The notes under the pieces: model-generated
Databases searched by the model: none
What the model saw: the letters and a program-made list of their open reading frames with translations, nothing else
Told to the model about the DNA's origin: nothing
Shown here: positions 1 through 64,000 of the stretch, piece after piece
How the letters are laid out: every line of letters begins with the position of its first letter
Position numbering within the stretch: the first letter of the stretch is position 1
Made by a program: the position numbers and the translations under genes
From: a virus
Length of the DNA stretch: 64,000 nucleotides
IMG/VR virus record: IMGVR_UViG_3300012663_001306
Location: 32,001-96,000 of that record
Strand: one strand, 5' to 3'

Positions 1-2266
1 ACAGACTTTCTAATGCACTAATGCCATATGTTTCCGGTAGTTCTGCAGGATATAAGAAATAAGTCGACTCTGCAGAAATTTCAGCAACCTGCTTTTGGCT
101 AATAACTCCAGTGAATTCAATACTAGGGTCATTGATAGCATCACCTACAAGTTCTCTAAAGTTGCGTTCTTGGTCATGTTCCTCGTTGAAGGCGGCACCA
201 AGTTTATAGTAGCCTCCAATAACTTTTAGCTTGGCTTTTGGAATTTGCTGTTTAACTCTAGGCCAAATTACATGTAGTAAAGTACGCAGTCCTTTGCTCA
301 TGTTGGCGTTAAAGAAAAATAGATTTGGATCTTTCTTATCTAAGTCAACGCTGTCAAAGTACTTGCGGATACCATTGCGTGTAATCCACATATGGTCACG
401 GAGTACCTCATAGTTACGTGGTTTGCCGTGATTACAATTCATTACATACATTGTATGGAAATCGCTTAGACACCAAATCTCATCTACAGCACCTGTGGTA
501 ACTAAGTCTTCAATAGTATCATCACCCCAGCTGAATGTGTCGTGCATCCAAAAGACTTTGAACTTGGCATTTTCGCGTAGGCGTTTGAACATCTGATATG
601 GATACTGTCGTGCCGTGTTAATTTGTAAGCTGTAGAACTCCTCGGTTACAAACGGCATAATTGTTCTAGAAGAAACAACTACATCAAAATTGCAAGGATC
701 AGATTCTATATCACTGATAGGTCTATAAGACACTCCGTCATATATACCTGGTGTGCTGTCGTCTTCATTGCATCCGTTGAATACTGTTACATTAAAGCCA
801 ATTTTTTGTAATTCTTTAGCAACTAGAATAACAGCACTTTCACTACCACCAAGACCTCGACGATCCAATGTTCCGCCGTCATAGCTCATTCCAGGAATAT
901 CAACAATAGCAAGTGTGACCTTATTTTTGTCTGGATATACTTTTGTAGTGACTTGAGGAATAATAACTTCCTCAGCATTCATAATTCGACGACCAAATAC
1001 TTTATGTACTCGATAGTTAATCCAATCAACGCGATCTTTTTCTTCTTTAGATAATTCAAGACCTAGCTTGTGATAGAAGTGTTGTTTCCATTGTACCGCA
1101 ACAGTATCCCAAGTACTTACATCTTTAACTGCATTGCAAGCATATTGCTTTTGTTGATGTAGATATGGATTGTGTACTGCACGAAGCACCATATTAATAA
1201 ACTTGTCAAACTGTTTATTAGCATCAATAGCAGGGAATAGACCATTTGGAATAATCGCATAGTCAATCATGTAACTGGCTGCTTCAGTGGCAGTTTCTTC
1301 CATGGCACCAAACTTTGTACCAAACACCGGAGTGTTATAGTTAATAGATTCTAATGTAGCAATTCCGCTGGTCTCAGGAAACGCACCGGGATAAATCATA
1401 TAAGATGATTTTGCCACAATTTCTGCAATTTGAGGTTGCGGAATAATTCCAGTAAACTCTACGCTAGGATCATTCTCATACATCTTCTGTAGACGCATAA
1501 CAGTCTGACCAGCTTCGTTTAACGGTTCGTTTGGAAACTGATAGTAGCCGCCGATGATTTTTAATCTTGCTTCGGGTAATTGTTGTTTTAATCTGGGCCA
1601 AATGTTCTCAAGTAGGGGAACCATACCCTTAGTTACTGATGCATTATAAACGAACTGATTTGGGTCTTTTTGTTTAATATCGACCCAAGGAATCCATCGA
1701 TTCATTGCATTTCTAGTCTGAAATATCTTATTTTTAAGTACTTCTACGTTTCTGCGGGGACCGTGTACGCTATGCGTAGTATAGGCAGTATGCCAGTCGC
1801 TTAATGTGAAGAGTTCGTCTATGTAGCCTTTAACTACTAGCTCTTCGAGGAGGTGATCGCCCCAGCAGAATGAATCCTGTAACCAAAGAATTTTTAGTTG
1901 TCCAGGTCGTTGTACTTGTCTAAATGTGTCAACAGAATGATCGCGTGGTGGCGGTTGCATGACCTGAGGATACAAATGAGGAGGAGTAAACGGTACAACA
2001 GTACGTTGGCTAATAACAATGTCAAAGTTAAATTCACGTTCTTTCAACCGACGAATTTCACAATACTCAACACCGTCATAAATGCCTTCACTGGCGCCTT
2101 CTTTGTTGTTGTCATTAAAAATAGTAACAGAAAAATTTAGTTTTGCTAATTCTCTAGCCACACTAATAATACTACTTTCACTTCCGCCTATACCCTTTTT
2201 GTATAACGTTGTGCCATCGTAGGGTAAACCGATAACATCAATAATTGCAATTTTGAGTGTCTTCAT
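1..2266 (-). CDS. Tandem two-unit GT-B (GT4/group 1-like) glycosyltransferase, 3' end truncated by the window edge
   Basis: Not in the ORF track because it runs off the edge. Read by hand from ATG at 2266: MKTLKIAIIDVIGLPYDG..GIGGSESS. A second copy starts near 925 (KVTLAIVDIPGMSYDG..GLGGSESA). Each unit has a GT4-like E-x7-E motif (FPETSGIATLES; LPETYGISALES). Confidence 0.85.
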   Translation of the reverse strand, partial: MKTLKIAIIDVIGLPYDGTTLYKKGIGGSESSIISVARELAKLNFSVTIFNDNNKEGASEGIYDGVEYCEIRRLKEREFNFDIVISQRTVVPFTPPHLYPQVMQPPPRDHSVDTFRQVQRPGQLKILWLQDSFCWGDHLLEELVVKGYIDELFTLSDWHTAYTTHSVHGPRRNVEVLKNKIFQTRNAMNRWIPWVDIKQKDPNQFVYNASVTKGMVPLLENIWPRLKQQLPEARLKIIGGYYQFPNEPLNEAGQTVMRLQKMYENDPSVEFTGIIPQPQIAEIVAKSSYMIYPGAFPETSGIATLESINYNTPVFGTKFGAMEETATEAASYMIDYAIIPNGLFPAIDANKQFDKFINMVLRAVHNPYLHQQKQYACNAVKDVSTWDTVAVQWKQHFYHKLGLELSKEEKDRVDWINYRVHKVFGRRIMNAEEVIIPQVTTKVYPDKNKVTLAIVDIPGMSYDGGTLDRRGLGGSESAVILVAKELQKIGFNVTVFNGCNEDDSTPGIYDGVSYRPISDIESDPCNFDVVVSSRTIMPFVTEEFYSLQINTARQYPYQMFKRLRENAKFKVFWMHDTFSWGDDTIEDLVTTGAVDEIWCLSDFHTMYVMNCNHGKPRNYEVLRDHMWITRNGIRKYFDSVDLDKKDPNLFFFNANMSKGLRTLLHVIWPRVKQQIPKAKLKVIGGYYKLGAAFNEEHDQERNFRELVGDAINDPSIEFTGVISQKQVAEISAESTYFLYPAELPETYGISALESL

Positions 2267-2272
2267 ATAATG

Positions 2273-2278
2273 TATTTA
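2273..2278 (-). promoter_or_regulatory. T4-type late promoter core TAAATA, 6 nt before the glycosyltransferase ATG
   Basis: Plus strand tattta at 2273-2278; the same motif recurs before many genes in the window. Confidence 0.6.
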
Positions 2279-2301
2279 AGTACGTATATAATAGCACATA
2301 C

Positions 2302-2326
2302 AAAAAAAGGAGTCAACGACTCCTTT
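2302..2326 (-). terminator. Rho-independent terminator downstream of the nuclease gene
   Basis: Hairpin aaaggagtc-aac-gactccttt (2306-2326); the plus-strand A run at 2302-2308 is a U tract on the minus strand. Confidence 0.75.
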
Positions 2327-2343
2327 GATTTTGGTAAAATATG

Positions 2344-2778
2344 TTAGTTACACCAGCTTTGTTTAGCATCACCATAATATTCGCGGGCAAATCCGTTAGC
2401 AATTAACTGTGCTCGTAGACTCTGTCCGTTTAGAATGATGTCGCCCAATACACGACCACCGAATTTATCCCAACCGTATAGGATGACTTGTCGCTGTTGG
2501 CTGGCGTTAATGAGACCTTTAGTGAAAACGCTAGCGGCTTCACCACGTTGCTTTTCGCTGTCGCATTGACCTCTAAATCCTTTTTCCGGAGTATCGACGC
2601 CGTAGACTCGTACTGCAAGTTCGGGCTTAAGGGGTGCAGGTAGAAAGGGGGCGGCGATCACAACTGTGTCGCCATCACTCACTCTTAAAATTTGTGCGTC
2701 ATACATAACGCCCTGTGGTGTTTTTTGTGCGAATGCCAATGCTGGTAGCAGGGCTAATAATAATAGAATTTTTTTCAT
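2344..2778 (-). CDS. Thermonuclease (SNase-like) family nuclease with N-terminal signal peptide
   Basis: DGDT, RVYGVDTPE and DKFGGRVLG motifs; MKKILLLLALLPALAFA leader. Confidence 0.9.
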   Translation of the reverse strand: MKKILLLLALLPALAFAQKTPQGVMYDAQILRVSDGDTVVIAAPFLPAPLKPELAVRVYGVDTPEKGFRGQCDSEKQRGEAASVFTKGLINASQQRQVILYGWDKFGGRVLGDIILNGQSLRAQLIANGFAREYYGDAKQSWCN

Positions 2779-2802
2779 TGTGAACCTTGTGTTAAGTATG
2801 TA

Positions 2803-2810
2803 TATTTATA
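2803..2810 (-). promoter_or_regulatory. Full T4 late promoter consensus TATAAATA upstream of the nuclease gene
   Basis: Plus strand tatttata at 2803-2810; AAGG SD-like sequence before ATG 2778. Confidence 0.65.
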
Positions 2811-2814
2811 ATGG

Positions 2815-4026
2815 TTATGTTAATTCTTTAACTGTAAAAGCAAACCAAACATCCAGTTTAGTACTGTTATCCACACGGCGCATACACAGGGTTAACATAT
2901 TAGGACTGCCTCCACCGTGTAGATTTGCCGGGCCTTCGTCGCCTGATGTATTTTTACCAATAATGATACCACTGTGCCTCTGGTATGTGCCTGCAGGAAC
3001 TGTGAAAGTGTTGCCTTGATTGCTTGAATATTTGTCTTGGTACACACGATACTGACTGTGTTGACCAAATGTGGTCCACGCAGGTATTGCGGCTCCGCTG
3101 ATAGTTAGTGGGCCTTCGTACCATTCGTATACAATGGTACTTTGGTTGGCATTGTTGTTACCAATTTCATATTCTAAAATCTTGATTATGTCTGCGGCAC
3201 TGGCGCTGCCGTTTTGAAAACTGACCACAGGACGCATCGTATCGTCCATAGTCCAACCACGATGGGTATTAGTAGCATGATTGTTGAAAGCATACAATTC
3301 GCCTGGATCTTCTTCCGCAATAACGGTGATGATATCCGTAATAGTGGCAGTGACATTGCCAGTAACTGGTATAGGATTGCCTGAATCGTTCTTAATCTCT
3401 ACTTCTGGCATGGTGCCGATGTTTACTGTGCCAGTTATGGTCCACGGATTTGTACCTTGATAAACTGTACTTGTAGTTGGAAAATTAGTTACGGCGAAAC
3501 TAGTATTGCTGACGGTAACTGTATTGCTTACAAATACAGTTGATGTAAAATTGCTTACTACTACTGTGCCTGTTACTGCTGGTAAACTGCTTACTACCAT
3601 TGTTCCGCTGACGGCAGGCATAGAAGCAATGTTTACCGTTGAAGTAAAATTGTCAACAGTTACATTACCGGTAACACCTACACTCCATGTACCGCTTTGA
3701 ACAGCATACAGTGTACCATTTACATATTGTAGTGCTGGCCAGTTTGTTACTGTGGTGTTTGTGATCCAAGGTAATGTACCTTGATATACTGTACTAGTTG
3801 TTAATTCATTAGTTAAAAATACAGGTACTGGATTTGTTGTAGAATTATTAACACGAACGTTGTCAATTAAATTAACTTCACCGTTGATTGTTAATGTATC
3901 AGTACCTAAAGACACACGTAGATGAGGCAAGTCATCTATGTACTCCATGGCCTTATGGATGTTTAATAGATTAGGATCAGTAGGATGGACATACCCCGTG
4001 GTCGGTTGTCTAATATCAGCTACCAT
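2815..4026 (-). CDS. Putative virion structural protein, Thr/Val-rich with internal repeats
   Basis: 403-aa ORF; repeated TTSTVYQGTxPW and V[TS]NF motifs; lies in the fibre module. Confidence 0.6.
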   Translation of the reverse strand: MVADIRQPTTGYVHPTDPNLLNIHKAMEYIDDLPHLRVSLGTDTLTINGEVNLIDNVRVNNSTTNPVPVFLTNELTTSTVYQGTLPWITNTTVTNWPALQYVNGTLYAVQSGTWSVGVTGNVTVDNFTSTVNIASMPAVSGTMVVSSLPAVTGTVVVSNFTSTVFVSNTVTVSNTSFAVTNFPTTSTVYQGTNPWTITGTVNIGTMPEVEIKNDSGNPIPVTGNVTATITDIITVIAEEDPGELYAFNNHATNTHRGWTMDDTMRPVVSFQNGSASAADIIKILEYEIGNNNANQSTIVYEWYEGPLTISGAAIPAWTTFGQHSQYRVYQDKYSSNQGNTFTVPAGTYQRHSGIIIGKNTSGDEGPANLHGGGSPNMLTLCMRRVDNSTKLDVWFAFTVKELT

Positions 4027-4036
4027 ATATTACTGA

Positions 4037-4333
4037 TTAATCTAGATCTAAAATACTAATTGCGCTTGCGGCTGCTGACACAGCGGCAACTTTGTCACCT
4101 GACTTAAAATTAAAAATCATTTGGCTGCTTGCGGGAATTTGAAATCCAACATTAACACCAGTTACTGGATTTGAACCAAATGCAACAAACGTAGGGCTTG
4201 CTCCAGTAGTGATTAATACTCGTCTAGCGGTAATCGATGTACTTGTTGTTACGGTGCCTGCACCCAACGCCACTGTTGTATATTTGTTGGTACCTGTAGT
4301 TGCAAGGGTTGTTATTGTGTAATACTGACTCAT
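4037..4333 (-). CDS. Hypothetical small beta-rich protein
   Basis: 98-aa ORF, ATGA-coupled to the upstream gene. Confidence 0.7.
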   Translation of the reverse strand: MSQYYTITTLATTGTNKYTTVALGAGTVTTSTSITARRVLITTGASPTFVAFGSNPVTGVNVGFQIPASSQMIFNFKSGDKVAAVSAAASAISILDLD

Positions 4334-4659
4334 TGTATTTGTCCTTTGTTCTGTGCTGAGAAGGTTGGATACATTGCGACACTGTTAGCTCTGATATCCG
4401 CGGGATTTTTAGGACCATTAAGTCCGCCACCCGCATGTACTGTGACGCTGTCAACGCTGGCCACTACTTCTGCAGGGCTATTACTGTACATTTGATGCTG
4501 ATGCGTCAACAAGTCAACTATCTGCTTAAATCTATTTTGATCTACTCCAGTAGCAACTGTTGCGTTGGCAGAAGCCGGATGAATATCAGCTTCTGGTGGG
4601 ATACCGTCGATTTTTTCAATCAAATCTAAAACTCCCCGTATTACTTCAACAGCTCGCAT
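4330..4659 (-). CDS. Hypothetical protein (MRAxE N-terminus)
   Basis: 109-aa ORF with AGGA SD and upstream TAAATA (4684-4689). Confidence 0.7.
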   Translation of the reverse strand: MRAVEVIRGVLDLIEKIDGIPPEADIHPASANATVATGVDQNRFKQIVDLLTHQHQMYSNSPAEVVASVDSVTVHAGGGLNGPKNPADIRANSVAMYPTFSAQNKGQIQ

Positions 4660-4720
4660 ATTGTAATTTCCTAGTTATAGAGATATTTATGCGTTATTTG
4701 AGATATAAGCAAGGGCAATA

Positions 4721-5914
4721 TTAGATAAACCACGTTATAATTGAGTAACGAGTACCGCTGGTCACAGGCAATATTTCATGGGGAAACATAAAATTACTAG
4801 GGAACATTATTACTGAACCTTTTTTCAAGCTATACTTTAATTTTCTATCAAAGAAAGCAAATTCGCCACCTTCGTAACTGTCATTTATTGCAATTGAACA
4901 CGATACTGCTCTAGGCTGAAGTTTATAGCTATCAGTGTGTGTTGTATAAAAACACCCAGTCTTATATTCTAGTAGTTCGTATCCGCTGTCTTCCTCTATA
5001 CGTGCTTCTGGAAATTTTTGATTATACATTCCAATAGCTTTGTTAGTTACTTCCCAAAGTTTATCGTCTAAATTTTTTCGAACCGGTTGGTTTTTTTCAA
5101 TAACGGGCTGGCTAGATAACCCAATCTGATTAACATTTCTAATAGATTTGTTAATAACTCCGTGTCCAACACTTGCTTCGAACCAATCTTCGCAATTTTT
5201 ATATTCTTGTAAAATTTCATCACATAATTCATCAGAAATTAAATTTTCAAAGATACATATATAATCTTTCAAAGATTCGACATGATTACCGACATTAATT
5301 TTTTGAGGCAAATTATTAGAAGGAGATACAAGACCGTCTATAGACTTATCATGCTGTCCCGGCAAATTATTAGTTTGAGCTAATTTGTTATCAAAGTATG
5401 CCCAGGAATTGGGTCCTCTGCTTCTTACATAATGTAAAAATACTTGAACATACTCTTTACCCTTGAATTTTTCTCTCCAATGATCTGCTTCACATCCTAG
5501 ATACATCATTGCATCTCCAGAATCTAAATCTAAAGAAACACTTTCACCGTTGGGTTTTTCTATCCAAATTGGCCAATCTTCATCTTTAGAAAGATGCAGA
5601 GTTAGACTAATGTCACACGCTTCTCGATCACGATGTTTAAGGAGCTCCGATCCTTCTTTATATACTCGTGCGTAAGCGTATGTCGGTAGTACAGTCTCTC
5701 CTAAAAACTTACTAACTTCGGGAGTTTTTTCACACAATAATTCTAGAAAACTTATATAATTATAAGATTTTGATGAATTAGGTGCTTGACTATCGCCGGT
5801 TAAATTATTTTTAGTAGAAAATTTTATAAATTCTTTTGCTAACTCGCAAGCACGTTCGTTAGAAATAAAATTTTTAATATATACAAAATTGGCCGCTTGG
5901 ATATGTGGGTTCAT
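4721..5914 (-). CDS. Two-domain 2OG-Fe(II) oxygenase (prolyl-4-hydroxylase/PKHD-like)
   Basis: Domain 1 has YARVY..KHRD..HWR. Domain 2 has HTD..GGEF..FPHEILPVTSGTRYSIITWF. Start moved to ATG 5914 (ATGA overlap with the upstream gene). Confidence 0.85.
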   Translation of the reverse strand: MNPHIQAANFVYIKNFISNERACELAKEFIKFSTKNNLTGDSQAPNSSKSYNYISFLELLCEKTPEVSKFLGETVLPTYAYARVYKEGSELLKHRDREACDISLTLHLSKDEDWPIWIEKPNGESVSLDLDSGDAMMYLGCEADHWREKFKGKEYVQVFLHYVRSRGPNSWAYFDNKLAQTNNLPGQHDKSIDGLVSPSNNLPQKINVGNHVESLKDYICIFENLISDELCDEILQEYKNCEDWFEASVGHGVINKSIRNVNQIGLSSQPVIEKNQPVRKNLDDKLWEVTNKAIGMYNQKFPEARIEEDSGYELLEYKTGCFYTTHTDSYKLQPRAVSCSIAINDSYEGGEFAFFDRKLKYSLKKGSVIMFPSNFMFPHEILPVTSGTRYSIITWFI

Positions 5915-6183
5915 ACAGTCTCTGGGGGAGGATTTTTTATGTATTGTTCTTCCCACTTGGCTATGCATTTTACTGCCCAATCGGGAAAATCAGCAACACT
6001 GTTTAAGGGAGGATTGGGTCTAGTATCTCTATACTCAATCCATCCACTACCGTTGCGGAATTGCAAAGCGTGAATATCATCAGGTATTCCACAATCGGAA
6101 AAATCAAGTTCATGGTACACCCAAGTGTCTAGGTATACTTGTTTGTCATCTACAATTATAGTGTATCTATTACTCTCTACCAT
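5911..6183 (-). CDS. Hypothetical protein, possible tail-fibre assembly chaperone
   Basis: 90-aa ORF (IHALQF..GWIEY) directly downstream of fibre genes; function inferred from position only. Confidence 0.55.
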   Translation of the reverse strand: MVESNRYTIIVDDKQVYLDTWVYHELDFSDCGIPDDIHALQFRNGSGWIEYRDTRPNPPLNSVADFPDWAVKCIAKWEEQYIKNPPPETV

Positions 6184-6511
6184 TTTTTTCTCCTATATCT
6201 ATAAATTTAGTAGTATCAGCAGTAATAACTGATTTCATATTGACCCCCACTGATGCGGCAAGAACCTGTATATTAGTTTCGTTTGCTTTTACCATTTCGT
6301 TTCGAAAACTTTCAACGGCTGCGCCAGTTTGTCGTTGTTGTCCAGAATTTTCAATCAATAACATAGGTAACAATGCTATTGAGCAATTCCATTCGTCAAC
6401 ACGTTTTCCGGTGTTAATATCGTAGCCTTCCACTTTCATGAACCAGGCACATTTCAAACCCACACATTCTTTTTTAATCAGAGGGCACCAATTTTCTCGT
6501 TTAAGTTCCAT
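6170..6511 (-). CDS. Phage hypothetical protein with Cys motif (CPL..C...CAWF..WNC)
   Basis: 113-aa ORF, AGGAG SD, TAAATA at 6529-6534. Confidence 0.75.
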   Translation of the reverse strand: MELKRENWCPLIKKECVGLKCAWFMKVEGYDINTGKRVDEWNCSIALLPMLLIENSGQQRQTGAAVESFRNEMVKANETNIQVLAASVGVNMKSVITADTTKFIDIGEKNGRE

Positions 6512-6563
6512 ATTAAACTCCTATATTATATTTAAGAAGTTTACAGTCTCTTGAGAAAATTTT

Positions 6564-7889
6564 CTAATCTATACTTGCCAAAATACAATCGACATATTGA
6601 AGAGCAAATTGGGACATCGACCCACCGCTAAAGGTGCCACCGCCAATGGATAACGGATGCGAGTGAGATACACTACCGCCCGCAGGTGCTGTCTGGTAAC
6701 TGGACATGTTATTATAAAATTGTAAGGATCCAGGAACCGGGCCGCCAGCAACGTTAAACCATAGTGGATTATTTGGAGACCCCCAAGAAGAACCAAAATG
6801 TGAATGATTGCTGGAGGCCGCGGTGGCCGCTCCAGTACTTCCACTACCACCACCACCTACTAAACTTCCTGGCCAGGTTTGTCCAGAGGCATGCACCGCA
6901 GTAAAATTAACGTTACCAACAGCAGGTATAGTGTTATCAAAAGCCTCTGATACGTTTGTGGATGGAAATGAACGGCCAGGTCCCCATACTATTCGAACTG
7001 CGCCGTCGCCACCCGAAGCAGGCGTACCTTGATAACCGCCACGTCCACCTCCACCTCCACCAAAGTTGCCGCCGCGTTGAGATTCGACTGGTCCGGTGCC
7101 AAAGCCACCGTCAGCACCACCTGAACCACCTAGACCCCCTCGGCCTGATAAGACAGCGGCGCCGCCATTTGCACCTTGGCCAAATATACCCACACCACCA
7201 CCGGCGCCCCCTACTACGTTTGTCCCACTCCTTCCGCCGCCGCCACCACCACCTGATCCAGCACTTCCAAAAGTAAGGAACCCACCGGATCCCCCCACGC
7301 CGGCATAGCCACCAGCTCCACCCCCAGCTCCATTTTCATAAGTAGGCCCTGAAGAAGTATAACCGGCTCCACTACCGCCGCCACCGCTATTGGTAACTTG
7401 TCCAGCAATATTTGGGTTACCTTGGGGATTACTGCCGCCATTGGCCTGAACGAATGTTACGACTCCCAGAGTAACTGAAGATGGTAATCCGGCCTCGCCT
7501 ACGGTGCCGGCGACAAGCGTCCCAGCACCTCCTCGACCAACGGTAATTGTTAGTGTGTCACCGGGAGTGACTGCTATAGAATTTCTATATGCTAGCCATC
7601 CTCCCGACCCGCCTAGCCCTCCAGAATTAAACCCATTATTTGATCCTGCCTGGCCGCCACCTACTGCAACTATGGATATAGAAGTAACACCTACAGGTAC
7701 AGTCCATGTAGTTGAGCCAGGAGTAGTAAATGCAATCGATCCAGACGGTGTTCCTGAAAAAGGACTAGTACCGACTATTCTTAGAGTATAGTCATCTAAC
7801 GATGTAACTTTTGTCCAACCGGTTGGTGCGTTGGCTTGTTGAAAAACAGTAGTTGTTCTTGCGGGAAAGGTAAATGTTCCGCCTGCCAT
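6564..7889 (-). CDS. Tail-collar-like fibre protein with inserted glycine-rich domain
   Basis: FQQANAPTGWTKVT..DYTLRI, HSH motifs and C-terminal LQYVDCILA are shared with the next two genes; Gly-rich domain in the middle; start moved to ATG 7889 (AAGGA SD). Confidence 0.75.
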   Translation of the reverse strand: MAGGTFTFPARTTTVFQQANAPTGWTKVTSLDDYTLRIVGTSPFSGTPSGSIAFTTPGSTTWTVPVGVTSISIVAVGGGQAGSNNGFNSGGLGGSGGWLAYRNSIAVTPGDTLTITVGRGGAGTLVAGTVGEAGLPSSVTLGVVTFVQANGGSNPQGNPNIAGQVTNSGGGGSGAGYTSSGPTYENGAGGGAGGYAGVGGSGGFLTFGSAGSGGGGGGGRSGTNVVGGAGGGVGIFGQGANGGAAVLSGRGGLGGSGGADGGFGTGPVESQRGGNFGGGGGGRGGYQGTPASGGDGAVRIVWGPGRSFPSTNVSEAFDNTIPAVGNVNFTAVHASGQTWPGSLVGGGGSGSTGAATAASSNHSHFGSSWGSPNNPLWFNVAGGPVPGSLQFYNNMSSYQTAPAGGSVSHSHPLSIGGGTFSGGSMSQFALQYVDCILASID

Positions 7890-7890
7890 A

Positions 7891-8400
7891 TTAATTCCTT
7901 TGAGCGAGGATACAGTCAGCGTATTTGATATCCATGGCAAAAGTGTTGCCAGTATAAGCACCACCGGCCGAAATAGCTGGATGAGTGTGGGAAGATCCAC
8001 CCCCTGCAGGCGGCGTACTTATAGGAAAATAGCTAATAGGACCTATCAAAGATGGATTATTTGCCGGAGTAAACTGCGGAAAGTTAATATTTCCTCCACC
8101 CCTAATACTACTTGTAGCACCCGCCGCCGCACCGGATGGATGACTATGCGATGAAATTTGACTTAAACTTAGCGTAACAGCTCCTATTGAGCCGGAGGCG
8201 GCTGCAGAGCCGGATACAACTACAGGACTAAAACACGTTGTAAATGCAACTGTTCCGCCAGATCCGCCACCGGTACTACTGGTTATTCTAATTCCGTAAT
8301 CGTTAAGCGTGGTTAGTTTTGTCCAACCTACAGGGGCAGTAGTTTGATAAAATAATGTAATACTACCTGATTCAATTGATATATTTGCACTTGCTGGCAT
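7891..8400 (-). CDS. Tail-collar-like short fibre protein
   Basis: FYQTTAPVGWTKLT..DYGIRI, SHSH, SHTH, IKYADCILA. Confidence 0.75.
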   Translation of the reverse strand: MPASANISIESGSITLFYQTTAPVGWTKLTTLNDYGIRITSSTGGGSGGTVAFTTCFSPVVVSGSAAASGSIGAVTLSLSQISSHSHPSGAAAGATSSIRGGGNINFPQFTPANNPSLIGPISYFPISTPPAGGGSSHTHPAISAGGAYTGNTFAMDIKYADCILAQRN

Positions 8401-8401
8401 A

Positions 8402-8968
8402 TTAATTCTTTGTTGCTATAATAATATCTACATATTTAACGGCCATGTTAACTGTTCCGGTAACGGGTCCACCAGCTACAGTTCCCCCTGGATGACTGTG
8501 AGACCCATCTGATCCACCAGGGCCGCCCGCTATAGCCGGCTGGCCATACGTTGATACAGTAGTTTTAACAACACCAACATTCAATGGGCTAACTGACGGG
8601 CCCGGCGCCAATCCAAATGCACTTCCTCCAGGTGAGGAAGAAGTAGAATGAGAATGGGATGGTATATATGTTTGAGAAATTGTAAATGCACCTGCGCTTA
8701 CTGTTAATGGGCCAACACTGCCAGTAGCTTGCCTGGAACTGTAAATAGTAGTGAAAGGGGACAATCCGCCACCAGTAACCCCACCTGGGCCGCTCACTAT
8801 TCTTACTGCACAATTATCAGCAGTAGTAACTCTCGTCCATCCAACGGGCGCAGATGTTTGTCGGAACAGCATAGTCTGTCCTGTAAATTCTGGTTCTGCA
8901 TACCAACTTGAAATTAAATAAAAATCTGAGCTTGCTATGCTGGTAACTGGTCTAATTCGCCCTGGCAT
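8402..8968 (-). CDS. Tail-collar-like short fibre protein
   Basis: FRQTSAPVGWTRVT..AVRI, SHSH twice, VKYVDIIIA; start moved to ATG 8968 (TAAATA 5 nt upstream, avoids overlap). Confidence 0.75.
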   Translation of the reverse strand: MPGRIRPVTSIASSDFYLISSWYAEPEFTGQTMLFRQTSAPVGWTRVTTADNCAVRIVSGPGGVTGGGLSPFTTIYSSRQATGSVGPLTVSAGAFTISQTYIPSHSHSTSSSPGGSAFGLAPGPSVSPLNVGVVKTTVSTYGQPAIAGGPGGSDGSHSHPGGTVAGGPVTGTVNMAVKYVDIIIATKN

Positions 8969-8979
8969 ATTTCTATTTA

Positions 8980-11961
8980 TTATCCATATGATGCGTACTG
9001 ACCCAATACGACCCAGGTAGACGAATCTCGAACTAATGAATAACTTATCATATCCACTCGATTGGCGGTTCCCGTTGGGACTGCCCCTTGATTCCATTTA
9101 ACAGTTTGGCTGGCACCATTAACTTGTATTGCAGTTGATGATAGTGTGGGCATATAAGGTGTAGCACCCTGATTGATATACAATACTACAACATTAGCAA
9201 GCCCGTTGGTTGTTGGCACATTGGTAAAGTTTGGAGTAAAGTTGCCGGCAGGACTACTAATGTAAAATACCTGAGCCGCGCTAAAATCATAAGTTACTGT
9301 TCCTGTTGCTCCAGACGATGGGGTAAAACTATCTGAAGTAGTGCTGGTATATCCCATACAACCGGTGTAACCAATGCCCGTGCTACCTGTGTATGCTTGA
9401 CTACCCGTGTAACCAAATGATCCACTATAACCAAAGCTACCAGTATAACTTTGACTACCTGTATACCCTAAATCACCTGTTCTTGTGAAATCTATAGCAA
9501 GAGCTTGACCATTGGTAATTGCGGTACTACCCGAAATGTAGGTTATGCCAAGTATCCAGTAGGTCGCGCCACCGCCTGCTCCTGTTACAGATGTTATTGC
9601 AAATACTGTAGTACCTACATTAATAGAATCTACGTTCTTAACTGTTAGGTATCCTCTATTTGTGGGGTTAGTACTATTGGCCCAGGTAGAAATAAATGCA
9701 GACATAGAAGTAGCATACGAATCATTAACGTTGATGTAGGCCACAGTGGCTAAACTTAGATTAGTATTACCAAATCTTAAACTACCATTTGTTCCTGCGC
9801 CGGCTGTAATTGTGTTATCATAGTAATATCTTAATCCGCCGCGATCGCCAACACTTCCACTATAACCAAAACTACCAACAAATCCAACACTACCGCTGTA
9901 GCCTAAATCACCTGTTCTGAAAAAATTAAGAGAAAGCTGTTCACCTGCGGCGCCAAATACTCCTGATAGATATGTTACCCCTAGGGTATAATACGTGGTA
10001 TTGTTAACTACATTAGTAACAGTAAACAATATAGATGTGGTACTTTGTTGTCCGGTTCCTTTAACTAATAAGGCACCTTTATTTGTGGGATTTGTACTAG
10101 TTCCCCATGTGCTAATATAACCGCTGGTTACGATGCTGTTAACATCGTTAACATTTATAAAAAGTTGAGTAATGCTAGAAGCCGTTCCGCTGTTGCCTCT
10201 TAGACTTCCTGGATTAGTCACACCTGCAATAGTTGTTGTGCTATCGTAATAATATCTTATACCGCCACGATCGCCATTACTACCATTATAGCCAAAGCTA
10301 CCAGAATATCCAAAGCTACCTGTGTAACCAAATGATCCCACAAATCCTTTTTCACCTGTATGGATAAATTCTATTGCCAACGGTTCGTTACTTGGTAACG
10401 CTGTTACACCGGAACCAGCTACATACGCCACTACTACTGTATAATACGTTGTGTTGTTGGTTACACTGGTAACATTATATAACAAAGAACCTGCGGTAAC
10501 ATGCGATACCGGTTTTATGTATAACTGTCCTTTAATTGTAGCGGTTGGATTAGCACTACCCCACGTAGCAAAGTAAGAGGCAAAACTTACACCGTTACTA
10601 TCATTAACATTAATGAATATATTTGTAACAGCAGTCATATTAGATGTGTTATATCTTATACTACCGTTGCTAGAAACACCAGCAGCAAACTGAGTTATAT
10701 CGTTATAGAATCTTAATCCACCCCGGTCACCGGTGCTTCCTGTGTAACCAAAGCTACCAGTGAATCCTATTATACCTTGACTACCTGAAAATCCTCGTTC
10801 ACCAGTTCTATAGAACTCAACTGAAATTGCTTCGTTTGGAGGAGGTTGTGCTCCTGAAACATAAGTTACTGTCAAGGTGTAATAAGTGGTATTGTCCACT
10901 ATTGAATTTACTTGCCATATAGATTCTTGTGTAAGAAATGAGCTAACACATTTTACAAGCAGATAACCTTTTATAGGACTGGTGCTGTCATCCCAGGTTG
11001 CAATAAATGATTGTATATTTGTACCATTAGAGGTAATTTCATTAATCCAAATTGTATTAGCTACCGAAAAAGTAGGACTACTAAATCTCATACTACCGTT
11101 TGAACTAATACCAGCACTGGTGAATCCCGAATCGTAGTAATATCGTAACCCCCCTCTGTCACCTGCACTACCAGTATAACTTTGCGATCCTGTAAAACCA
11201 AAGCTACCCGTGTAACCAAAACTACCACTATATCCTCTCTCGCCAGTGAATACAAATTCTATGGCCAACGGCTCGTTTGCTGATGGAAAAGTTCCACTTA
11301 CATAGGTTACTGTTGCTGTATAGTAAGTAGTAACGTTTGTGACCGCGGTAATATTCCATAATGATGCAGCCGCAACTGATGGAGAAGTTGATTTAACATA
11401 TAACTGCCCCTTAATAATATTGTTGGGATTATTAGTTCCCCATTGGGCAATAAATGCAGAAAAACTAACACTATTAATATCAAGAACGTTTACAAATATT
11501 GACGTAACAGAGCCAATTGTGGCATTGTTAAATCTTAAACTACCTGGAGTAGTTACGCCTGCGGTTATTGTAGTATCGTAGTAGTAGCGCAAGCCACCTC
11601 GATCGCCTGTACTACCGGTGTAACCAACGCTACCAACAAATCCTGTTGCACCCCTACTACCAACCCAACCTACAGAACCTGTAAAACCTATACTACCAGT
11701 AAAACCAATTGCGGCAAATGCCCCCATACTACCGGTATAGCCCCCACTTCCAGTAAAAGCCTGGCTACCTACAAATCCTTGACTACCTACAAAAGATCGA
11801 GAGCCTGTATAACCTAACGCGGCAACTTGACCACTACTGCCTGTATAGCCAGTAATAAAATTGCCGTTGACAATCCAGGCACGACCATTCCACTGCCAGG
11901 TTCTAGTTCCTGATGTGTATAGTTGTCCTGTTAAAGGTGATAGTGGAAAATTAACTGGCAT
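8980..11961 (-). CDS. Fibre protein with five ~120-aa DRGGLRYY repeat modules joined by collagen-like GxxGS linkers
   Basis: 993-aa ORF; N-terminal FPxSPxxGQxY..WxWxGxxW motif; C-terminal phage fibre-type beta domain. Confidence 0.8.
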   Translation of the reverse strand: MPVNFPLSPLTGQLYTSGTRTWQWNGRAWIVNGNFITGYTGSSGQVAALGYTGSRSFVGSQGFVGSQAFTGSGGYTGSMGAFAAIGFTGSIGFTGSVGWVGSRGATGFVGSVGYTGSTGDRGGLRYYYDTTITAGVTTPGSLRFNNATIGSVTSIFVNVLDINSVSFSAFIAQWGTNNPNNIIKGQLYVKSTSPSVAAASLWNITAVTNVTTYYTATVTYVSGTFPSANEPLAIEFVFTGERGYSGSFGYTGSFGFTGSQSYTGSAGDRGGLRYYYDSGFTSAGISSNGSMRFSSPTFSVANTIWINEITSNGTNIQSFIATWDDSTSPIKGYLLVKCVSSFLTQESIWQVNSIVDNTTYYTLTVTYVSGAQPPPNEAISVEFYRTGERGFSGSQGIIGFTGSFGYTGSTGDRGGLRFYNDITQFAAGVSSNGSIRYNTSNMTAVTNIFINVNDSNGVSFASYFATWGSANPTATIKGQLYIKPVSHVTAGSLLYNVTSVTNNTTYYTVVVAYVAGSGVTALPSNEPLAIEFIHTGEKGFVGSFGYTGSFGYSGSFGYNGSNGDRGGIRYYYDSTTTIAGVTNPGSLRGNSGTASSITQLFINVNDVNSIVTSGYISTWGTSTNPTNKGALLVKGTGQQSTTSILFTVTNVVNNTTYYTLGVTYLSGVFGAAGEQLSLNFFRTGDLGYSGSVGFVGSFGYSGSVGDRGGLRYYYDNTITAGAGTNGSLRFGNTNLSLATVAYINVNDSYATSMSAFISTWANSTNPTNRGYLTVKNVDSINVGTTVFAITSVTGAGGGATYWILGITYISGSTAITNGQALAIDFTRTGDLGYTGSQSYTGSFGYSGSFGYTGSQAYTGSTGIGYTGCMGYTSTTSDSFTPSSGATGTVTYDFSAAQVFYISSPAGNFTPNFTNVPTTNGLANVVVLYINQGATPYMPTLSSTAIQVNGASQTVKWNQGAVPTGTANRVDMISYSLVRDSSTWVVLGQYASYG

Positions 11962-12020
11962 GTTGTCTTAATAAATTCATTGTTACTTATTTACTCATTA
12001 TAACGACGGGGTGTTTTTGA

Positions 12021-15000
12021 TCAATTGGATAACTTAAACTGGGCAATTTTACTGTTATATCCATCTACAACATAAAAATCATTTCCGCCAGGTCTTAAAT
12101 ATCCGCTACTTACCATACTTGTTACATTATCTCCTAGTCTGCGTAAATCGTAGCTAACGCCGGTGTAGGCGGCAGATGTATGATCCCACGCTATACTCAA
12201 TAGATATACATAAATTCTATCAGTAGTTCCGTCTGTTATATACATGTATAACCCTTCGTTAGAGAAAGTAATGCCTGTAGGATTAGTTGCCTGCGGTAGA
12301 TTTATATACGGTGCCCATACATTAACGCCACTAATAGAACTAATAGAATACGGAGTAGGCATTGTTGCTCTGCCTAGATATCCTAGATTATTTGCGGTAG
12401 ATGTTACATATATGTAAGTTCCGTTATTTCCAAAACACATTCCATCTAGGCTAGCCGTATTAGGAACGTAATCGGCACTAACATTAACTCCTGTACCCAT
12501 TGACGAAATATTCCAGGCTGTGGTAAGAGGAAATTGTTGAACTGTTTTTGATGCACCCTGATTTCCTAGGAAATATACCGCAGTCCCAGTTGGATTGAAC
12601 ATTAACCCAGTGTGCAGTGAAGTTGTCCAATCTATTCTAGATCCTGTGGGCGCAATAGCTGTGGCTATATTCCAAGCGGTAGTTACAGGAAAGGAATATA
12701 CTGAACTGAATACTCGCTGGGTTATCATTGAAATATAAACAATGGTCCCGTCTGGTTTCCAGGCAACCCCTGTAATTCTAGGATTTGCGCTAGGATTTAA
12801 GTAATATGGAGAAAAATAAGTAAAACTAGTATTACTTTGATCAGTGGTTAATGTTGATGGAAATGCCCGGCCGGCTCCCCATATAATTCTAACTGCTCCT
12901 TGTGGCTTAATGGAGCTGGCTGTGACAGGAAATCCTGCACCATAAAGTACACCAGCTCCGCCCGACCCAGCACCTCCGGACGCACCCACTCCGGGGTTAC
13001 CATATACACCCGGCAGTCCATTTGCACCTTGGCCGAATATACCAACGCCACCTCCGTTCCAGCCGACGTAACCAACACCGCCAGCACCTCCGCCACCACC
13101 ACCACCGCCACTTCCTGTGCCCGGCGTGCCACGATCAGTACCACCTAAGCCACCATTGCCATTATAGCCTCCAGCACCTCCGTTTCCGCCACCGCCAGCT
13201 GAGGGGGCTCCAGAAGATATTCCACCGCGGCCGCCGTTGCCGCCACCGTCACCTGTATAACTTCCGCCATTTCCAATTGTACCGCTAAGGAATAACCCAG
13301 ACCCGCCGCCACCTTTAACTATATCACGACTAATAAAATAGCTATCACCATCGCCAATACCTACAAAACCAATACTTCCTCTACCAACAACTACTGTATA
13401 CGATTGTCCCGGAATTACAGGAATATTGTTTTTCCATCCTAATCCGCCGCCGCCGGCACCTGTAGGCGCTGATGGACTAGAATCTTGGATACCACCTGCA
13501 CCAACTGCTACCACATGCACATTGCCAACACCAGCTGGTGCTGTCCACAAATACGTACCAGTGGTAGTAAATGCTACCTGCCCTTGTATACCACCACCGG
13601 ATATAGGAGTCCAAGTAGTGTACAATGACATACTTGAAATATCTCTTTTGCCCAAACTAACACTAGTATCAACTAATGTCATTACGGGACTGGATGTAAC
13701 TGTTCTATCTGTGGATATGGAATAACTTAATGCAGAGAAAAATGGTTGATCAACAGTTAGTGTCGCAGGATATGCTCGTCCTGGACCCCACATAATACGC
13801 ACAGCTCCGCCAAAACCTACGTTATTAGCGTCACCTCGGGTATATCCTCCACTGTTCCCTGACCCGGTACTACCGCCTCCACCACCACCATATGAGCCAC
13901 CCATACCCCCTACGTTGCCTCCGGTAAGATTAGCTGTGCCATTGCCACCTGCATTTCCACCACTGCCACCACCACCACCGCCTCCTGCACTTGCGTATGA
14001 AGATACTCCAACTCCTCCGTTTCCATTTGCACCTTGGCCAAATATACCAACGCCGCCGCCGGCGCCCCCGGATGGTTGTCCATTTCCATTACCATATACC
14101 TGGTTAGTCGTACCTCCGCCACCTCCACCTCCTCCTGCGCCAAGGCCTCCAGGACCAAAATCGGCTGCACCACCATTCCCACCTGCGCCTGCATATCCAC
14201 CAGCGCCACCACCGCCACCACCTGCACCAGTTTGGCCAGCGCCCCCCAAAAATGTAGTAGCTGATACATTAAAGGCACCACCTGCACCACCATAACCGCC
14301 ACCTTGGCTAACAAATACACCACTAATAAAATAACCACCGCCAGCACCTCCGAGGACGCCGCTAGTATTCACTCCTGCGCTACCACCGTTTGCTCTAATA
14401 ACATTAGTTTCCATAAAATAACTGTTGCCGCCAGCGGTTGCAGTGGGGCCAGCTGTGCCGCCCGCGCCCACTACAACTGTATATGACTGGCCGGGCACAA
14501 CAGCGATGTTGTTTGCCCAAGCTAATGCTCCACCACCACCGCCTCCACCGTCTCGAAATCCACCACCACCTGCGCCAACACATACTGCACTTACAGAGGT
14601 AACTCCAGCTGGGGCAACCCAAATATACGTACCGGGTGTGGTGTATGCTTGTTGACCAGTAACAGTGGTAGGAAGAGAAAACGATGTCCCTGTGTACATT
14701 GCTTTTCCGTTGACAATACGTAACTGAGTTATAACTCCAGTAAAATACCCAACAAAATCTGCGCCTATTCCTATTATTAAATTTTTTGTAGCTCCGTTGT
14801 AGTAATAAAGAATATCATTACCTATATTATATACAGAATTTCTTGTGCCCGAAATAATATCAGCGACACCATTAACATACAGTCGCAAATCTCCGCCATT
14901 TCTTACTACAGCAACATGAGTATATACGTTAAGTGAAATAGGAGTTGTGCCAATTACACTTATAGTAGATATACCACTCGCCGCGTTCGTGTAAAAGAAC

Positions 15001-17498
15001 CTTAATACATTGGCAGTTGTAATTTCAAGTCCGAACTCGCCGCCGGCGTTCCAATTTTGTACAATTCCCCTAAGTGTGCCACTAGTGCTGGGATTAATCC
15101 ATGCCTCGATGGTAAAATCTTGATCAGTAAATGGAATTTGAACTGTACTAGACAGGTACCCAGCACCGCCAAATTGTACAGCAAATAAAGAGCCTAAACT
15201 AAACGCAGTCACTCCTGATCCAGCAATCGTTAACGTTTGTCCACTGCTTTCTGAGGTTGCTGATGCAGAACTACATGCTAAAAATACATATGCTGGAGAA
15301 TATGCTGAAATTCCCGTTGCTACGTTAACTATAAAATTTTCAGGACCCTCAGTTAGTAAATCCTCGGCGCTAGTTATTGAAAAACTACCTACACCACTAA
15401 CCATGGTAAAACTTCCAACCATTTGAGTAAAATCAGTTGAAGTAACTGGACTAACTCCCACTGTAGTATCGATAGCCCAGTACAATTTTTTTCCAGTTGG
15501 AAAATTCTCTGTGTTTACAGTGAATGTTACACTGTCGGCTTCGTTCATAACCGTTTTACTGGCAATCAACGGATATACAATTGGAGTCCTACTAGAATCA
15601 AAAACAGTAATCGACGGGGAGGCTGCTACTGGATTTAATCTCGTTATATCGGTATATAGTATTACTGTAAATATTACATTGCCCTGTGTAAAACTGTCTA
15701 ATCCAAATACATTAAGTGTTGCGGTATTAAATGATGCAGTATTAGAGTTAATTGTTATACTACCTGTAGTTGTTCCAGTTATTGGGCCAACTTGAGGGAT
15801 CAATGCATAATACAAAACAGTACCATCTGCAACGTTAGTAGTGGTCACAGTAACATCCACGGTAGAACCTTCAGGAATTGCAGTAGAAGCGGGCGATATT
15901 GAATAAGTAGGATTAGTATCTGAACCTACATCATAGTCTGAAAACAATCGAGTATCTCCGGGCCACACTATTCTTACGGCTCCTGGCCCGCCAATAGCAC
16001 CGAAATAACTGCTACCACCCCCGCCTCCACCAAATTTTATATCCGATGAGGCTAAGACTGCACCAACCGCGGAACCTGCGGGCAATAATTGATATGCACG
16101 GTTTGGTGCAACTGACGGGAACGCTTCTACAAGGGCACTTGCAGTACAAATGCCTGAAAATCCAGCGCCGTTCCTAGCATTCACACCAATTTGTATGTCT
16201 ATTCTAGATGGCTGGTTTTCATAAAACCACGCTTCCCAAACCATGTTGGGAGATCCCAGCGTACCCGAAGTCCCTGCCGTACCTTCATAACGTACTCTAT
16301 ACACTCTATTAGGTGTGGTCCCACTCTGAACTCCAGCATACACTCGTTGATAAGAATTGTCAGCGGAGTCAATCATTATTTTAGGAATACCGGGAGCCGC
16401 TGCGTTCAGTGGTTGAAATTGTCCAGATCCCGAGCCAAAGGTTAGATAACTATTTGATCCTACAAATACAGAGGTATATGACAAACCAGCATAAAGTACA
16501 CTCCACGGTAAATTAATTTGGACAAAAGTATCATCAGCTGACGCATTTACAACCAGCGTTAAACTAGTAACAGCAGGAAGATTAAGAGCTATGCTAGTTA
16601 TCTGAGTGGTGGCAACAAACTCGGCAAACGGAATACTTCCAGAATAGCCATCGAATGTTGCGGCAAGGGCGGTGCTGGCGGCACCATCGACACCTCGTCC
16701 GAAAAGGCCTACCCCACCACCTTTAGAGGCGCTTTGATTTATTAACACAACTGTAGGATAGTTTGGGCCGCCCCCTCCACCACCGGAGGCAACTCCAGCG
16801 GCTGAACCAGCGCCACCTGAAGGATTTGATGCAGTCCCAATCGCACTTGCATTAATAGATCCATTACCACCAGGACCATTATATCCACCAGCACCACCTC
16901 CTCCTGCGCCAGACATTATGTAATTAGTTGTCCCAGGATGTATGGCATTTGCGCCACCGGCACCACCGGCACCACCGCCAATTCCTACAATTATTTGTCC
17001 ACCACTTCCTGTAGAAACTGAGCTTGGCGGGCCAGGAGTATATCCTGTAATACTATTGGCTAATCCACCTTTTCCGCCTCGGCCTCCACCGGCACTAACA
17101 ATAACCTCAGTTGAAGTAGTTCGATATATATACGAATCTCCTCCGTTGCCGCCATTATTGGGATTATTAACGGGCCATGTTGAAGAATTACTTATAGCAC
17201 CGCTTGTTCCGCCGGCGCCGACTACCACTGTAAGTGATTCTCCTGGATATACAGGAATATTATTGTTATAGGCAAGGGCGCCACCCCCACCTCCACCTCC
17301 ACCGATCACCCCAGTCGAAACATTGATGTATACGGCGGCGCTGCCGCCACCGCCACCACCGCCAACGGCAACTACAGAAATAGAATTCACTCCAGCAGGC
17401 ACCGTAAAAGTGGTAGTAAATGGTGTACTAAAACTTGTGGTGTATTGAACACTACCCCTTGCTTTTTTATTATATCTTGGTATTAAAAACCCGCTCAT
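12021..17498 (-). CDS. Large adhesin/fibre protein: three glycine-rich domains, LamG/concanavalin-like domain, C-terminal beta-propeller-like repeats
   Basis: 1825 aa; DFTIEAWINP..HVAVVRNG..LYVNG (LamG); repeated PAGVxSxSxVxVGxGG..GAVRIxW; C-terminal repeats ending in TAWN/IAWD. Confidence 0.8.
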   Translation of the reverse strand: MSGFLIPRYNKKARGSVQYTTSFSTPFTTTFTVPAGVNSISVVAVGGGGGGGSAAVYINVSTGVIGGGGGGGGALAYNNNIPVYPGESLTVVVGAGGTSGAISNSSTWPVNNPNNGGNGGDSYIYRTTSTEVIVSAGGGRGGKGGLANSITGYTPGPPSSVSTGSGGQIIVGIGGGAGGAGGANAIHPGTTNYIMSGAGGGGAGGYNGPGGNGSINASAIGTASNPSGGAGSAAGVASGGGGGGPNYPTVVLINQSASKGGGVGLFGRGVDGAASTALAATFDGYSGSIPFAEFVATTQITSIALNLPAVTSLTLVVNASADDTFVQINLPWSVLYAGLSYTSVFVGSNSYLTFGSGSGQFQPLNAAAPGIPKIMIDSADNSYQRVYAGVQSGTTPNRVYRVRYEGTAGTSGTLGSPNMVWEAWFYENQPSRIDIQIGVNARNGAGFSGICTASALVEAFPSVAPNRAYQLLPAGSAVGAVLASSDIKFGGGGGGSSYFGAIGGPGAVRIVWPGDTRLFSDYDVGSDTNPTYSISPASTAIPEGSTVDVTVTTTNVADGTVLYYALIPQVGPITGTTTGSITINSNTASFNTATLNVFGLDSFTQGNVIFTVILYTDITRLNPVAASPSITVFDSSRTPIVYPLIASKTVMNEADSVTFTVNTENFPTGKKLYWAIDTTVGVSPVTSTDFTQMVGSFTMVSGVGSFSITSAEDLLTEGPENFIVNVATGISAYSPAYVFLACSSASATSESSGQTLTIAGSGVTAFSLGSLFAVQFGGAGYLSSTVQIPFTDQDFTIEAWINPSTSGTLRGIVQNWNAGGEFGLEITTANVLRFFYTNAASGISTISVIGTTPISLNVYTHVAVVRNGGDLRLYVNGVADIISGTRNSVYNIGNDILYYYNGATKNLIIGIGADFVGYFTGVITQLRIVNGKAMYTGTSFSLPTTVTGQQAYTTPGTYIWVAPAGVTSVSAVCVGAGGGGFRDGGGGGGGALAWANNIAVVPGQSYTVVVGAGGTAGPTATAGGNSYFMETNVIRANGGSAGVNTSGVLGGAGGGYFISGVFVSQGGGYGGAGGAFNVSATTFLGGAGQTGAGGGGGGAGGYAGAGGNGGAADFGPGGLGAGGGGGGGGTTNQVYGNGNGQPSGGAGGGVGIFGQGANGNGGVGVSSYASAGGGGGGGSGGNAGGNGTANLTGGNVGGMGGSYGGGGGGSTGSGNSGGYTRGDANNVGFGGAVRIMWGPGRAYPATLTVDQPFFSALSYSISTDRTVTSSPVMTLVDTSVSLGKRDISSMSLYTTWTPISGGGIQGQVAFTTTGTYLWTAPAGVGNVHVVAVGAGGIQDSSPSAPTGAGGGGLGWKNNIPVIPGQSYTVVVGRGSIGFVGIGDGDSYFISRDIVKGGGGSGLFLSGTIGNGGSYTGDGGGNGGRGGISSGAPSAGGGGNGGAGGYNGNGGLGGTDRGTPGTGSGGGGGGGGAGGVGYVGWNGGGVGIFGQGANGLPGVYGNPGVGASGGAGSGGAGVLYGAGFPVTASSIKPQGAVRIIWGAGRAFPSTLTTDQSNTSFTYFSPYYLNPSANPRITGVAWKPDGTIVYISMITQRVFSSVYSFPVTTAWNIATAIAPTGSRIDWTTSLHTGLMFNPTGTAVYFLGNQGASKTVQQFPLTTAWNISSMGTGVNVSADYVPNTASLDGMCFGNNGTYIYVTSTANNLGYLGRATMPTPYSISSISGVNVWAPYINLPQATNPTGITFSNEGLYMYITDGTTDRIYVYLLSIAWDHTSAAYTGVSYDLRRLGDNVTSMVSSGYLRPGGNDFYVVDGYNSKIAQFKLSN

Positions 17499-20400
17499 AT
17501 TCTTTGATAGTATATAGTAACTTTTAGACCTTTGGCTATTGTACCGCCTGCGGTAATATCTAAAGTTATTTCGTCGTCATCGTTTAATACAGTAGTTATC
17601 AAGGAAGTTGGGACTGCAGAAGTTCTAGAAGTTCTAGAACCGGTATCAACTTGTAATTTATTACCACCCAATATACTGGCGCCATTTGATTTAACATCAA
17701 CTATTGTCGGACTACTTCCTTGAACACTTAAAGATGCCCTCGGAATTTGATATAAATTCATTTGGAACGGTACTCTAAATGTAACTATTGCGGCACCAGT
17801 AGCTATAAATGATACTTCATCAGTTAACGCTATCGACATAAAATCAGTTGAGTTTCTGCCTATGCTACCTGTAAAACCTACTGCAACTGCGGCACCCGAA
17901 CTACCTGTAAAGCCCAATGAAACTGCGGCGCTTGCACTACCTGTATAACCTATAGCACCAATATAGCCGCCGCCGGCTGCTACTTCAACCCACTGGAATG
18001 TATCACCGTCATATGTGTAAATGAATTCTAATCCAACTGTAGTATCAAACCAACGATCGCCAATTCTAGTTGTAACGCTACCTGCACTACCAACGAATGA
18101 TGTAGGAGGATTGTCATCGTATACAAAACTACTCTCACCCCTTGATCCAGCGTATCCAAACGATCCAGTAAATCCAAAACTACCAGAATATCCAAAACTA
18201 CCTACAAATCCTCTATCACCAGTTCTTATAAAGGTGATTGCCAACATATCGTTGTTGGTAAACATTGCACCAGATAGATATGTAACTGTAAATTGGTAGT
18301 TATTTGAACCAATAGTAAGAGCGGTAACATTGAATATTGTAACGTTGGCTACATTATTCAAATTATTCCTAATAATTAATTGGCCTTTTATAGGTGTTGT
18401 ACTATCGGCCCAGGTTGATATGTAACCTCCTAAATTAACACTGTTAATATCTAAGATGTTGAAATAAACTCCAGTAACAGATGCTATTGTAGTAACATTA
18501 TTAAATCTTACATTACCGTTACCAGTTGTTTGAGGAGTTGTTGCGGTATTATCAAAGTAATATTTAATACCGCCCTTGTCTCCTTGACTACCGTTGTAGC
18601 CAAAGCTACCAGTGAATCCAAAGCTACCAGTGAATCCTGAACTTCCTGTATATCCTCTTTCGCCGGATCTGACTAAGAACACTCCTAATAATTCAGTATT
18701 AGCAATACCAAAATAGAACTGAGGAGTAATTGTTAATGCAAAGGAGTTTGTACCCGATGCCGCAACCGCTGTAACATCAGCTAGATACAAATTAGGTGAA
18801 TTTGTAGCAACATTAGACCTAACGACCAACTGTGCCTTAATAGGATTAACAATTGTAGTAAACGAATTAAACCATGCTTGTAAATCTGCACCATTGGTAT
18901 CATATCTATTGATAAACACAGTGGTAGCACTCATAGGAGTGGCATTGTTTAATCTTAAAGTTCCGTTAGGGTTACCGCTGACCTGTGCAATTAATGCACT
19001 AGTATCCCATGTGTATATTAATCCACTTTGTGAGTTACTACCAGTATAACCAAAGCTACCAGTATAACCAAACGATCCAACAAAACCTCTACTGCCGCCG
19101 TAACCTAAGTCACCTGCTCTAACATAATTTAATGCTAGCTGGTCATTGTTTCCCGGAATTGTGCCACTACCATTGGCAATATTAATTGTGTAATAAGATG
19201 TGTTATTAACAACACTAGATACGTTGTAGATTAAGAACGGACTGGATCCTGCTAGATTCTGGTTGAATATTAACTGTCCCTTAACAGTAGGATTACTACT
19301 ATCTGCCCATTGGCTAATATATGTTGCTAGGTTAACTGAATTTACATCAGTGACATTAATAAAAGCCTGCGTAGCAGAAGCGGCAACTGCATTGTTTAAT
19401 CGAATACTACCGGCATTGCCCACACCCGCTGTTAACGTATTATCAAAATAGTATCGTAATCCTGCAGATTCTCCCTGACTACCAGTAAAACTCTGAGAGC
19501 CTGTAAAACCAAATGATCCAACAAATCCTCTACTGCCCACATATCCAAAGTCACCAACTGGTACATACTCTAGTGCAAATACATCTCCGCCAAGTACACC
19601 CGCAAGTGTTCCAGAGAAACTGCTTACATTTAATGTATAGTAAGTGCCGTTGTTTACAATGGTGCTAATACCCCAAATACTAAGATAAGTTATAGTTGGA
19701 ATAATATTTTTAATGTACAGCTGGCCTTTGGTACCTGGGTTTTTACTATCAGCCCAACGTGCTATATAACCAGATAGATCGTTTCCGCCTATGTCTTTAA
19801 CATTAATATATATCTGTGTAAATGCAGGATTAAATCTTAAACTACCGTCAGTAGTTACGCCCGGAGACTGAGAACTATCATCGTAGTAGAATGCAAGGCC
19901 AAGTCTCTCACCCTGACTGCCGGTGTAACCAAATGATCCTGCATATCCCTCGCTACCAATATATCCGCGGCTACCGTTGTAACCGAATGACCCAGTGTAA
20001 CCAAAACTACCTGTGTAACCAAATGATCCTGCATATCCTTCACTACCAGTAAACCCTCGACTACCAGTGTACCCAAATGATCCAGTGTAACCAAAACTAC
20101 CAGTGTAACCAAATGATCCAGTATAACCAAATGAGCCACTATAACCAAAGCTACCAGTGTAACCAAAGCTACCAGTGTAACCAAATGATCCTGCATATCC
20201 TTCACTACCAGTAAATCCTCGACTACCAGTGTACCCAAATGAGCCAGTGTAACCAAATGAGCCAGTGTAACCAAATGATCCTACAAATCCTTTTTCACCA
20301 GTGTAGACAAATTCTACAGCCAACGGTTCATTGGCTGTTGAGAATGATCCGCTTACATATGTTGCCGACAAGGTATAATATGTAGAATTATTTGTAACTC

Positions 20401-23400
20401 CAGTAATGTTCCATAAAGAAGAAGCAGATACTGAAGGCGATGTTGCTTTAACGATCAACTGTCCTTTTATAGTAGCAGTAGGATTATTAGTTCCCCATTG
20501 TCCTATGTATGTACTAAATGAAACACCGTTAGTATCGTTTATATTAATGAATACTTGGGTAACAGATCCAATAACAACATTATTAAATCTTAAGCTACCG
20601 TTTGTTCCTACGCCGGCAACTTGAGAACTTAGATCGTTATAATAACGTAGGCCGCCACGATCACCTATACTACCAGTGTAGCCAAATGATCCGCTGTAAC
20701 CAAATGATCCAGTGTAGCCAAATGATCCGCTGTAACCAAATGATCCGCTGTAGCCAGCACTACCAGCATATCCCTGGTCTCCAGTTCTAACAAATTCTAC
20801 AGCAAGTTTATCATCTGCAAGGGGAATATATCCAGATACAAAAGATACAGAAATTTGTGTATAACCTGATGCAACTACCACGCCGGTAACATTAAAAATT
20901 GTCATCACAGGTTGAGCCATTAAATAATGTTTAATAATTACTTGACCCTTAGTGCCCGGGGATGTGCTTGCGGCCCACTGTGCTAGATAGGACCCAACAT
21001 CCACTCCATTTATATCAAAGTTAGAAAAATACAATGCTCCTACTGATACAACATCAGTATCACTGTATCTTAGGCCACCATTTGCAGTAACTCCTGGAGT
21101 TGTAGTAGCATCCAGGTAGTAACGAAGACCACTAGGATAACCATGACTACCGGTGTAACCAAAGCTACCGGCGTAACCAAAGCTACCGTTAAATCCAGCA
21201 CCTCTACTTCCTACAAAACCAAGTCCGCCTAGATCTCCAGTTCGTTTAGCTTCGATAACTAATTGTGCATTATTAGCTGGCGCGGCACCGGATAGATATG
21301 TTACGGTTAGAGTATAATATGTACCTAAGTTGGCTGCGCCAACAATTGTAAATGCCGATGTTGCGCTAACGTTATTAACGTTTGATTTTATTAATAACGT
21401 ACCTTTATTTGGACTGTTACTTCCGCTCCAGGTTGCAATATAATTTGAGAAATTAATTGAATTCGTATCAACAACGTTAACATAAATTTGTGTTACACTA
21501 CTAGTAACAGCGTTATTGAATCTAATACTTCCTGGACTGCCGACTCCAGCTGTAAGTGTGTTATCAAAGTAGTAGCGTAACCCGCCACGATCACCTTGAC
21601 TACCCACAAAGCTCGTACTACCAGTAAATCCTGCCCCGCGGCTACCAGTGTACGCTTGACTACCTGTAAATCCTAAAGCGCCTCTACTACCGGTATAACT
21701 TTGAGATCCAGTAAATCCTGAGCCCTGGCTACCGGTGTACGCTTGACTACCAGTATAACCTTCTGATCCTGTATAACTTTGAGATCCAGTGTAACCAACG
21801 CCCTGGCTTCCTGTGTAACCTTCACTACCAACGTAACCTTCACTACCAACGTAACCTTCACTGCCACTATAACCTAAATCGCCTGGCGGGCCTTGCGGTC
21901 CAAGTTCTCCAGCATCGCCCTGGGGTCCTTGAAGTCCTTCTGGCCCTATTTCACCTTGACTACCAGTGTAACCAAATGATCCGGCATAGCCTTCACTACC
22001 AGCATATCCTCTACTACCGGTCCACCCTGTGATACCGCGTGGACCTTGTCCACCTTTTATAGAATCAACAATAGCAATATAATCTATGTTTGTTTGATAC
22101 CCTGCAAAACCGACATTTTCATGATACAATCTTAATTGTACAGTTCCTGCATCAATATAAGGAGTTGACGAAATAACTGATAATTGAAATTGATAGTATC
22201 CTGTAAGACCGTTATAAGATCCAATTGAATCCCACGAAGATGTTGTGTAGTTGTATAGTTGCACATAAATTACATGACCCGATGCCGTTGTGTATTGTAC
22301 ATTCAAATCTACTAGATTAAATCTAATTACGCCTGTGTAAGTTACATTGAATATCCACGCTGGCCCAGACGGGGCAGTACCAGGATTAATAGTGGTATTA
22401 CCGTCTGTAAATACAAACTGGTTACCGTCATTAAATCCTTGAATATCTTCTACGGATCCAGATACAAAAACTCCGTCAACTAAGTTTGCAGTTGCGGCAT
22501 TATAGATAACTGCTTGCGGTGTTTCACCTTTACTACCAGTGTAACCAAAGCTGCCTGTGTAACTTTGTGATCCAGTGTAACCAAAGCTGCCAGTGTACCC
22601 AACGCTACCAGCATAACTTTGTGATCCAGTGTAACCAATGCTACCAGTGTACCCTTCACTACCTACAAATCCTTCACTACCGACATATCCTTCACTACCC
22701 GAATATCCCTGACTACCTGTATATCCAAGAGATCCAACATAGCCTTCACTGCCGGTATAACTTTGTGATCCGGTAAAGCCTCGACTACCTGCATAACCTT
22801 GACTACCGGTAAAGCCTCGACTACCTGCATAACCTTGACTACCTATAAAGCCGTCGCTACCTGAATATCCTTGACTACCTGTATAACCAAATGATCCTGT
22901 ATAACCATCGCTACCAGTAAATCCAATCGAGCCGGTGTAGCCTTCACTACCTGTATAACTTTGCGATCCTGTGTAGCCAAAGCTACCAAAATATCCTATA
23001 TTTCCTTGCGGGCCTTGAATGTTACCTGCATCAACCCATAGACTTCCGGTCCATACCCATAGACGTCCATCGTCTGTTATGTAACTATCCCCTCTGGCTC
23101 CTGTGTAAGTGTCAGGGTACCCTGGCAATAGCAAGTAAGTAGCAACGTTGCCTAAAATAGTAACAGATGTTCCGTCTGCACCCCTTGGGCCTTGACTACC
23201 TGCAAATCCATGAGATCCCGTGTAGCCTTCTGATCCAGTGTAACTTTGTGAGCCAGTGTAACCAAATGAACCAGTATAACCAAAGCTACCGGCATAACCA
23301 AATGAACCTGTGTATCCAGAGCTACCGGCATAACCAAATGAACCTGTATAGCCTTCGCTACCACTATAGCCTTCGCTACCACTATAGCCAAATGATCCAG

Positions 23401-26400
23401 TGTAGCCAAATGATCCAGTATAACCAAATGATCCAGTATAACCAATGCTACCAGTATATCCAAAGCTACCGACGTACCCTCGACTGCCGCTGTAACCAAA
23501 TGAGCCACTATAACCAAATGAACCACTATAACCAAATGAACCTGTGTATCCAGAGCTACCTACATATCCGTCACTACCAGTATAACCAAAGCTACCAGCA
23601 TATCCCTCACTGCCGATGTATCCTCTGCTACCTTGATAGCCTCTGCTACCATTATAACCAAAGCTACCAGTGTAACCATCACTACCAGTGTAGCCAAAAC
23701 TACCAGCATATCCTTCACTGCCACTATAGCCTCGGCTACCTGTGTAACCGAAACTACCTACGTATCCTTCACTACCAATGTACCCTCGGCTACCATTGTA
23801 TCCAAACGATCCACTAAAACCAAACGAACCTGTAAATCCTCTAGATCCAGCATATGCTCGACTGCCAACAAATCCGGCACTACCTGTATATGCTTGACTT
23901 CCGGAGTAGCCAATATCTCCTTGACTGCCGGTGTATCCCATGCTACCACTGAATCCAAAGCCACCATCAACACCTTGGCTACCTACATATCCAATCTCAC
24001 CAATAATTCCGTCAACACCTCTACTGCCAGTGTAGCCTAGGTCACCTTGACTACCAATGTATCCGTCGTTACCTGCAATACCTTGTATACCTTGAGGACC
24101 TTGTTCTCCTAGAGAACCTGTGTATCCCCAACTTCCAGTCCATCCCATTGCGGCAAACGCACCATCACGGCCTTGACTTCCTGAAAATCCTAAAGGACCT
24201 TGACTACCCGCAAATCCTAACTCTCCTCTAGAGCCTGCATATCCTTCGCTTCCGCGGAAACCTATACTACCTATAAATCCTCGACTACCCGTCCAACCAA
24301 TGCTGCCTGTAAAGCCTCTGCTTCCAGTGTAGCCAAAGCTGCCTACAAATCCTGCTCCTGAGCTACCCGAGAATCCTATAAAACCTTGGCTACCTGTATA
24401 ACCTAGTGACCCCGAGTAACCAAAAGATCCAGTATAGCTTTGAGATCCAGTAAAGCCAGCACCTTGACTGCCGGTGTATCCAGTACTACCAGTAAATGCC
24501 TGACTACCGGTGTATCCAGTACTACCAATAAAGCCATCGCTACCTGAATAGCCTTGGCTTCCTGAATATCCTTGACTACTAGTAAATCCTACGCTGCCGA
24601 CAAATCCACGACTTCCAACAAATCCAGCACTACCTGTAAATCCTGAATTACCAGCAGGTCCAATACTACCTGTATAACCAAATGAACCTGTATAACTTTG
24701 AGAACCTGTAAATCCGCTTCCCTGACTACCGGCGTAACCTAAAGACCCTGCAAAGCCAACACTACCAGTAAAACTTTGCGATCCAGTAAATCCAACACTA
24801 CCTTGATATCCTAAAGAACCAGTATATCCAAGTGATCCAGAATAACCAATACTACCAGTGAAACTCTGCGATCCGGAGAATCCTGTAGTACCCTGACTAC
24901 CAATCCAGCCTAAACTACCTACAAATCCACGACTACCAGCAAAGCCAGAACTTCCAGTAAATCCTATTGAACCAGTAAATCCTATTGAACCAGTAAATCC
25001 AAGTTCACCTTGACTACCTGTAAAACTTTGACTGCCTGTAAAGCCACTTCCCTGACTACCAGTATAACCAAAACTACCAAAGAAGCCTCGACTACCTAAG
25101 AAGCCTCGACTACCAATCCAACCAACATCGCCTACACTACCTTGATAACCTATGCTACCAGTCCAACCAAGTTCACCTTGACTACCTGTAAAACTTTGAC
25201 TACCTGTAAAACCTATACTTCCAACAAATCCAGAACTACCGAAGAAGCCTCGACTTCCTAAATATCCTCGGCTACCGGTCCATCCAGTATCGCTTTGACT
25301 ACCTGTATATCCAAACCCTGGGATACCTTGACTACCTGCAAATCCCTGACTTCCGCCAAACCCTATTGCGGCGAATGCTCCTGAACTACCTGTATAACCA
25401 AATGATCCGGTATATCCAAAACTACCCGCATAGCCAGATGATCCAGTAAAGCTCTGTGAACCAGTGTAGCCTCTGCTACCGTTATAACCTAAGCTACCAG
25501 TATAACCAAATGACCCTACATAGCCAGATGAACCAGTGAAGCTTTGCGAGCCAGTATACCCTAGGCTTCCTGTGTAACCAAAGCTACCTGTGTAACCAAG
25601 GCTACCTACATATCCTTCACTGCCTGTGTAACCTCTACTACCATTATATCCAAAACTACCCGTGTAGCCGAAGCTACCGGTGTATCCTTGGCTTCCGCCA
25701 AATCCTATTGCGGCAAAGGCTCCTGAACTACCAGTAAATCCAAATGATCCAGCATATCCTTCGCTGCCTGTAAAGCCTATACTGCCTGTAAAGCCTCTGC
25801 TACCTAAATATCCAATACTACCTGTGTATCCAAAGCTGCCAGTAAATCCAAACGATCCTGTAAAACTCTGCGATCCTGTAAATCCTTGACTTCCACTAAA
25901 CCCTCTGCTACCTGCAAAACCAAATGATCCAGCATAGCCAACACTACCATCAAATCCTTTGCCGGCAAAAGCACCGGAACTACCAGTAAATCCAAATGAT
26001 CCAGTGTATCCAAATGATCCAGCATAACCTAGCGATCCAACGTAACCTAGCGATCCGGTATAACTTTGCGATCCGGTATATCCTCTACTACCAATGAACC
26101 CTAAACTTCCAGTAAATCCTAGAGAACCTGTGTAACTTTGTGATCCTGTGTATCCAATGCTGCCAGTAAAACCTCTGCTACCCGCAAAGCCAAATGATCC
26201 TGTAAAGCCAAATGATCCTGTAAAGCTCTGTGATCCAGTGAATCCCAAACTACCAGTAAAGCCCCTGCTACCTGCAAAACCAAATGATCCGGCATATCCA
26301 AAACTACCAGTAAAACTCTGCGAACCGGTAAATCCAACGCTACCATTAAATCCAACACTTCCGGCAAAGCCAGCACTACCAGCAAATCCCAATGCGGCAT

Positions 26401-29400
26401 ACTGACCGTCAACACCTCGACTTCCTGTAAATCCTGTAAATCCAGGACTACCTATAAATCCTTGGCTACCAACAAAACTTTGAGAGCCTGTAAATCCTTG
26501 ACTGCCACTAAATCCCCGACTACCAGCAAATCCAAATGATCCACTAAATCCAAATGATCCAGTGTAACTCTGTGAACCGGTGTATCCCTGACTGCCACTA
26601 AATCCTAGGCTTCCATTATAGCCTGTACTACCTTGGAAACCTTTACTACCAATATATCCTAAGCTACCAGTCCACCCTAAGCTACCAGTATATCCTACGC
26701 TACCAGAATAACCAAAGCTACCAGTGTAACTTTGTGAACCTGTATAGCCTATGCTACCAGTCCAACCTAAGCTACCGGTGTAACCAAATGATCCTGTGTA
26801 TCCTTGATCACCTCTGCTACCCCAATAACCTGTACTACCTGAAAATCCTATTAAACCTTGACTGCCAGCATAACCTAGACTACCGGCGTAACCTACAAAC
26901 TGTCCAACATCTTCAAATCCGTAATGATGTGTTGAATCTTCTAAAACGTTGTTAGTAAATACCCAAAGGTGTCCGTCACTACTATTGATATAGCCGTCGC
27001 CGAGCGCACCGCTATAACCAGGCGGCAAATATGTATAATTTGCAACACTACCTACAATCGTAACACTAGTACCTACATCGCCCTTTTCACCCTTACTACC
27101 AGTGAATCCAAATGATCCGGTATAGCTTTGAGATCCAGTAAAGCCAGCGCCTTGACTACCGGTGTATGCCATACTTCCCGTAAACCCTCGATCACCACCA
27201 AGGCCTTTGCTTCCTGTAAATCCTTGACTGCCAGTCCATCCAATAGGACCTCGACTGCCAGTAAATCCTATCGACCCAGCAAACCCTTTTCCTTGTGTTG
27301 AAGGAGCAACTTGCACATTTAGATTAAATGTGTTTGTAGCAGTTTGCGGAACACCATCAGTAATTGTAACTGTAAACGATAACGCACTAGACGTTAATAA
27401 TAATGCAGTACCAGACAATTCACCAGTTGCCGGATTAAAACTTAATCCCAATGGCAATGCAGTAGTTGATGTATTGATAGCGTATGTATACGGACTTGAC
27501 GGAGTTGTGTAACCACCGCTGGCTGCAACAGGTACAACAATCTGATATTGATTTTGTGTAAAATTAACTGGATTTGTAGGAACACTTGCTACCAATGGTG
27601 GTGGGCTAGTATTACCCACACTTAATGTAAAGGTTCCAGTGTTAACCTGAGCGGGAGTAGAAGTATCTGTTACTGTTACTGTGTAAAGTGTAGCAGATAG
27701 TGGGTCAGTCGGCGTACCACTCAACGCTCCTGAATACTGATCAAACGTTACACTTCTTGGTAGTGTAGGAGGGTTAAGAGTATATGTTAATACTCCGTAT
27801 CCGCCCGAGGCTAACACAGGAATAATTGGTGTTGCTATGTTAGCATATCTGGTCAATACTAATGTAGGATTTTGTACATTAATTACAATTGGCTTAGGTA
27901 ATACTGATAAACTAAATGATGTAGCAGATGTTTGAGGAACAACAGCACTATCACGAACCGTTACAGTGAATGTAGTGGGTGCAAGAGTTACAGTTGGTAC
28001 ACCGCTGATAACACCAGTAATTGTATCAAATCCTAAATTTGCAGGTAATGTGTTAGGTGCAATACTATAGGAAAGATCACCAGTTCCCCCGGAACCTAAT
28101 ACCGGAGTTACTGATGTGCTACTATCAACTACTAATACTATACTAGCACCTGCAGACAACACAGATCTAACGGCATCAGGAGTATTAATCTTTATACTAA
28201 ATGATGTACTTGTAGTTTGTGCTATACTGCCTGTATCTGTTATTGTAATTGTATAAACAGATGTATCAAAATTAACTATAGGGGTTCCGCTAATAGAACC
28301 AGTTGCATTGTTTAACGATAATCCAGTACCAGTCAACGCAGGTAAGATTGAATACGAATATGGACTTGCACCGCCAACAACAGTTACCGGAGTAAATGCA
28401 GTAGCTGGCTTATATTGAGTTAATGTATTAACTGCAATTACAGTTGTAGCAGTTAACGGTGGATCAGATACAGATAGTGTAAATGTCTGTGTGCTAAGTT
28501 GTCCTACGCTGTCCGATGCTGTAATTTTATATTGTTTTGGCAAACTAACAACAGTAGCAACTCCACTGATATTGCCGTTGGTTCTAGTAAATGTTAGCCC
28601 GCTTGGTAATGCAATATCTATACCAAATGTAATTGCGCCAAAGCCGCCACTTGCACTTACTGGGAATACATTAACAGTATCAACTAATCTAAGTATAGAA
28701 ACAGTAGGAACATCTAATGTAGTAGTTAACGGCGGCAATGGTGCTACGTATAAACTAAACTGACTAGATGTTGTATTATTTTGAGTATCTTTTACAGACA
28801 CTGTAAAAGTAGAAGTATTCAAAGAAACACTTGCAGTTCCGCTAATAGATCCAGTGCCTGTATTATATGTTAGTCCAGTTGGCAGATTAGGAACAACAGC
28901 ATAAGACAGTGGAATATATCCATTAGCGCCTACTACAGGAGTAAAGACATTTGTACTTACTCTTTGTGTTAGTGCTTTTAACGGAATAACAGTAGTTGCA
29001 CTAACAGGAGTTGCAGTGACTTCTAATGTGAATGTTGACGAAGTGATTTGTTTCGCCTGATCCGTTACAATAATTCTATAAGTTTGTATTAGCCCGTAAG
29101 TAGTAGGGCTACCGTTAATAATACCGTTATTAAATGTAATCCCTGCCGGCAATGTTGTCGGAGATATTGCATAACTTAATGTACCATAGCCGCCTGTTCC
29201 TTGTAGTACTGTGATAGGCGTAAACGGTGTATTTTGTCTTAGACTAATTGTACTCGTTGATTGAGTAAACCCAAGTGCAGGCGGTGCTTCAATTTCTAAG
29301 TCAAATGTTAATTGTTCAAATTGGTCTGGCTGGAATCCAAAACTACTTACGTTATCATAAACAGTTACAATAAATGTAGCGTTAGGAAAAGTAACACTAG

Positions 29401-32400
29401 GAGTTCCAGAAACTTGTCCAGTTTTAGCATCGTAAGTCAATCCGGCTGGTAACGGACTATCTAATGTAAATCTTAAAGGTGCAACGCCGCCGGCGGCAGT
29501 TACTGGTGTGAAACTAGCCGCCACATTCTGTATCAGTAACTGTGTTCCAACTATCTGTGTTAAAGAAACAGGATCCGGCGGTACAACTCCTAATCTAAAA
29601 GTACCAGTGCCCTGTTGTGGAGGTATAAACTGATCACTAACAGTAACCGTAAATGTAGCAGTTGTTAGAGTGCTAGTCGATACTCCGATTATTTGACCAG
29701 TACTTGTTGTGAATATTAAATCTTTCGGTAGCGTTGGACTGATATTATATGTTAGTGCTCCGATACCACCAGATGCCAAAATTGGTGTAAACGAAGTTGG
29801 GCGAACATATTGTCTTAATACCGTACTTGCATACAATGTACTTGTAGTAATAACAATTGGCGGAGGAGGAGGCTCTTGCTCAATAAACAATCTAAAGGTA
29901 CTAGTTGTCGCTGGCTGAGATACTGCATCAGTAACAGATACTGTAAATGTTGTAGTTGCCAAAGTTACAGTAGGAGTACCGTTGATCGCACCCGTAGCAC
30001 TATTATATGTCAACCCGTAAGGAGTAATACTTGGAGATACGCTGTAAACTAAAGGAGTAACACCGCCAGAGGCAGTAACTGGAATTACATTAGTCAATGT
30101 TCCAATTATTCTCACAGTTGACACAATTGGTCTAGATTGTACTAGACTAATAGCAGGGTATACTACCGATAAATTAAATGTTTGACTATTTGTTTGTCCA
30201 ATACTGTCAGTGATAATTACGGAATATGTTGCAGTGGCGCTTATTGCTGTTGGAGTACCAGTAATAACACCAGTCCCTGTATTATAAGTTAACCCTAACG
30301 AAGATACAGAAGGTACTATGTCATATGCTAAATTTCCATACCCTCCTGCACCAGTAACTGGTTTTGTATTTGCGGCCACCTGATAAATTAACTGAACTGA
30401 CGGTAGCGACGCAGAGATAGTTACTGCTGGAGGATTATTAATAGTTAGGTCAAATTGAGCACTTTGAGCACTAGTTGGACCTGTTTGATCAATTACACTA
30501 ACTGTGTAATTTGTTTTAGGAATAGACGCAATAGGAGTTCCGGTAATTGTTCCGGTGTTACTAAAACTTAAACCTGTTGTAGTAGTAAATGCAGTATCTA
30601 TACTAAAGATAAGTGTACCAAATCCACCAGTTGCTGTAACTGGACGGAATGCTGGATAAATTGATGTTGCTGGCACACCTCTTATTAAAGTATAGCTACT
30701 AGGTAATGCCGCTACAGCAACAATTGCACCAGCATTAATAGTTAATGTAAATGCTTTAGAACTAGTTTGTCTTGCATCGTCTGTGACAGTTACCGTATAT
30801 TGTCGAGATCCAATTATTGTTGGAGTTCCGGAAATTAATCCGTTAACAGCTGAAAACGTTAATCCAGTTTCAGCTCTTACATCAGGCGATATACTAAATG
30901 TTTTTATTCCGTATCCTGCTGATTTTATTGTAACAGGGGTAAAACTTGTTATTGCGGTATCTTTAGCAAATGAGTAACCAGTCTGTGATAAGTTAGTATC
31001 AAGCGCAGGTAACTCATTAATTGTTAATATAAAAGTAGACGAATTAGATTGTTGTACAGGATTGCTATCTCTAACTGTAATTGTATAAGTTGTTGCTGAA
31101 GAGGCAGCGTTTGGTGTTCCTGCGGTAACAAATCCAGTTGTTGAATTAAAAGATAATCCAGAGCCTAATGGAGGAAGTATACTATAAGTTAAACTACCAA
31201 CACCGCCTGATCCTACAACAGGTTGAAACGTTGTAAACGGAATAAGATTTATTAACGTCTTATTTGCATCTGCTGTTTGTGTTACAATAACCGCAGGAGG
31301 GTATACAGATAGGTCAAATACTGCCGGACCAGCAGATGACGGTGGGGTGTTACTATCTAATATGGTTAACGAATAAGTTGATGTATTAGAAATAACAGTT
31401 GGTGCACCACTAATAATACCAGTACTCGATGTAAAGATTAAACCGGCAGGTAAAACTTTATCAATGTAAAATGTCTTAACTCCAACTCCACCAGATGCTG
31501 ATACTGGAGCAAATGGTGTTACTGCACCAAATTGAGCAAGATCTCTCTTAGGAGTATCTACCTTAAATGTTAGTGGAACTGCATTAATTGTAAGATTAAA
31601 TGTTCCAGTAACAGTCTGTCCTGTTGAATCTGTAATTGTTACTGTAAACTGTGTTGTGGGCAAAGTTCCTGTTGGACCAGCGGTTGATGTTATTTGTCCA
31701 TTACTTGCATTGTAGGCTAGACCTGCAGGAATCGTAGCATTATTTGGTCCTGCAATAGTATACGTTAACGGAGCTTCGCCGCCGCCGCCAGCTGTAACAG
31801 TAACTGGGGTAACTGGCAGTCCGGTAGTTGAATTTTGTCCTAATGTAACTGATGCAGAATTAACAACTGATGTTAATGTTGCAGGTGCGTTAACAGTTAA
31901 CTGAAATGTTGCGGTTCCTGTTTGCCCCGATGCATTAGTTACTCTTACAGTATGTGTTACTGAAGATTGGGTAACTGTAGGAGTTCCGCTGATTGATCCA
32001 GTTGATGCATTAATTGTCAATCCAGCAGGAAGGGCCGCTGTTGTAGCTGTATCAATAGAATATGTATAAGTGGTATCGGCACCGCCTGAAGCTGTTACTG
32101 GAATAAAAGCAGTAGCTACTTTATTCCTTACCAGTGTCGGAATAATTGCTGCCGAACGGGCAACAACAAGCGGAGTTAATATTACTTCTAGATAAAAATC
32201 TGCAGATGCAGTCTGTGTTGCAGAATCGTTAACGGTTACTGTAAATTTTCCGTTAGTGAATACAACCGACGGAGTACCAGTAATTGCACCAGTTGTAGTG
32301 CTAAAAGATAAACCTGTCGGTAGTGTAGGGTTTGTACTAATACTGTATGTTAATGTTCCAAATCCCGCAGAACCAGTGACTGGACTAACAGGAATAAATG

Positions 32401-33946
32401 AGGTCACAGCCGTTCCTCTAATTAAAGATTTTGGAGAAGCGGCGGTTGGATTTGCAGAAGTTAATAATAATGCAGTAGCATTACTAACAACTAGATTAAA
32501 TGTTTGACTACTAGGAGTTGTTCCTGTACCACTATCTGTTACAGTAACAGTAACAGACGCGGTTCCTGCGGCACCTGTTGGAGTACCAGTAATTGCACCA
32601 GTTGTAGTATTAATAACAAGTCCTGCTGGCAGTCCAGTTGCTGTGAATGTATAGCTAGGAACTCCATTTGCCGCAGTTACTGGAATAAAAGATGTAACTG
32701 CAACGTTTCTAGTAAGTGCAGGAATACTTGTAGATAATGTGGTAGATAACGGAGTTGTTACCGGAGTTGATGCACTTACTACTATGTTAAATGTTATAGT
32801 TTTAGTTTGTACTGGGGTTGAAGTGTCTGTAACTGTAACTGTAACAGAAGATGTCCCTACTGTAGTTGCAGTTCCGCTAATAAATCCTGTTGTAGCATTA
32901 ATAGTAAGACCTGCTGGTAATCCTGTTGCTGAAAATGTATAAGTTCCGCTGCCGCCAGCCGCTGTGCCGGATCTAAACGGAGTAATTAGTAAATTCTGTG
33001 TTACTGCAGGAATAGTACCTTGTGTTAACGTTAGTGCCGTTACTACAGGAGTGCTTGATAATACAATACTATAGCTTTGAGAACCTGTTTTTGGTGGACT
33101 AAAAGAATCAGATACCTGAATAGTAAAGGTTGTAGTTCCTACACTACCTGCAGGTGTTCCAGAAATTACTCCAGTTGTAGCATTTAATGTTGCCCAACTT
33201 GGTAACGATCCGCTTGCTACAGAATATGTAAAGGGTGCGGTTCCTGTACCGGCATTTACCCTTAACGTAGCAGAATATGCTGTGCCAACAGATGCTCCAG
33301 GTAAAGGAGCAGAACTTAGGACCGGTGCTGTGGCAATTACCGTGCCTCCTCCTGACACTACTTCTAATTGGAATGTTAAAGTTTGACTAATGCCAGCGGC
33401 ATCTGTAACTGTTAATGTATATGGTGCGGCGGCTACTGTGGAGGTACAAGTTCCAGTAATGGTAACGCTAGCACCGTTGTATAAAAATGGGCCAGCTTGT
33501 GTATCTGGATTTTTTTGTGTTACAACTCCGGGACTATATGTGGCAGTTAGGCCAGCCGGTAAACCAGCCAATGCGTATGTGTATACTGTTGTTCTTCCAG
33601 GAACTGTGATAGTACCGCCGGTTGGAACAATAGCACTTCCTCCGGAAATATCTGCAATCTTTTGATTAATAGCAGTTCCAACACCAAAACTAAAAACAGC
33701 AGTTGATGTTGGAACAATCCAAATTTTGTTGCCGCGATTAACTCCTCCCGTCGTGGAACTTAATGTTTCCGGAAACGGGCCGGCAGCAGGAGTGGCATAT
33801 CCGTTCTGTCTTGTATTAGTATTATACGTAACTTTCAGTATTTTATTATTGGGATTGATGTACCAATCCCCGGTCGTATAATTCCAGTTATTACCCATGG
33901 GGTTTGTCGCGTCATTCGGGTAAGGGGAATAAAATATTGCTGGCAT
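17495..33946 (-). CDS. Giant 5483-aa virion fibre/adhesin: ~22 putative Ig (He_PIG/cadherin-like) repeats, long collagen-like tract, seven DRGGLRYY-type modules
   Basis: Continuous ORF; LPxGLxxxxxTGxIxGTP repeats; hundreds of G[YF]xGSx hexapeptides; TAAATA 5 nt upstream of the ATG. Confidence 0.88.
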   Translation of the reverse strand: MPAIFYSPYPNDATNPMGNNWNYTTGDWYINPNNKILKVTYNTNTRQNGYATPAAGPFPETLSSTTGGVNRGNKIWIVPTSTAVFSFGVGTAINQKIADISGGSAIVPTGGTITVPGRTTVYTYALAGLPAGLTATYSPGVVTQKNPDTQAGPFLYNGASVTITGTCTSTVAAAPYTLTVTDAAGISQTLTFQLEVVSGGGTVIATAPVLSSAPLPGASVGTAYSATLRVNAGTGTAPFTYSVASGSLPSWATLNATTGVISGTPAGSVGTTTFTIQVSDSFSPPKTGSQSYSIVLSSTPVVTALTLTQGTIPAVTQNLLITPFRSGTAAGGSGTYTFSATGLPAGLTINATTGFISGTATTVGTSSVTVTVTDTSTPVQTKTITFNIVVSASTPVTTPLSTTLSTSIPALTRNVAVTSFIPVTAANGVPSYTFTATGLPAGLVINTTTGAITGTPTGAAGTASVTVTVTDSGTGTTPSSQTFNLVVSNATALLLTSANPTAASPKSLIRGTAVTSFIPVSPVTGSAGFGTLTYSISTNPTLPTGLSFSTTTGAITGTPSVVFTNGKFTVTVNDSATQTASADFYLEVILTPLVVARSAAIIPTLVRNKVATAFIPVTASGGADTTYTYSIDTATTAALPAGLTINASTGSISGTPTVTQSSVTHTVRVTNASGQTGTATFQLTVNAPATLTSVVNSASVTLGQNSTTGLPVTPVTVTAGGGGEAPLTYTIAGPNNATIPAGLAYNASNGQITSTAGPTGTLPTTQFTVTITDSTGQTVTGTFNLTINAVPLTFKVDTPKRDLAQFGAVTPFAPVSASGGVGVKTFYIDKVLPAGLIFTSSTGIISGAPTVISNTSTYSLTILDSNTPPSSAGPAVFDLSVYPPAVIVTQTADANKTLINLIPFTTFQPVVGSGGVGSLTYSILPPLGSGLSFNSTTGFVTAGTPNAASSATTYTITVRDSNPVQQSNSSTFILTINELPALDTNLSQTGYSFAKDTAITSFTPVTIKSAGYGIKTFSISPDVRAETGLTFSAVNGLISGTPTIIGSRQYTVTVTDDARQTSSKAFTLTINAGAIVAVAALPSSYTLIRGVPATSIYPAFRPVTATGGFGTLIFSIDTAFTTTTGLSFSNTGTITGTPIASIPKTNYTVSVIDQTGPTSAQSAQFDLTINNPPAVTISASLPSVQLIYQVAANTKPVTGAGGYGNLAYDIVPSVSSLGLTYNTGTGVITGTPTAISATATYSVIITDSIGQTNSQTFNLSVVYPAISLVQSRPIVSTVRIIGTLTNVIPVTASGGVTPLVYSVSPSITPYGLTYNSATGAINGTPTVTLATTTFTVSVTDAVSQPATTSTFRLFIEQEPPPPPIVITTSTLYASTVLRQYVRPTSFTPILASGGIGALTYNISPTLPKDLIFTTSTGQIIGVSTSTLTTATFTVTVSDQFIPPQQGTGTFRLGVVPPDPVSLTQIVGTQLLIQNVAASFTPVTAAGGVAPLRFTLDSPLPAGLTYDAKTGQVSGTPSVTFPNATFIVTVYDNVSSFGFQPDQFEQLTFDLEIEAPPALGFTQSTSTISLRQNTPFTPITVLQGTGGYGTLSYAISPTTLPAGITFNNGIINGSPTTYGLIQTYRIIVTDQAKQITSSTFTLEVTATPVSATTVIPLKALTQRVSTNVFTPVVGANGYIPLSYAVVPNLPTGLTYNTGTGSISGTASVSLNTSTFTVSVKDTQNNTTSSQFSLYVAPLPPLTTTLDVPTVSILRLVDTVNVFPVSASGGFGAITFGIDIALPSGLTFTRTNGNISGVATVVSLPKQYKITASDSVGQLSTQTFTLSVSDPPLTATTVIAVNTLTQYKPATAFTPVTVVGGASPYSYSILPALTGTGLSLNNATGSISGTPIVNFDTSVYTITITDTGSIAQTTSTSFSIKINTPDAVRSVLSAGASIVLVVDSSTSVTPVLGSGGTGDLSYSIAPNTLPANLGFDTITGVISGVPTVTLAPTTFTVTVRDSAVVPQTSATSFSLSVLPKPIVINVQNPTLVLTRYANIATPIIPVLASGGYGVLTYTLNPPTLPRSVTFDQYSGALSGTPTDPLSATLYTVTVTDTSTPAQVNTGTFTLSVGNTSPPPLVASVPTNPVNFTQNQYQIVVPVAASGGYTTPSSPYTYAINTSTTALPLGLSFNPATGELSGTALLLTSSALSFTVTITDGVPQTATNTFNLNVQVAPSTQGKGFAGSIGFTGSRGPIGWTGSQGFTGSKGLGGDRGFTGSMAYTGSQGAGFTGSQSYTGSFGFTGSKGEKGDVGTSVTIVGSVANYTYLPPGYSGALGDGYINSSDGHLWVFTNNVLEDSTHHYGFEDVGQFVGYAGSLGYAGSQGLIGFSGSTGYWGSRGDQGYTGSFGYTGSLGWTGSIGYTGSQSYTGSFGYSGSVGYTGSLGWTGSLGYIGSKGFQGSTGYNGSLGFSGSQGYTGSQSYTGSFGFSGSFGFAGSRGFSGSQGFTGSQSFVGSQGFIGSPGFTGFTGSRGVDGQYAALGFAGSAGFAGSVGFNGSVGFTGSQSFTGSFGYAGSFGFAGSRGFTGSLGFTGSQSFTGSFGFTGSFGFAGSRGFTGSIGYTGSQSYTGSLGFTGSLGFIGSRGYTGSQSYTGSLGYVGSLGYAGSFGYTGSFGFTGSSGAFAGKGFDGSVGYAGSFGFAGSRGFSGSQGFTGSQSFTGSFGFTGSFGYTGSIGYLGSRGFTGSIGFTGSEGYAGSFGFTGSSGAFAAIGFGGSQGYTGSFGYTGSFGYNGSRGYTGSEGYVGSLGYTGSFGYTGSLGYTGSQSFTGSSGYVGSFGYTGSLGYNGSRGYTGSQSFTGSSGYAGSFGYTGSFGYTGSSGAFAAIGFGGSQGFAGSQGIPGFGYTGSQSDTGWTGSRGYLGSRGFFGSSGFVGSIGFTGSQSFTGSQGELGWTGSIGYQGSVGDVGWIGSRGFLGSRGFFGSFGYTGSQGSGFTGSQSFTGSQGELGFTGSIGFTGSIGFTGSSGFAGSRGFVGSLGWIGSQGTTGFSGSQSFTGSIGYSGSLGYTGSLGYQGSVGFTGSQSFTGSVGFAGSLGYAGSQGSGFTGSQSYTGSFGYTGSIGPAGNSGFTGSAGFVGSRGFVGSVGFTSSQGYSGSQGYSGSDGFIGSTGYTGSQAFTGSTGYTGSQGAGFTGSQSYTGSFGYSGSLGYTGSQGFIGFSGSSGAGFVGSFGYTGSRGFTGSIGWTGSRGFIGSIGFRGSEGYAGSRGELGFAGSQGPLGFSGSQGRDGAFAAMGWTGSWGYTGSLGEQGPQGIQGIAGNDGYIGSQGDLGYTGSRGVDGIIGEIGYVGSQGVDGGFGFSGSMGYTGSQGDIGYSGSQAYTGSAGFVGSRAYAGSRGFTGSFGFSGSFGYNGSRGYIGSEGYVGSFGYTGSRGYSGSEGYAGSFGYTGSDGYTGSFGYNGSRGYQGSRGYIGSEGYAGSFGYTGSDGYVGSSGYTGSFGYSGSFGYSGSFGYSGSRGYVGSFGYTGSIGYTGSFGYTGSFGYTGSFGYSGSEGYSGSEGYTGSFGYAGSSGYTGSFGYAGSFGYTGSFGYTGSQSYTGSEGYTGSHGFAGSQGPRGADGTSVTILGNVATYLLLPGYPDTYTGARGDSYITDDGRLWVWTGSLWVDAGNIQGPQGNIGYFGSFGYTGSQSYTGSEGYTGSIGFTGSDGYTGSFGYTGSQGYSGSDGFIGSQGYAGSRGFTGSQGYAGSRGFTGSQSYTGSEGYVGSLGYTGSQGYSGSEGYVGSEGFVGSEGYTGSIGYTGSQSYAGSVGYTGSFGYTGSQSYTGSFGYTGSKGETPQAVIYNAATANLVDGVFVSGSVEDIQGFNDGNQFVFTDGNTTINPGTAPSGPAWIFNVTYTGVIRFNLVDLNVQYTTASGHVIYVQLYNYTTSSWDSIGSYNGLTGYYQFQLSVISSTPYIDAGTVQLRLYHENVGFAGYQTNIDYIAIVDSIKGGQGPRGITGWTGSRGYAGSEGYAGSFGYTGSQGEIGPEGLQGPQGDAGELGPQGPPGDLGYSGSEGYVGSEGYVGSEGYTGSQGVGYTGSQSYTGSEGYTGSQAYTGSQGSGFTGSQSYTGSRGALGFTGSQAYTGSRGAGFTGSTSFVGSQGDRGGLRYYFDNTLTAGVGSPGSIRFNNAVTSSVTQIYVNVVDTNSINFSNYIATWSGSNSPNKGTLLIKSNVNNVSATSAFTIVGAANLGTYYTLTVTYLSGAAPANNAQLVIEAKRTGDLGGLGFVGSRGAGFNGSFGYAGSFGYTGSHGYPSGLRYYLDATTTPGVTANGGLRYSDTDVVSVGALYFSNFDINGVDVGSYLAQWAASTSPGTKGQVIIKHYLMAQPVMTIFNVTGVVVASGYTQISVSFVSGYIPLADDKLAVEFVRTGDQGYAGSAGYSGSFGYSGSFGYTGSFGYSGSFGYTGSIGDRGGLRYYNDLSSQVAGVGTNGSLRFNNVVIGSVTQVFININDTNGVSFSTYIGQWGTNNPTATIKGQLIVKATSPSVSASSLWNITGVTNNSTYYTLSATYVSGSFSTANEPLAVEFVYTGEKGFVGSFGYTGSFGYTGSFGYTGSRGFTGSEGYAGSFGYTGSFGYTGSFGYSGSFGYTGSFGYTGSFGYTGSFGYTGSRGFTGSEGYAGSFGYTGSFGYTGSFGYNGSRGYIGSEGYAGSFGYTGSQGERLGLAFYYDDSSQSPGVTTDGSLRFNPAFTQIYINVKDIGGNDLSGYIARWADSKNPGTKGQLYIKNIIPTITYLSIWGISTIVNNGTYYTLNVSSFSGTLAGVLGGDVFALEYVPVGDFGYVGSRGFVGSFGFTGSQSFTGSQGESAGLRYYFDNTLTAGVGNAGSIRLNNAVAASATQAFINVTDVNSVNLATYISQWADSSNPTVKGQLIFNQNLAGSSPFLIYNVSSVVNNTSYYTINIANGSGTIPGNNDQLALNYVRAGDLGYGGSRGFVGSFGYTGSFGYTGSNSQSGLIYTWDTSALIAQVSGNPNGTLRLNNATPMSATTVFINRYDTNGADLQAWFNSFTTIVNPIKAQLVVRSNVATNSPNLYLADVTAVAASGTNSFALTITPQFYFGIANTELLGVFLVRSGERGYTGSSGFTGSFGFTGSFGYNGSQGDKGGIKYYFDNTATTPQTTGNGNVRFNNVTTIASVTGVYFNILDINSVNLGGYISTWADSTTPIKGQLIIRNNLNNVANVTIFNVTALTIGSNNYQFTVTYLSGAMFTNNDMLAITFIRTGDRGFVGSFGYSGSFGFTGSFGYAGSRGESSFVYDDNPPTSFVGSAGSVTTRIGDRWFDTTVGLEFIYTYDGDTFQWVEVAAGGGYIGAIGYTGSASAAVSLGFTGSSGAAVAVGFTGSIGRNSTDFMSIALTDEVSFIATGAAIVTFRVPFQMNLYQIPRASLSVQGSSPTIVDVKSNGASILGGNKLQVDTGSRTSRTSAVPTSLITTVLNDDDEITLDITAGGTIAKGLKVTIYYQRI
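21590..27290 (-). repeat. 18-bp-period coding repeat encoding G-[YF]-[TSAVN]-G-S-x
   Basis: Plus strand ctaccagt(g/a)taacc-type units; interrupted by three small globular inserts (~22050-22520, ~23020-23180, ~26900-27070). Confidence 0.9.
27305..33720 (-). repeat. Array of ~22 Ig-like (~95-100 aa) repeats
   Basis: 22 TGxIxGTP-type motifs counted by eye, each followed by xTVTVTD. Confidence 0.8.
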
Positions 33947-33978
33947 ATTAATATTTATTAAAAGTTAAACTTGGCAGT

Positions 33979-36267
33979 TTACGCACGGAATGTGATATCT
34001 AATAACGAATATGAAGTAAAACTAGCAGTGGTTACTACAGAATCATTTGGAGCTGAAAGATATATTGTATAATTTCCATTACTATCTGGTCCTGAATATG
34101 CAGGAGAATTTGAATCATTAGGATCAGAATTAACAGTTGTACATGATGCCCCAATACCAACTCCTTTCACATCCATATAAGGCTGAACGCCTGCTCCTAC
34201 GCCCACATCTGTAGCAAACAAAAATGCATCCCCAGGATTACCTGATACCGTTAAATCTAAAAATGGCGGCTTTGACTCAATCATAATAAAAATTGATCCA
34301 CCGGAATCTTCGTAATATGTATCACCTGGTCTCCATGTATCATAAGGATCTAATGTGTAATTTGTATAATGTTTAGGCGCACGTTGACGTTGATAATTTC
34401 CACTATCTCCTAACGTTAATCCAAACTGAGGTAAAAATTCTATGTATCCCGGAGGAAGTATTGTTATATTTGTAAATGTTACAGATGCAGTTGTACTAAC
34501 ATCTTGACCAATAGATATTGTAGCGGTTGATGCAGATCCGATACCGCCTGCCAATGTTACACCAACTCCCGCCTCTATTGTACCAATGTATTGGCCAGGG
34601 ATTCCTTGACTACCTGTATAACCAAACGATCCCACGTATCCTTCACTACCAGTATATCCAAAACTACCAGCATATCCATCACGCCCTTGGTATCCGGCAC
34701 TACCAGTATATCCTTCACTACCACTATAGCCTGCACTACCACTATAGCCTGCACTACCAATAAAACCGTCTGTACCTTGATATCCGTCACTACCAGTAAA
34801 GCCAAATCCGCCGGCCGGGCCTCTGCTACCAGTAAAACCCTGACTGCTAACATACCCTACGCTACCAGTCCACCCAATATCGCCTTGACTACCACTATAA
34901 CCAAATGAACCACTATAACCAAAACTTCCGGAGTATCCAATACTGCCAGTATAGCCCAAACTACCACTATAACCAAATGAACCAACGTAGCCAGAAGAAC
35001 CGCTATAACCAAAACTTCCAGAGTATCCAATACTGCCAGTATAACCAAATGAGCCTGCGTACCCGTCAACACCCTGACTGCCTTGGAATCCAGCTCCCCT
35101 ACTACCAACCCAACCAATATCACCTTGACTACCTACATATCCAACTGCGGCAAATGCACCGTCTTGACCTCGACTACCTACATACCCAATTTCGCCCTGG
35201 CTACCAGAATAACCAATACTACCAGTATATGCTTGACTACCTGTATAGCCTACACTACCTACATAACCTTCGCTACCGCTGTATCCTTGACTACCAAAGT
35301 ATCCTCTACTACCAGCAAATCCCTTGCTACCGGTATAACTTTGCGATCCAGTAAATCCTGCACCTTCACTACCTACATATCCTAGATCACCTTGAGATCC
35401 AATGAATCCTGTATCTCCCCTAGATCCTGTATATCCGTCACTTCCTGTAAATCCTATAGACCCTGTAAAACCTTCACTACCGACATAGCCTCTACTACCA
35501 GTGTAACCAAAGCTACCAGCATATCCGTCACTGCCACTATAACCAAATGAACCTGCATAGCCAAATGATCCACTATAGCCAAATGAACCAGTGTAACCAA
35601 AGCTACCAGCATATCCGTCACTGCCACTATAACCAAATGATCCGGTATAACCTACACCTTGACTACCAACAAAGCCTTCAGCACCGCGGCTTCCTACATA
35701 GCCTATAATCTGACCAACATCAATCCATTGTGTTCCATCCCAAACCCATAGGTGTCCGTCATCTTGAGAAATATAACCATCTGCTACGTTAGGTTGGGGA
35801 AATGTAGGATCACCAAAAGAACTAGGAGTTAACACACTCCCTTGAATTAATACCGACGTTCCTGGTGTTCCCGGATCACCTGGCAAACCTTGCGGTCCCG
35901 GATCACCCTTACTACCTACAAATCCTATACTACCAGTATAACCAAAAGATAACTCTGACCAATTTGATGTAGTGTTAGGCAGTGCCCCTGTATTAGGATC
36001 TCGAACCTGTCCAGGTAAGGGTAGGTACTTATAATACTTGCCACCGATATATGTTATGCCACCGTCTGTATAGGTTGTTGCAAGATATGCAATCATACCT
36101 TCTTGCAAACGCTGTCCTGTAATGTTTGTTAATCTATCGCCGGCTGAACCAGAAACATAACGAAGACCTCCGCGCATTTCTGCGTCAAGGATAATAGGAT
36201 GGTCAGAACTAGGGCTCCATGTGCCGGGCCACGTATTTCTTGTTAAGCCATCGTAATTAGCTGCCAT
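33979..36267 (-). CDS. Collagen-like fibre protein (G[YF]xGS repeats)
   Basis: 762 aa; repeat tract ~34600-35950; DGHLWVWDGTQWIDVG insert shared with neighbours. Confidence 0.8.
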   Translation of the reverse strand: MAANYDGLTRNTWPGTWSPSSDHPIILDAEMRGGLRYVSGSAGDRLTNITGQRLQEGMIAYLATTYTDGGITYIGGKYYKYLPLPGQVRDPNTGALPNTTSNWSELSFGYTGSIGFVGSKGDPGPQGLPGDPGTPGTSVLIQGSVLTPSSFGDPTFPQPNVADGYISQDDGHLWVWDGTQWIDVGQIIGYVGSRGAEGFVGSQGVGYTGSFGYSGSDGYAGSFGYTGSFGYSGSFGYAGSFGYSGSDGYAGSFGYTGSRGYVGSEGFTGSIGFTGSDGYTGSRGDTGFIGSQGDLGYVGSEGAGFTGSQSYTGSKGFAGSRGYFGSQGYSGSEGYVGSVGYTGSQAYTGSIGYSGSQGEIGYVGSRGQDGAFAAVGYVGSQGDIGWVGSRGAGFQGSQGVDGYAGSFGYTGSIGYSGSFGYSGSSGYVGSFGYSGSLGYTGSIGYSGSFGYSGSFGYSGSQGDIGWTGSVGYVSSQGFTGSRGPAGGFGFTGSDGYQGTDGFIGSAGYSGSAGYSGSEGYTGSAGYQGRDGYAGSFGYTGSEGYVGSFGYTGSQGIPGQYIGTIEAGVGVTLAGGIGSASTATISIGQDVSTTASVTFTNITILPPGYIEFLPQFGLTLGDSGNYQRQRAPKHYTNYTLDPYDTWRPGDTYYEDSGGSIFIMIESKPPFLDLTVSGNPGDAFLFATDVGVGAGVQPYMDVKGVGIGASCTTVNSDPNDSNSPAYSGPDSNGNYTIYLSAPNDSVVTTASFTSYSLLDITFRA

Positions 36268-36279
36268 TATATATTTCCA

Positions 36280-38280
36280 TTAAGATATGCTAACATAGGT
36301 ATTTCCAGGTTGCAGGACTATACCATACAGATTATAATTTTCTAAAACGTATCCAGACGGTACAACATCTGGAGATAATTGTACTGTTCGGTTAACTACT
36401 GTCACTCCGCTTAATAAACTTGCCGATGCGCCTGTTTGAAATACAGTAGGTTGTACAATACTACTCCTAACACCAAACCAAAATACTCTAGGAATAGCCA
36501 ACGTATTACTTACCGTTCCTGCAAATGTTTTAACTTGGTTGGCTAATACAGTAACTCCGGTCGTAAATGCAGATCCCGAAACAAGAATAGGCCGAGTTGG
36601 TGGAGCTGAAGTAGATGCTGTAAAAATCCAAAAACTAGGATATGTAAATGTTGGTGCTAGTATTAAGTCGCTAGCAGTTAATTGTGCGGTGTATGCAGAT
36701 CCTGTTACAGATATAGGACGTGAAAATGTAGCTGTTACACTTACAGATCTAGTTACATTAATATTATCTTTATGTACCGGAGTATCAAATGTAAAATTAC
36801 CCTGTCCTGTAGGATTGCTTACTATGCCTCCGGTTGGTGTTACGTTTGTAGTGTAATTTGACGGATTAGTTATACCTGTGATGTTGATAGTATATGGAGC
36901 CTGTGTATATGTTTGTAAGAATGTGCTACCTGTAGGGTCTACCATCGATATGGCCAACGTAGGTGTATTCCAGGTTACGGCCCATGTTGTTGTTACATCA
37001 GGAAATACTACCTCCGGAGTTGTATCAGATTTACTGTTAAAAATTACTGTTGCACTAGCGGTGCCGCCTGCTATTGTTGTGCTAATAGGTCGTATAGTTC
37101 CTATTCCATTAGTACTAAATGTCTGCGCCCATGACACTCCGCCGGCAGGAGTTGCTGTAGGACCAGTTGATGTATAAGAATTAGGAGTTGTAGTAACTGC
37201 ACCCGATCTAATAACTAACGAATTTACTGATGACAAATATTCTGTTGGGAAATCTAACGGGTTAGTAACTGATACGCTAAATCCTGAGCAGACTATATCC
37301 CAGTTTAGTAAAATAGCAGGTAGTATAGTAGATGTTGTAATTGGTGTAAATGATGCTAGATTAATAACAAATGCGCCAGCTAATAATTCAGTTGTTCTAA
37401 CTGGGTATTGTGAGCCGTTTGGATCTATGTATCCTGTTAGTCGTCTAGTTGTGCCAATGTTGGTAAAAACAAGGTTATTTGATCCTCGACTACCTACAAA
37501 ACCAGCACCTTGACTACCAGTGTAACCTAGTCCGGCACTACCTACATAACCTAGATCTCCCTGACTTCCTACAAAGCCCGATCCTGCACTACCTACATAA
37601 CCAATACTACCGGTATAACCTATAGGGCCTACATACGGACCTGCATCAATCCAAGTTGTGCCGTCCCATGACCAAAGATGCCCGGATCCAGACACTATAT
37701 AACTGTCGCCTATACTTCCTGTATACCCTACTGGTAAACTTCCGGAGTCATATACAACACCAGTTATATTAATAGACTTGCCATCTGCACCTGCACTACC
37801 TACATAGCCAGCTATGCCTGCACTACCTACATAACCTACACTTCCTGCATAGCCAAATCCAGTACTACCAGTATAGCCAATACTACCTACAAATCCCGAA
37901 GTTCCGCGACTGCCTGTAAATCCTGTGCCAACTGCTAGCCCGTCTACACTAAGCGTACCATTATTAACTACTAGAGTACTGCCACCTACATAGAATGTGC
38001 TAGAACTTAGATATATTGTTGCCCAAGGATTTGATAAAGTTCCTATTGTGCCTGTACTTAATGCATTTGTAACTGTATTAATTGCAGGTACTAAATTACC
38101 GCCTACAATACCACTACCTGCAGTATTGGGATAAACTAGTCTTCCGCCAGGAGTATAATCATCACCTACACGTAAAATACCACTATCTTCGTCGTAGAAA
38201 AGCGTGCCTTGAGGGGCTACCCACGTAGTTGCATCTACGTTGTTTACTCTACCAGCTTGTATTTTAAGAATTGAAGACAC
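36280..38280 (-). CDS. Fibre/structural protein with short collagen-like tract
   Basis: 666 aa, GTG start; GTLFYD..LRVGDDYTPGG N-terminus; GHLWSWDGTTWIDAG insert; TAAATA at 38301-38306. Confidence 0.75.
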   Translation of the reverse strand: MSSILKIQAGRVNNVDATTWVAPQGTLFYDEDSGILRVGDDYTPGGRLVYPNTAGSGIVGGNLVPAINTVTNALSTGTIGTLSNPWATIYLSSSTFYVGGSTLVVNNGTLSVDGLAVGTGFTGSRGTSGFVGSIGYTGSTGFGYAGSVGYVGSAGIAGYVGSAGADGKSINITGVVYDSGSLPVGYTGSIGDSYIVSGSGHLWSWDGTTWIDAGPYVGPIGYTGSIGYVGSAGSGFVGSQGDLGYVGSAGLGYTGSQGAGFVGSRGSNNLVFTNIGTTRRLTGYIDPNGSQYPVRTTELLAGAFVINLASFTPITTSTILPAILLNWDIVCSGFSVSVTNPLDFPTEYLSSVNSLVIRSGAVTTTPNSYTSTGPTATPAGGVSWAQTFSTNGIGTIRPISTTIAGGTASATVIFNSKSDTTPEVVFPDVTTTWAVTWNTPTLAISMVDPTGSTFLQTYTQAPYTINITGITNPSNYTTNVTPTGGIVSNPTGQGNFTFDTPVHKDNINVTRSVSVTATFSRPISVTGSAYTAQLTASDLILAPTFTYPSFWIFTASTSAPPTRPILVSGSAFTTGVTVLANQVKTFAGTVSNTLAIPRVFWFGVRSSIVQPTVFQTGASASLLSGVTVVNRTVQLSPDVVPSGYVLENYNLYGIVLQPGNTYVSIS

Positions 38281-38317
38281 GCCAAACCCTTACTTTAGCG
38301 TATTTACCGGAAAACGG

Positions 38318-38662
38318 TTATGATACTTTTTTGTTCTCAACCAGACGGTTGTATTCGGCTGTAAGTTCGTCATAATCTTCCGAAATATCAAATTCTGTTC
38401 GTGAGCCACCGGTTGTGTCTGCACCGTCATCGTCTAATATTTGATTTAGAACTGTACTGCGTTTGCCTGATTTATGTTTTTCTAACTCTAATTGTTGCTG
38501 TAAGGGAGAAACAAATACGGGTTGATCGGGCATTTCTCCATTGCCTGGAGTAGTAGAAACGACTGGATCGCCATTTCCACTGGGAATTGTAATATTGATA
38601 GGGATATTAATGGTAACTGTTCTGGTACCGTCAGCTTCTGATAATAATTCTTTTGCTCTCAT
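38318..38662 (-). CDS. Hypothetical acidic protein (MRAKELLSE N-terminus), possible internal head protein
   Basis: 114-aa ORF; TAAATA 6 nt upstream. Confidence 0.7.
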   Translation of the reverse strand: MRAKELLSEADGTRTVTINIPINITIPSGNGDPVVSTTPGNGEMPDQPVFVSPLQQQLELEKHKSGKRSTVLNQILDDDGADTTGGSRTEFDISEDYDELTAEYNRLVENKKVS

Positions 38663-38706
38663 AATATATATTTATGCCAAGGACTGTGTCTAAAGTAAAT
38701 ACCTCG

Positions 38707-39159
38707 ATGAATATACACGCAGATAAAGACTATTGGACAGCACTAAAGTGGCCCGCGGCTCCAAATTTAGACGATTATAGAGTATTTGAAAGCTACTGTA
38801 CAGGCCGTGTATTGCTCTTAGGTAGCACTCAACTGCTGTTGCCCTTGTGTACAGAAGCGTGGGATTTAGAGCCAGTGTATGCTGATCCTAAAATCAAACA
38901 AAGAGATTGGTTTAACTTAAACAAGCATTGGGATACCATTATTATAGATGGCGGGCTAAGTTTTGGCATGGAATTTACCTATCAACTGTTGCCTATAGTG
39001 CTGGCCAACTGTGATCGATTCGTTAGCCGCACATTCCTAAACCCTAACTGGCCTACAAAATATGCTTGTTATTTTCCCCGTGCCAACGAACTAACACCAC
39101 AACCCGTAGAACACCCCGTCAACGAAGTTTACACATTTTACATATGGAACAACAAATAA
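38707..39159 (+). CDS. Hypothetical protein, possibly degenerate class I SAM-dependent methyltransferase fold
   Basis: RVLLLGST..WDL..DWF..WDTIIIDGG pattern; start chosen at ATG 38707 (TAAATA 5 nt upstream). Confidence 0.5.
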   Translation: MNIHADKDYWTALKWPAAPNLDDYRVFESYCTGRVLLLGSTQLLLPLCTEAWDLEPVYADPKIKQRDWFNLNKHWDTIIIDGGLSFGMEFTYQLLPIVLANCDRFVSRTFLNPNWPTKYACYFPRANELTPQPVEHPVNEVYTFYIWNNK

Positions 39160-39734
39160 TCTTAGCCATGTACTCAGGCGGCCTAGACAGCCTGGGTATG
39201 ATATACAAGTTACTCACAGATCCTGAGTACAAAGACTATGTGTTACACATACATCACGTACATAATCGTAATGTAGAGCATAGAAATCAGGCTGAAGCCG
39301 TGGTTGTAGAGCGAGTTCTAAAAGAACTAGAACAGTTGGGATTTAGTTTTGTCTACAGTGAAAGCGAAATAGCGTCACAACCTTACAATGGAAAGTTTAT
39401 GTATGACACGGACAGCATCAACTTCTTTGCTGGTTACATCTGCTCTGTTAATCCCCGCATAAAGAAAGTTGCCATGGGTATGCAGGCCAACGATCACAAT
39501 CATAGTTTAGAGGAACGCAGAATCCGTGCTAACAAAATATTCACTGCCTTCACTGATGTAGAAAAGATATTCCCTGTGCTTGACATGACCAAACGTGAGA
39601 TCTACGACAGCCTGCCTGAATCACTGCGAGATATGTTTTGGAGTTGCCGACGCCCTGTGTACAGTGAAAAAAATATCGCACCTTGTGGAAGATGCGATAC
39701 TTGTGCTAAACTGCGTGAGCAGGATATAGGTTAA
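39144..39734 (+). CDS. QueC-like (7-cyano-7-deazaguanine synthase family) PP-loop ATPase with Zn site, divergent
   Basis: YSGGLDS PP-loop; WSC..PCGRCDTC; start moved to ATG 39144. Confidence 0.8.
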   Translation: MEQQIILAMYSGGLDSLGMIYKLLTDPEYKDYVLHIHHVHNRNVEHRNQAEAVVVERVLKELEQLGFSFVYSESEIASQPYNGKFMYDTDSINFFAGYICSVNPRIKKVAMGMQANDHNHSLEERRIRANKIFTAFTDVEKIFPVLDMTKREIYDSLPESLRDMFWSCRRPVYSEKNIAPCGRCDTCAKLREQDIG

Positions 39735-39758
39735 CTAATCTTCCAAACTTAGACGCTC

Positions 39759-41798
39759 TTATAACGCAGCGATTCTAGTCTTGAAGTCTGCAAAGTCAGT
39801 ACTAGCAGTTACAAGAGTTTTTAAGTCTGTAACACTTATTGATGCGCCGCGCTGAGTAGAACCATCTGGGAATACAATTCCGCCTAGCGCACTTAAACTT
39901 AATGTCCATGTACCGTTGGCTAATGTAGCAGATTTGTCCTTAACTGGCAGATACAAGGAGAATGCATATACATTTGTTGATGTCGATTCTGCAACATCAA
40001 CAGCAGCCATTAGATATTCATTTGAAAATCCTCTAGTGTATTGTCTAGCATTGCCTACAATAGTAAATTCTTGATCAAATCCATTAGTATTTGCTGCTCT
40101 AATTTTATTTCCCGGTTTTAGATCATATATAGCTGTTAATAGTTCTTTTCCAGGAATATTAAATGTAAACGTAGAAGTGTTCCAAGCAATGAATCCTGCG
40201 TCTCTGGGTCCGTTGCCTTCGCCGCCGAAATATTCTAGTTTAGAAACTGCATCATTACCGTTAACCAACATCTGCCCTGTTTCGGAAATACTAATAGTAC
40301 TAGTACCGATATAGACTGTACTGGTACTTAAATAGAGATCTCTAAATCGGTTAGCAGGACTACCTAAATCGTATGCTACATCAGTATCTGGTATAATATT
40401 GCCCGGTACTGTTAAACTGCCATCATTGCTAAATGTCCAAGTATTGGCACCAAAAACATCTGGATTCGTTGTGCCGCCTGTGATTACCTGTACAATTCCG
40501 GACAGCGTTGACGCTGATCGAGCACGACCTCCTGTGATAGTAACGTCGCCGCCCTTGCCCGGATCAGATGGATCGCCAGCCTGGCCAACAACATCGCCGC
40601 CAGTGATTTCCACAAATCCACCGTAGCCTGTTGAGGTACTGTTATAGATTTCAGTATTTCCGCCTTCAATCCTAACATAGCCACCATCGTGGTCCTGTCC
40701 TTGGCCTCCGCGTAGTTTAACATCGCCACCACTGCCGCCAGTACGGCCACCAGTCCAGTCTTGGCTTTCACCACCAGTACCGCCCCAAATGTAAACATCA
40801 CCGCCTTCGCCCACTGTGTAAGTACTAGTGCTCCAAACTCCAAATCCACGCTGTCCTTGAATTACGATTCGTTGAGCGGATGGGTTGGCCTCTGTGGTTG
40901 CTGGTCCTGTGACGATGACTTGATTGCCACTGTCATTGCTTAACCTTAATGTTGGTCCGTTAAGGGTGTAGTCATATTCGTAGCCTGTGTTAGTTTTGGT
41001 TGGCAGTGACAGGCCTTCTGGTAGTCGTAGATGGCCATCAAACCTAAAAGTCCATGCGTATGAACTTGCTGTGGTTTCTGTGACAATCTGAATTCCACTA
41101 CTGGCACCGTTGTCGTCTAGGTTTACAAGTTTTAACTCAAAGTAGTCGCCTGCTGACACGTAAATATCGTCTGTGGCGTCTAATGTAATATCTCTTCCTG
41201 AACGAATAGTTATATCATCGTCGCCAGTGGCCATGCCAAAGTAACCATTACCTTCAAAACCTTCGATGTCTAAACCAATGGTGTTGATGTAGTTGTAATT
41301 AAAATCAATGTCATTTATTGCGATAGGCCCTGGGTCAGTTGTAGCCAGTGTTATAGTGTACAATCGTGGAGTACCACCTTGGGAGATCACATCGGTCACT
41401 GTTGTACTGAGATTGGTTGTGCCGGGATTTATTACTAGACTGACATCGCTGTAATTATAGGGAAAGGTAGTATTGCCATCAAAATAATTTGATAGTCTTG
41501 ATAACAGATCATCGAGATACAGTCCCTCATTATTCGCCATCTGTACAGCAATAGACCCAGTGGTATAGGTAAAAGTTTGGCCATCACCGTCATCATAATT
41601 GTCTTCGTAAGTTTTCTGTGCTGTTATTTTATTACCAGTACCACCAATAGATTCTAATCCGCTCCACGCTGTGGTACCATCACCTACTCTCAGTTCATTG
41701 TTGGTAGTGTCGTAGCCTGCTTCACCTAGTGCCAATACTGGATCATTACTAGTCCAATTGGCGGCTGTGTCTCTACGTAGTTTAATTCTTGTTGTCAT
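39759..41798 (-). CDS. Tail fibre protein with major-tropism-determinant-type N-terminal domain
   Basis: RIKLRRDTAANWTSNDPVLALGEAGYDT..RVGDGTTAW; GGDVxIxGG repeats; IIPDTDVAYDLGS motif. Confidence 0.8.
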   Translation of the reverse strand: MTTRIKLRRDTAANWTSNDPVLALGEAGYDTTNNELRVGDGTTAWSGLESIGGTGNKITAQKTYEDNYDDGDGQTFTYTTGSIAVQMANNEGLYLDDLLSRLSNYFDGNTTFPYNYSDVSLVINPGTTNLSTTVTDVISQGGTPRLYTITLATTDPGPIAINDIDFNYNYINTIGLDIEGFEGNGYFGMATGDDDITIRSGRDITLDATDDIYVSAGDYFELKLVNLDDNGASSGIQIVTETTASSYAWTFRFDGHLRLPEGLSLPTKTNTGYEYDYTLNGPTLRLSNDSGNQVIVTGPATTEANPSAQRIVIQGQRGFGVWSTSTYTVGEGGDVYIWGGTGGESQDWTGGRTGGSGGDVKLRGGQGQDHDGGYVRIEGGNTEIYNSTSTGYGGFVEITGGDVVGQAGDPSDPGKGGDVTITGGRARSASTLSGIVQVITGGTTNPDVFGANTWTFSNDGSLTVPGNIIPDTDVAYDLGSPANRFRDLYLSTSTVYIGTSTISISETGQMLVNGNDAVSKLEYFGGEGNGPRDAGFIAWNTSTFTFNIPGKELLTAIYDLKPGNKIRAANTNGFDQEFTIVGNARQYTRGFSNEYLMAAVDVAESTSTNVYAFSLYLPVKDKSATLANGTWTLSLSALGGIVFPDGSTQRGASISVTDLKTLVTASTDFADFKTRIAAL

Positions 41799-41811
41799 TT
41801 ATCTGCTCCGT

Positions 41812-42018
41812 TTATGCTGTTCCACCGTCTAAGGTGACATCTGTTGCTGTAGTGTAGGTCCAGGCTGAATCGCCACCTTCCACATAGTATTTTGCTTGAC
41901 TGCTGGTAATTGCTTGGCTAGCGGACCAGCGATCACCGGTCCATACATAGGTTACCGCGTTGGTAGCCACATAACTTTGGCCCACTGTGGGCGATGCTGG
42001 AAATGTTATTGCTGTCAT
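41812..42018 (-). CDS. Small virion protein (FPxSPxxGQ..W motif)
   Basis: 68 aa; same N-terminal motif as the 993-aa fibre; TAAATA 6 nt upstream. Confidence 0.7.
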   Translation of the reverse strand: MTAITFPASPTVGQSYVATNAVTYVWTGDRWSASQAITSSQAKYYVEGGDSAWTYTTATDVTLDGGTA

Positions 42019-42035
42019 AATGTGTATTTACCCGT

Positions 42036-43265
42036 TTATAGTCCGAATCTTGCTCGTAGAGCCGCATAGTTCTGTAGTTGTTCTGCTTCAGTCAATGCTC
42101 TGTTGTACATCAGCACCAAGGCAATTTGTCCTTGGAAGTGACGGTGAGCGTAGACGCTGGTACCAATGTACAATCCGTTTGGCATTGTCCAAGCGTTGTT
42201 GGTCCTAGATCCGCCCATGATGTTCCATCCTGCTACTGGAAAATTACTTGCTTGGCCATTTATATAGTAAGTAGCCGCACTAGGGTAGGCCCAATCATTG
42301 CCGTCTCCAGGGTTGTTCACTGCCCAGCCACCGATGCCGTTGGTTCCAAATCTAACACTCTTATCTGCTTCTACACCAAACAATCCAACGAGGCCAGAGG
42401 CTGTGAAATCAGGTTGAAACACTATAGTAAAGTCTGTATAGGTATTTTGTGCGGTGGTATGTATACTACTGCCTATATAACTATCTCCAGCATTTGTTTG
42501 CCAGCCAATATAAGTGTTTGATCCAATTGTGCCTGTCACAATAGCACTAAAGTCATTTATAATAGTTCCATTGTTGGTAGCAGTTGATAGATCAGTGATG
42601 CCGGTCCCGTTAGTTGTGCCGCCTGAATAACAAACAGGATTGCTAAAATCGTAGTGTAATACCAATCCGTCTGTGACAATGGGCGGTGGTGGAGTATGAC
42701 CTCTCAGTGTGACACCCCCACTAGGAACAAAAAATCCCGTGGTGCTATCTACATCACGATATAAATGCGGAGTAATATCATTCCAAGTAGATCCACTATC
42801 AGTGCTGTATTCAATCAATAGGTCGGCACCTCCACCCTCATTGCCCCATTGTACTCTTAAGGGATAATCTGTGCCCGCAGTTAATGCGATAGGATTGCTG
42901 GTGTCGGGTGCTTGATAGTATGCCTTAATTAGATAATTTGGATTAACCGATTCATCGCCCGCAAATCCTTCTACAGCAAGTGAACCTAACCAAACTAAAA
43001 GATGGTCATCAGGATTGCCTCGAATTAGGTAGGTGCCACTAGTAGGTGCTCGGAAGTAGCCTAGATACTGGGCACTACACGCTGAAACATCAAACAGACT
43101 ATTAGAATTCCATCCAGATACAACACTAGTGCTAGTTGCAGTATTTGCGGCGAACCAAGTGGCATCGTAATTAAAAATACCTGTGTAAAAAGTTTGTACA
43201 AGACCTGCTACTAGACTTGGTTGCCTAGTTCTGATAGTCTGTGCTGATCGTAGAGTTATTGACAT
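42036..43265 (-). CDS. PA14-like plus LamG-like carbohydrate-binding virion protein
   Basis: GYFRAPTSGTY..DD..YPLRVQWGNEGGG (PA14); IVTDGLVLHYD..MYNRALTEAEQLQNY (LamG-like). Confidence 0.78.
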   Translation of the reverse strand: MSITLRSAQTIRTRQPSLVAGLVQTFYTGIFNYDATWFAANTATSTSVVSGWNSNSLFDVSACSAQYLGYFRAPTSGTYLIRGNPDDHLLVWLGSLAVEGFAGDESVNPNYLIKAYYQAPDTSNPIALTAGTDYPLRVQWGNEGGGADLLIEYSTDSGSTWNDITPHLYRDVDSTTGFFVPSGGVTLRGHTPPPPIVTDGLVLHYDFSNPVCYSGGTTNGTGITDLSTATNNGTIINDFSAIVTGTIGSNTYIGWQTNAGDSYIGSSIHTTAQNTYTDFTIVFQPDFTASGLVGLFGVEADKSVRFGTNGIGGWAVNNPGDGNDWAYPSAATYYINGQASNFPVAGWNIMGGSRTNNAWTMPNGLYIGTSVYAHRHFQGQIALVLMYNRALTEAEQLQNYAALRARFGL

Positions 43266-43268
43266 AGG

Positions 43269-46200
43269 TTAAGTGAAATTCCAGACTCCGCCCATACTTT
43301 GCCAAGCACTGTCTGTAAAGATCAGCGTGACCATGTTGGTTGGATCAGTGCCGTCTGTAAATGGAGTAAATGAAACATCAGTATAAACTGTTCCGTCAAG
43401 TCGGACATTGGCAACAGTTACATTATGAGCCGTTGAGCCAGTTTGTCTAACCAAATACATGATCTGTCCTTCAACACCATCAGCCAGTGTGTAATCACCG
43501 TTGGTTAGTTTGTTGACAGATTTAGTTAGATCTACGGCTGTTGGAGTTTCTTGTACTACTGAATCAACCCCTATGTTTGTGGTCTGTCCCGGAGAATCAC
43601 CCAGGTCTTCACTGGTCAGTTGTCCAATAGTAGCATTTACAGCATACGACGAAGTTGAACTAATGTCGAAGAAACTAGTAATACTGCCGCTGGCGACAGT
43701 CACGCTAAATGTCACGCTGCCTATGGTAACTGGACCATACATGCCATTCGCAAGACTCAACCCAGTCATGCTACCACCTAATGCGTTAGGTATGCCAGTG
43801 GTAGTTGGTAATATCACACCAGTCTTGGCCACTGTGCTTTTAACTAGGGCACCTGGCAATGTTAGTTTTCCATCTGCGGCAAATTCCCAAACTTTCATAT
43901 CATTGGTTGAAGTTCCCGCAGTCAATACTACTTTAGCAAGACCGTCACCAAACTTGTTAAGACCTACTTGAGCAATCTGGGATGATGTGCTAGCAGTTTC
44001 TGCCCACTGTAATGCCACAGAGCCAGTGCTACCATACCCTTGAAGGCTAAATGCTTTGCCAGTGTCCGCAACAATCCTAGGAAAATGTGATCCATTGTAT
44101 TCATCAATGGATACACCAATAGGCAATGTTGTACTACCATCAGCGGCAAATGTCCAAGTATTGGTTGTACTTGTTGTTAAAGTTTCAATGTAGACATTAG
44201 GATCTGTACTGTTGCCTAGGATAACGCTGGCTGTACTTAATGTTAGAACACCATCTGTACCAAATGTCCAAGTACTTGTGTTAGCACCCAGTGTACCAAC
44301 GACTATGGTGCCACTGTGATCCACTTTGACATACTGATCATCATCGCCTAGATATAGATCAGTTCCACCACCACCTGCTGTCAAGTGTATGTGATTGCCG
44401 TCTACGCCTGCTGTGGGATAAATTACCAATGCTTGAGTAGAACTAGATGCTCCCGAAGGTTCAAGTCTAATAGCACCACCAAAAGCACCACCAACTTCTG
44501 AAATAACACCACCGTTTGGTAATGTCAATGTGCCAGTTGAACTTAATACTACGCTGTTACTGCCTGCTGTTAATCTATCACCTAATGCTGTGGTACTGCC
44601 ACCTACTGAATTACCATTCATCAATGTGTCTGTATAGACAGTAGCACCGTTGTTGATGTTAATGGTTAGATTCTTAAAGTAAGTTTTATTTACACCGCCG
44701 TCATTGTCGCTGGCAAAGCCAATCTTATAGCTAGTGTTAAAGAATGATGTTTCAGTATAGGTAATAGTGTCCAATACATTATTGCTGGTGTCCATTGTTA
44801 CTAGTTCAATTGCCGCGGTGCCTGTACCAGTTGGGTCAACAGTTAGTCTCGCTCTGTATGTTCCTAGGCTAGGTGGAATCCACCCTTCACCACCACCAGC
44901 ACCGCCACTTATACCGTTTAGTTCCGTTGGGGTATACTTTGCGTCAATGCTAGAGCCACTACCTTCCCAGACCCAAGTAGGAGTAGTTCCACTGGCAAAT
45001 ACAGTGATACCAAAGTCGGACTCTTCTAAATCATTGACTACAAAATCAACTGTGGTTACAGATTTTGTATCGTTGGGGATACTAAATGTTGTTCGGAATG
45101 GAAATGAAGTTCCTTCTGGTTCTTCAACCCCAAGTATGGTAGCATTAGTACTCCAAGCACCACTTGAATCCCAACCGTAGTCAGTGTTCAATGTTGGCAA
45201 GTGTTCAGTATCTGCTACCACTGTGATCCAATTTGGTAGGGCAATATATCTATCACCTAATACACTATTTCCATAACTGTCAAGGATATCACCACCCGGT
45301 GGTAGTATGATATTGTTGTTGACAAATGTCCAAGTGTTGGTAGTTGTAGTTCCACCGGCAGTACCACTGCCCAAGGCAATAGTTTCGCCAGTTAAGCCAA
45401 CTACATCAGTAACTGTACTAACGCTGATACTGCTGGTTGATGTTATCGCCGTTGATGTGCCAGTTGACCATACCAGTGTAGTCACAGTGTATGTACCAGT
45501 TGAACAGATGCCGTCTATGTCACTGGTAATATCAATTATGTCTATGTTGTCAAAGGTGCCTGTGACGCTGCCATCGATGGGCAGTTGTGCCACCATTACT
45601 CTCCCTGCGTTAGTGCCAGTGTTGTCATCTATATCTGATTCAGTGACAGCAGTGACCACTATGGTATCTTGATATATGTCGCCTACTCTGTGACCAGAGG
45701 CTCCAAAGCCAAAGCTGAAATTATCAAAAATCAATAATCCCGCATTAGTTGCCAGCATACGACTGTATAACATTTCTCCATTAGTAGGATTAAGTTTTGT
45801 TATCCATAACTGTGGTTGCCCTGCTGGAGGACCGGGTATAGTACCAGTTACATAGACATTGCCCGTGGCGTCAAAACTTAAATCGTATGCTCCGGTATTA
45901 TAATCGCCAAAATTGTTAGGAATAGGGTCAAGTTCTCCCACTGCTAGGAATGACGCCCATATCAATACGCCATCTGTGTCAAATTTAGATACTACAGCCT
46001 TTTGGTCGGGATCGTCGTTGACTATGGTATAAACATATCCACCGTTGTATATCACCGCGGCGGCAACATCCCCTGTGACAGTGACTAATTCTTTGGTCCA
46101 TTGATGTGAGCCATTGATGTCCCATTTAGACAACATAGCCCGTAAACCACCGTCATTGTAATCACCTATGGCCCAAACATCGCCTGTGGCAGGGTTAACA

Positions 46201-49200
46201 GTCACAGCACGGTATACTCCATTACTAGGAAGGGATTCAAAATCTTCAGGTACGATACTGCCGGTCCAAATTGGCACCCCACTGTCGCCGTCAACTTTGA
46301 TCACCGCCGGTATTTCATTACCGTCATAGAAAGCACCTGCTAGATAATAATTTCCAGAATTATCACAGGCTATATCAACACCGGCAAACGCTCCGTCAAT
46401 AAATCCTAAACTTGCCTGGGCAACTCCGCCGAGTCCAAGATTGCCTTCAGTGTCCATGTAGCCGGTCCAGCAACCAAATGTTGGGTCGAGTGCTGTGGCC
46501 AACCAATAGATTCTGTCATTGCTGTCTATGGCAAAGGCTTGATTGACCGCACCGCAATTAGCACCACTGTCATCATGCCAGGTTCTACTCCATAATAAAT
46601 TACCATTGGTATCGTATTTTAACAGTAGACTATCTAGACCAAACATCTCATTGGTATCAAATTGAACGCCACCTAGTACATATACATTGCCCTGACTGTC
46701 ATAGAAAGCACCAGTGCCTACGGTATAACTAGATGTAGTGACCGCAGTGGTTATACCCCCAAATTCTGCCGCCCAGTATGGACGAATTACTCCACTGCCG
46801 GGTACCTGTATTGTTACACTGTTGTTGCTGACAGTCAACTTGGTGTTATCGCCACCGTCAATGACAATGGCATCACCGTCGACATTGGCAGTACCGATAA
46901 CGGTGCCATCAATGGCCAGGCCGTCTAGGTATGTTTCTGGACTTGGGATCTGTGTTGGACTTGCGTCTAACCATACACCATCGTTTTTAATGTATAGTCT
47001 ACCTTCTTGATTATCAAACCATAACTGTCCATTGACTCTTGTTGGTGCTGTACTGGTTGTTGCTACACGGACAACGGATCCATTAGCATCTTGTATATCA
47101 TCAGGTATGGTTAAGTTACCATCCGCACCAAATTCCCAAGTGTTGCTACTACCGAAACCATTACTTATTCCTGTTAATATTTGTACGGTGCCAGTAGTCG
47201 ATGCGAATGGACTATTGACAATTACTGCCGCAACTTCTGTGCTTGTTGTTCCTAAATTTTCAAAGTTGTCTACCCATTGTAAAGCACCTGCGCCGGACTG
47301 ACCGTGAACAACAACACCTAACAAAGTACCGGTACTGCCTATAATAAAATCCTGGAATCCACCACCACTAATATCTCCAATACGAGTATTGCCACTTGGT
47401 AATGTTAGTACGCCATTTGTGTCAAATGTCCATAAACTATTTCCAGATAAAATATCAATATCAGCCACACTCTGGATTCGAGCAGTACCATTACTGGCCT
47501 GGGGAAGATTTAACTGCCCAGTGTTGGCAAACGACCAAGAGTATGGTAGCGTACTAGTGACTTGTAAAGTGGCTGTGGTATTGTTTTGTATGCTAGCTGG
47601 AATGGTAATTATGTCACCGACTGTGAATATTTCTGTAGATTGTACTACAAAATTACCACTGACTAACGGACCCGGGCCCGATGGAACATACACTAAGGTA
47701 CCAGGATAGTCGGTGCCGTAGGTAGAGTTGCCAAGATAGTTTGTGCCGCTACTGACCACAGTTACACTAGTTGCATTAATTTGCCCTATGACTGCACCGC
47801 TGGTTCTAATAGTTGCCACACTTCCGCTAAGATATAAATTATCTCCTGCTTTTAATTCTACATCATCACCATAGTTAAATGTAAGGAATGAGTTTACATC
47901 AGTGGGTCCTATTTTGCCCTGTGATGGTAATGTTAAATTACCATTGCTGCCAAAGGTCCATGTGTTGGCATTGGTAACTAGTGTGATATCACTGTTATTG
48001 CTAACAGAAACTTGCGAAGAGGTGAATGCAAAATTTGCTGTATTAGAACCGCCAGTTTGAATAGGTTCGCCGTTGATGGCTAAAGTGTTGCCAGCTATAC
48101 TTAATGCTGTACCACCTAGATAGATAGTGCTGGTGCCCACATACAAACTACGCCATTGACTTGATGTAGATCCTAAGTCGTAAGCTAAATCTGATGAAGG
48201 TAATATATTACTATAAACATTTTCCCAGTCTACGTAGGCAGCGCCACTATTAGCCCATTCTAAGTAATTTCCAGAACCTTGTATCATTACCTGGCCTGTA
48301 GAGCCTTTAGTTTTTGGTAATACATAGTTTTGACCAAACTCTGCTAATTCGTCGTAATCTCCAAATCCAAATCCGCCATGCGAACCTATTATAACTCCTA
48401 ACGGAGTAACTGCTAATAGTCCAGGACTTTCTCCACTAGTCCCAATATCGAAATCTAGTGAATTAGAAGCATACAGACCAATACTTCGACCTTTAATTAA
48501 TAAAGGTGCATGTGTTGCTGTATTAGTAGACAATATTGTTTGTGGTTGCGTTAAGAACGGAACTGGATATCCAGGTGGTGTAGCAAACGAAGCGTTTGGA
48601 GTAATTTGCAGGCTATGTCTGCCTATACCCGAAGCCGGGTTAATGATTCCAGTGCCTTTGAATGTAACAGGGGTATCAATCTCTCCAATAACTCGAACTC
48701 TATTTCTCAATTCAATACTAGCACCCGGTCCTTGCAATGTTACTCCAACAGTTCCAGTATTAATAATTGTGAGTGGTTGGAATGAAGAATCTCCGTCACT
48801 GGGTAACACAATTCCGGCTGTACTCGGAACATCTCCAAGTTGTGCATTAGGTCGACTAGTTGCCGACAATCTTACAGTTAAATCATTTGCATAAAACGAA
48901 GTAGGTGTGATGGTCCACCCAGCCAAAATATCATTTCCGTTTACATATAAACGAGCAGTTATAGGGTCTACGTTTACTCCGATACCACTAAAATATGTAG
49001 CTCCACCTAGATATAAGTTACCCCATGTGTAGTCTTCAGCACCTATATTATAAAATGCGGCTGTATCTGGAATTAAATTACTTTGGCTAATGCTTTGATA
49101 TATTGTGGCTGTTGTGTAATCTCTTAGAAGTTGAGCAGTAATACCTGCTTGTGTATTAGTAACGTACCCTGTTAAAAAGTTAGGCAACGTAGTCGGAGTT

Positions 49201-49613
49201 AAAAATCCTTGATTATCTACATAAAGATAAGTGGTATATTCAGTTAAGGCACCGTCTACATATTCCTTTGTAATATAATTTCTACTATCGAGCGTAGAAG
49301 TAGAAACAAATCTATTGTTAACATAATCTAGACTAGCATAGTTTGATAGAGATATTGTACTGCTAGTAACAAATCCTAAAGGATTTTCATCTGAATAAGG
49401 TGTATATCCTAAAATTGTTGAGATATCAGTTGCTGTAAACGTTACAACTCCCGTTTGACTATTAAAACTAGTAACCCCGGCAGAGACAAATGCTGACTCT
49501 AATCTTTTGAAATTGTCATTTACTTTGGTAAACGCAGTCCTTAAACTGTCGCCGTTACCTGCATTTGCGCTAGTTCCTGTGTTGATGATGTTAATTATTG
49601 AAGGCGTAGTCAT
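43269..49613 (-). CDS. Long tail fibre / baseplate-attached protein with T4 gp9/gp10-type N-terminus and beta-propeller region
   Basis: INTGTSANAGNGDSLRTAFTKVNDNF; ~8 TWxFxxxGxLTLP repeats; repeated KYDTNGNLLW/KFDTDGVLIW blades; TAAATA at 49635-49640. Confidence 0.82.
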   Translation of the reverse strand: MTTPSIINIINTGTSANAGNGDSLRTAFTKVNDNFKRLESAFVSAGVTSFNSQTGVVTFTATDISTILGYTPYSDENPLGFVTSSTISLSNYASLDYVNNRFVSTSTLDSRNYITKEYVDGALTEYTTYLYVDNQGFLTPTTLPNFLTGYVTNTQAGITAQLLRDYTTATIYQSISQSNLIPDTAAFYNIGAEDYTWGNLYLGGATYFSGIGVNVDPITARLYVNGNDILAGWTITPTSFYANDLTVRLSATSRPNAQLGDVPSTAGIVLPSDGDSSFQPLTIINTGTVGVTLQGPGASIELRNRVRVIGEIDTPVTFKGTGIINPASGIGRHSLQITPNASFATPPGYPVPFLTQPQTILSTNTATHAPLLIKGRSIGLYASNSLDFDIGTSGESPGLLAVTPLGVIIGSHGGFGFGDYDELAEFGQNYVLPKTKGSTGQVMIQGSGNYLEWANSGAAYVDWENVYSNILPSSDLAYDLGSTSSQWRSLYVGTSTIYLGGTALSIAGNTLAINGEPIQTGGSNTANFAFTSSQVSVSNNSDITLVTNANTWTFGSNGNLTLPSQGKIGPTDVNSFLTFNYGDDVELKAGDNLYLSGSVATIRTSGAVIGQINATSVTVVSSGTNYLGNSTYGTDYPGTLVYVPSGPGPLVSGNFVVQSTEIFTVGDIITIPASIQNNTTATLQVTSTLPYSWSFANTGQLNLPQASNGTARIQSVADIDILSGNSLWTFDTNGVLTLPSGNTRIGDISGGGFQDFIIGSTGTLLGVVVHGQSGAGALQWVDNFENLGTTSTEVAAVIVNSPFASTTGTVQILTGISNGFGSSNTWEFGADGNLTIPDDIQDANGSVVRVATTSTAPTRVNGQLWFDNQEGRLYIKNDGVWLDASPTQIPSPETYLDGLAIDGTVIGTANVDGDAIVIDGGDNTKLTVSNNSVTIQVPGSGVIRPYWAAEFGGITTAVTTSSYTVGTGAFYDSQGNVYVLGGVQFDTNEMFGLDSLLLKYDTNGNLLWSRTWHDDSGANCGAVNQAFAIDSNDRIYWLATALDPTFGCWTGYMDTEGNLGLGGVAQASLGFIDGAFAGVDIACDNSGNYYLAGAFYDGNEIPAVIKVDGDSGVPIWTGSIVPEDFESLPSNGVYRAVTVNPATGDVWAIGDYNDGGLRAMLSKWDINGSHQWTKELVTVTGDVAAAVIYNGGYVYTIVNDDPDQKAVVSKFDTDGVLIWASFLAVGELDPIPNNFGDYNTGAYDLSFDATGNVYVTGTIPGPPAGQPQLWITKLNPTNGEMLYSRMLATNAGLLIFDNFSFGFGASGHRVGDIYQDTIVVTAVTESDIDDNTGTNAGRVMVAQLPIDGSVTGTFDNIDIIDITSDIDGICSTGTYTVTTLVWSTGTSTAITSTSSISVSTVTDVVGLTGETIALGSGTAGGTTTTNTWTFVNNNIILPPGGDILDSYGNSVLGDRYIALPNWITVVADTEHLPTLNTDYGWDSSGAWSTNATILGVEEPEGTSFPFRTTFSIPNDTKSVTTVDFVVNDLEESDFGITVFASGTTPTWVWEGSGSSIDAKYTPTELNGISGGAGGGEGWIPPSLGTYRARLTVDPTGTGTAAIELVTMDTSNNVLDTITYTETSFFNTSYKIGFASDNDGGVNKTYFKNLTININNGATVYTDTLMNGNSVGGSTTALGDRLTAGSNSVVLSSTGTLTLPNGGVISEVGGAFGGAIRLEPSGASSSTQALVIYPTAGVDGNHIHLTAGGGGTDLYLGDDDQYVKVDHSGTIVVGTLGANTSTWTFGTDGVLTLSTASVILGNSTDPNVYIETLTTSTTNTWTFAADGSTTLPIGVSIDEYNGSHFPRIVADTGKAFSLQGYGSTGSVALQWAETASTSSQIAQVGLNKFGDGLAKVVLTAGTSTNDMKVWEFAADGKLTLPGALVKSTVAKTGVILPTTTGIPNALGGSMTGLSLANGMYGPVTIGSVTFSVTVASGSITSFFDISSTSSYAVNATIGQLTSEDLGDSPGQTTNIGVDSVVQETPTAVDLTKSVNKLTNGDYTLADGVEGQIMYLVRQTGSTAHNVTVANVRLDGTVYTDVSFTPFTDGTDPTNMVTLIFTDSAWQSMGGVWNFT

Positions 49614-49674
49614 GTAATTGTCCCGATGTTATGATATTTAGTTTGGATTTTTGTAATCCGAATGTAAATACTTT

Positions 49675-49962
49675 ATGTTTTTACAAACAAAGATTATAAC
49701 CACAAAATTTACTAGAAAGAGTCGATTAGGAGTAGAGCATACCTACGTAAAAAATAAAACAATCGCAATATTCGAATGTGATAATTGCAAATCTCAATTT
49801 GAACGGGACTTAGGAAAAGTTGACCACAGGCGCCTAAGTAATCATGTTACCCACGTTTGCTCAAACTGTAATCAAAAACAATTTGCCCAAAGAAAAGGAG
49901 TTGAACAACGTAAGTTTTGGAATCTGCCCGTCGACAGCGATATCAATATCAGCAATATTTAG
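49675..49962 (+). CDS. Small CxxC..CxxC (Zn-ribbon) protein
   Basis: CDNC and CSNC; TAAATA 4 nt upstream. Confidence 0.7.
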   Translation: MFLQTKIITTKFTRKSRLGVEHTYVKNKTIAIFECDNCKSQFERDLGKVDHRRLSNHVTHVCSNCNQKQFAQRKGVEQRKFWNLPVDSDINISNI

Positions 49963-49963
49963 G

Positions 49964-49992
49964 TTGCATATTTGGTGTTTACATGTTATAAT
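49964..49992 (+). promoter_or_regulatory. Sigma70-type promoter with extended -10 upstream of the HNH gene
   Basis: TTGCAT-N17-TATAAT with TG at the extended -10 position; a TAAATA also lies at 50013-50018. Confidence 0.65.
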
Positions 49993-50025
49993 TTATGAAT
50001 GTAAAACCTCAATAAATAGAGTATC

Positions 50026-50547
50026 ATGGGATCAACATTAGTATTAAACACAGACGGAACACCGGTTTCTATGCTACCTTTGAGCGTAGTTCCTTGGGAA
50101 GAAGCTATCAAATATATGGTTTTGGACAAGGCACACGTTCTAGAATGGCACGATCATTGGATTGTTCACAGCGCAAATTGGCAAACTCCGGTTCCTGCCG
50201 TTATCATGTTACGCGAGTACATGAAAAAGAAAACAGGCATTCGTTTCAGCAAGGCCAATGTGTTTCTTCGTGACGGTTATGTTTGCCAATATTGTGGAGA
50301 TCAAACTAGTCGTAAAACAGCTACTTTAGATCACGTTGTTCCAACATCACACGGAGGTAAGACAACCTTTGAAAACACTGTTTGCGCCTGCGCTGATTGT
50401 AATGCTCGCAAAGGTAACAACAAGAAGATTGTTCCAAAGAAAATGCCTGTGAAGCCTACTTACTACCAATTGGTAGAAAAACGTAAGCACATGGAATTTG
50501 ATCTACGCCATCCAAGTTGGGCGGCATATTTAGGTGTTGATACCTAA
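50026..50547 (+). CDS. HNH endonuclease (McrA-like)
   Basis: RDGYVCQYCG..TLDHVVP..GG..ENTVCACADCNARKGN. Confidence 0.92.
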   Translation: MGSTLVLNTDGTPVSMLPLSVVPWEEAIKYMVLDKAHVLEWHDHWIVHSANWQTPVPAVIMLREYMKKKTGIRFSKANVFLRDGYVCQYCGDQTSRKTATLDHVVPTSHGGKTTFENTVCACADCNARKGNNKKIVPKKMPVKPTYYQLVEKRKHMEFDLRHPSWAAYLGVDT

Positions 50548-50549
50548 AC

Positions 50550-50575
50550 AAAAAGGGCTCTAAGAGCCCTTTTTT
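50550..50575. terminator. Bidirectional rho-independent terminator between convergent HNH and infA
   Basis: aaaaagggctc-taa-gagccctttttt. Confidence 0.88.
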
Positions 50576-50581
50576 ATTGCT

Positions 50582-50800
50582 TCACCGTTCTCTGTAAATT
50601 ACACGACCTTTGGTTAGATCGTATGGACTCATTTCTATTTTAACACGATCCCCTTGCAGGATCTGAATCCTATTTTGGCGCATACGCCCTGAAATTATTG
50701 CTGTAATTGTATGAGTATCTGTGATGCGTACTCTGAACATTGCATTAGGTAATACTTCCTCTACTTTACCTTCTAGCTGAATTAAATCTTCTTTGGCCAC
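50582..50800 (-). CDS. infA: Translation initiation factor IF-1
   Basis: [51 protein letters not shown]. Confidence 0.97.
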
Positions 50801-50802
50801 GA

Positions 50803-51045
50803 TTAAACTGTTTCCCCTTTTAGTCCCTTAAGGATTAATGCTTTTGCTCTTGTATTTAGAGCTGCCTCTTCGGCTTCTTTAAGTTTCCACCCTATTAAAT
50901 TCATATATTCTACAAGTGCCACTTTACCGTCGTCTGTCCAATGACTATAGCCCTGTCCAATAGAGCTATGATAATAATATTTGCGGTCCTGCATTAATTC
51001 ACAGATCCCTCCAAACATTAAATCCTTGACTGCTTGTTTATCCAT
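50803..51045 (-). CDS. Hypothetical protein
   Basis: Start moved to ATG 51045 (MDKQAVKD), immediately after the ligase stop. Confidence 0.65.
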
Positions 51046-51046
51046 T

Positions 51047-52351
51047 TTAGAGCTTTTCACCTGCAACAAAGCCTCGGAATTGAAGGAATCGCGGAAATCG
51101 TAGTGACCAAACGTCTTCACTATCTTGACTCCGAGTCGCCGCATCAGCCCGGACTTCAACGATTTGACCTTCGAGTGATTCTTTATCATTCCAATATTCA
51201 GTACGTTGGTCGTCAGTAAAACCCGATCCAACATTGACGCGAATAAATTTACCATCATCATTGCCTTCACAAATTAATGCGCCTAATCTTCCTTCGTTTT
51301 TTCCGGTACCTTCTTCAACGGCTACTACAGCCAGACTAACTTCGATAAATGGCTTCATCTTAAGCCAGCTAACACTACGCTTACATTCGTATTTTGCGTC
51401 AAGGTCTTTGATCATAATACCTTCATAGCCATCGGCAATTGCTTGTTTATTGTATTCTTTGAATTGAAGTTCACCTACATAAGAATCTAGATCTACTTCA
51501 ATTTGAGGAATAATGCCAATGCCTCCAATCTTTTCAAAGATTGCTTTCATGCCTTGTAGCATATTGCTACGGCGTTTCTGTCCCATTACACTTTTACCAG
51601 CTTTGAACTCGCTCAATGGAATAATGTCAAACACCATAAGAACTGCATCGTCACTTTTTACATCAGATTTACGATGTACCTGTTTCATTAATGCTTGGAA
51701 ACTTGTACTAATCATTTCACCGTCAAGAATAACACTACGTCCAATTAGGTCAATGTTATCTTCAATTGCTTTTGTAATATGACTGAAGTTTTCCAGTACT
51801 TTGCCGTTGCGAGTGTATTGTGTAACCGTGCGATTGTCCATATTAACAAAGGTTAGTACACGAACTCCGTCAAGTTTAGGTTCAAGGAGTTTCTTACCTG
51901 TAATTTTCTTTTCGTGGTTAGCACCGTCATGTGCTAGCATACATTCGAATACTGGGACAGCATTCTTTTTAATTTTGTTTACAGTCTTTTCACTCACACC
52001 GCATCGCAGGTCCTTGATAAGAATACGGCGGTACCAGTCGTTCCATTCGGACTGTGTGCTGGCGCTTAGGGCAAGTTCAATTGCATCTCGTGCATCATGC
52101 CCAGTGAGTTGTCTGGTGTATAACAAATGACACAGTTCTTTGAACGCTTCCCAAGGCAGTCCTTGTCCGTCCGGACCGCCATGTGTAGGAACTTTTTTCA
52201 CACCAAAAGTATAAAGGTTGTCAAGGGCCATACGCATACCCTCAAACAATTCCGTATTTTCCATATCGGCTTCTGATTTCAGAATGCCTTCTTTATTCAA
52301 ACGGCTAGGATGATCTTCTAGGATGCGGATAATTGCGGCGCAGTTACTCAT
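51047..52351 (-). CDS. lig: ATP-dependent DNA ligase
   Basis: EPKLDGVR (motif I), LDGEM, FDII, EGIMIK, WLKMK, VGSGF, LRFPRF. Confidence 0.95.
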   Translation of the reverse strand: MSNCAAIIRILEDHPSRLNKEGILKSEADMENTELFEGMRMALDNLYTFGVKKVPTHGGPDGQGLPWEAFKELCHLLYTRQLTGHDARDAIELALSASTQSEWNDWYRRILIKDLRCGVSEKTVNKIKKNAVPVFECMLAHDGANHEKKITGKKLLEPKLDGVRVLTFVNMDNRTVTQYTRNGKVLENFSHITKAIEDNIDLIGRSVILDGEMISTSFQALMKQVHRKSDVKSDDAVLMVFDIIPLSEFKAGKSVMGQKRRSNMLQGMKAIFEKIGGIGIIPQIEVDLDSYVGELQFKEYNKQAIADGYEGIMIKDLDAKYECKRSVSWLKMKPFIEVSLAVVAVEEGTGKNEGRLGALICEGNDDGKFIRVNVGSGFTDDQRTEYWNDKESLEGQIVEVRADAATRSQDSEDVWSLRFPRFLQFRGFVAGEKL

Positions 52352-52382
52352 ATTAATCTAACTTATTTGTTACGATAACACT

Positions 52383-52411
52383 ATTATACAATATTTTGGA
52401 TCAAGTGTCAA
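52383..52411 (-). promoter_or_regulatory. Perfect sigma70 consensus promoter for the ligase-infA unit
   Basis: Minus strand TTGACA (52411-52406), 17-nt spacer, TATAAT (52388-52383). Confidence 0.85.
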
Positions 52412-53153
52412 GGCCGATTTTACCATTCTTCTTAAAGAATTTTTCTAAAATTATGCCCAAAACATCATATTTGTGGAACCGCGCATCACCGGGACGATCG
52501 TGGTGATTCTTATGCCATGCTTCGCCCCCAACAAATAAGTTAACCCAGACTCTATTACTTGGAATGTCTTTGGCCCAATCATGTGTCCATGTGTTAATAA
52601 ATCCTTCAAAGTGAAATACTATAGCAATTGGTGCCCAAAATAATGCAAGTGCTAAATTAAAAGGCAATAGGAATAGTGAGCCTACAAGGATAGGAACATA
52701 TATCCAATAGTAGTACTTGTGCCATACTGCATGATGTGTCTTAAACAGGGTTGCAACAGATCTTGGATCAATTTTACTAAATCCATATCCAAAAATTTGT
52801 ACATACCATACACCCATAATTTTAGGGCTATGTGGGTCTTTATCGTTACCTTGGAATCTATGATGCTGTCTGTGTACTGCCGCCCAACTCAATGCACTTC
52901 CTTGCATACTAAGGCCGGCAACAAACAATCCTATAAATTCTAACCAACGAGGTAGTTGTACTGCATTGTGACTAATTGACCTATGATAAGTCATGCTTAT
53001 TCCGATTATTGCAATTATATAATGCATTGCTAATGATAACAATAATAATTGCCATTGTAATGTTATTATTAGATATGCTAGAGCAATGTGTCCTAGTGCT
53101 ACCCACATATAGCCGTATACTCTACCGGCTGTTAATTCTTGAAATTGTTTCAT
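52401..53153 (-). CDS. Membrane fatty acid desaturase (delta-9/OLE1-like)
   Basis: His boxes HRSISH, HRQHH, HKNHH; hydrophobic segments. Confidence 0.9.
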   Translation of the reverse strand: MKQFQELTAGRVYGYMWVALGHIALAYLIITLQWQLLLLSLAMHYIIAIIGISMTYHRSISHNAVQLPRWLEFIGLFVAGLSMQGSALSWAAVHRQHHRFQGNDKDPHSPKIMGVWYVQIFGYGFSKIDPRSVATLFKTHHAVWHKYYYWIYVPILVGSLFLLPFNLALALFWAPIAIVFHFEGFINTWTHDWAKDIPSNRVWVNLFVGGEAWHKNHHDRPGDARFHKYDVLGIILEKFFKKNGKIGLDT

Positions 53154-53899
53154 TTTTTAATCAGTCGAATAATTAACGCAGGAATATCCCATTCCCACCA
53201 CTTCTCCCAATTGCTCCATGCATAAGGTTTAGCATGGTGATTGTTGTGCCAGCCTTCGCCCAAAGTAATTAAATTTGCAATCCAACTATTACGACTTTCG
53301 TCATGTTTCAGATCGTAAGTTTTATAGCCATGTCGATGAGCTATAACAATAATAGAACTACTACTGTGCAAGCACAAAGATGCAGGTAGTGCATATACAA
53401 AAATAACAAACCAAGGATTAATTAATGCTAGGAGCAAACAATACATTACAATGATAGCAAGATAGTTTTTATGCAACCAGCGTTGGAATGCATTTCTTCT
53501 AAAATCTCGAATAAGTTTGACTTCTAATTTTGTAGTATTCCAAAAGCCAAACCATGCTTTTAAGTTTCCTAACAAATAAGGGCTATGCGGATCACCATCC
53601 CGTTCACATGCTCGATGGTGTTGTCTATGAATTGTAACCCAGGCTAGCGGGCTTCCTACTGTTGTAATAACTCCAATTAAACTTAGTATTTTTTCTAATA
53701 TTGTAGATGTCTTAAAACTTCTATGACTTAGTAGTCTGTGATATCCTATGTTAATTCCAAGTACTCCAATAATCCAATATGTTATAAGAGATATTAACAA
53801 TAGATAGTACTGGCCAGTCATAAAAACCATAGCTATGCCCACTATAGATATAATATGATTCAAGATTTGGAGGCCGCGCACCGTTTGATTATGTGTCAT
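53150..53899 (-). CDS. Membrane fatty acid desaturase (delta-9/OLE1-like)
   Basis: HRLLSH, HRQHH, GEGWHNNHH; start moved to ATG 53899 (TAAGTA 5 nt upstream, avoids overlap with the divergent gene). Confidence 0.92.
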   Translation of the reverse strand: MTHNQTVRGLQILNHIISIVGIAMVFMTGQYYLLLISLITYWIIGVLGINIGYHRLLSHRSFKTSTILEKILSLIGVITTVGSPLAWVTIHRQHHRACERDGDPHSPYLLGNLKAWFGFWNTTKLEVKLIRDFRRNAFQRWLHKNYLAIIVMYCLLLALINPWFVIFVYALPASLCLHSSSSIIVIAHRHGYKTYDLKHDESRNSWIANLITLGEGWHNNHHAKPYAWSNWEKWWEWDIPALIIRLIKK

Positions 53900-53944
53900 A
53901 TCCATACTTATCCGTATAGTAAATAGGTGTCCATAAATATTGGT

Positions 53945-54475
53945 ATGATCAACCAGAAAGAGTTTATTGAAAATTTTATCAAACATAAAGATACAGTTAT
54001 CAACGAATACATTGCGTGTCCTAGAAAAAGTATTCCATTATACGGGTTTGATGGATCCGGTAAACCGTTAACAGAATGGCGTACTGTAACACTTTGGTGG
54101 GATAAAGAACCTTGGCGTATTTTTCAAAAGTATTTTCCCTTCACTACTGACCTAGTTAGAACTGGTCCCACTCACCAAGGAACTGGGTGGCTTATTTTAG
54201 AGCCCAACTCTCGCACACCCGAACATAATCATATAAGTTGGGGACATAAGATCATTGTTCATTTACCTACAGAAATTCCAGAAGGCGATACAGGATTTTG
54301 GGTAGAAGGCAAAGTTCATAGGTGGAAAATGGGGGAGTTATTTGCATTTGATGCAAATAAAGCTCATTACGGGTTTAATAATACAGGCAACCCGCGTTCT
54401 ATTTTTGTAATGGAATTTGACTACAACGAATGGATTGATACCCTGCGCCCGTATATGCTATTAGACAGAGAATGA
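53945..54475 (+). CDS. Aspartyl/asparaginyl beta-hydroxylase-like (LpxO-related) 2OG/Fe enzyme
   Basis: [28 protein letters not shown]; start ATG 53945, TAAATA 5 nt upstream. Confidence 0.78.
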
Positions 54476-54790
54476 ACTACCGCATCCGCAGGTTGTTTCG
54501 GCATTAGGATTTGTAATACTAAAATTACTACCCATTAAGTCTTCTTTGTAATCAATAATTGAGCCTTGCAGGTATTGAATACTCATACTATCTATTAAAA
54601 ATCTTACACTGTTTTTTTCAATCATAAAGTCATCTTCATTCTGGATTTCGTCAAATGTAAATCCGTATTGAAATCCACTGCATCCGCCGCCTTGAACAAA
54701 TACACGTAGCATTAGCAACGGGTTTGCCTCATCAATAATTAAATCTTTAACTTTATCAGCACACTTATCTGTAATTTCAAGTTGTTGCAT
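54461..54790 (-). CDS. erpA: Fe-S cluster insertion protein ErpA
   Basis: [37 protein letters not shown]. Confidence 0.9.
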
Positions 54791-55160
54791 GTTTTTTCCT
54801 ATAATCTTCTACTGCGGCTTTGATTGCGTCTTCTGCTAAAATACTGCAATGTATTTTAACTGGAGGTAATGCTAGTTCTTCTGCGATTTGGGAATTTTTA
54901 AGGTTAACAGCATCATTAATATGCATACCCTTAACCCACTCTGTAACCAACGACGAACTGGCGATTGCTGAACCACAGCCATATGTCTTGAAACGAGCAT
55001 CTCTAATAATACCATCTTCGTCTACCTTTATTTGTAATTTCATTACATCGCCACACGCAGGAGCGCCGACCATGCCGGTTCCAACTGTATCGTCAATTTC
55101 AAACTTACCTACATTTCTTGGGTTTTCGTAATGATCAATAACTTTATCTGAATATGCCAT
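54777..55160 (-). CDS. iscU: Fe-S cluster scaffold IscU
   Basis: [48 protein letters not shown]. Confidence 0.96.
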
Positions 55161-55191
55161 TGGGGGTTCCTATGAGTAATTAGTGCCAACA

Positions 55192-55213
55192 TGCTATTTA
55201 CACGTAAATAGCA
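55192..55213. promoter_or_regulatory. Palindromic back-to-back late promoters between iscU and iscA
   Basis: tgctatttac-ac-gtaaatagca: perfect 10-bp inverted repeat, each arm reading TAAATA outward. Confidence 0.7.
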
Positions 55214-55215
55214 GT

Positions 55216-55542
55216 ATGATAACTATTACCGAAACCGCTAGAAACAAAATACTTAAATTGCTGGCAAAAAGAGGAAAAGGAGTAGGAATCCGTCTGGGTG
55301 TAAAAACTACAGGATGCAGTGGGCTGGCATATACTTTAGAATATGTAGATGAATACACTATAGAAAACGGTATTACTAATTATGCACAACAGGATTTTGT
55401 AGTTTTAGTAGATGCAAAGTCTGATGCTTACTTAAAAGGCATGACAGTTGATTGGGCAAGAAACGGTCTTAATGAAGGATTTGAATTTAAGAATCCCAAT
55501 GAGAGAGATAAGTGCGGGTGTGGAGAATCTTTTAGAGTTTAA
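55216..55542 (+). CDS. iscA: Fe-S cluster assembly protein IscA
   Basis: RGKGVGIRLGVKTTGCSGLAY..GLNEGFEFKNPNERDKCGCGESF; start moved to ATG 55216. Confidence 0.93.
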   Translation: MITITETARNKILKLLAKRGKGVGIRLGVKTTGCSGLAYTLEYVDEYTIENGITNYAQQDFVVLVDAKSDAYLKGMTVDWARNGLNEGFEFKNPNERDKCGCGESFRV

Positions 55543-56009
55543 TCAAATTCTTCTAAAGAAAATGTAATACTTGCCCGTGGACTATCCGGTATAGCACAAT
55601 GTAATAATCCTGGAAGGATATATAACATTTGATTTTCTTGTAATACAAATTTAGAATCTTCAACTTGCCATAACGTATCGCCTATTATTTGCCATACCCA
55701 TAAATGTTGTCCAGGATCTTTATGTAAATCAAATGTTTTACTAGTTGGTGTTGTTCCTGCATATAGTCCTGCTCTAGCATAATAATTTGGTAACAATGGT
55801 TGTAGAAAATCCAGTACATCTTTACAATACGGATCTTGATCTAATCCACCTAACGTAAATCCACCTTCTCCAAAATTTCTATAATACAGTTTGTTTATGC
55901 TTGTTTGATGTTTGACCAAAGAATGTATTTTATCCCATGTCCATTTGTTAGAATCTAACGTGTGGTCTACAACTCCCCAACGGACATTGAAAGATGTAGT
56001 ATCAATCAT
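55539..56009 (-). CDS. Minimal JmjC/ROX-like cupin oxygenase
   Basis: FDLHKD..WQIIG..W..L..MLYILPGLLHCA (HxD..H triad). Confidence 0.75.
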   Translation of the reverse strand: MIDTTSFNVRWGVVDHTLDSNKWTWDKIHSLVKHQTSINKLYYRNFGEGGFTLGGLDQDPYCKDVLDFLQPLLPNYYARAGLYAGTTPTSKTFDLHKDPGQHLWVWQIIGDTLWQVEDSKFVLQENQMLYILPGLLHCAIPDSPRASITFSLEEFD

Positions 56010-56758
56010 AACTCTTCTTCAACTCGATCCCAAAATAATATTCTAGCTTTAATAGCTTCAACAGCAGTCTGCTCTGCTTCTACTATTTTAGTAGGGCTGT
56101 AATCGCACAGTTCGTTAATTAAGTTCAGTGCGGCCGGCCCATGTTCTTCTCCGTCAACTTCTATATGCCTATCTAAATAATATAAAAATCTGTTAGCGTT
56201 CAATGAATTAATATCAAGCTGATTTACGAGTCTTCTAAACATTTGCGGAATAACAGTTTCTCGGCCGTAAGTAAAGGCGGCGGCAATTTCATGTGCTTTG
56301 CCGCGTCTAATGATAGTAAAGGTAGAATTCATAAATTCTTTGCTAGGTGCAGGAATATATATGTTATCTAATGCCCAATCTAATCCGTTAGTTTCTACTG
56401 AGCTTAGGAAATTGGTTATAGGTGCAACATTTGCTCCAATTTCTAACATAGCCTGGCAGTAAAGATCAAAATGGGATAAGTGATTACCGTTAAACGGATC
56501 AACATCACTTTCTTCTGCTAAAATAATTTCGTTGATCAACCTACTGGATGTACGCTGTATCCTAGTAGGAATCCAAAGGTCACCGCTTGGGCATATTCTA
56601 TGTTGTAGTGCTTTAGCAAGACTCATAAAATCCCATACAGCATACACATGATGTTCCATGAATATCCGTAGATCTTCAATTGATTGAATTGTGTTGGTTA
56701 CCAGTAAAGAATGATTCTCTAACAGTACCCTATGTTGTTCAATTATTGACTGGCGCAT
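56006..56758 (-). CDS. DUF3050 family heme-oxygenase-like (putative di-iron) protein
   Basis: FMEHHVYAVWDFMSL, LINEIILAEESD, SHFDLY..AM, GRETVIP, YLDRHIEVDGEEHGP. Confidence 0.85.
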   Translation of the reverse strand: MRQSIIEQHRVLLENHSLLVTNTIQSIEDLRIFMEHHVYAVWDFMSLAKALQHRICPSGDLWIPTRIQRTSSRLINEIILAEESDVDPFNGNHLSHFDLYCQAMLEIGANVAPITNFLSSVETNGLDWALDNIYIPAPSKEFMNSTFTIIRRGKAHEIAAAFTYGRETVIPQMFRRLVNQLDINSLNANRFLYYLDRHIEVDGEEHGPAALNLINELCDYSPTKIVEAEQTAVEAIKARILFWDRVEEEL

Positions 56759-58067
56759 TTATAGATTCTATCCCCATTTCTAGCAACTCTACTTCTTGTC
56801 CAAATAATAATTCAAAGGCTTTGTGCTGTATGGCGCCGTTCCATACTTTTTCTACTCTACAGTTTTGTAGGAACACGTTATCTGGGAATGTTATAGGACA
56901 ACTAGACTTGCACAGTCTACGTACACTACAATCAGAACAATGAGTTTTCTTTCTGTTAAGATCTAATTGTATAATGCGGATGCCTTTTAAGTTATCAATT
57001 TTACCTGCAATAAATTTTTCGCTTGTATGCGGACACAGTCTTACATTTCCTTGGACATCAACTGATAGCACATCTTCGGCATCTGCTCCACACCCTGTTG
57101 TCATTGTTACAGGTACTTGATGTTTAAGTGTGGCAGCATAGTCAAGAACTCCGCCCTTGCCATCAAATATATTTGTTTCTAAGAACTCTCGATTTTTATT
57201 TCTTCCGTGAGTCTTTAGTTGTTTAATGCACTCGTCAATATAGCTATTCATTGTATGTTTGAAGTTTGCTAGGTCTTCTCCAGATATAACATGATCAGCA
57301 CTATTTTGTGAATTAGTCTCGTCATAAATTCTAGCCATTGTATAACTTAATTTGACATTTTTAAGATTGAGTTTTTCTGCAACATCTCTAAAATATTTGT
57401 TAATGCCAAACATATCATAGTTGGTTAAACTTATAACAGTATTAAAGCTAAACTGTACATGAGGATACATGGTGTCTAATCGTTGCAATGTTTTAGCCAC
57501 ACTAGACTTATCAAATATGTCTTCGCCACGTAAAGATTCTTGTCCAGGACCGTCGTGGCTTATTCCCATAGTAATTTTTGATTCTAGCGTCTCAAAAAAG
57601 TCAGCATGTTTATCTCTTAGTGGACTACCATTAGTAGATATATAGAAATGACGTCCTGCTTTATCTAAGTGTTTCATAACTGGCATTATGTCATTCCAAT
57701 ATAGGAACGGTTCTCCGCCCCAAAGCTCTATGCGTTCTAAGTTTTCAAGGTCAAGATAAGTATCGATTGATTTAATAAATGCATCCAGATTGGTGTTCTT
57801 TTTTTGCTCTTCTGGATTACCAATGTCTTTCTGCATACAGTAAGAGCAACTATAGTTACAGGCCTGCCCAAACAAAATACGAATAGCTGTTGGCTTATTA
57901 CTTTTCTTTCTAGAGCCATGCACTTTGCTAGCTTCTTCATAGAAAGAAATATCTTTCTCCGGAGGAAGCGTTAATGGTTCGCCTAGTTCGTTGTATATGG
58001 CATTATTATTAATTTCATAATAGATAATGCTGTTTGATTGTTTTAATCTAAATTTGGAATAGCTCAT
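56739..58067 (-). CDS. Radical SAM/SPASM domain protein
   Basis: CNYSCSYC, LWGGEP, STNG, ISHDG; SPASM cysteines GCG..C..CSDC..C..C..C. Confidence 0.93.
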   Translation of the reverse strand: MSYSKFRLKQSNSIIYYEINNNAIYNELGEPLTLPPEKDISFYEEASKVHGSRKKSNKPTAIRILFGQACNYSCSYCMQKDIGNPEEQKKNTNLDAFIKSIDTYLDLENLERIELWGGEPFLYWNDIMPVMKHLDKAGRHFYISTNGSPLRDKHADFFETLESKITMGISHDGPGQESLRGEDIFDKSSVAKTLQRLDTMYPHVQFSFNTVISLTNYDMFGINKYFRDVAEKLNLKNVKLSYTMARIYDETNSQNSADHVISGEDLANFKHTMNSYIDECIKQLKTHGRNKNREFLETNIFDGKGGVLDYAATLKHQVPVTMTTGCGADAEDVLSVDVQGNVRLCPHTSEKFIAGKIDNLKGIRIIQLDLNRKKTHCSDCSVRRLCKSSCPITFPDNVFLQNCRVEKVWNGAIQHKAFELLFGQEVELLEMGIESINAPVNN

Positions 58068-59122
58068 ATTTTACTTATTATTGGTATAACCTGGTCTGTT
58101 TTTAACATTCCAAATTTTGTCATTGTCCACCCTAGCTCTTGAAGTTTATAAAAAAATCTCGACTTGTTAGTATACATGTAGTATGGTATAAAAGTAAAGT
58201 TTTTATTAACGGTGTATTCTAAGGTTGTTTTGTAGTATTCTCTAAACTTTGGATTGATAACTCTATTTTTCCAACTATCGTAATGGTATTGTTTGCTCGT
58301 AAGCATATCAGTCATAAAGCTAGAATGATCAAACCCGTTAGTAATTAAATGAAACGGATCAATAGTTAAATTACTAGCATCGTCGCTTGAAAAATAAAAT
58401 CTATCGTTATATAGATGTATAGACTCCCTATAAATTTGCATCAATCCGCTATTGTCGTTTACAACCCACGTATTTTGATATTCGGCATAGTCTTGTTCTA
58501 ATATTTCTCTGTTGTTTGTTCTAAAATCGTGATGCACACAATTATGTAATCTATGCTTTTTAGTAAATTCAATTAACTCTTTGAAGATAGTAGGATTACC
58601 GCAGTCTATATATTTGATTTTTTGTATTCCGTACTTATCGTATAGTTTACCTAATGTATCAAGTACTTTATCAACACCCACTTGTTCTAAAAATTCTGTG
58701 CTTATAGAGATATCGCCCAGGGTTTTTATCTTAATATCTAAGTCAAGTATTCGGAAGATTGCGTTATCAGTAATACATACTTCAAACAGGTGTCCGTGGG
58801 TTTGATACCATTTGTAGTGGTTAGGAAAATTATATTTTAGATAATACAAGTCATCATTTGTCCTAACAGATCCAAAGTAATCAAATATTTCAAACCACGT
58901 AGATTGCAAACTAAAATCATCTGTAAAAATTTCATTTACTAAATCTTTAGTTTTAGCCAAATTGTCTTTTATGTAACATACTTTACAACCTGCGCCACAA
59001 TAGTATCTTTTACCTAAACTAAAATACAAGTCGTGATCAAGAGAACGAAGGCAATCTTCCTTAATCCAATAGTCAGCTAAACTATCGTAGCCGTCAAAAT
59101 TATCTCTGTTTGTATTTTGCAT
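58064..59122 (-). CDS. Divergent radical SAM-like protein without SPASM
   Basis: YYCGAGCKVCY (CxxxCxxC), ITDN, ISIS; no GGEP and no C-terminal Cys cluster; start ATG 59122 (TAAATA 6 nt upstream). Confidence 0.65.
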   Translation of the reverse strand: MQNTNRDNFDGYDSLADYWIKEDCLRSLDHDLYFSLGKRYYCGAGCKVCYIKDNLAKTKDLVNEIFTDDFSLQSTWFEIFDYFGSVRTNDDLYYLKYNFPNHYKWYQTHGHLFEVCITDNAIFRILDLDIKIKTLGDISISTEFLEQVGVDKVLDTLGKLYDKYGIQKIKYIDCGNPTIFKELIEFTKKHRLHNCVHHDFRTNNREILEQDYAEYQNTWVVNDNSGLMQIYRESIHLYNDRFYFSSDDASNLTIDPFHLITNGFDHSSFMTDMLTSKQYHYDSWKNRVINPKFREYYKTTLEYTVNKNFTFIPYYMYTNKSRFFYKLQELGWTMTKFGMLKTDQVIPIISKI

Positions 59123-59137
59123 AATCAATATTTACAA

Positions 59138-60256
59138 TTAAGAAATAATCTTAAAGTCTTCTTGGATTCCTACCCATTCTAAGATATTTTGTTTTTGATT
59201 TAGCTTTGATACATGCATTATAACAAAGTCCATATATGTATAAAACTCCTTGCATTTTGTACCTGGCTGTTCGTTGAACATATGATACAAATACTTTAAT
59301 CCGCAACTAGGACGCTTTTTACAGTTCATACAACTATCGTATATTCTTCCAGCATCGCCTTGATTTTTCCAAATTTGCTTGTTTCGCCAATCACCTATAC
59401 GAGCATCAACAGTTTTGTATTCTAGAAAATCGAACTCGGGATAAATGAATCCATCTGGTGAGAGTATTAATTTGTTATGCTCTGAAAAGTATGCTTTATC
59501 AACCATAGTATAACATCCGTCAATATATACAGATATCTTTTTAACATAGAGTATCTGAATAAATTGCAAAAAGGCATCTAAAAATTGTACTAAATCTAAC
59601 TTATCAATTATAACGTCAAACTTATCTTTACCTCTTCGATGCCTTAACGGAATAATATTAATAGATCGGCATCTAGTTTTATAACAGGTACTAACAATAT
59701 CTTTTATGTTGTCTAATGAAAAAGAGTTTGGTTGATCAATGGGTAACACGCATTGCCATTGCCACTTAATTTTATTTCTATTAAGTACTGTTGACATTTC
59801 TACAACATCAAACGATTTTCTATTAGTAGCTTGATGCATAAAATCGTAACTGACTGTTACATATAATACATCTGCGTATTGATCAAAGAAGTCTTCAGTC
59901 TCTTTAACTAATGAGCCGTTTGTAGTTACAGTCAATTGCCAGTTGTTCTTTTTTAAGATAGGATATAACCATAACATTATTTCCTTCATTCGAGTTATAA
60001 AGAGCAAAGGCTCGCCGCCGTGAAATGATACACGTTCTACTTCATTTGGTTGAAGGGCAACCCATTCTATAAACTCTTTGATATCTTGAGAAGTATCTCG
60101 AGTTAAGTTTTGCCCTCCTAGATTTGTAATATAGTCTCTATCGCAATATGTACAATCAAAATTACATGTGTTACCTAAGTAGATAACAACCATCTTTATT
60201 TTATCTAGTGGTTGAATGGGTATGAGATTTATTTTTTGATTCAATAAGTCGTTCAC
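59138..60256 (-). CDS. Radical SAM protein with degenerate SPASM domain
   Basis: CNFDCTYC, FHGGEP, TTNG, VSYD; C-terminal CMNC..C..C, with IYPE in place of IYPC; start uncertain (GTG 60256 or ATG 60193). Confidence 0.88.
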   Translation of the reverse strand: MNDLLNQKINLIPIQPLDKIKMVVIYLGNTCNFDCTYCDRDYITNLGGQNLTRDTSQDIKEFIEWVALQPNEVERVSFHGGEPLLFITRMKEIMLWLYPILKKNNWQLTVTTNGSLVKETEDFFDQYADVLYVTVSYDFMHQATNRKSFDVVEMSTVLNRNKIKWQWQCVLPIDQPNSFSLDNIKDIVSTCYKTRCRSINIIPLRHRRGKDKFDVIIDKLDLVQFLDAFLQFIQILYVKKISVYIDGCYTMVDKAYFSEHNKLILSPDGFIYPEFDFLEYKTVDARIGDWRNKQIWKNQGDAGRIYDSCMNCKKRPSCGLKYLYHMFNEQPGTKCKEFYTYMDFVIMHVSKLNQKQNILEWVGIQEDFKIIS

Positions 60257-61961
60257 TAAATGTACCTTGATAAGTTTTATGCATGGATTGTAAAAATATC
60301 ATATGCAGTAGGCAAAGATAGAATGCACGTTGATACAAGTTTTCAGCTTTTATCTTATTATCAATTGGAGCAAGATTTCCTTTTTTAACAACATAATAGT
60401 AAAAGTCATCAACTTCTTCTGTATCGCTAGTAATCAGAGCTTTGAGTTCTTCTACAAAATTATCCTTGCTGAAGTTAGGAGTAATCTCATCATTGATAAT
60501 CTTTTTCCATACGGCAAGCAATGTTCTATAATCTGCAATCTCGTCCATATTAACATGAACTTTATCTATTAGCGGATGGAAATTAAATGTGTAGTAGAAC
60601 ATCAAATATACCAAACCTTTAACATAGGGATGATTCTCTTCGCTAGATTCTACTGCGCTACAAATGCTTTCGTATTTTTTCTTAAATTGTTTTTTAGCAA
60701 TATCTTCCTGCAAGTCTAGATATAGCTTCACAATCTTTTGGCACATGTCGTCTGGGCGAAACATTCTAGATCCGGTATCTAAGTTTCCAGCAGGGCATTG
60801 ATAACATGCGTTCTTCAAATCACATGTTTTGCATTGTTCCTCTTCTTCAAACATTTTAGAATATTCTACTTGGAAGTACTTGTACCTGTCTATATAAAGA
60901 TTATCTTGGAATAGATTACCTAGTATAGTTTCCGAAGTTGCGCCAGCCTTTTGGTTAGTAAAGAAGTAGCATCCGCTCCAGTCTCCGCTTGCATCGATGG
61001 CAATCATGTCAGATCCTATCATGCAGTTTTCTTCACCTTTCTGTCCAACACCTTCTGAAAAATGTATTTGGAAATCTGCATATTTGTCTAACACTGCTAA
61101 AATATCTCTATGTAGGTTATTCCATTCGCTATCGGACCAGCGGATGAAGCCTTTGCTAGAGTCCAGGATCAGCGGATGTACTACCATCCTTCTAATGCCC
61201 CTAGTATACAAATGATCAACGAACTCTGTAAAATACGGAGCATTTTCTCTTGCTAGAGTGCATCTAATAATAATACGCTTTTGTTGCTTAGGACCATCGG
61301 GCATATAACTAATGAAGTCCATAATTTTATTAATCTTGTCTTGCCCAATTTCTCTATGATCAACTTCGCTTCTATCTGTATCAAGCGATAATAAGATATA
61401 CGTGAAATCATAGTTTAGAAATTCGTCTAATAATTCTTTAGTAAACAATAACCCGTTAGTAACCATACCAACAACAGTGTTAACATCACCACGGCTATTT
61501 TCTTCTAGCTCTTTTTCATTTTTTCTTACAAAGTCTAAGATAATATCTTTATGAATTAACGGCTCTCCGCCAAAGAAATTAAAGACTTTCTTTTGTCTTT
61601 GATTTGCGTTAACTAAGAATCTATATGCTTGAAGTAAACTTTCGTTAGTAAATCTTCCAAAATCTTTATTATGCTGTTCGTAGCAGTATGAGCAGGATAG
61701 ATTGCAAGCGTTGGTTAAAATTAAATTTAGTTGCTTAAGGTCTTGGAACAAATAGTTAGCTGATGAAATAGATACAACTGTTTCATCTACTTTAGGTACT
61801 ACTGAAATTAGTTTATTTGCTTTTTCTAATCCTTTGGGTGTAATAATATTCTTAGTTTCAAATCGTAGCGAACCGTCTTCAGATGTAGTCACCGAAGCCT
61901 TATGATCTTCCAATCTTTTCTTTTGAGTTTCGTTCTTAATCCAAATTACACTATTGGTCAT
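60201..61961 (-). CDS. Radical SAM/SPASM peptide-maturase-like protein with C-terminal helical extension
   Basis: CNLSCSYC, FFGGEP, VTNG, SLD; NCMIG..GCYFF..CKTC..C..CPAG..C; ATGA-coupled to the peptide gene. Confidence 0.93.
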   Translation of the reverse strand: MTNSVIWIKNETQKKRLEDHKASVTTSEDGSLRFETKNIITPKGLEKANKLISVVPKVDETVVSISSANYLFQDLKQLNLILTNACNLSCSYCYEQHNKDFGRFTNESLLQAYRFLVNANQRQKKVFNFFGGEPLIHKDIILDFVRKNEKELEENSRGDVNTVVGMVTNGLLFTKELLDEFLNYDFTYILLSLDTDRSEVDHREIGQDKINKIMDFISYMPDGPKQQKRIIIRCTLARENAPYFTEFVDHLYTRGIRRMVVHPLILDSSKGFIRWSDSEWNNLHRDILAVLDKYADFQIHFSEGVGQKGEENCMIGSDMIAIDASGDWSGCYFFTNQKAGATSETILGNLFQDNLYIDRYKYFQVEYSKMFEEEEQCKTCDLKNACYQCPAGNLDTGSRMFRPDDMCQKIVKLYLDLQEDIAKKQFKKKYESICSAVESSEENHPYVKGLVYLMFYYTFNFHPLIDKVHVNMDEIADYRTLLAVWKKIINDEITPNFSKDNFVEELKALITSDTEEVDDFYYYVVKKGNLAPIDNKIKAENLYQRAFYLCLLHMIFLQSMHKTYQGTFSERLIESKNKSHTHSTTR

Positions 61962-62173
61962 ACAGTTCCACGGTTACAGTTACATTGACATTGACAGTCA
62001 CATACTGTGGTATAATCATCATAAAATATATGATTATGCGTGGCAAGGTTGTTCAAAATTGTTAACATAGTTTGATAATTTTGTTGACCAATGATGGTTG
62101 TATTTGCAACAGCATCAGCCGGTGGTTGGACACCATCGGCCCAGTCGTTTACGTTTTCAGTATTTTCTGCCAT
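61958..62173 (-). CDS. Cys-rich small protein, putative radical SAM substrate (RiPP-like precursor) ending CDCQCQCNCNRGTV
   Basis: 71 aa; AAGGAG SD; acidic N-terminus; CxCxCxCxC tail; stop overlaps the rSAM start. Confidence 0.8.
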   Translation of the reverse strand: MAENTENVNDWADGVQPPADAVANTTIIGQQNYQTMLTILNNLATHNHIFYDDYTTVCDCQCQCNCNRGTV

Positions 62174-62184
62174 ATATTTGCTCC

Positions 62185-63111
62185 TTAAATTTTATGTACT
62201 ACATATTCTCTGTAGAATCTATTGGTCTTATTTAATGCTACATCCATTGCTGTAGCAGTGTTCCATCTTAGATATAGATAACCAACAGAATTATCAACTG
62301 TTATTTCAAACTGATTGTTATTTCTAGTAACTGGAAAGTTTGTAGTACATTTGACTTTGGCGTTGTCAAATAAATCAGTATCAGATAAATGCAGTCTTAT
62401 AAACCAATTATCAAAGTTTGAAACTGTAAACTTGTCTCCAGTTACTAACAATTGATTTCCTACTATTTTTACATTTTTAGAAAATCTAGGCTGAAATAAT
62501 GTTTCGTTAAGATTATTACCATGATTGTCTATAGAATGTACAAAGGTGTTATCGTCTATTCGTCCACTTAGATTTGCAGATTCTTGTATGGCATAATGAT
62601 TTAATACAATGTAATAGATGTCTGCATCATTAGTTTTATAAACTAAAAACCAGGGAATGACATCAAAATTTTCAGATATAGTTTCATTGTTTCGATGATC
62701 TAACATTAATCCGTTATCTAGTCTACTAAAATATCGAGTACCTTCTATAGCACTTTTTTGATCTGTTGCGTCAGCTAACGGAGCTCCAAATAATAAAATC
62801 TTACACTGAGGACGCCTGTCCTTAATTTTTTCGTATTCATCTACTATATCTTGTAAATTGATAGATATAGATGGTAACAGATCGGCTGTGGTATAAGGCC
62901 TAGTTAAACATATATCAGATTCAACTCCTGCCGACAGCACAAATCTAGTATCTACGTTTCTAAAAAAAGATATTCTTGCAGTTCGGTATGCATCGGTATT
63001 CAGACTAGAAAAGTACCCTAGGCCTGGTTCTGGATTTAGATTATATGTGCTCTCCGCGTCATCCCACATACTTGAAAATCCTTGCCCGGTTTGGAAAAAA
63101 AATGCTCTCAA
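62185..63111 (-). CDS. Hypothetical protein
   Basis: 308-aa ORF, TTG start, tightly packed in the operon. Confidence 0.7.
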   Translation of the reverse strand: MRAFFFQTGQGFSSMWDDAESTYNLNPEPGLGYFSSLNTDAYRTARISFFRNVDTRFVLSAGVESDICLTRPYTTADLLPSISINLQDIVDEYEKIKDRRPQCKILLFGAPLADATDQKSAIEGTRYFSRLDNGLMLDHRNNETISENFDVIPWFLVYKTNDADIYYIVLNHYAIQESANLSGRIDDNTFVHSIDNHGNNLNETLFQPRFSKNVKIVGNQLLVTGDKFTVSNFDNWFIRLHLSDTDLFDNAKVKCTTNFPVTRNNNQFEITVDNSVGYLYLRWNTATAMDVALNKTNRFYREYVVHKI

Positions 63112-63120
63112 TTTGTTTCC

Positions 63121-63576
63121 TTACGCCGATGTTCGATCAACGATACCGTGTCTATGATATCTTAGAGTTTTAATCCTAGTGTTCATTGCATTGTAGTCGC
63201 TTGCTCTAATAACTCCAGCTTGCTTAAAATCACCACCGGTCGCTGGGCCTGCGCCGGTGAGTGTATCGCCGGTTTGAACTCCGTATGCGTAACCTGTATT
63301 TCTGCCACCAGGAGTATAGTAATTATTTCGGTCTCCTGCACTTGGGTTATCACCGTACCCTGCACCATATGTAGCTAATTGATATGCATCGGTATATTGG
63401 TGGTAGTGCCCAGCCATTGAAGTAATTAGACCTTTTATAGCATTTATATCTGAATAATAAATTACTTTACCGGCACCTACGTTCCCCTGTAAGGTAGGAA
63501 TTTGAGATTGGTATGCAAGATTTCCTAAAGGATGAATTATGCTATACGCGGCACGGGGTACTTGTCCTGTTGGCAT
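63121..63576 (-). CDS. Hypothetical, probably virion-associated protein with two helix+HxH motifs
   Basis: 151 aa; VIxxSDxNA..HYH..D and ..HRH..D repeats. Confidence 0.7.
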   Translation of the reverse strand: MPTGQVPRAAYSIIHPLGNLAYQSQIPTLQGNVGAGKVIYYSDINAIKGLITSMAGHYHQYTDAYQLATYGAGYGDNPSAGDRNNYYTPGGRNTGYAYGVQTGDTLTGAGPATGGDFKQAGVIRASDYNAMNTRIKTLRYHRHGIVDRTSA

Positions 63577-63577
63577 T

Positions 63578-63988
63578 TTAGTTCTCCACTATAAGTGTTT
63601 CAGTATATACTGTACTGGTACTAATTGACGGTGATAATACATAAACTACCTCTCCGTCAACATCAAAATTGTCAAATAATAAATTTACAACATTTTCATC
63701 GTAAAATGATTGTATTTCAGCTACATCAGTAGACTGAAGTATGTGTCCAAAATTAGTTAATAAGGAATCTTTTACTGATTGATCAATTGCGGTGTCTGCT
63801 AGAAAATCTGGAAAGATAATTTTGAGATCTGGGGATATAATTCTAATATTACTAGGAACATCGTCATTGCCCGTGAATCCTAAATGTTCTACTAAATCTT
63901 TTATTTCGTCTGTAATAACTTTAACAATTCGTTGACCTTCTACCGGAGTATCAGTAATGTTAACCAACGGAAATTCTTTACGCTTCAT
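63578..63988 (-). CDS. Hypothetical acidic protein
   Basis: 136-aa ORF abutting the next gene, GGAG SD for the downstream gene in its 3' end. Confidence 0.7.
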   Translation of the reverse strand: MKRKEFPLVNITDTPVEGQRIVKVITDEIKDLVEHLGFTGNDDVPSNIRIISPDLKIIFPDFLADTAIDQSVKDSLLTNFGHILQSTDVAEIQSFYDENVVNLLFDNFDVDGEVVYVLSPSISTSTVYTETLIVEN

Positions 63989-64000
63989 AGCGTATTCTAA

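Follow-up and report, generated by a model that had tools for sequence, protein, structure and literature searches.

What a virus does with four radical SAM (rSAM) enzymes encoded beside a mini-protein that ends in a ladder of alternating cysteines is the question raised by this locus, which lies in a window of 64,000 nt (positions 32,001 to 96,000) of the IMG/VR record IMGVR_UViG_3300012663_001306. A preliminary description of the window proposed a phage pathway for peptide or protein maturation. Here, we show that the ladder and the enzymes belong to a conserved jumbo-phage module, and we favor, with a probability of roughly 0.55, the reading that its product is a mini-protein crosslinked by enzymes for use in the fiber (adsorption) apparatus, not a secreted antibiotic. 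We found no description of such a system in the literature searched.

The ladder mini-protein and its locus

The genes considered here are listed by window position and strand.

63121-63576, minus strand: p151, double-HxH protein of 151 aa, two helix-HxHxxxD modules, no Cys
62185-63111, minus strand: p308, 308 aa, novel N-terminal domain and Ig-like C-terminal domain
61958-62173, minus strand: ladder mini-protein, 71 aa, ending TTVCDCQCQCNCNRGTV
60201-61961, minus strand: rSAM-A, radical SAM/SPASM, PapB/SCIFF-maturase-like
59138-60256, minus strand: rSAM-B, radical SAM with a C-terminal 4-Cys twitch-like region
58064-59128, minus strand: fourth, divergent radical SAM, phrog_36229
56739-58067, minus strand: rSAM-C, radical SAM/SPASM
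56006-56758, minus strand: DUF3050 protein (PF11251), heme-oxygenase-like clan
55539-56009, minus strand: small cupin-like protein
54461-55542, Fe-S assembly genes: IscA (55183-55542, plus strand), IscU (54777-55160, minus strand) and ErpA (54461-54790, minus strand)

As first described, the genes from the ladder peptide to the cupin overlap or abut on one strand: the junctions are, in order, a 4-nt overlap, a 56-nt overlap, a 9-nt gap, and overlaps of 4, 20 and 4 nt. An AAGGAG Shine-Dalgarno sequence stands 8 nt 5' of the peptide start, and the peptide stop and the rSAM-A start share ATGA, confirming the reported overlap; rSAM-A is, judging from the sequence, translationally coupled to the peptide. 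From the N- to the C-terminus, the peptide comprises a variable N-terminus, an amphipathic helix, an HxHxxxD module (HNH-IFYD), DY-TTV, the CDCQCQCNC ladder and an NRGTV tail. This motif is kept in 76 unique homologues, whose ladders hold two to six Cys (five in 56 of them) separated, at all 284 spacer positions, by Gln, Asn, Ala, Glu or Asp only. H-x-H, D and R-G are invariant and the FYDDY stretch is near-invariant; both peptide ends are conserved in the homologue alignment, and a cleavage motif is not evident there. NCBIfam and Pfam profile searches with the peptide returned no match. We ruled out a chance or mis-called ORF, given that the motif is kept in the homologues and that no other ORF longer than 45 aa in the 114-kb record carries a Cys ladder. 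A 45-aa ORF in the same record bears a short CxCxC.

Four radical SAM enzymes

The preliminary description counted one rSAM/SPASM gene and three further CxxxCxxC proteins downstream. All four prove to be radical SAM enzymes, rSAM-A, -B and -C by Pfam score (PF04055: 68.5, 46.9 and 43.7 bits; cutoff 29.5) and the fourth by motif and fold, and they are the only CxxxCxxC proteins of at least 150 aa in the 114-kb record. SPASM domains are recognized in rSAM-C (TIGR04085, 28.9 bits; cutoff 27) and, marginally, in rSAM-A (PF13186, 21.6 bits; cutoff 21.5), which shares seven invariant Cys with its RP12 counterpart. The auxiliary region of rSAM-B is a 4-Cys tail only, and the protein scores 49 bits with NF033640, under the cutoff of 170. 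The top NCBIfam matches of rSAM-A are PapB (NF047865, 125.8 bits; cutoff 340), to which it is related without being a member, and the SCIFF maturase family (TIGR03974, 79.3 bits; cutoff 425), of which it is not a member either. Together with the QhpD type (TIGR03906, 65.5 bits), these thioether-forming maturases are the top-scoring families for the SPASM enzymes rSAM-A and rSAM-C; because all family scores lie far under the equivalog cutoffs, homology does not assign the reaction type.

The fourth enzyme has no match in a Pfam search. Its AlphaFold model (pLDDT 93.7) adopts the radical SAM fold, and its CxxxCxxC is invariant across 26 homologues. By VIA, the model matches MoaA (Z 10.6, rmsd 4.9, 247 aligned), SuiB (Z 10.5) and ChlB (Z 10.2), and the best 29 matches listed are all rSAM enzymes; Foldseek against the PDB gave weak matches only (E about 1e-2).

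A seven-gene core in large phages

Conservation of the peptide next to homologous rSAM clusters had been set beforehand as a test of the proposal. Of 52 related IMG/VR loci, 50 have the peptide adjoining such clusters and the remaining two are cut off; the Ralstonia jumbo phages RP12 and RP31 encode it too, unannotated. The related loci, on contigs of up to 379 kb, show 41-75% identity in rSAM-A; the region itself found no match among phages by megablast. A set of seven genes recurs together in about 50 IMG/VR loci and in RP12 and RP31, and makes up the core: the ladder peptide, a double-HxH paralogue of 125-155 aa, an Ig-like protein of about 300 aa and the four rSAM enzymes. The operon composition first proposed stands for the peptide and the four rSAM enzymes, but it missed the other two core genes and included two that are not general members.

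The DUF3050 assignment is secure (278.7 bits over the full length; cutoff 22.2), and the family has been described as heme-oxygenase-like, with putative di-iron oxidoreductase activity (PMC4520260). Its gene, found in 27 loci or about half of those related, is an optional accessory. The cupin had been called JmjC, an identity that is not established, since its JmjC_2 (PF08007) score of 19.2 bits over 33 aligned residues falls under the cutoff of 22; its PHROG matches are families of unknown function. A homologue occurs in only 1 of 58 loci, far from the module there, and the cupin is lineage-specific and probably no part of the conserved module. We rejected both the cupin and a 136-aa ORF (63578-63988) as module members because neither has homologues near the module at related loci. 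Two other loci (L012 and L047) have the ErpA/IscU/IscA trio some 2 kb away from the module, and a third (L025) has IscU; these phage genes likely supply Fe-S clusters to the rSAM enzymes.

The absence of a protease, exporter and immunity gene, remarked on earlier for the window, extends to the family: no protease, exporter/transporter or immunity gene is conserved across about 50 neighborhoods. Nor did any protein show a PqqD domain (RRE) at E<=0.1.

Cysteine ladders on tail fibers

The closest counterparts of rSAM-C are lone rSAM/SPASM genes in the tail-fiber modules of Achromobacter phage JWF and Ralstonia phage RSP15; JWF gp030 scores 129 bits with rSAM-C, against 50 with rSAM-B and 35 with rSAM-A. 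This single-rSAM type occurs in at least 591 IMG/VR stretches. In 60 of 66 loci with this type, a ladder is borne by a protein encoded on the same strand, 0.7-3.3 kb upstream, compared with 6 of 1933 control ORFs. Of the 60 ladder proteins, 49 end in the ladder, and in 11 it directly precedes a Hint domain. Nine of ten upstream ladder proteins scanned match tail-fiber PHROGs, with E-values down to 7e-105. The tail-fiber protein JWF gp028 carries NCNCDCNCNCS directly before the Hint catalytic Cys (Pfam position 1 aligns to residue 308), and the RSP15 side tail fiber has the C-terminus NCQCGN. Ladders of this type follow an (N-C)n pattern, and 59 of the 62 unique ones have Asn in front of their first Cys.

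Identical ladders are carried by true tail fibers of 300-700 aa beside the nearest rSAM relatives. As these fibers have neither the HxH module nor FYDDY, the ladder is the common denominator and may act independently of HxH, a point against a joint role of the two. That Cys ladders end true tail fibers also lends strong, if indirect, support to the earlier idea of a product retained in the cell or virion, and we infer a virion location for the mini-protein. In three distinct genomic settings, the neighbors of the jumbo module include tail-fiber, fiber-assembly and virion structural genes; PHROG searches gave no tail matches for the ladder peptide, p151 or p308. Virion mass spectrometry of RP31 gel bands reported 32 proteins, and ORF68-76 are not among them; the peptide ORF was absent from the search database, and the neighboring 'virion structural' ORF68 and ORF69 likewise went undetected.

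Three HxH modules per locus

The double-HxH protein is a paralogue of the N-terminal half of the peptide, and BLASTP groups the two. Exactly three helix-HxH modules, split 2+1, are found in 47 of 53 loci. An Ewingella locus, whose flank gave no phage match by blastn and a negative phrog_358 search, splits them 1+2, and one locus (L061) has all three on one chain with a 15-Cys ladder. The double-HxH domain accounts for 281 cluster representatives in 1.84 billion proteins, and Hint, Gly_rich_2 and beta-propeller domains are found fused to its C-terminus; such variable C-terminal domains form an architecture typical of receptor-binding proteins.

The single module of the peptide and the two of p151 could form a three-module, pseudo-trimeric unit, an idea without fold support since the ESM Atlas monomer model of p151 is poor (pLDDT 0.42). 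HxH metal sites are found in trimeric phage fibers and spikes, namely T4 gp37 and gp12 and P2 gpV, and the proposed unit may bind metal as these do. The likeness extends to an HxH after a helical or coiled segment, the module number of three and the fiber gene context. In contrast to those proteins, the modules here lie on two different chains (2+1), sequence similarity to PDB chains is lacking and metal binding is putative. The Ig-like protein, p308 in this window, may be a further partner of the unit. The p308 gene is present in 50 loci, and its model (pLDDT 82.8) matches Ig-like domains at Z about 6 and RP12 ORF075 at TM 0.75 (E 4.7e-18). Structure searches found no convincing fold match for its N-terminal domain, and hhalign showed its profile to be unrelated to JWF gp029 and RSP15 ORF047. 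Searched against PDB sequences, profiles built for the peptide, for p151 and p308 and for the fourth rSAM enzyme gave nothing meaningful; one match was dismissed as a His-tag artefact.

A proposed maturation pathway and its precedents

We propose that rSAM-A and rSAM-C would use radical chemistry to link the ladder Cys to side-chain carbons of neighboring Asn, Asp, Gln or Glu, rSAM-C acting as the counterpart of the lone enzyme beside ladder-tipped tail fibers. By analogy, these crosslinks are probably thioethers, and links of the ranthipeptide type would produce a rigid, redox-proof knot. rSAM-B and the fourth enzyme might add further modifications, possibly on FYDDY, and DUF3050, where present, could perform an oxidative step. 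In this scheme no leader would be cleaved off; the helix-HxH region of the peptide could serve as one, but the same region is a paralogous structural module. Four rSAM enzymes for one conserved region of 45 residues is an observation that speaks against this proposal. The known acceptors of PapB and QhpD are Asp and Glu; to our knowledge, Asn serves as a thioether acceptor only for NxxcB, and we know of no documented case for Gln. The maturation pathway of the preliminary description is supported by the joint conservation of peptide and rSAM enzymes, while the identity of the substrate and the thioether chemistry are what we infer.

As in the ranthipeptide systems PapA/PapB (freyrasin) and SCIFF (CteA/CteB), a Cys-rich ribosomal peptide is encoded beside an rSAM/SPASM maturase, and acceptor-type residues (Asp/Glu) are interleaved with Cys. 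In contrast to those systems, the scores here are far under the cutoffs (340 and 425), a CxC motif takes the place of CxxxD, four rSAM enzymes are present, RRE, protease and exporter were not found, and the setting is viral, with a tail-fiber gene context and a helix-HxH paralogue as partner. NxxcA/NxxcB, a streptococcal quorum-regulated peptide with a Cys-to-Asn beta-thioether and its enzyme, compares by description: both systems pair Asn with Cys, here as presumed crosslink partners, but the spacing is NxxC there and NC/CN here, and that peptide is not a virion protein. QhpC, the gamma subunit of quinohemoprotein amine dehydrogenase, offers a parallel: this small protein receives several Cys-to-Asp/Glu thioethers from the rSAM/SPASM enzyme QhpD and remains part of a larger complex, without being secreted as an antibiotic. 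It depends, however, on a protease, an exporter and a flavoprotein, and it bears a quinone cofactor, none of which is conserved here.

It is also conceivable, at somewhat less than even odds, that many phages finish their tail fibers enzymatically, an rSAM/SPASM enzyme crosslinking a C-terminal (Asn/Asp/Gln/Glu-Cys)n ladder. Jumbo phages would have expanded this into the seven-gene module, in which a mini-subunit of its own carries the ladder and, with a two-module adaptor bearing exchangeable receptor-binding domains, makes up a three-module HxH unit. In some fibers, Hint self-cleavage would expose the crosslinked tip. Where a Hint domain follows the functional fiber end, which is the case at 11 of 60 JWF-type loci and for some of the double-HxH proteins, it resembles the self-cleaving C-terminal domains of fibers and spikes that act as intramolecular chaperones, and it would leave the ladder as a new C-terminus. 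The chemistry differs, being an N-to-S acyl shift in Hint and not that of a serine-lysine chaperone protease, and the 71-aa peptide of this window, unlike such fibers, has no Hint domain.

Alternative explanations

The peptide might instead be a soluble intracellular or released effector, such as an anti-defense factor, a host-takeover inhibitor, a bacteriocin-like weapon against competitors or a signal, with the fiber linkage reflecting late co-expression only. A Cys-rich peptide with a SPASM enzyme follows ranthipeptide/SCIFF logic, the peptide has a small ORF to itself, preceded by a strong Shine-Dalgarno sequence, and the neighboring proteins are absent from the RP31 virion report. We nonetheless consider this unlikely, at about one chance in five, given the lack of a conserved protease, exporter or immunity gene, the conserved peptide ends with no evident cleavage motif, the ladders on true tail fibers and the modular, receptor-binding-protein-like partners. 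Less probable still is a tip in which ladder and HxH coordinate metal ions or clusters in a row, in the manner of a metallothionein or of the Fe-binding HxH rows of T4 gp37, and the rSAM enzymes do something other than crosslink Cys (e.g., epimerization, C-C crosslinks on FYDDY, or sulfur/metal insertion). The alternating pattern would place all Cys on one strand face, HxHxxxD is invariant in all three modules and Fe-S assembly genes adjoin the module; this reading is weakened by the JWF-type single rSAM/SPASM enzyme, which goes with ladders lacking HxH and FYDDY, and by spacers limited to known or plausible thioether acceptors.

A peptide-derived redox cofactor of the PQQ, mycofactocin or QhpC/CTQ kind, made by crosslinking and oxidizing the Tyr/Asp stretch with rSAM enzymes plus DUF3050 or the cupin, would accord with the SPASM nature of PqqE-, MftC- and QhpD-type enzymes, the clan of DUF3050 and the near-invariance of FYDDY. 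We regard it as very improbable: half the loci lack DUF3050 and nearly all the cupin, conservation extends to neither a peptidase nor a downstream redox enzyme, and JWF-type systems have the ladder without FYDDY.

Implications

Should many phages prove to finish their fibers enzymatically, this would be the first case of a virion structural protein matured post-translationally by radical SAM chemistry, and would define a new class of 'structural RiPP'. The crosslinked fiber mini-protein, if confirmed, would add a new kind of virion maturation to HK97-type autocatalytic crosslinks. It would also open a large untouched substrate class for RiPP enzymology, comprising at least 591 IMG/VR stretches, 76 unique jumbo-phage peptides and 62 unique fiber ladders, and such systems are present in the cultured phages JWF, Achromobacter phage 2-1, RSP15, RP12 and RP31. 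Existing annotations label the rSAM and Fe-S genes of large phages 'MoaA', 'arylsulfatase regulator' or 'antibiotic synthesis'. The crosslinked mini-protein would explain why large phages carry rSAM clusters and their own Fe-S assembly genes, and would mean that radical SAM peptide chemistry is used not only by bacteria for antibiotics and cofactors, but also by viruses to build their host-recognition organelle.

The radical SAM module and its genomic setting

We show that the window (positions 32001-96000 in an IMG/VR virus record of 114 kb) encodes all the genes listed in a preliminary description of this DNA, including a 71-aa peptide with a C-terminal stretch of alternating Cys residues, the ladder. 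The reported ATGA coupling is present, the TGA of the peptide overlapping the ATG of the next gene. The features discussed here are as follows.

17495-33946, minus: single 5483-aa ORF among tail-fibre genes
52401-54475: two fatty-acid desaturases and a 182-aa cupin
54461-55542: IscA/IscU/ErpA trio
55539-56009, minus: 156-aa cupin
58064-59128, minus: fourth radical SAM (rSAM) protein, 354 aa
59129-59134, minus: TAAATA box directly upstream of the fourth rSAM start
61958-62173, minus: ladder peptide, 71 aa, with an AAGGAG Shine-Dalgarno
62185-63111, minus: ~300-aa protein
62229-62234, minus: TAAATA box, 55 nt upstream of the peptide ATG
63121-63576, minus: 151-aa double-HxH protein

The claim of four radical SAM enzymes holds. 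Pfam identifies three proteins downstream of the peptide, two of them, rSAM-A (586 aa) and rSAM-C (442 aa), with SPASM domains. The fourth, a 354-aa CxxxCxxC protein, has no match in Pfam or NCBIfam; the three Cys of its motif are invariant in a 26-sequence alignment of its family, and its structural model (pLDDT 93.7) aligns to MoaA (Z 10.6, rmsd 4.9, 247 residues), SuiB (Z 10.5) and ChlB (Z 10.2), as well as to viperin and SkfB, with rSAM enzymes filling the first 29 rows of the structure search. This combination of invariant cysteines and an rSAM-type fold places it with the other three. The DUF3050 call was unambiguous (278.7 bits), and the JmjC call fell short, scoring 19.2 bits where the cutoff is 22. 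None of the module's rSAM enzymes reached an equivalog threshold, and no RRE was detected.

Within the whole 114-kb record, the 71-aa peptide carries the sole Cys ladder among ORFs longer than 45 aa, HxHxxxD proteins are confined to the module, and its four CxxxCxxC proteins are the only ones of at least 150 aa. A short CxCxC also occurs in one 45-aa ORF. An IscA/IscU/ErpA trio adjoins the rSAM genes and lies by the module again in two related loci (L012 and L047, ~17100-18800, 66-86% identity); a phage Fe-S kit at this position is in line with a high demand for clusters.

CheckV estimates the completeness of the record at ~32%, which for 114 kb implies a jumbo phage. The window also encodes collagen-like tail fibres, giant ORFs of up to 5483 aa, a DNA ligase, IF-1 and the two desaturases, and just past its end lie an endolysin-like gene, more giant ORFs and a virion structural protein (phrog_5838, E 2e-248). 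The desaturases and the 182-aa cupin recur near the module in several related contigs (L008, L019, L021 and L024), where they sometimes separate the double-HxH gene from the ~300-aa gene.

Conservation of the module

A tblastn search of 50,697 phage records found relatives of the rSAM-A gene only in the Ralstonia jumbo phages RP12 and RP31 (41.5% identity), and tblastn located the ladder peptide in both, within an unannotated gap. The RP12 gene set comprises ORF074, a two-HxH protein, ORF075-080 and, between ORF074 and ORF075, an unannotated 65-aa ORF (NC_041911.1 82888-83085, equal to 6889-7086 of our RP12 locus, L001) with the C-terminus NCNCNCACTRGSL; its RP31 counterpart lies at ~79.6 kb. 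The RP12/RP31 paper names the module genes only as rSAM protein, Fe-S oxidoreductase, MoaA and MgoB (PMC5468394).

In our IMG/VR scan, rSAM-A had homologues of 41-75% identity at 52 loci, the largest contig measuring 379 kb. The peptide is present beside the homologous rSAM genes in 50, and the remaining two are cut off on its side. We defined the core by all-against-all clustering of neighbourhood ORFs.

Core of the module by neighbourhood clustering
rSAM genes: 53 loci
HxH proteins (the peptide together with its two-module paralogue, in a single BLAST cluster): 51 loci
~300-aa protein: 50 loci
Fourth rSAM: 45 loci, the rest truncated
DUF3050: 27 loci

The 156-aa cupin was found in one of 58 loci, there apart from the module. 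Bacterial genomes yielded three near relatives only: two contigs from MAGs and, in the isolate assembly of Ewingella americana E4, a 253-kb scaffold (L063, NZ_RCZD01000008.1) that carries the whole module and may be a resident jumbo phage. An IS605 OrfB gene lies near the module on that scaffold, and the flanks encode hypothetical proteins throughout. E. americana E4 is a possible culturable system for the module.

The ladder peptide and its HxH partners

The peptide family (76 unique sequences from the loci and metagenome proteins) opens with a short conserved M-x-x-E-N-T/L-S, followed by ~20 variable residues, an amphipathic helix A-x-T-F-x-Q-M-L-x-V/I-L-x-x-L and H-x-H. Then come [FY][FY]-D-D-Y, three residues, the ladder and x-R-G-[TSI]-[LVI]. 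Ladders contain 2-6 Cys, five in 56 of the 76 peptides, and their 284 spacer positions are occupied by Q (115), N (66), A (42), E (37) and D (24), with no other residue. No cleavage motif is visible in the family. With both ends this conserved, the peptide does not fit a bacteriocin built of a leader and a hypervariable core.

The family of the 151-aa neighbour, which includes RP12 ORF074, has two copies of the helix-HxHxxxD module and lacks Cys, with H57, H59, D63, G71, H141, H143 and D147 invariant. Searched with a profile, a set of 1.84 billion representatives yielded 281 members (E<=1e-3), mostly of 120-140 aa. In longer members the C-terminus holds a Hint, Gly_rich_2, beta-propeller or lectin-like domain. 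Such an architecture, in which a constant N-terminal adaptor bears a swappable distal domain, is typical of receptor-binding proteins.

A module HMM found exactly three HxH modules in 47 of 53 loci, always divided 2+1, and more than three in none; loci with fewer are incomplete or have a divergent second copy. In Ewingella, the division is one (85 aa) plus two (122 aa, ladder-bearing), and in the distant locus L061 a single 207-aa chain combines three helix-HxH modules with a 15-Cys ladder. This constant sum under a variable partition suggests, at the sequence level, that the three modules make up one unit. On a 543-kb IMG/VR contig (L058 12952-14213), a helix-HKHSVTD module forms the C-terminus of a 288-aa protein that has the fibre-repeat motif NPHKVT. 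The next protein, of 127 aa, combines a helix-HTH segment with an irregular tail rich in Cys, and rSAM genes lie close by.

The ~300-aa protein was modelled at pLDDT 82.8, with an Ig-like C-domain (Z ~6, a generic match) and an N-domain with no assigned fold. Its superposition on RP12 ORF075 (TM 0.75) confirms their orthology despite a sequence identity of 17-24%.

Ladder-tipped tail fibres

The jumbo module lies among fibre genes in three distinct genomic backgrounds: tail-fibre and L-shaped-fibre-assembly-like genes with a giant phrog_358 protein; paralogous virion-structural-like genes beside a clamp loader and MazG; and, in RP12, the YomR-like "virion structural" ORF72/73. The preliminary description saw no protease or exporter in the window, and neither a protease nor a transporter is conserved in the neighbourhoods of the jumbo module either. 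About ten related loci have a 670-aa B12-binding radical SAM protein (class B methyltransferase-like) by the module (e.g., L036 2902-4920, L034, L027 and L030), and about ten others a class-III aminotransferase on the opposite strand.

By tblastn, rSAM-C is 27-28% identical to rSAM/SPASM genes of Achromobacter siphovirus JWF and Ralstonia phage RSP15. In the reverse comparison, JWF gp030 matches rSAM-C best, at 129 bits, against 50 bits for rSAM-B and 35 bits for rSAM-A. The JWF genes run central tail fibre J, gp027, gp028, gp029, gp030 (the rSAM), terminator and endolysin. The tail fibre gp028, which combines a region resembling T4 gp36 with a Hint domain, reads ...KPRQ-NCNCDCNCNCS-CFPAGT..., position 1 of the Pfam Hint profile falling on Cys308, immediately behind the ladder. 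In RSP15, the "side tail fiber" ORF048, three genes ahead of the rSAM, has the C-terminus ...NTNCQCGN.

A profile scan of IMG/VR found JWF-type rSAM genes in at least 591 stretches; 80 were kept and joined by four other loci, and in 66 the upstream sequence extended for 2.5 kb or more. In 60 of the 66, a ladder protein of 92-686 aa on the same strand ends 0.7-3.3 kb upstream of the rSAM, 49 with a C-terminal ladder and 11 with a ladder followed by a CFP-type Hint. Among other ORFs, just 6 of 1933 have either arrangement. Tail-fibre PHROGs match nine of the ten ladder proteins scanned (best E 7e-105). The ladders are of the form (N-C)n, with spacers N (131), D (32) and A (29), and 59 of 62 have an Asn before their first Cys. 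Cys ladders are statistically tied to tail fibres and to the rSAM-C-like clade, and the Hint variants fit a model in which the ladder has to terminate the mature chain.

A proposed maturation pathway

Our analysis establishes the gene set, its conservation and its folds. By analogy with the ranthipeptide maturases PapB and CteB, and with QhpD and NxxcB, the SPASM enzymes would form thioethers from Cys to side-chain carbons inside the ladder. More tentatively, the aromatic/acidic stretch, which is invariant, may be a target of the other two rSAMs and DUF3050; the trio of HxH modules may form an assembly, possibly around a metal; and the virion may be where the product resides. Counting against the pathway, besides the missed equivalog thresholds and the lack of a detected RRE, low-depth gel MS of the RP31 virion did not detect module proteins; the ladder peptide was absent from the search database.

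The literature we searched contains no description of a ladder/rSAM system, and published genome papers annotate the module genes piecemeal. The enzymology is of a known kind; new are the proposed rSAM enzymology on phage fibre tips, the set of four rSAMs in one module and the partner system of three helix-HxH modules.

Follow-up and report, generated by a model that had tools for sequence, protein, structure and literature searches.

A helix+HxH module shared by a Cys-tailed peptide and its two-unit partner protein in a radical-SAM cassette of large phages

We describe a gene cassette of large phages in which a small protein with a cysteine-rich tail and a 151-aa partner protein carry copies of the same helix+HxH unit, one in the peptide and two in the partner, beside several radical-SAM enzymes. 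This pairing of homologous units is kept in every related phage found, and for this reason the two proteins probably join around a metal site while the radical-SAM enzymes modify the Cys tail. The reading we prefer, which draws on analogy with phage fibres and to which we assign a probability of about 0.45, is that the two units of the partner and the single unit of the peptide would come together as a three-unit bundle whose His6 metal site docks the peptide to the partner, and that enzymes resembling PapB and CteB would cross-link the tail.

The cassette genes of the window, by which we mean the whole 64,000-nucleotide stretch of viral DNA analysed, are listed in Table 1. The ribosome-binding site of the peptide gene lies 8 nt ahead of the ATG, and the peptide ORF overlaps the start of the 586-aa radical-SAM gene. 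Three cysteines of the 354-aa marker (C44, C48 and C51) are invariant. Homologues of the 136-aa protein are encoded immediately upstream of the two-unit partner in 22 related loci, roughly half of the loci have a DUF3050 gene after the enzymes, and the cupin/JmjC-like gene is not regularly part of the cassette in other loci. The 308-aa beta-rich protein is present in 41 loci, its C-terminal 100 residues being Ig-like. Its structural homologue is RP12 ORF075 (E 2.7e-16, TM 0.67-0.70), besides which the searches returned only generic Ig-like matches; no enzyme fold was recognised for this protein, and the ESM Atlas gave no match to it.

Table 1. Genes and sequence features of the cassette in the window.
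Feature	Position	Strand	Basis or matches
136-aa protein, first in the run	63578..63988	-	Pfam, PHROG, NCBIfam: no match
151-aa partner, two helix+HxH units, zero cysteine	63121..63576	-	Virus-only family; AF2
Unit 1 of the 151-aa partner, residues 38-65 (H57, H59, D63, Y65)	63382..63465	-	Alignment, hhalign, HMM
Unit 2 of the 151-aa partner, residues 122-149 (H141, H143, D147)	63130..63213	-	Alignment, HMM
308-aa beta-rich protein	62185..63111	-	Structure prediction, pLDDT 85; homologue of RP12 ORF075
71-aa Cys-tailed small protein ('precursor' peptide)	61958..62173	-	ORF; AAGGAG ribosome-binding site
The peptide's one helix+HxH unit, residues 27-54 (H46, H48, D52, Y54)	62012..62095	-	Alignment, hhalign, HMM
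Cys tail C-D-C-Q-C-Q-C-N-C-N-R-G-T-V of the peptide, residues 58-71	61961..62002	-	
Radical SAM/SPASM enzyme, 586 aa	60201..61961	-	PapB model (NF047865) and CteB (PDB 5WGG) as best matches
Radical SAM protein, 372 aa	59138..60256	-	Pfam, PHROG, NCBIfam
354-aa protein, invariant C-x3-C-x2-C, phrog_36229, cassette-specific marker	58064..59128	-	
Radical SAM/SPASM enzyme, 442 aa	56739..58067	-	Pfam, PHROG, NCBIfam
DUF3050 (haem-oxygenase-like) protein	56006..56758	-	Pfam
Cupin/JmjC-like protein of 156 aa, closing the run in the window	55539..56009	-	

An earlier note on this DNA had placed three segments with HxH, one in the peptide and two in the 151-aa protein, and all three were found there, on the minus strand; the gapless 28-residue alignment it described also holds, with H at positions 20 and 22 and D at position 26 in each of the three segments. 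The unit comprises some 30 residues with the pattern I-x-A-x-D-h-N-x-L...N-x-h-x-x-H-x-H-x-h-x-[D/E], and the motif proves longer than had been seen, the peptide and unit 1 having H-x-H-x-aromatic-x-D-x-Y in common. Both histidines are invariant in all three units across the families, the residue at +6 is D or, rarely, E, and conservation alternates at i, i+2, i+4 and i+6.

Compared within the window alone, the peptide and the 151-aa protein match by BLASTP with an E-value of 0.051 over 16 residues, which is not significant and would agree with a chance likeness of three short helical segments ending in HxH. The match gains significance once relatives are compared at the family level. The peptide family aligns with the 151-aa family in hhalign with a probability of 87% (E 3.7e-6; peptide 20-55 on protein 31-66), an HMM built from the protein copies only, run over 5112 ORFs, detects 40 of the 44 peptides at E<1 and hardly anything else, and some peptide-protein pairs are linked directly by BLASTP, with E-values from 8e-7 to 4e-6. 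These profile, cross-class HMM and BLASTP results, along with the presence of both genes in all informative loci, refute a chance likeness, to which we give next to no credence. Family-level profiles and BLASTP show true homology between the 'leader-like' half of the peptide and both units of the neighbouring 151-aa protein, as the earlier note had proposed, and the shared unit is a real homologous module; the motif HMM, which the note had put forward as a check, supports homology in that the protein-copy model picks up the peptides. Across the window and the 19 kb past it, the motif HMM located no further copies of the unit, and the giant proteins of the window, considered as possible carriers, were rejected on finding no copy there. 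Searches with the unit gave no match among Pfam, NCBIfam and annotated PHROG models and no relative in the PDB.

The cassette recurs in two cultured Ralstonia phages, RP12 and RP31, and in 48 loci of large phages that have not been cultivated; it contains the two-unit partner, a one-unit peptide with a (C-x)4-6 tail, a beta-rich protein of about 300 aa and four radical-SAM proteins. Against 50,697 phage records, megablast with the 9-kb region and tblastn with the 151-aa protein yielded nothing, and tblastn with the window peptide, the 354-aa marker and the RP12 versions yielded RP12 and RP31 alone, in both of which the peptide gene is unannotated. In RP12 the partner is ORF074 and the peptide has 65 aa (L001:7962-8159). 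Among 185,579 prokaryote species genomes the peptide was found in one (L048), and the cassette is in practice phage-only. A literature search found no description of it. Exactly one protein with exactly two units accompanies the peptide in 43 of the 45 loci reached through the peptide, and the two exceptions have either missing upstream sequence or a truncated ORF. Three loci reached independently by way of the 354-aa marker (L058, L059 and L071) have the same 2+1 composition wherever upstream DNA exists, as does L048, the genome-collection match found through the peptide. Functional coupling of the peptide and partner genes is supported by their co-occurrence wherever upstream sequence is present, and the constant copy number fits a putative peptide-partner hetero-assembly better than it fits separate homotrimers.

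The partner family is found in viruses only and comprises about 280 clusters at 50% identity. Across 40 sequences of the 151-aa family, H57, H59, D63, H141, H143 and D147 are invariant. Exactly two HxH motifs are present in 140 of 149 family representatives, which had been found without a motif filter; a stricter HMM domain count on the same 149 assigns two units to 127, one unit to 21 and three units to a single chain, P0178. Cysteine is absent from the partner in 114 of the 149 representatives, and the protein, being usually devoid of it, is therefore no substrate for Cys chemistry. Some relatives carry inserts between the two units, namely a beta-propeller in P0125 and a glycine-rich domain in a 386-aa protein (L047), others have Hint or beta-sandwich domains after the units, and further variants bear beta-rich C-terminal extensions. 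Since large domains are tolerated between and after them, the two units would act as one folded anchor. A homologue search restricted to longer or fused relatives returned none, which is weak evidence; fused forms did turn up in the search for family representatives.

The AF2 monomer of the partner (pLDDT 73) has helices at residues 19-32, 41-55 and 125-139 and a short strand at the HxH right after the helix. Because the model contains a third helix, 19-32, that carries no HxH, the partner might by itself close a three-helix bundle. Fold searches with the model gave Foldseek matches at E>4 and a best VIA Z-score of 5.4, to unrelated chains; the sole sequence match in PDB profile searches was a His-tag artefact, and the ESM Atlas returned viral hypothetical clusters only.

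In the peptide family (34 sequences), H46, H48, D52, D53 and Y54 are invariant, and the C-terminal half is nearly invariant throughout, with an N-terminus that is free to vary. The tail has the form (C-[DEQNA])4-6 followed by R-G-T, the number of C-x repeats ranging from 4 to 6 among relatives and the residue after each Cys being D, E, Q, N or A. The unit directly adjoins this tail, and no cleavage motif was found between the two. Two marks of RiPP-type systems are present, a core rich in Cys, with Asp, Glu, Asn or Gln as acceptors, and a short precursor ORF beside a Radical_SAM + SPASM enzyme, and the arrangement of the short ORF with its adjoining SPASM maturase is kept in 44 viral loci. The 586-aa enzyme scores 125.8 bits against the PapB model NF047865, below the cut-off of 340, and 79.3 bits against the SCIFF maturase model TIGR03974, below the cut-off of 425, and it matches CteB (5wgg) at E 2.2e-16. 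Going by these matches, this lead enzyme is of the thioether-forming peptide-maturase type, the relationship lying at the superfamily level. At E<=1 none of the cassette proteins matched a PqqD/RRE domain; 74 residues at the N-terminus of the 586-aa enzyme are without assignment. Pfam, PHROGs and NCBIfam recognised no protease, exporter or immunity gene in the cassette, in which the 136-aa and 308-aa proteins are likewise without assignment.

Ranthipeptide/SCIFF systems (PapB/PapA; CteB/CteA, PDB 5WGG) and CXXX-repeat targets likewise combine a SPASM enzyme with an adjacent short ORF and a Cys-rich C-terminus in which Cys alternates with Asp, Glu, Asn or Gln. Ranthipeptide/SCIFF systems, however, have one radical-SAM protein where the cassette has four, and the cassette enzyme scores far under the family cut-offs (125.8 versus 340); RRE, protease and exporter were not found in the cassette, its 'leader' is a folded unit that recurs in the partner, and it belongs to phages only. 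QhpC, the gamma subunit of quinohaemoprotein amine dehydrogenase, sets a precedent: it is small and rich in Cys, and after cross-linking by the radical-SAM (SPASM) enzyme QhpD it stays as a subunit of the complex and is not released as a free peptide, as may also hold for the cassette peptide. The QhpD-type model TIGR03906 is among the enzyme matches (E 3.5e-18 and 1.3e-13), but only at the superfamily level (65 bits against a cut-off of 453), and the cassette is without dehydrogenase subunits and differs in its biology. The leaders of the NHLP and Nif11 families are homologous to, or derived from, full-length proteins, and there too the N-terminal part of a modified peptide resembles a stand-alone protein. 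The parent proteins of these leaders have an unrelated function and are not known to be encoded within the cluster, whereas the homologous protein of the cassette is an obligatory neighbour.

Tail-fibre-like genes lie beside the cassette in three different gene orders, RP12 being among the carriers; in this window some 6 kb, occupied by a group of iron-enzyme genes, separate it from the closest fibre-like gene. These neighbours suggest, by association, a part in the virion or its fibres, as do the receptor-binding-type domains grafted onto the partner, and because of both the product would most likely be an accessory of the tail-fibre apparatus. The sole virion proteome of a carrier phage, mass spectrometry of RP31 from excised gel bands with the unannotated peptide lying outside the search database, includes none of ORF68-76 (Table S3, PMC5468394). 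A structural role for the peptide unit, rather than that of a cleaved leader, is what the evidence suggests, because the unit adjoins the tail with no cleavage motif, because the C-terminal half of the peptide is nearly invariant, because the cassette contains no recognised protease or exporter, because the fibre-like genes adjoin it in three gene orders and because beta-propeller, glycine-rich and Hint domains are found combined with the two-unit protein.

Metal sites of the HxH type have been described in the P2, phi92 and T4 spikes (PMC4901313) and in T4 gp37 (PMC11705849). The unit resembles those of P2 gpV, phi92 gp138, the T4 spike and the T4 gp37 tip in its invariant His-x-His and, in the AF2 model, in its short strand; every second residue is conserved, a pattern that a side facing the axis would be expected to show, three pairs per assembly would likewise give six ligands, and the cassette is also set among fibre-like genes. 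In contrast to these sites, which lie in an intertwined beta-helix, the HxH of the unit follows an alpha-helix, and three units would be contributed by two chains (2+1) instead of by a homotrimer. In the receptor-binding protein (RBP) gp45 of Staphylococcus phage phi11, six His coordinate an octahedral Fe3+ where a triple-helical bundle ends, after which come a beta-hairpin and a beta-propeller platform (PMC4901313). The order of helix bundle, His metal site (putative in the cassette) and beta element is similar, and the partner relative P0125 carries a beta-propeller; yet the phi11 motif is His-x7-His, in a homotrimer of a 600-aa RBP, and homology was not detected. Searches with PDB profiles, Foldseek and VIA found no sequence or fold similarity to T4 gp12, gp37, P2 gpV or any other solved chain.

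In the reading we prefer, the helices of the three units would pack together, and the strand after each helix would turn the conserved face (H, H, hydrophobic and D/E, at i, i+2, i+4 and i+6) inward, so that three HxH pairs would form a six-histidine octahedral metal site of the kind seen on the axis of trimeric fibres and spikes, built here from a heterodimer. Docked onto the partner through this site, the peptide would have its Cys tail presented to the radical-SAM enzymes by the partner as holder, and the two would probably remain together in the finished product, whose most likely role is that of an accessory to the tail fibres. A more far-reaching version, which we regard as doubtful, is that the phage applies RiPP-type radical-SAM chemistry to a structural part of its own: the mini-protein would be the third unit of a pseudo-trimeric His6 site, anchored to the tail-fibre apparatus and bearing a thioether-cross-linked tail, and the homology between leader and partner would represent docking, an RRE-free form of precursor recognition.

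The H-x-H-x3-D pattern could instead be a recognition or modification site, and the peptide may be a classical precursor whose unit is merely bound by the maturases, the two-unit protein being a second substrate, decoy or regulator and the cleaved Cys core acting free, for example against competing bacteria or phages. The short ORF directly adjoining the SPASM radical-SAM gene, the closeness of the enzyme to PapB, SCIFF and CteB maturases, the known descent of NHLP and Nif11 leaders and the 70-85 N-terminal residues of the 586-aa and 442-aa enzymes, which lack an assignment and could hide a recognition domain, all agree with such a scheme. We nevertheless consider it unlikely, as it is opposed by the failure to find a cleavage motif between unit and core, a PqqD/RRE match, or a protease, exporter or immunity gene in the cassette, by a peptide in which unit and core are the most conserved parts and the N-terminus is variable, and by a partner that is without Cys and bears large folded domains; the near-absence of the cassette from bacteria would also be unusual for an antibiotic-type RiPP.

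The version given in the earlier note, in which each protein is homotrimeric through its unit with Fe or Zn on the three-fold axis and both are parts of the particle, displaying Cys tails in threes, can draw on the established three-fold-axis HxH sites of phage spikes and fibres (PMC4901313; PMC11705849), on the heptad-like spacing of the hydrophobic residues before HxH and on the tail-fibre-like neighbours. Two units in one chain are ill-suited to a simple three-fold axis, however, and an assembly of three units is indicated both by the strict 2+1 count and by P0178, a single chain with three units, which, together with RP31 particles that gave no match (in gel bands, with the peptide outside the database), makes separate homotrimers decidedly improbable. 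We think it very unlikely that the peptide is a small metal-handling protein outside the virion, with His, Asp and Cys binding iron or Fe-S and serving as carrier, store or electron donor for the radical-SAM and oxygenase genes. The window cassette does adjoin IscU, IscA, the DUF3050 protein and the cupin, a ferrochelatase-2OG oxygenase fusion lies within the same window, and IscU/IscA homologues are near the cassette in L038 and L039, but Fe-S assembly genes adjoin it in few loci only; the C-x-C-x-C spacing, the D/E/Q/N partners and the variable repeat number fit a cross-linking substrate instead, and the two-unit partner with its grafted domains would be left unexplained.

Bacterial natural products and a few enzyme subunits are the known settings of radical-SAM peptide maturation; enzymes of this type are found here in a cassette essentially limited to large phages, in which the front half of the substrate copies a module of its obligatory partner protein. 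The helix+HxH unit represents an undescribed protein family of about 280 clusters, and because the cultured phages RP12 and RP31 carry the cassette, the idea is open to bench testing. If the 2+1 units do form one metal-bound bundle, the cassette would exemplify a new way to pair a modified peptide with its holder and a heteromeric counterpart of the His6 sites known in phage fibres, and its product would possibly be the first virion part made by RiPP chemistry.

Comparisons of profiles and of individual proteins establish that a module consisting of a helix followed by a His-x-His (HxH) motif is homologous, at the level of sequence, in the 71-aa Cys-tailed peptide, which has one such unit, and in its 151-aa partner protein, which has two. 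The earlier note had pointed to this shared motif, and its three 28-residue segments were recovered exactly as written, each carrying His at 20 and 22 and Asp at 26. Within the window, peptide and partner are linked by BLASTP only at E 0.051 over 16 residues, a value that is not significant alone and that would agree with chance resemblance of the units. Comparisons with relatives, however, settle homology and render chance extremely improbable: profile-profile comparison aligned peptide residues 20-55 with partner residues 31-66 (probability 87%, E 3.7e-6), an HMM built from the partner copies only, run against 5112 ORFs, recovered 40 of the 44 peptides at E<1, the reverse, peptide-based model recovered 26 partner proteins, and some peptide-partner pairs are directly linked by BLASTP (8e-7 to 4e-6 over 45-51 residues).

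The unit consensus is I-x-A-x-D-h-N-x-L-x3-h-N-x-h-x2-H-x-H-x-h-x-[D/E], followed by x-Y in the single peptide unit and in the first of the two partner units. Relatives of the peptide in a large protein collection (n=33) have variable N-termini and nearly invariant second halves (M36, L40, H46, H48, D52, D53, Y54, T56, C58, C60, Q61, C62, C66, R68, G69 and T70), while H57, H59, D63, G71, H141, H143 and D147 are invariant in the partner family. No further copy of the unit turned up in the remaining ORFs of the window or in the 19 kb outside it.

Every gene from 63988 down to 55539 lies on the minus strand, overlapping its neighbor or separated from it by a few bases (Table). Pfam, NCBIfam and PHROGs returned no match for the 136-, 151- and 308-aa proteins and only a chance-level match for the peptide. 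The G+C content of this cassette is 34.4%, versus 41.0% for the whole window. The parent IMG/VR record spans 114,408 bases at an estimated 32% completeness, and the window thus derives from a very large phage.

Table. Genes of the cassette in the window, in order from 63988 down to 55539
Order	Product	Coordinates	Strand	Remark
1	136-aa protein		-	
2	151-aa partner	63121-63576	-	
3	308-aa protein	62185-63111	-	
4	71-aa Cys-tailed peptide	61958-62173	-	AAGGAG 8 nt ahead of ATG
5	586-aa radical-SAM/SPASM enzyme		-	
6	372-aa radical-SAM protein		-	
7	354-aa protein		-	C-x3-C-x2-C
8	442-aa radical-SAM/SPASM enzyme		-	
9	DUF3050 protein		-	
10	Small cupin		-	Last in run

The 586-aa enzyme is of the peptide-maturase type: its nearest models are those of the PapB ranthipeptide maturase, the SCIFF maturase and the CXXX-repeat maturases, with scores under the cut-off of each, and among solved structures it is nearest to CteB (5WGG, E 2.2e-16). 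The Cys tail of the peptide is (C-x)4-6 ending in R-G-T, and most x positions hold D, E, Q or N. The 308-aa protein gave a good model (pLDDT 85), rich in beta structure and with an Ig-like domain at its C-terminus; it matches ORF075 of phage RP12 (E 2.7e-16) and otherwise only generic Ig-like structural proteins.

Scanning IMG/VR with the peptide profile yielded 44 loci. The peptide adjoins homologues of the four radical-SAM proteins in all of them, as far as the contig reaches; a 308-aa homologue is present in 41, DUF3050 in about half, and a small two-unit protein lies just upstream in nearly all. Under a strict count, exactly one protein that carries exactly two units is encoded at 43 of 45 loci; the other two loci lack upstream sequence or have a truncated ORF. 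A second scan with the 354-aa marker, which is blind to the HxH motif, added new contigs, and the 2+1 pair was present wherever there was upstream DNA. From 1.84 billion proteins, a full HMMER search gathered 149 partner-family representatives, and 140 of them carry exactly two HxH motifs; when HMM domains are counted more strictly, two units are assigned to 127, one to 21 and three to a single protein (P0178). The family comprises about 280 clusters at 50% identity, and its Atlas neighbors are all viral. The peptide occurs in one of 185,579 prokaryote species genomes, and among 50,697 GenBank phage records the cassette is found only in the Ralstonia jumbo phages RP12 and RP31. These surveys show a 2+1 copy number, strict linkage of the genes and confinement of the cassette to phages. 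Single-unit proteins lacking the Cys tail were not observed. Cassette loci range from 32% to 53% G+C and have varying flanking genes, indicating spread across several phage lineages.

The sole prokaryote match (locus L048, NCGL01000045.1) is a 25,650-base contig of a Bdellovibrio sp. MAG; the peptide and the two-unit protein are neighbors there, which makes it likely that a phage contig was binned into the MAG. In RP12 (locus L001) the gene for a 65-aa Cys-tailed peptide (L001:7962-8159; RP12 82888-83085), flanked by ORF074 (two-unit protein) and ORF075, is unannotated in GenBank, as is the same gene in RP31. Other related loci hold 308-aa paralogues (three in L023, 8651-12017; two in L034 and L041), a fifth radical-SAM gene (L046:8420-9694) or two DUF3050 genes (L047:15828-17442). 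In window-like loci an aminotransferase-like gene (phrog_2736, E 1e-7) lies on the opposite strand between the genes for the two-unit and 308-aa proteins (L004:7794-9068, minus strand, and the corresponding position in about 10 loci); it is absent from the window.

Tail-fibre-like genes adjoin the cassette in three different orders, with family f4 on either side (window-like loci), family f9 on either side (a second group) or YomR-like repeat proteins upstream (RP12, L047). In the window, a long block of giant tail-fibre-like genes occupies 8980-49613; its ORFs include 993, 1825, 5483, 762, 666, 679 and 2114 aa, several with collagen-like or tail-fibre PHROG matches. The one relevant experiment is a weak negative: none of ORF68-76 is among the RP31 particle proteins identified from gel bands, and the peptide was absent from the search database. 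A virion or fibre location of the product is possible, if somewhat doubtful.

AlphaFold2 (40-sequence alignment; pLDDT 73, pTM 0.63) predicts that partner residues 19-32, 41-55 and 125-139 are helical and that each unit helix is followed by a short strand at its HxH; Foldseek, a wide VIA search and profile comparison found no PDB likeness. The conserved residues after the helix (i, i+2, i+4, i+6: H, H, hydrophobic, D/E) are spaced as in a strand that buries one face. In several relatives domains are grafted onto the partner, so that the two units act as one anchor for variable domains: the units are separated by a beta-propeller in P0125 and by a glycine-rich domain (PF21722) in the 386-aa L047 protein, and Hint or beta-rich domains follow them in L032, P0126, P0167, P0174, P0096, P0145 and P0181. 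The beta-propeller and glycine-rich domains (P0125, L047:7122-8282 and P0187, between or after the units) are of types common in receptor-binding proteins. The C-terminal Hint (intein/Hedgehog-type) domain of L032:8536-9894, P0126, P0167 and P0174 suggests self-cleavage, which would free the two-unit part and leave it a reactive C-terminus.

Several readings of the shared unit can be weighed. On one of them, rather unlikely, the enzymes recognise it as a conventional leader; searches for an RRE domain, cleavage motif, protease or exporter found none. A metal-handling role tied to the island of iron enzymes that lies between the fibre-like block and the cassette is improbable. A 419-aa protein at 4721-5980 of the window resembles ferrochelatase in its N-terminal half and 2OG-Fe(II) oxygenases in its C-terminal half. 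The first proposal of the earlier note, a trimeric metal-binding virion module formed as separate homotrimers, we regard as quite unlikely.

We favor, with a probability of roughly 0.45, a putative single bundle of three units, two from the partner and one from the peptide, in which the three HxH pairs would build a six-His octahedral site. Such a site would resemble those of the P2, phi92 and T4 spikes and of T4 gp37 (PMC4901313; PMC11705849), and most closely that of the phi11 RBP, in which Fe3+ is bound by six His where a triple-helical bundle ends, just ahead of a beta-hairpin (PMC4901313). Through the bundle, the partner would keep the peptide in place for the radical-SAM enzymes and would probably still hold it once the product is complete.
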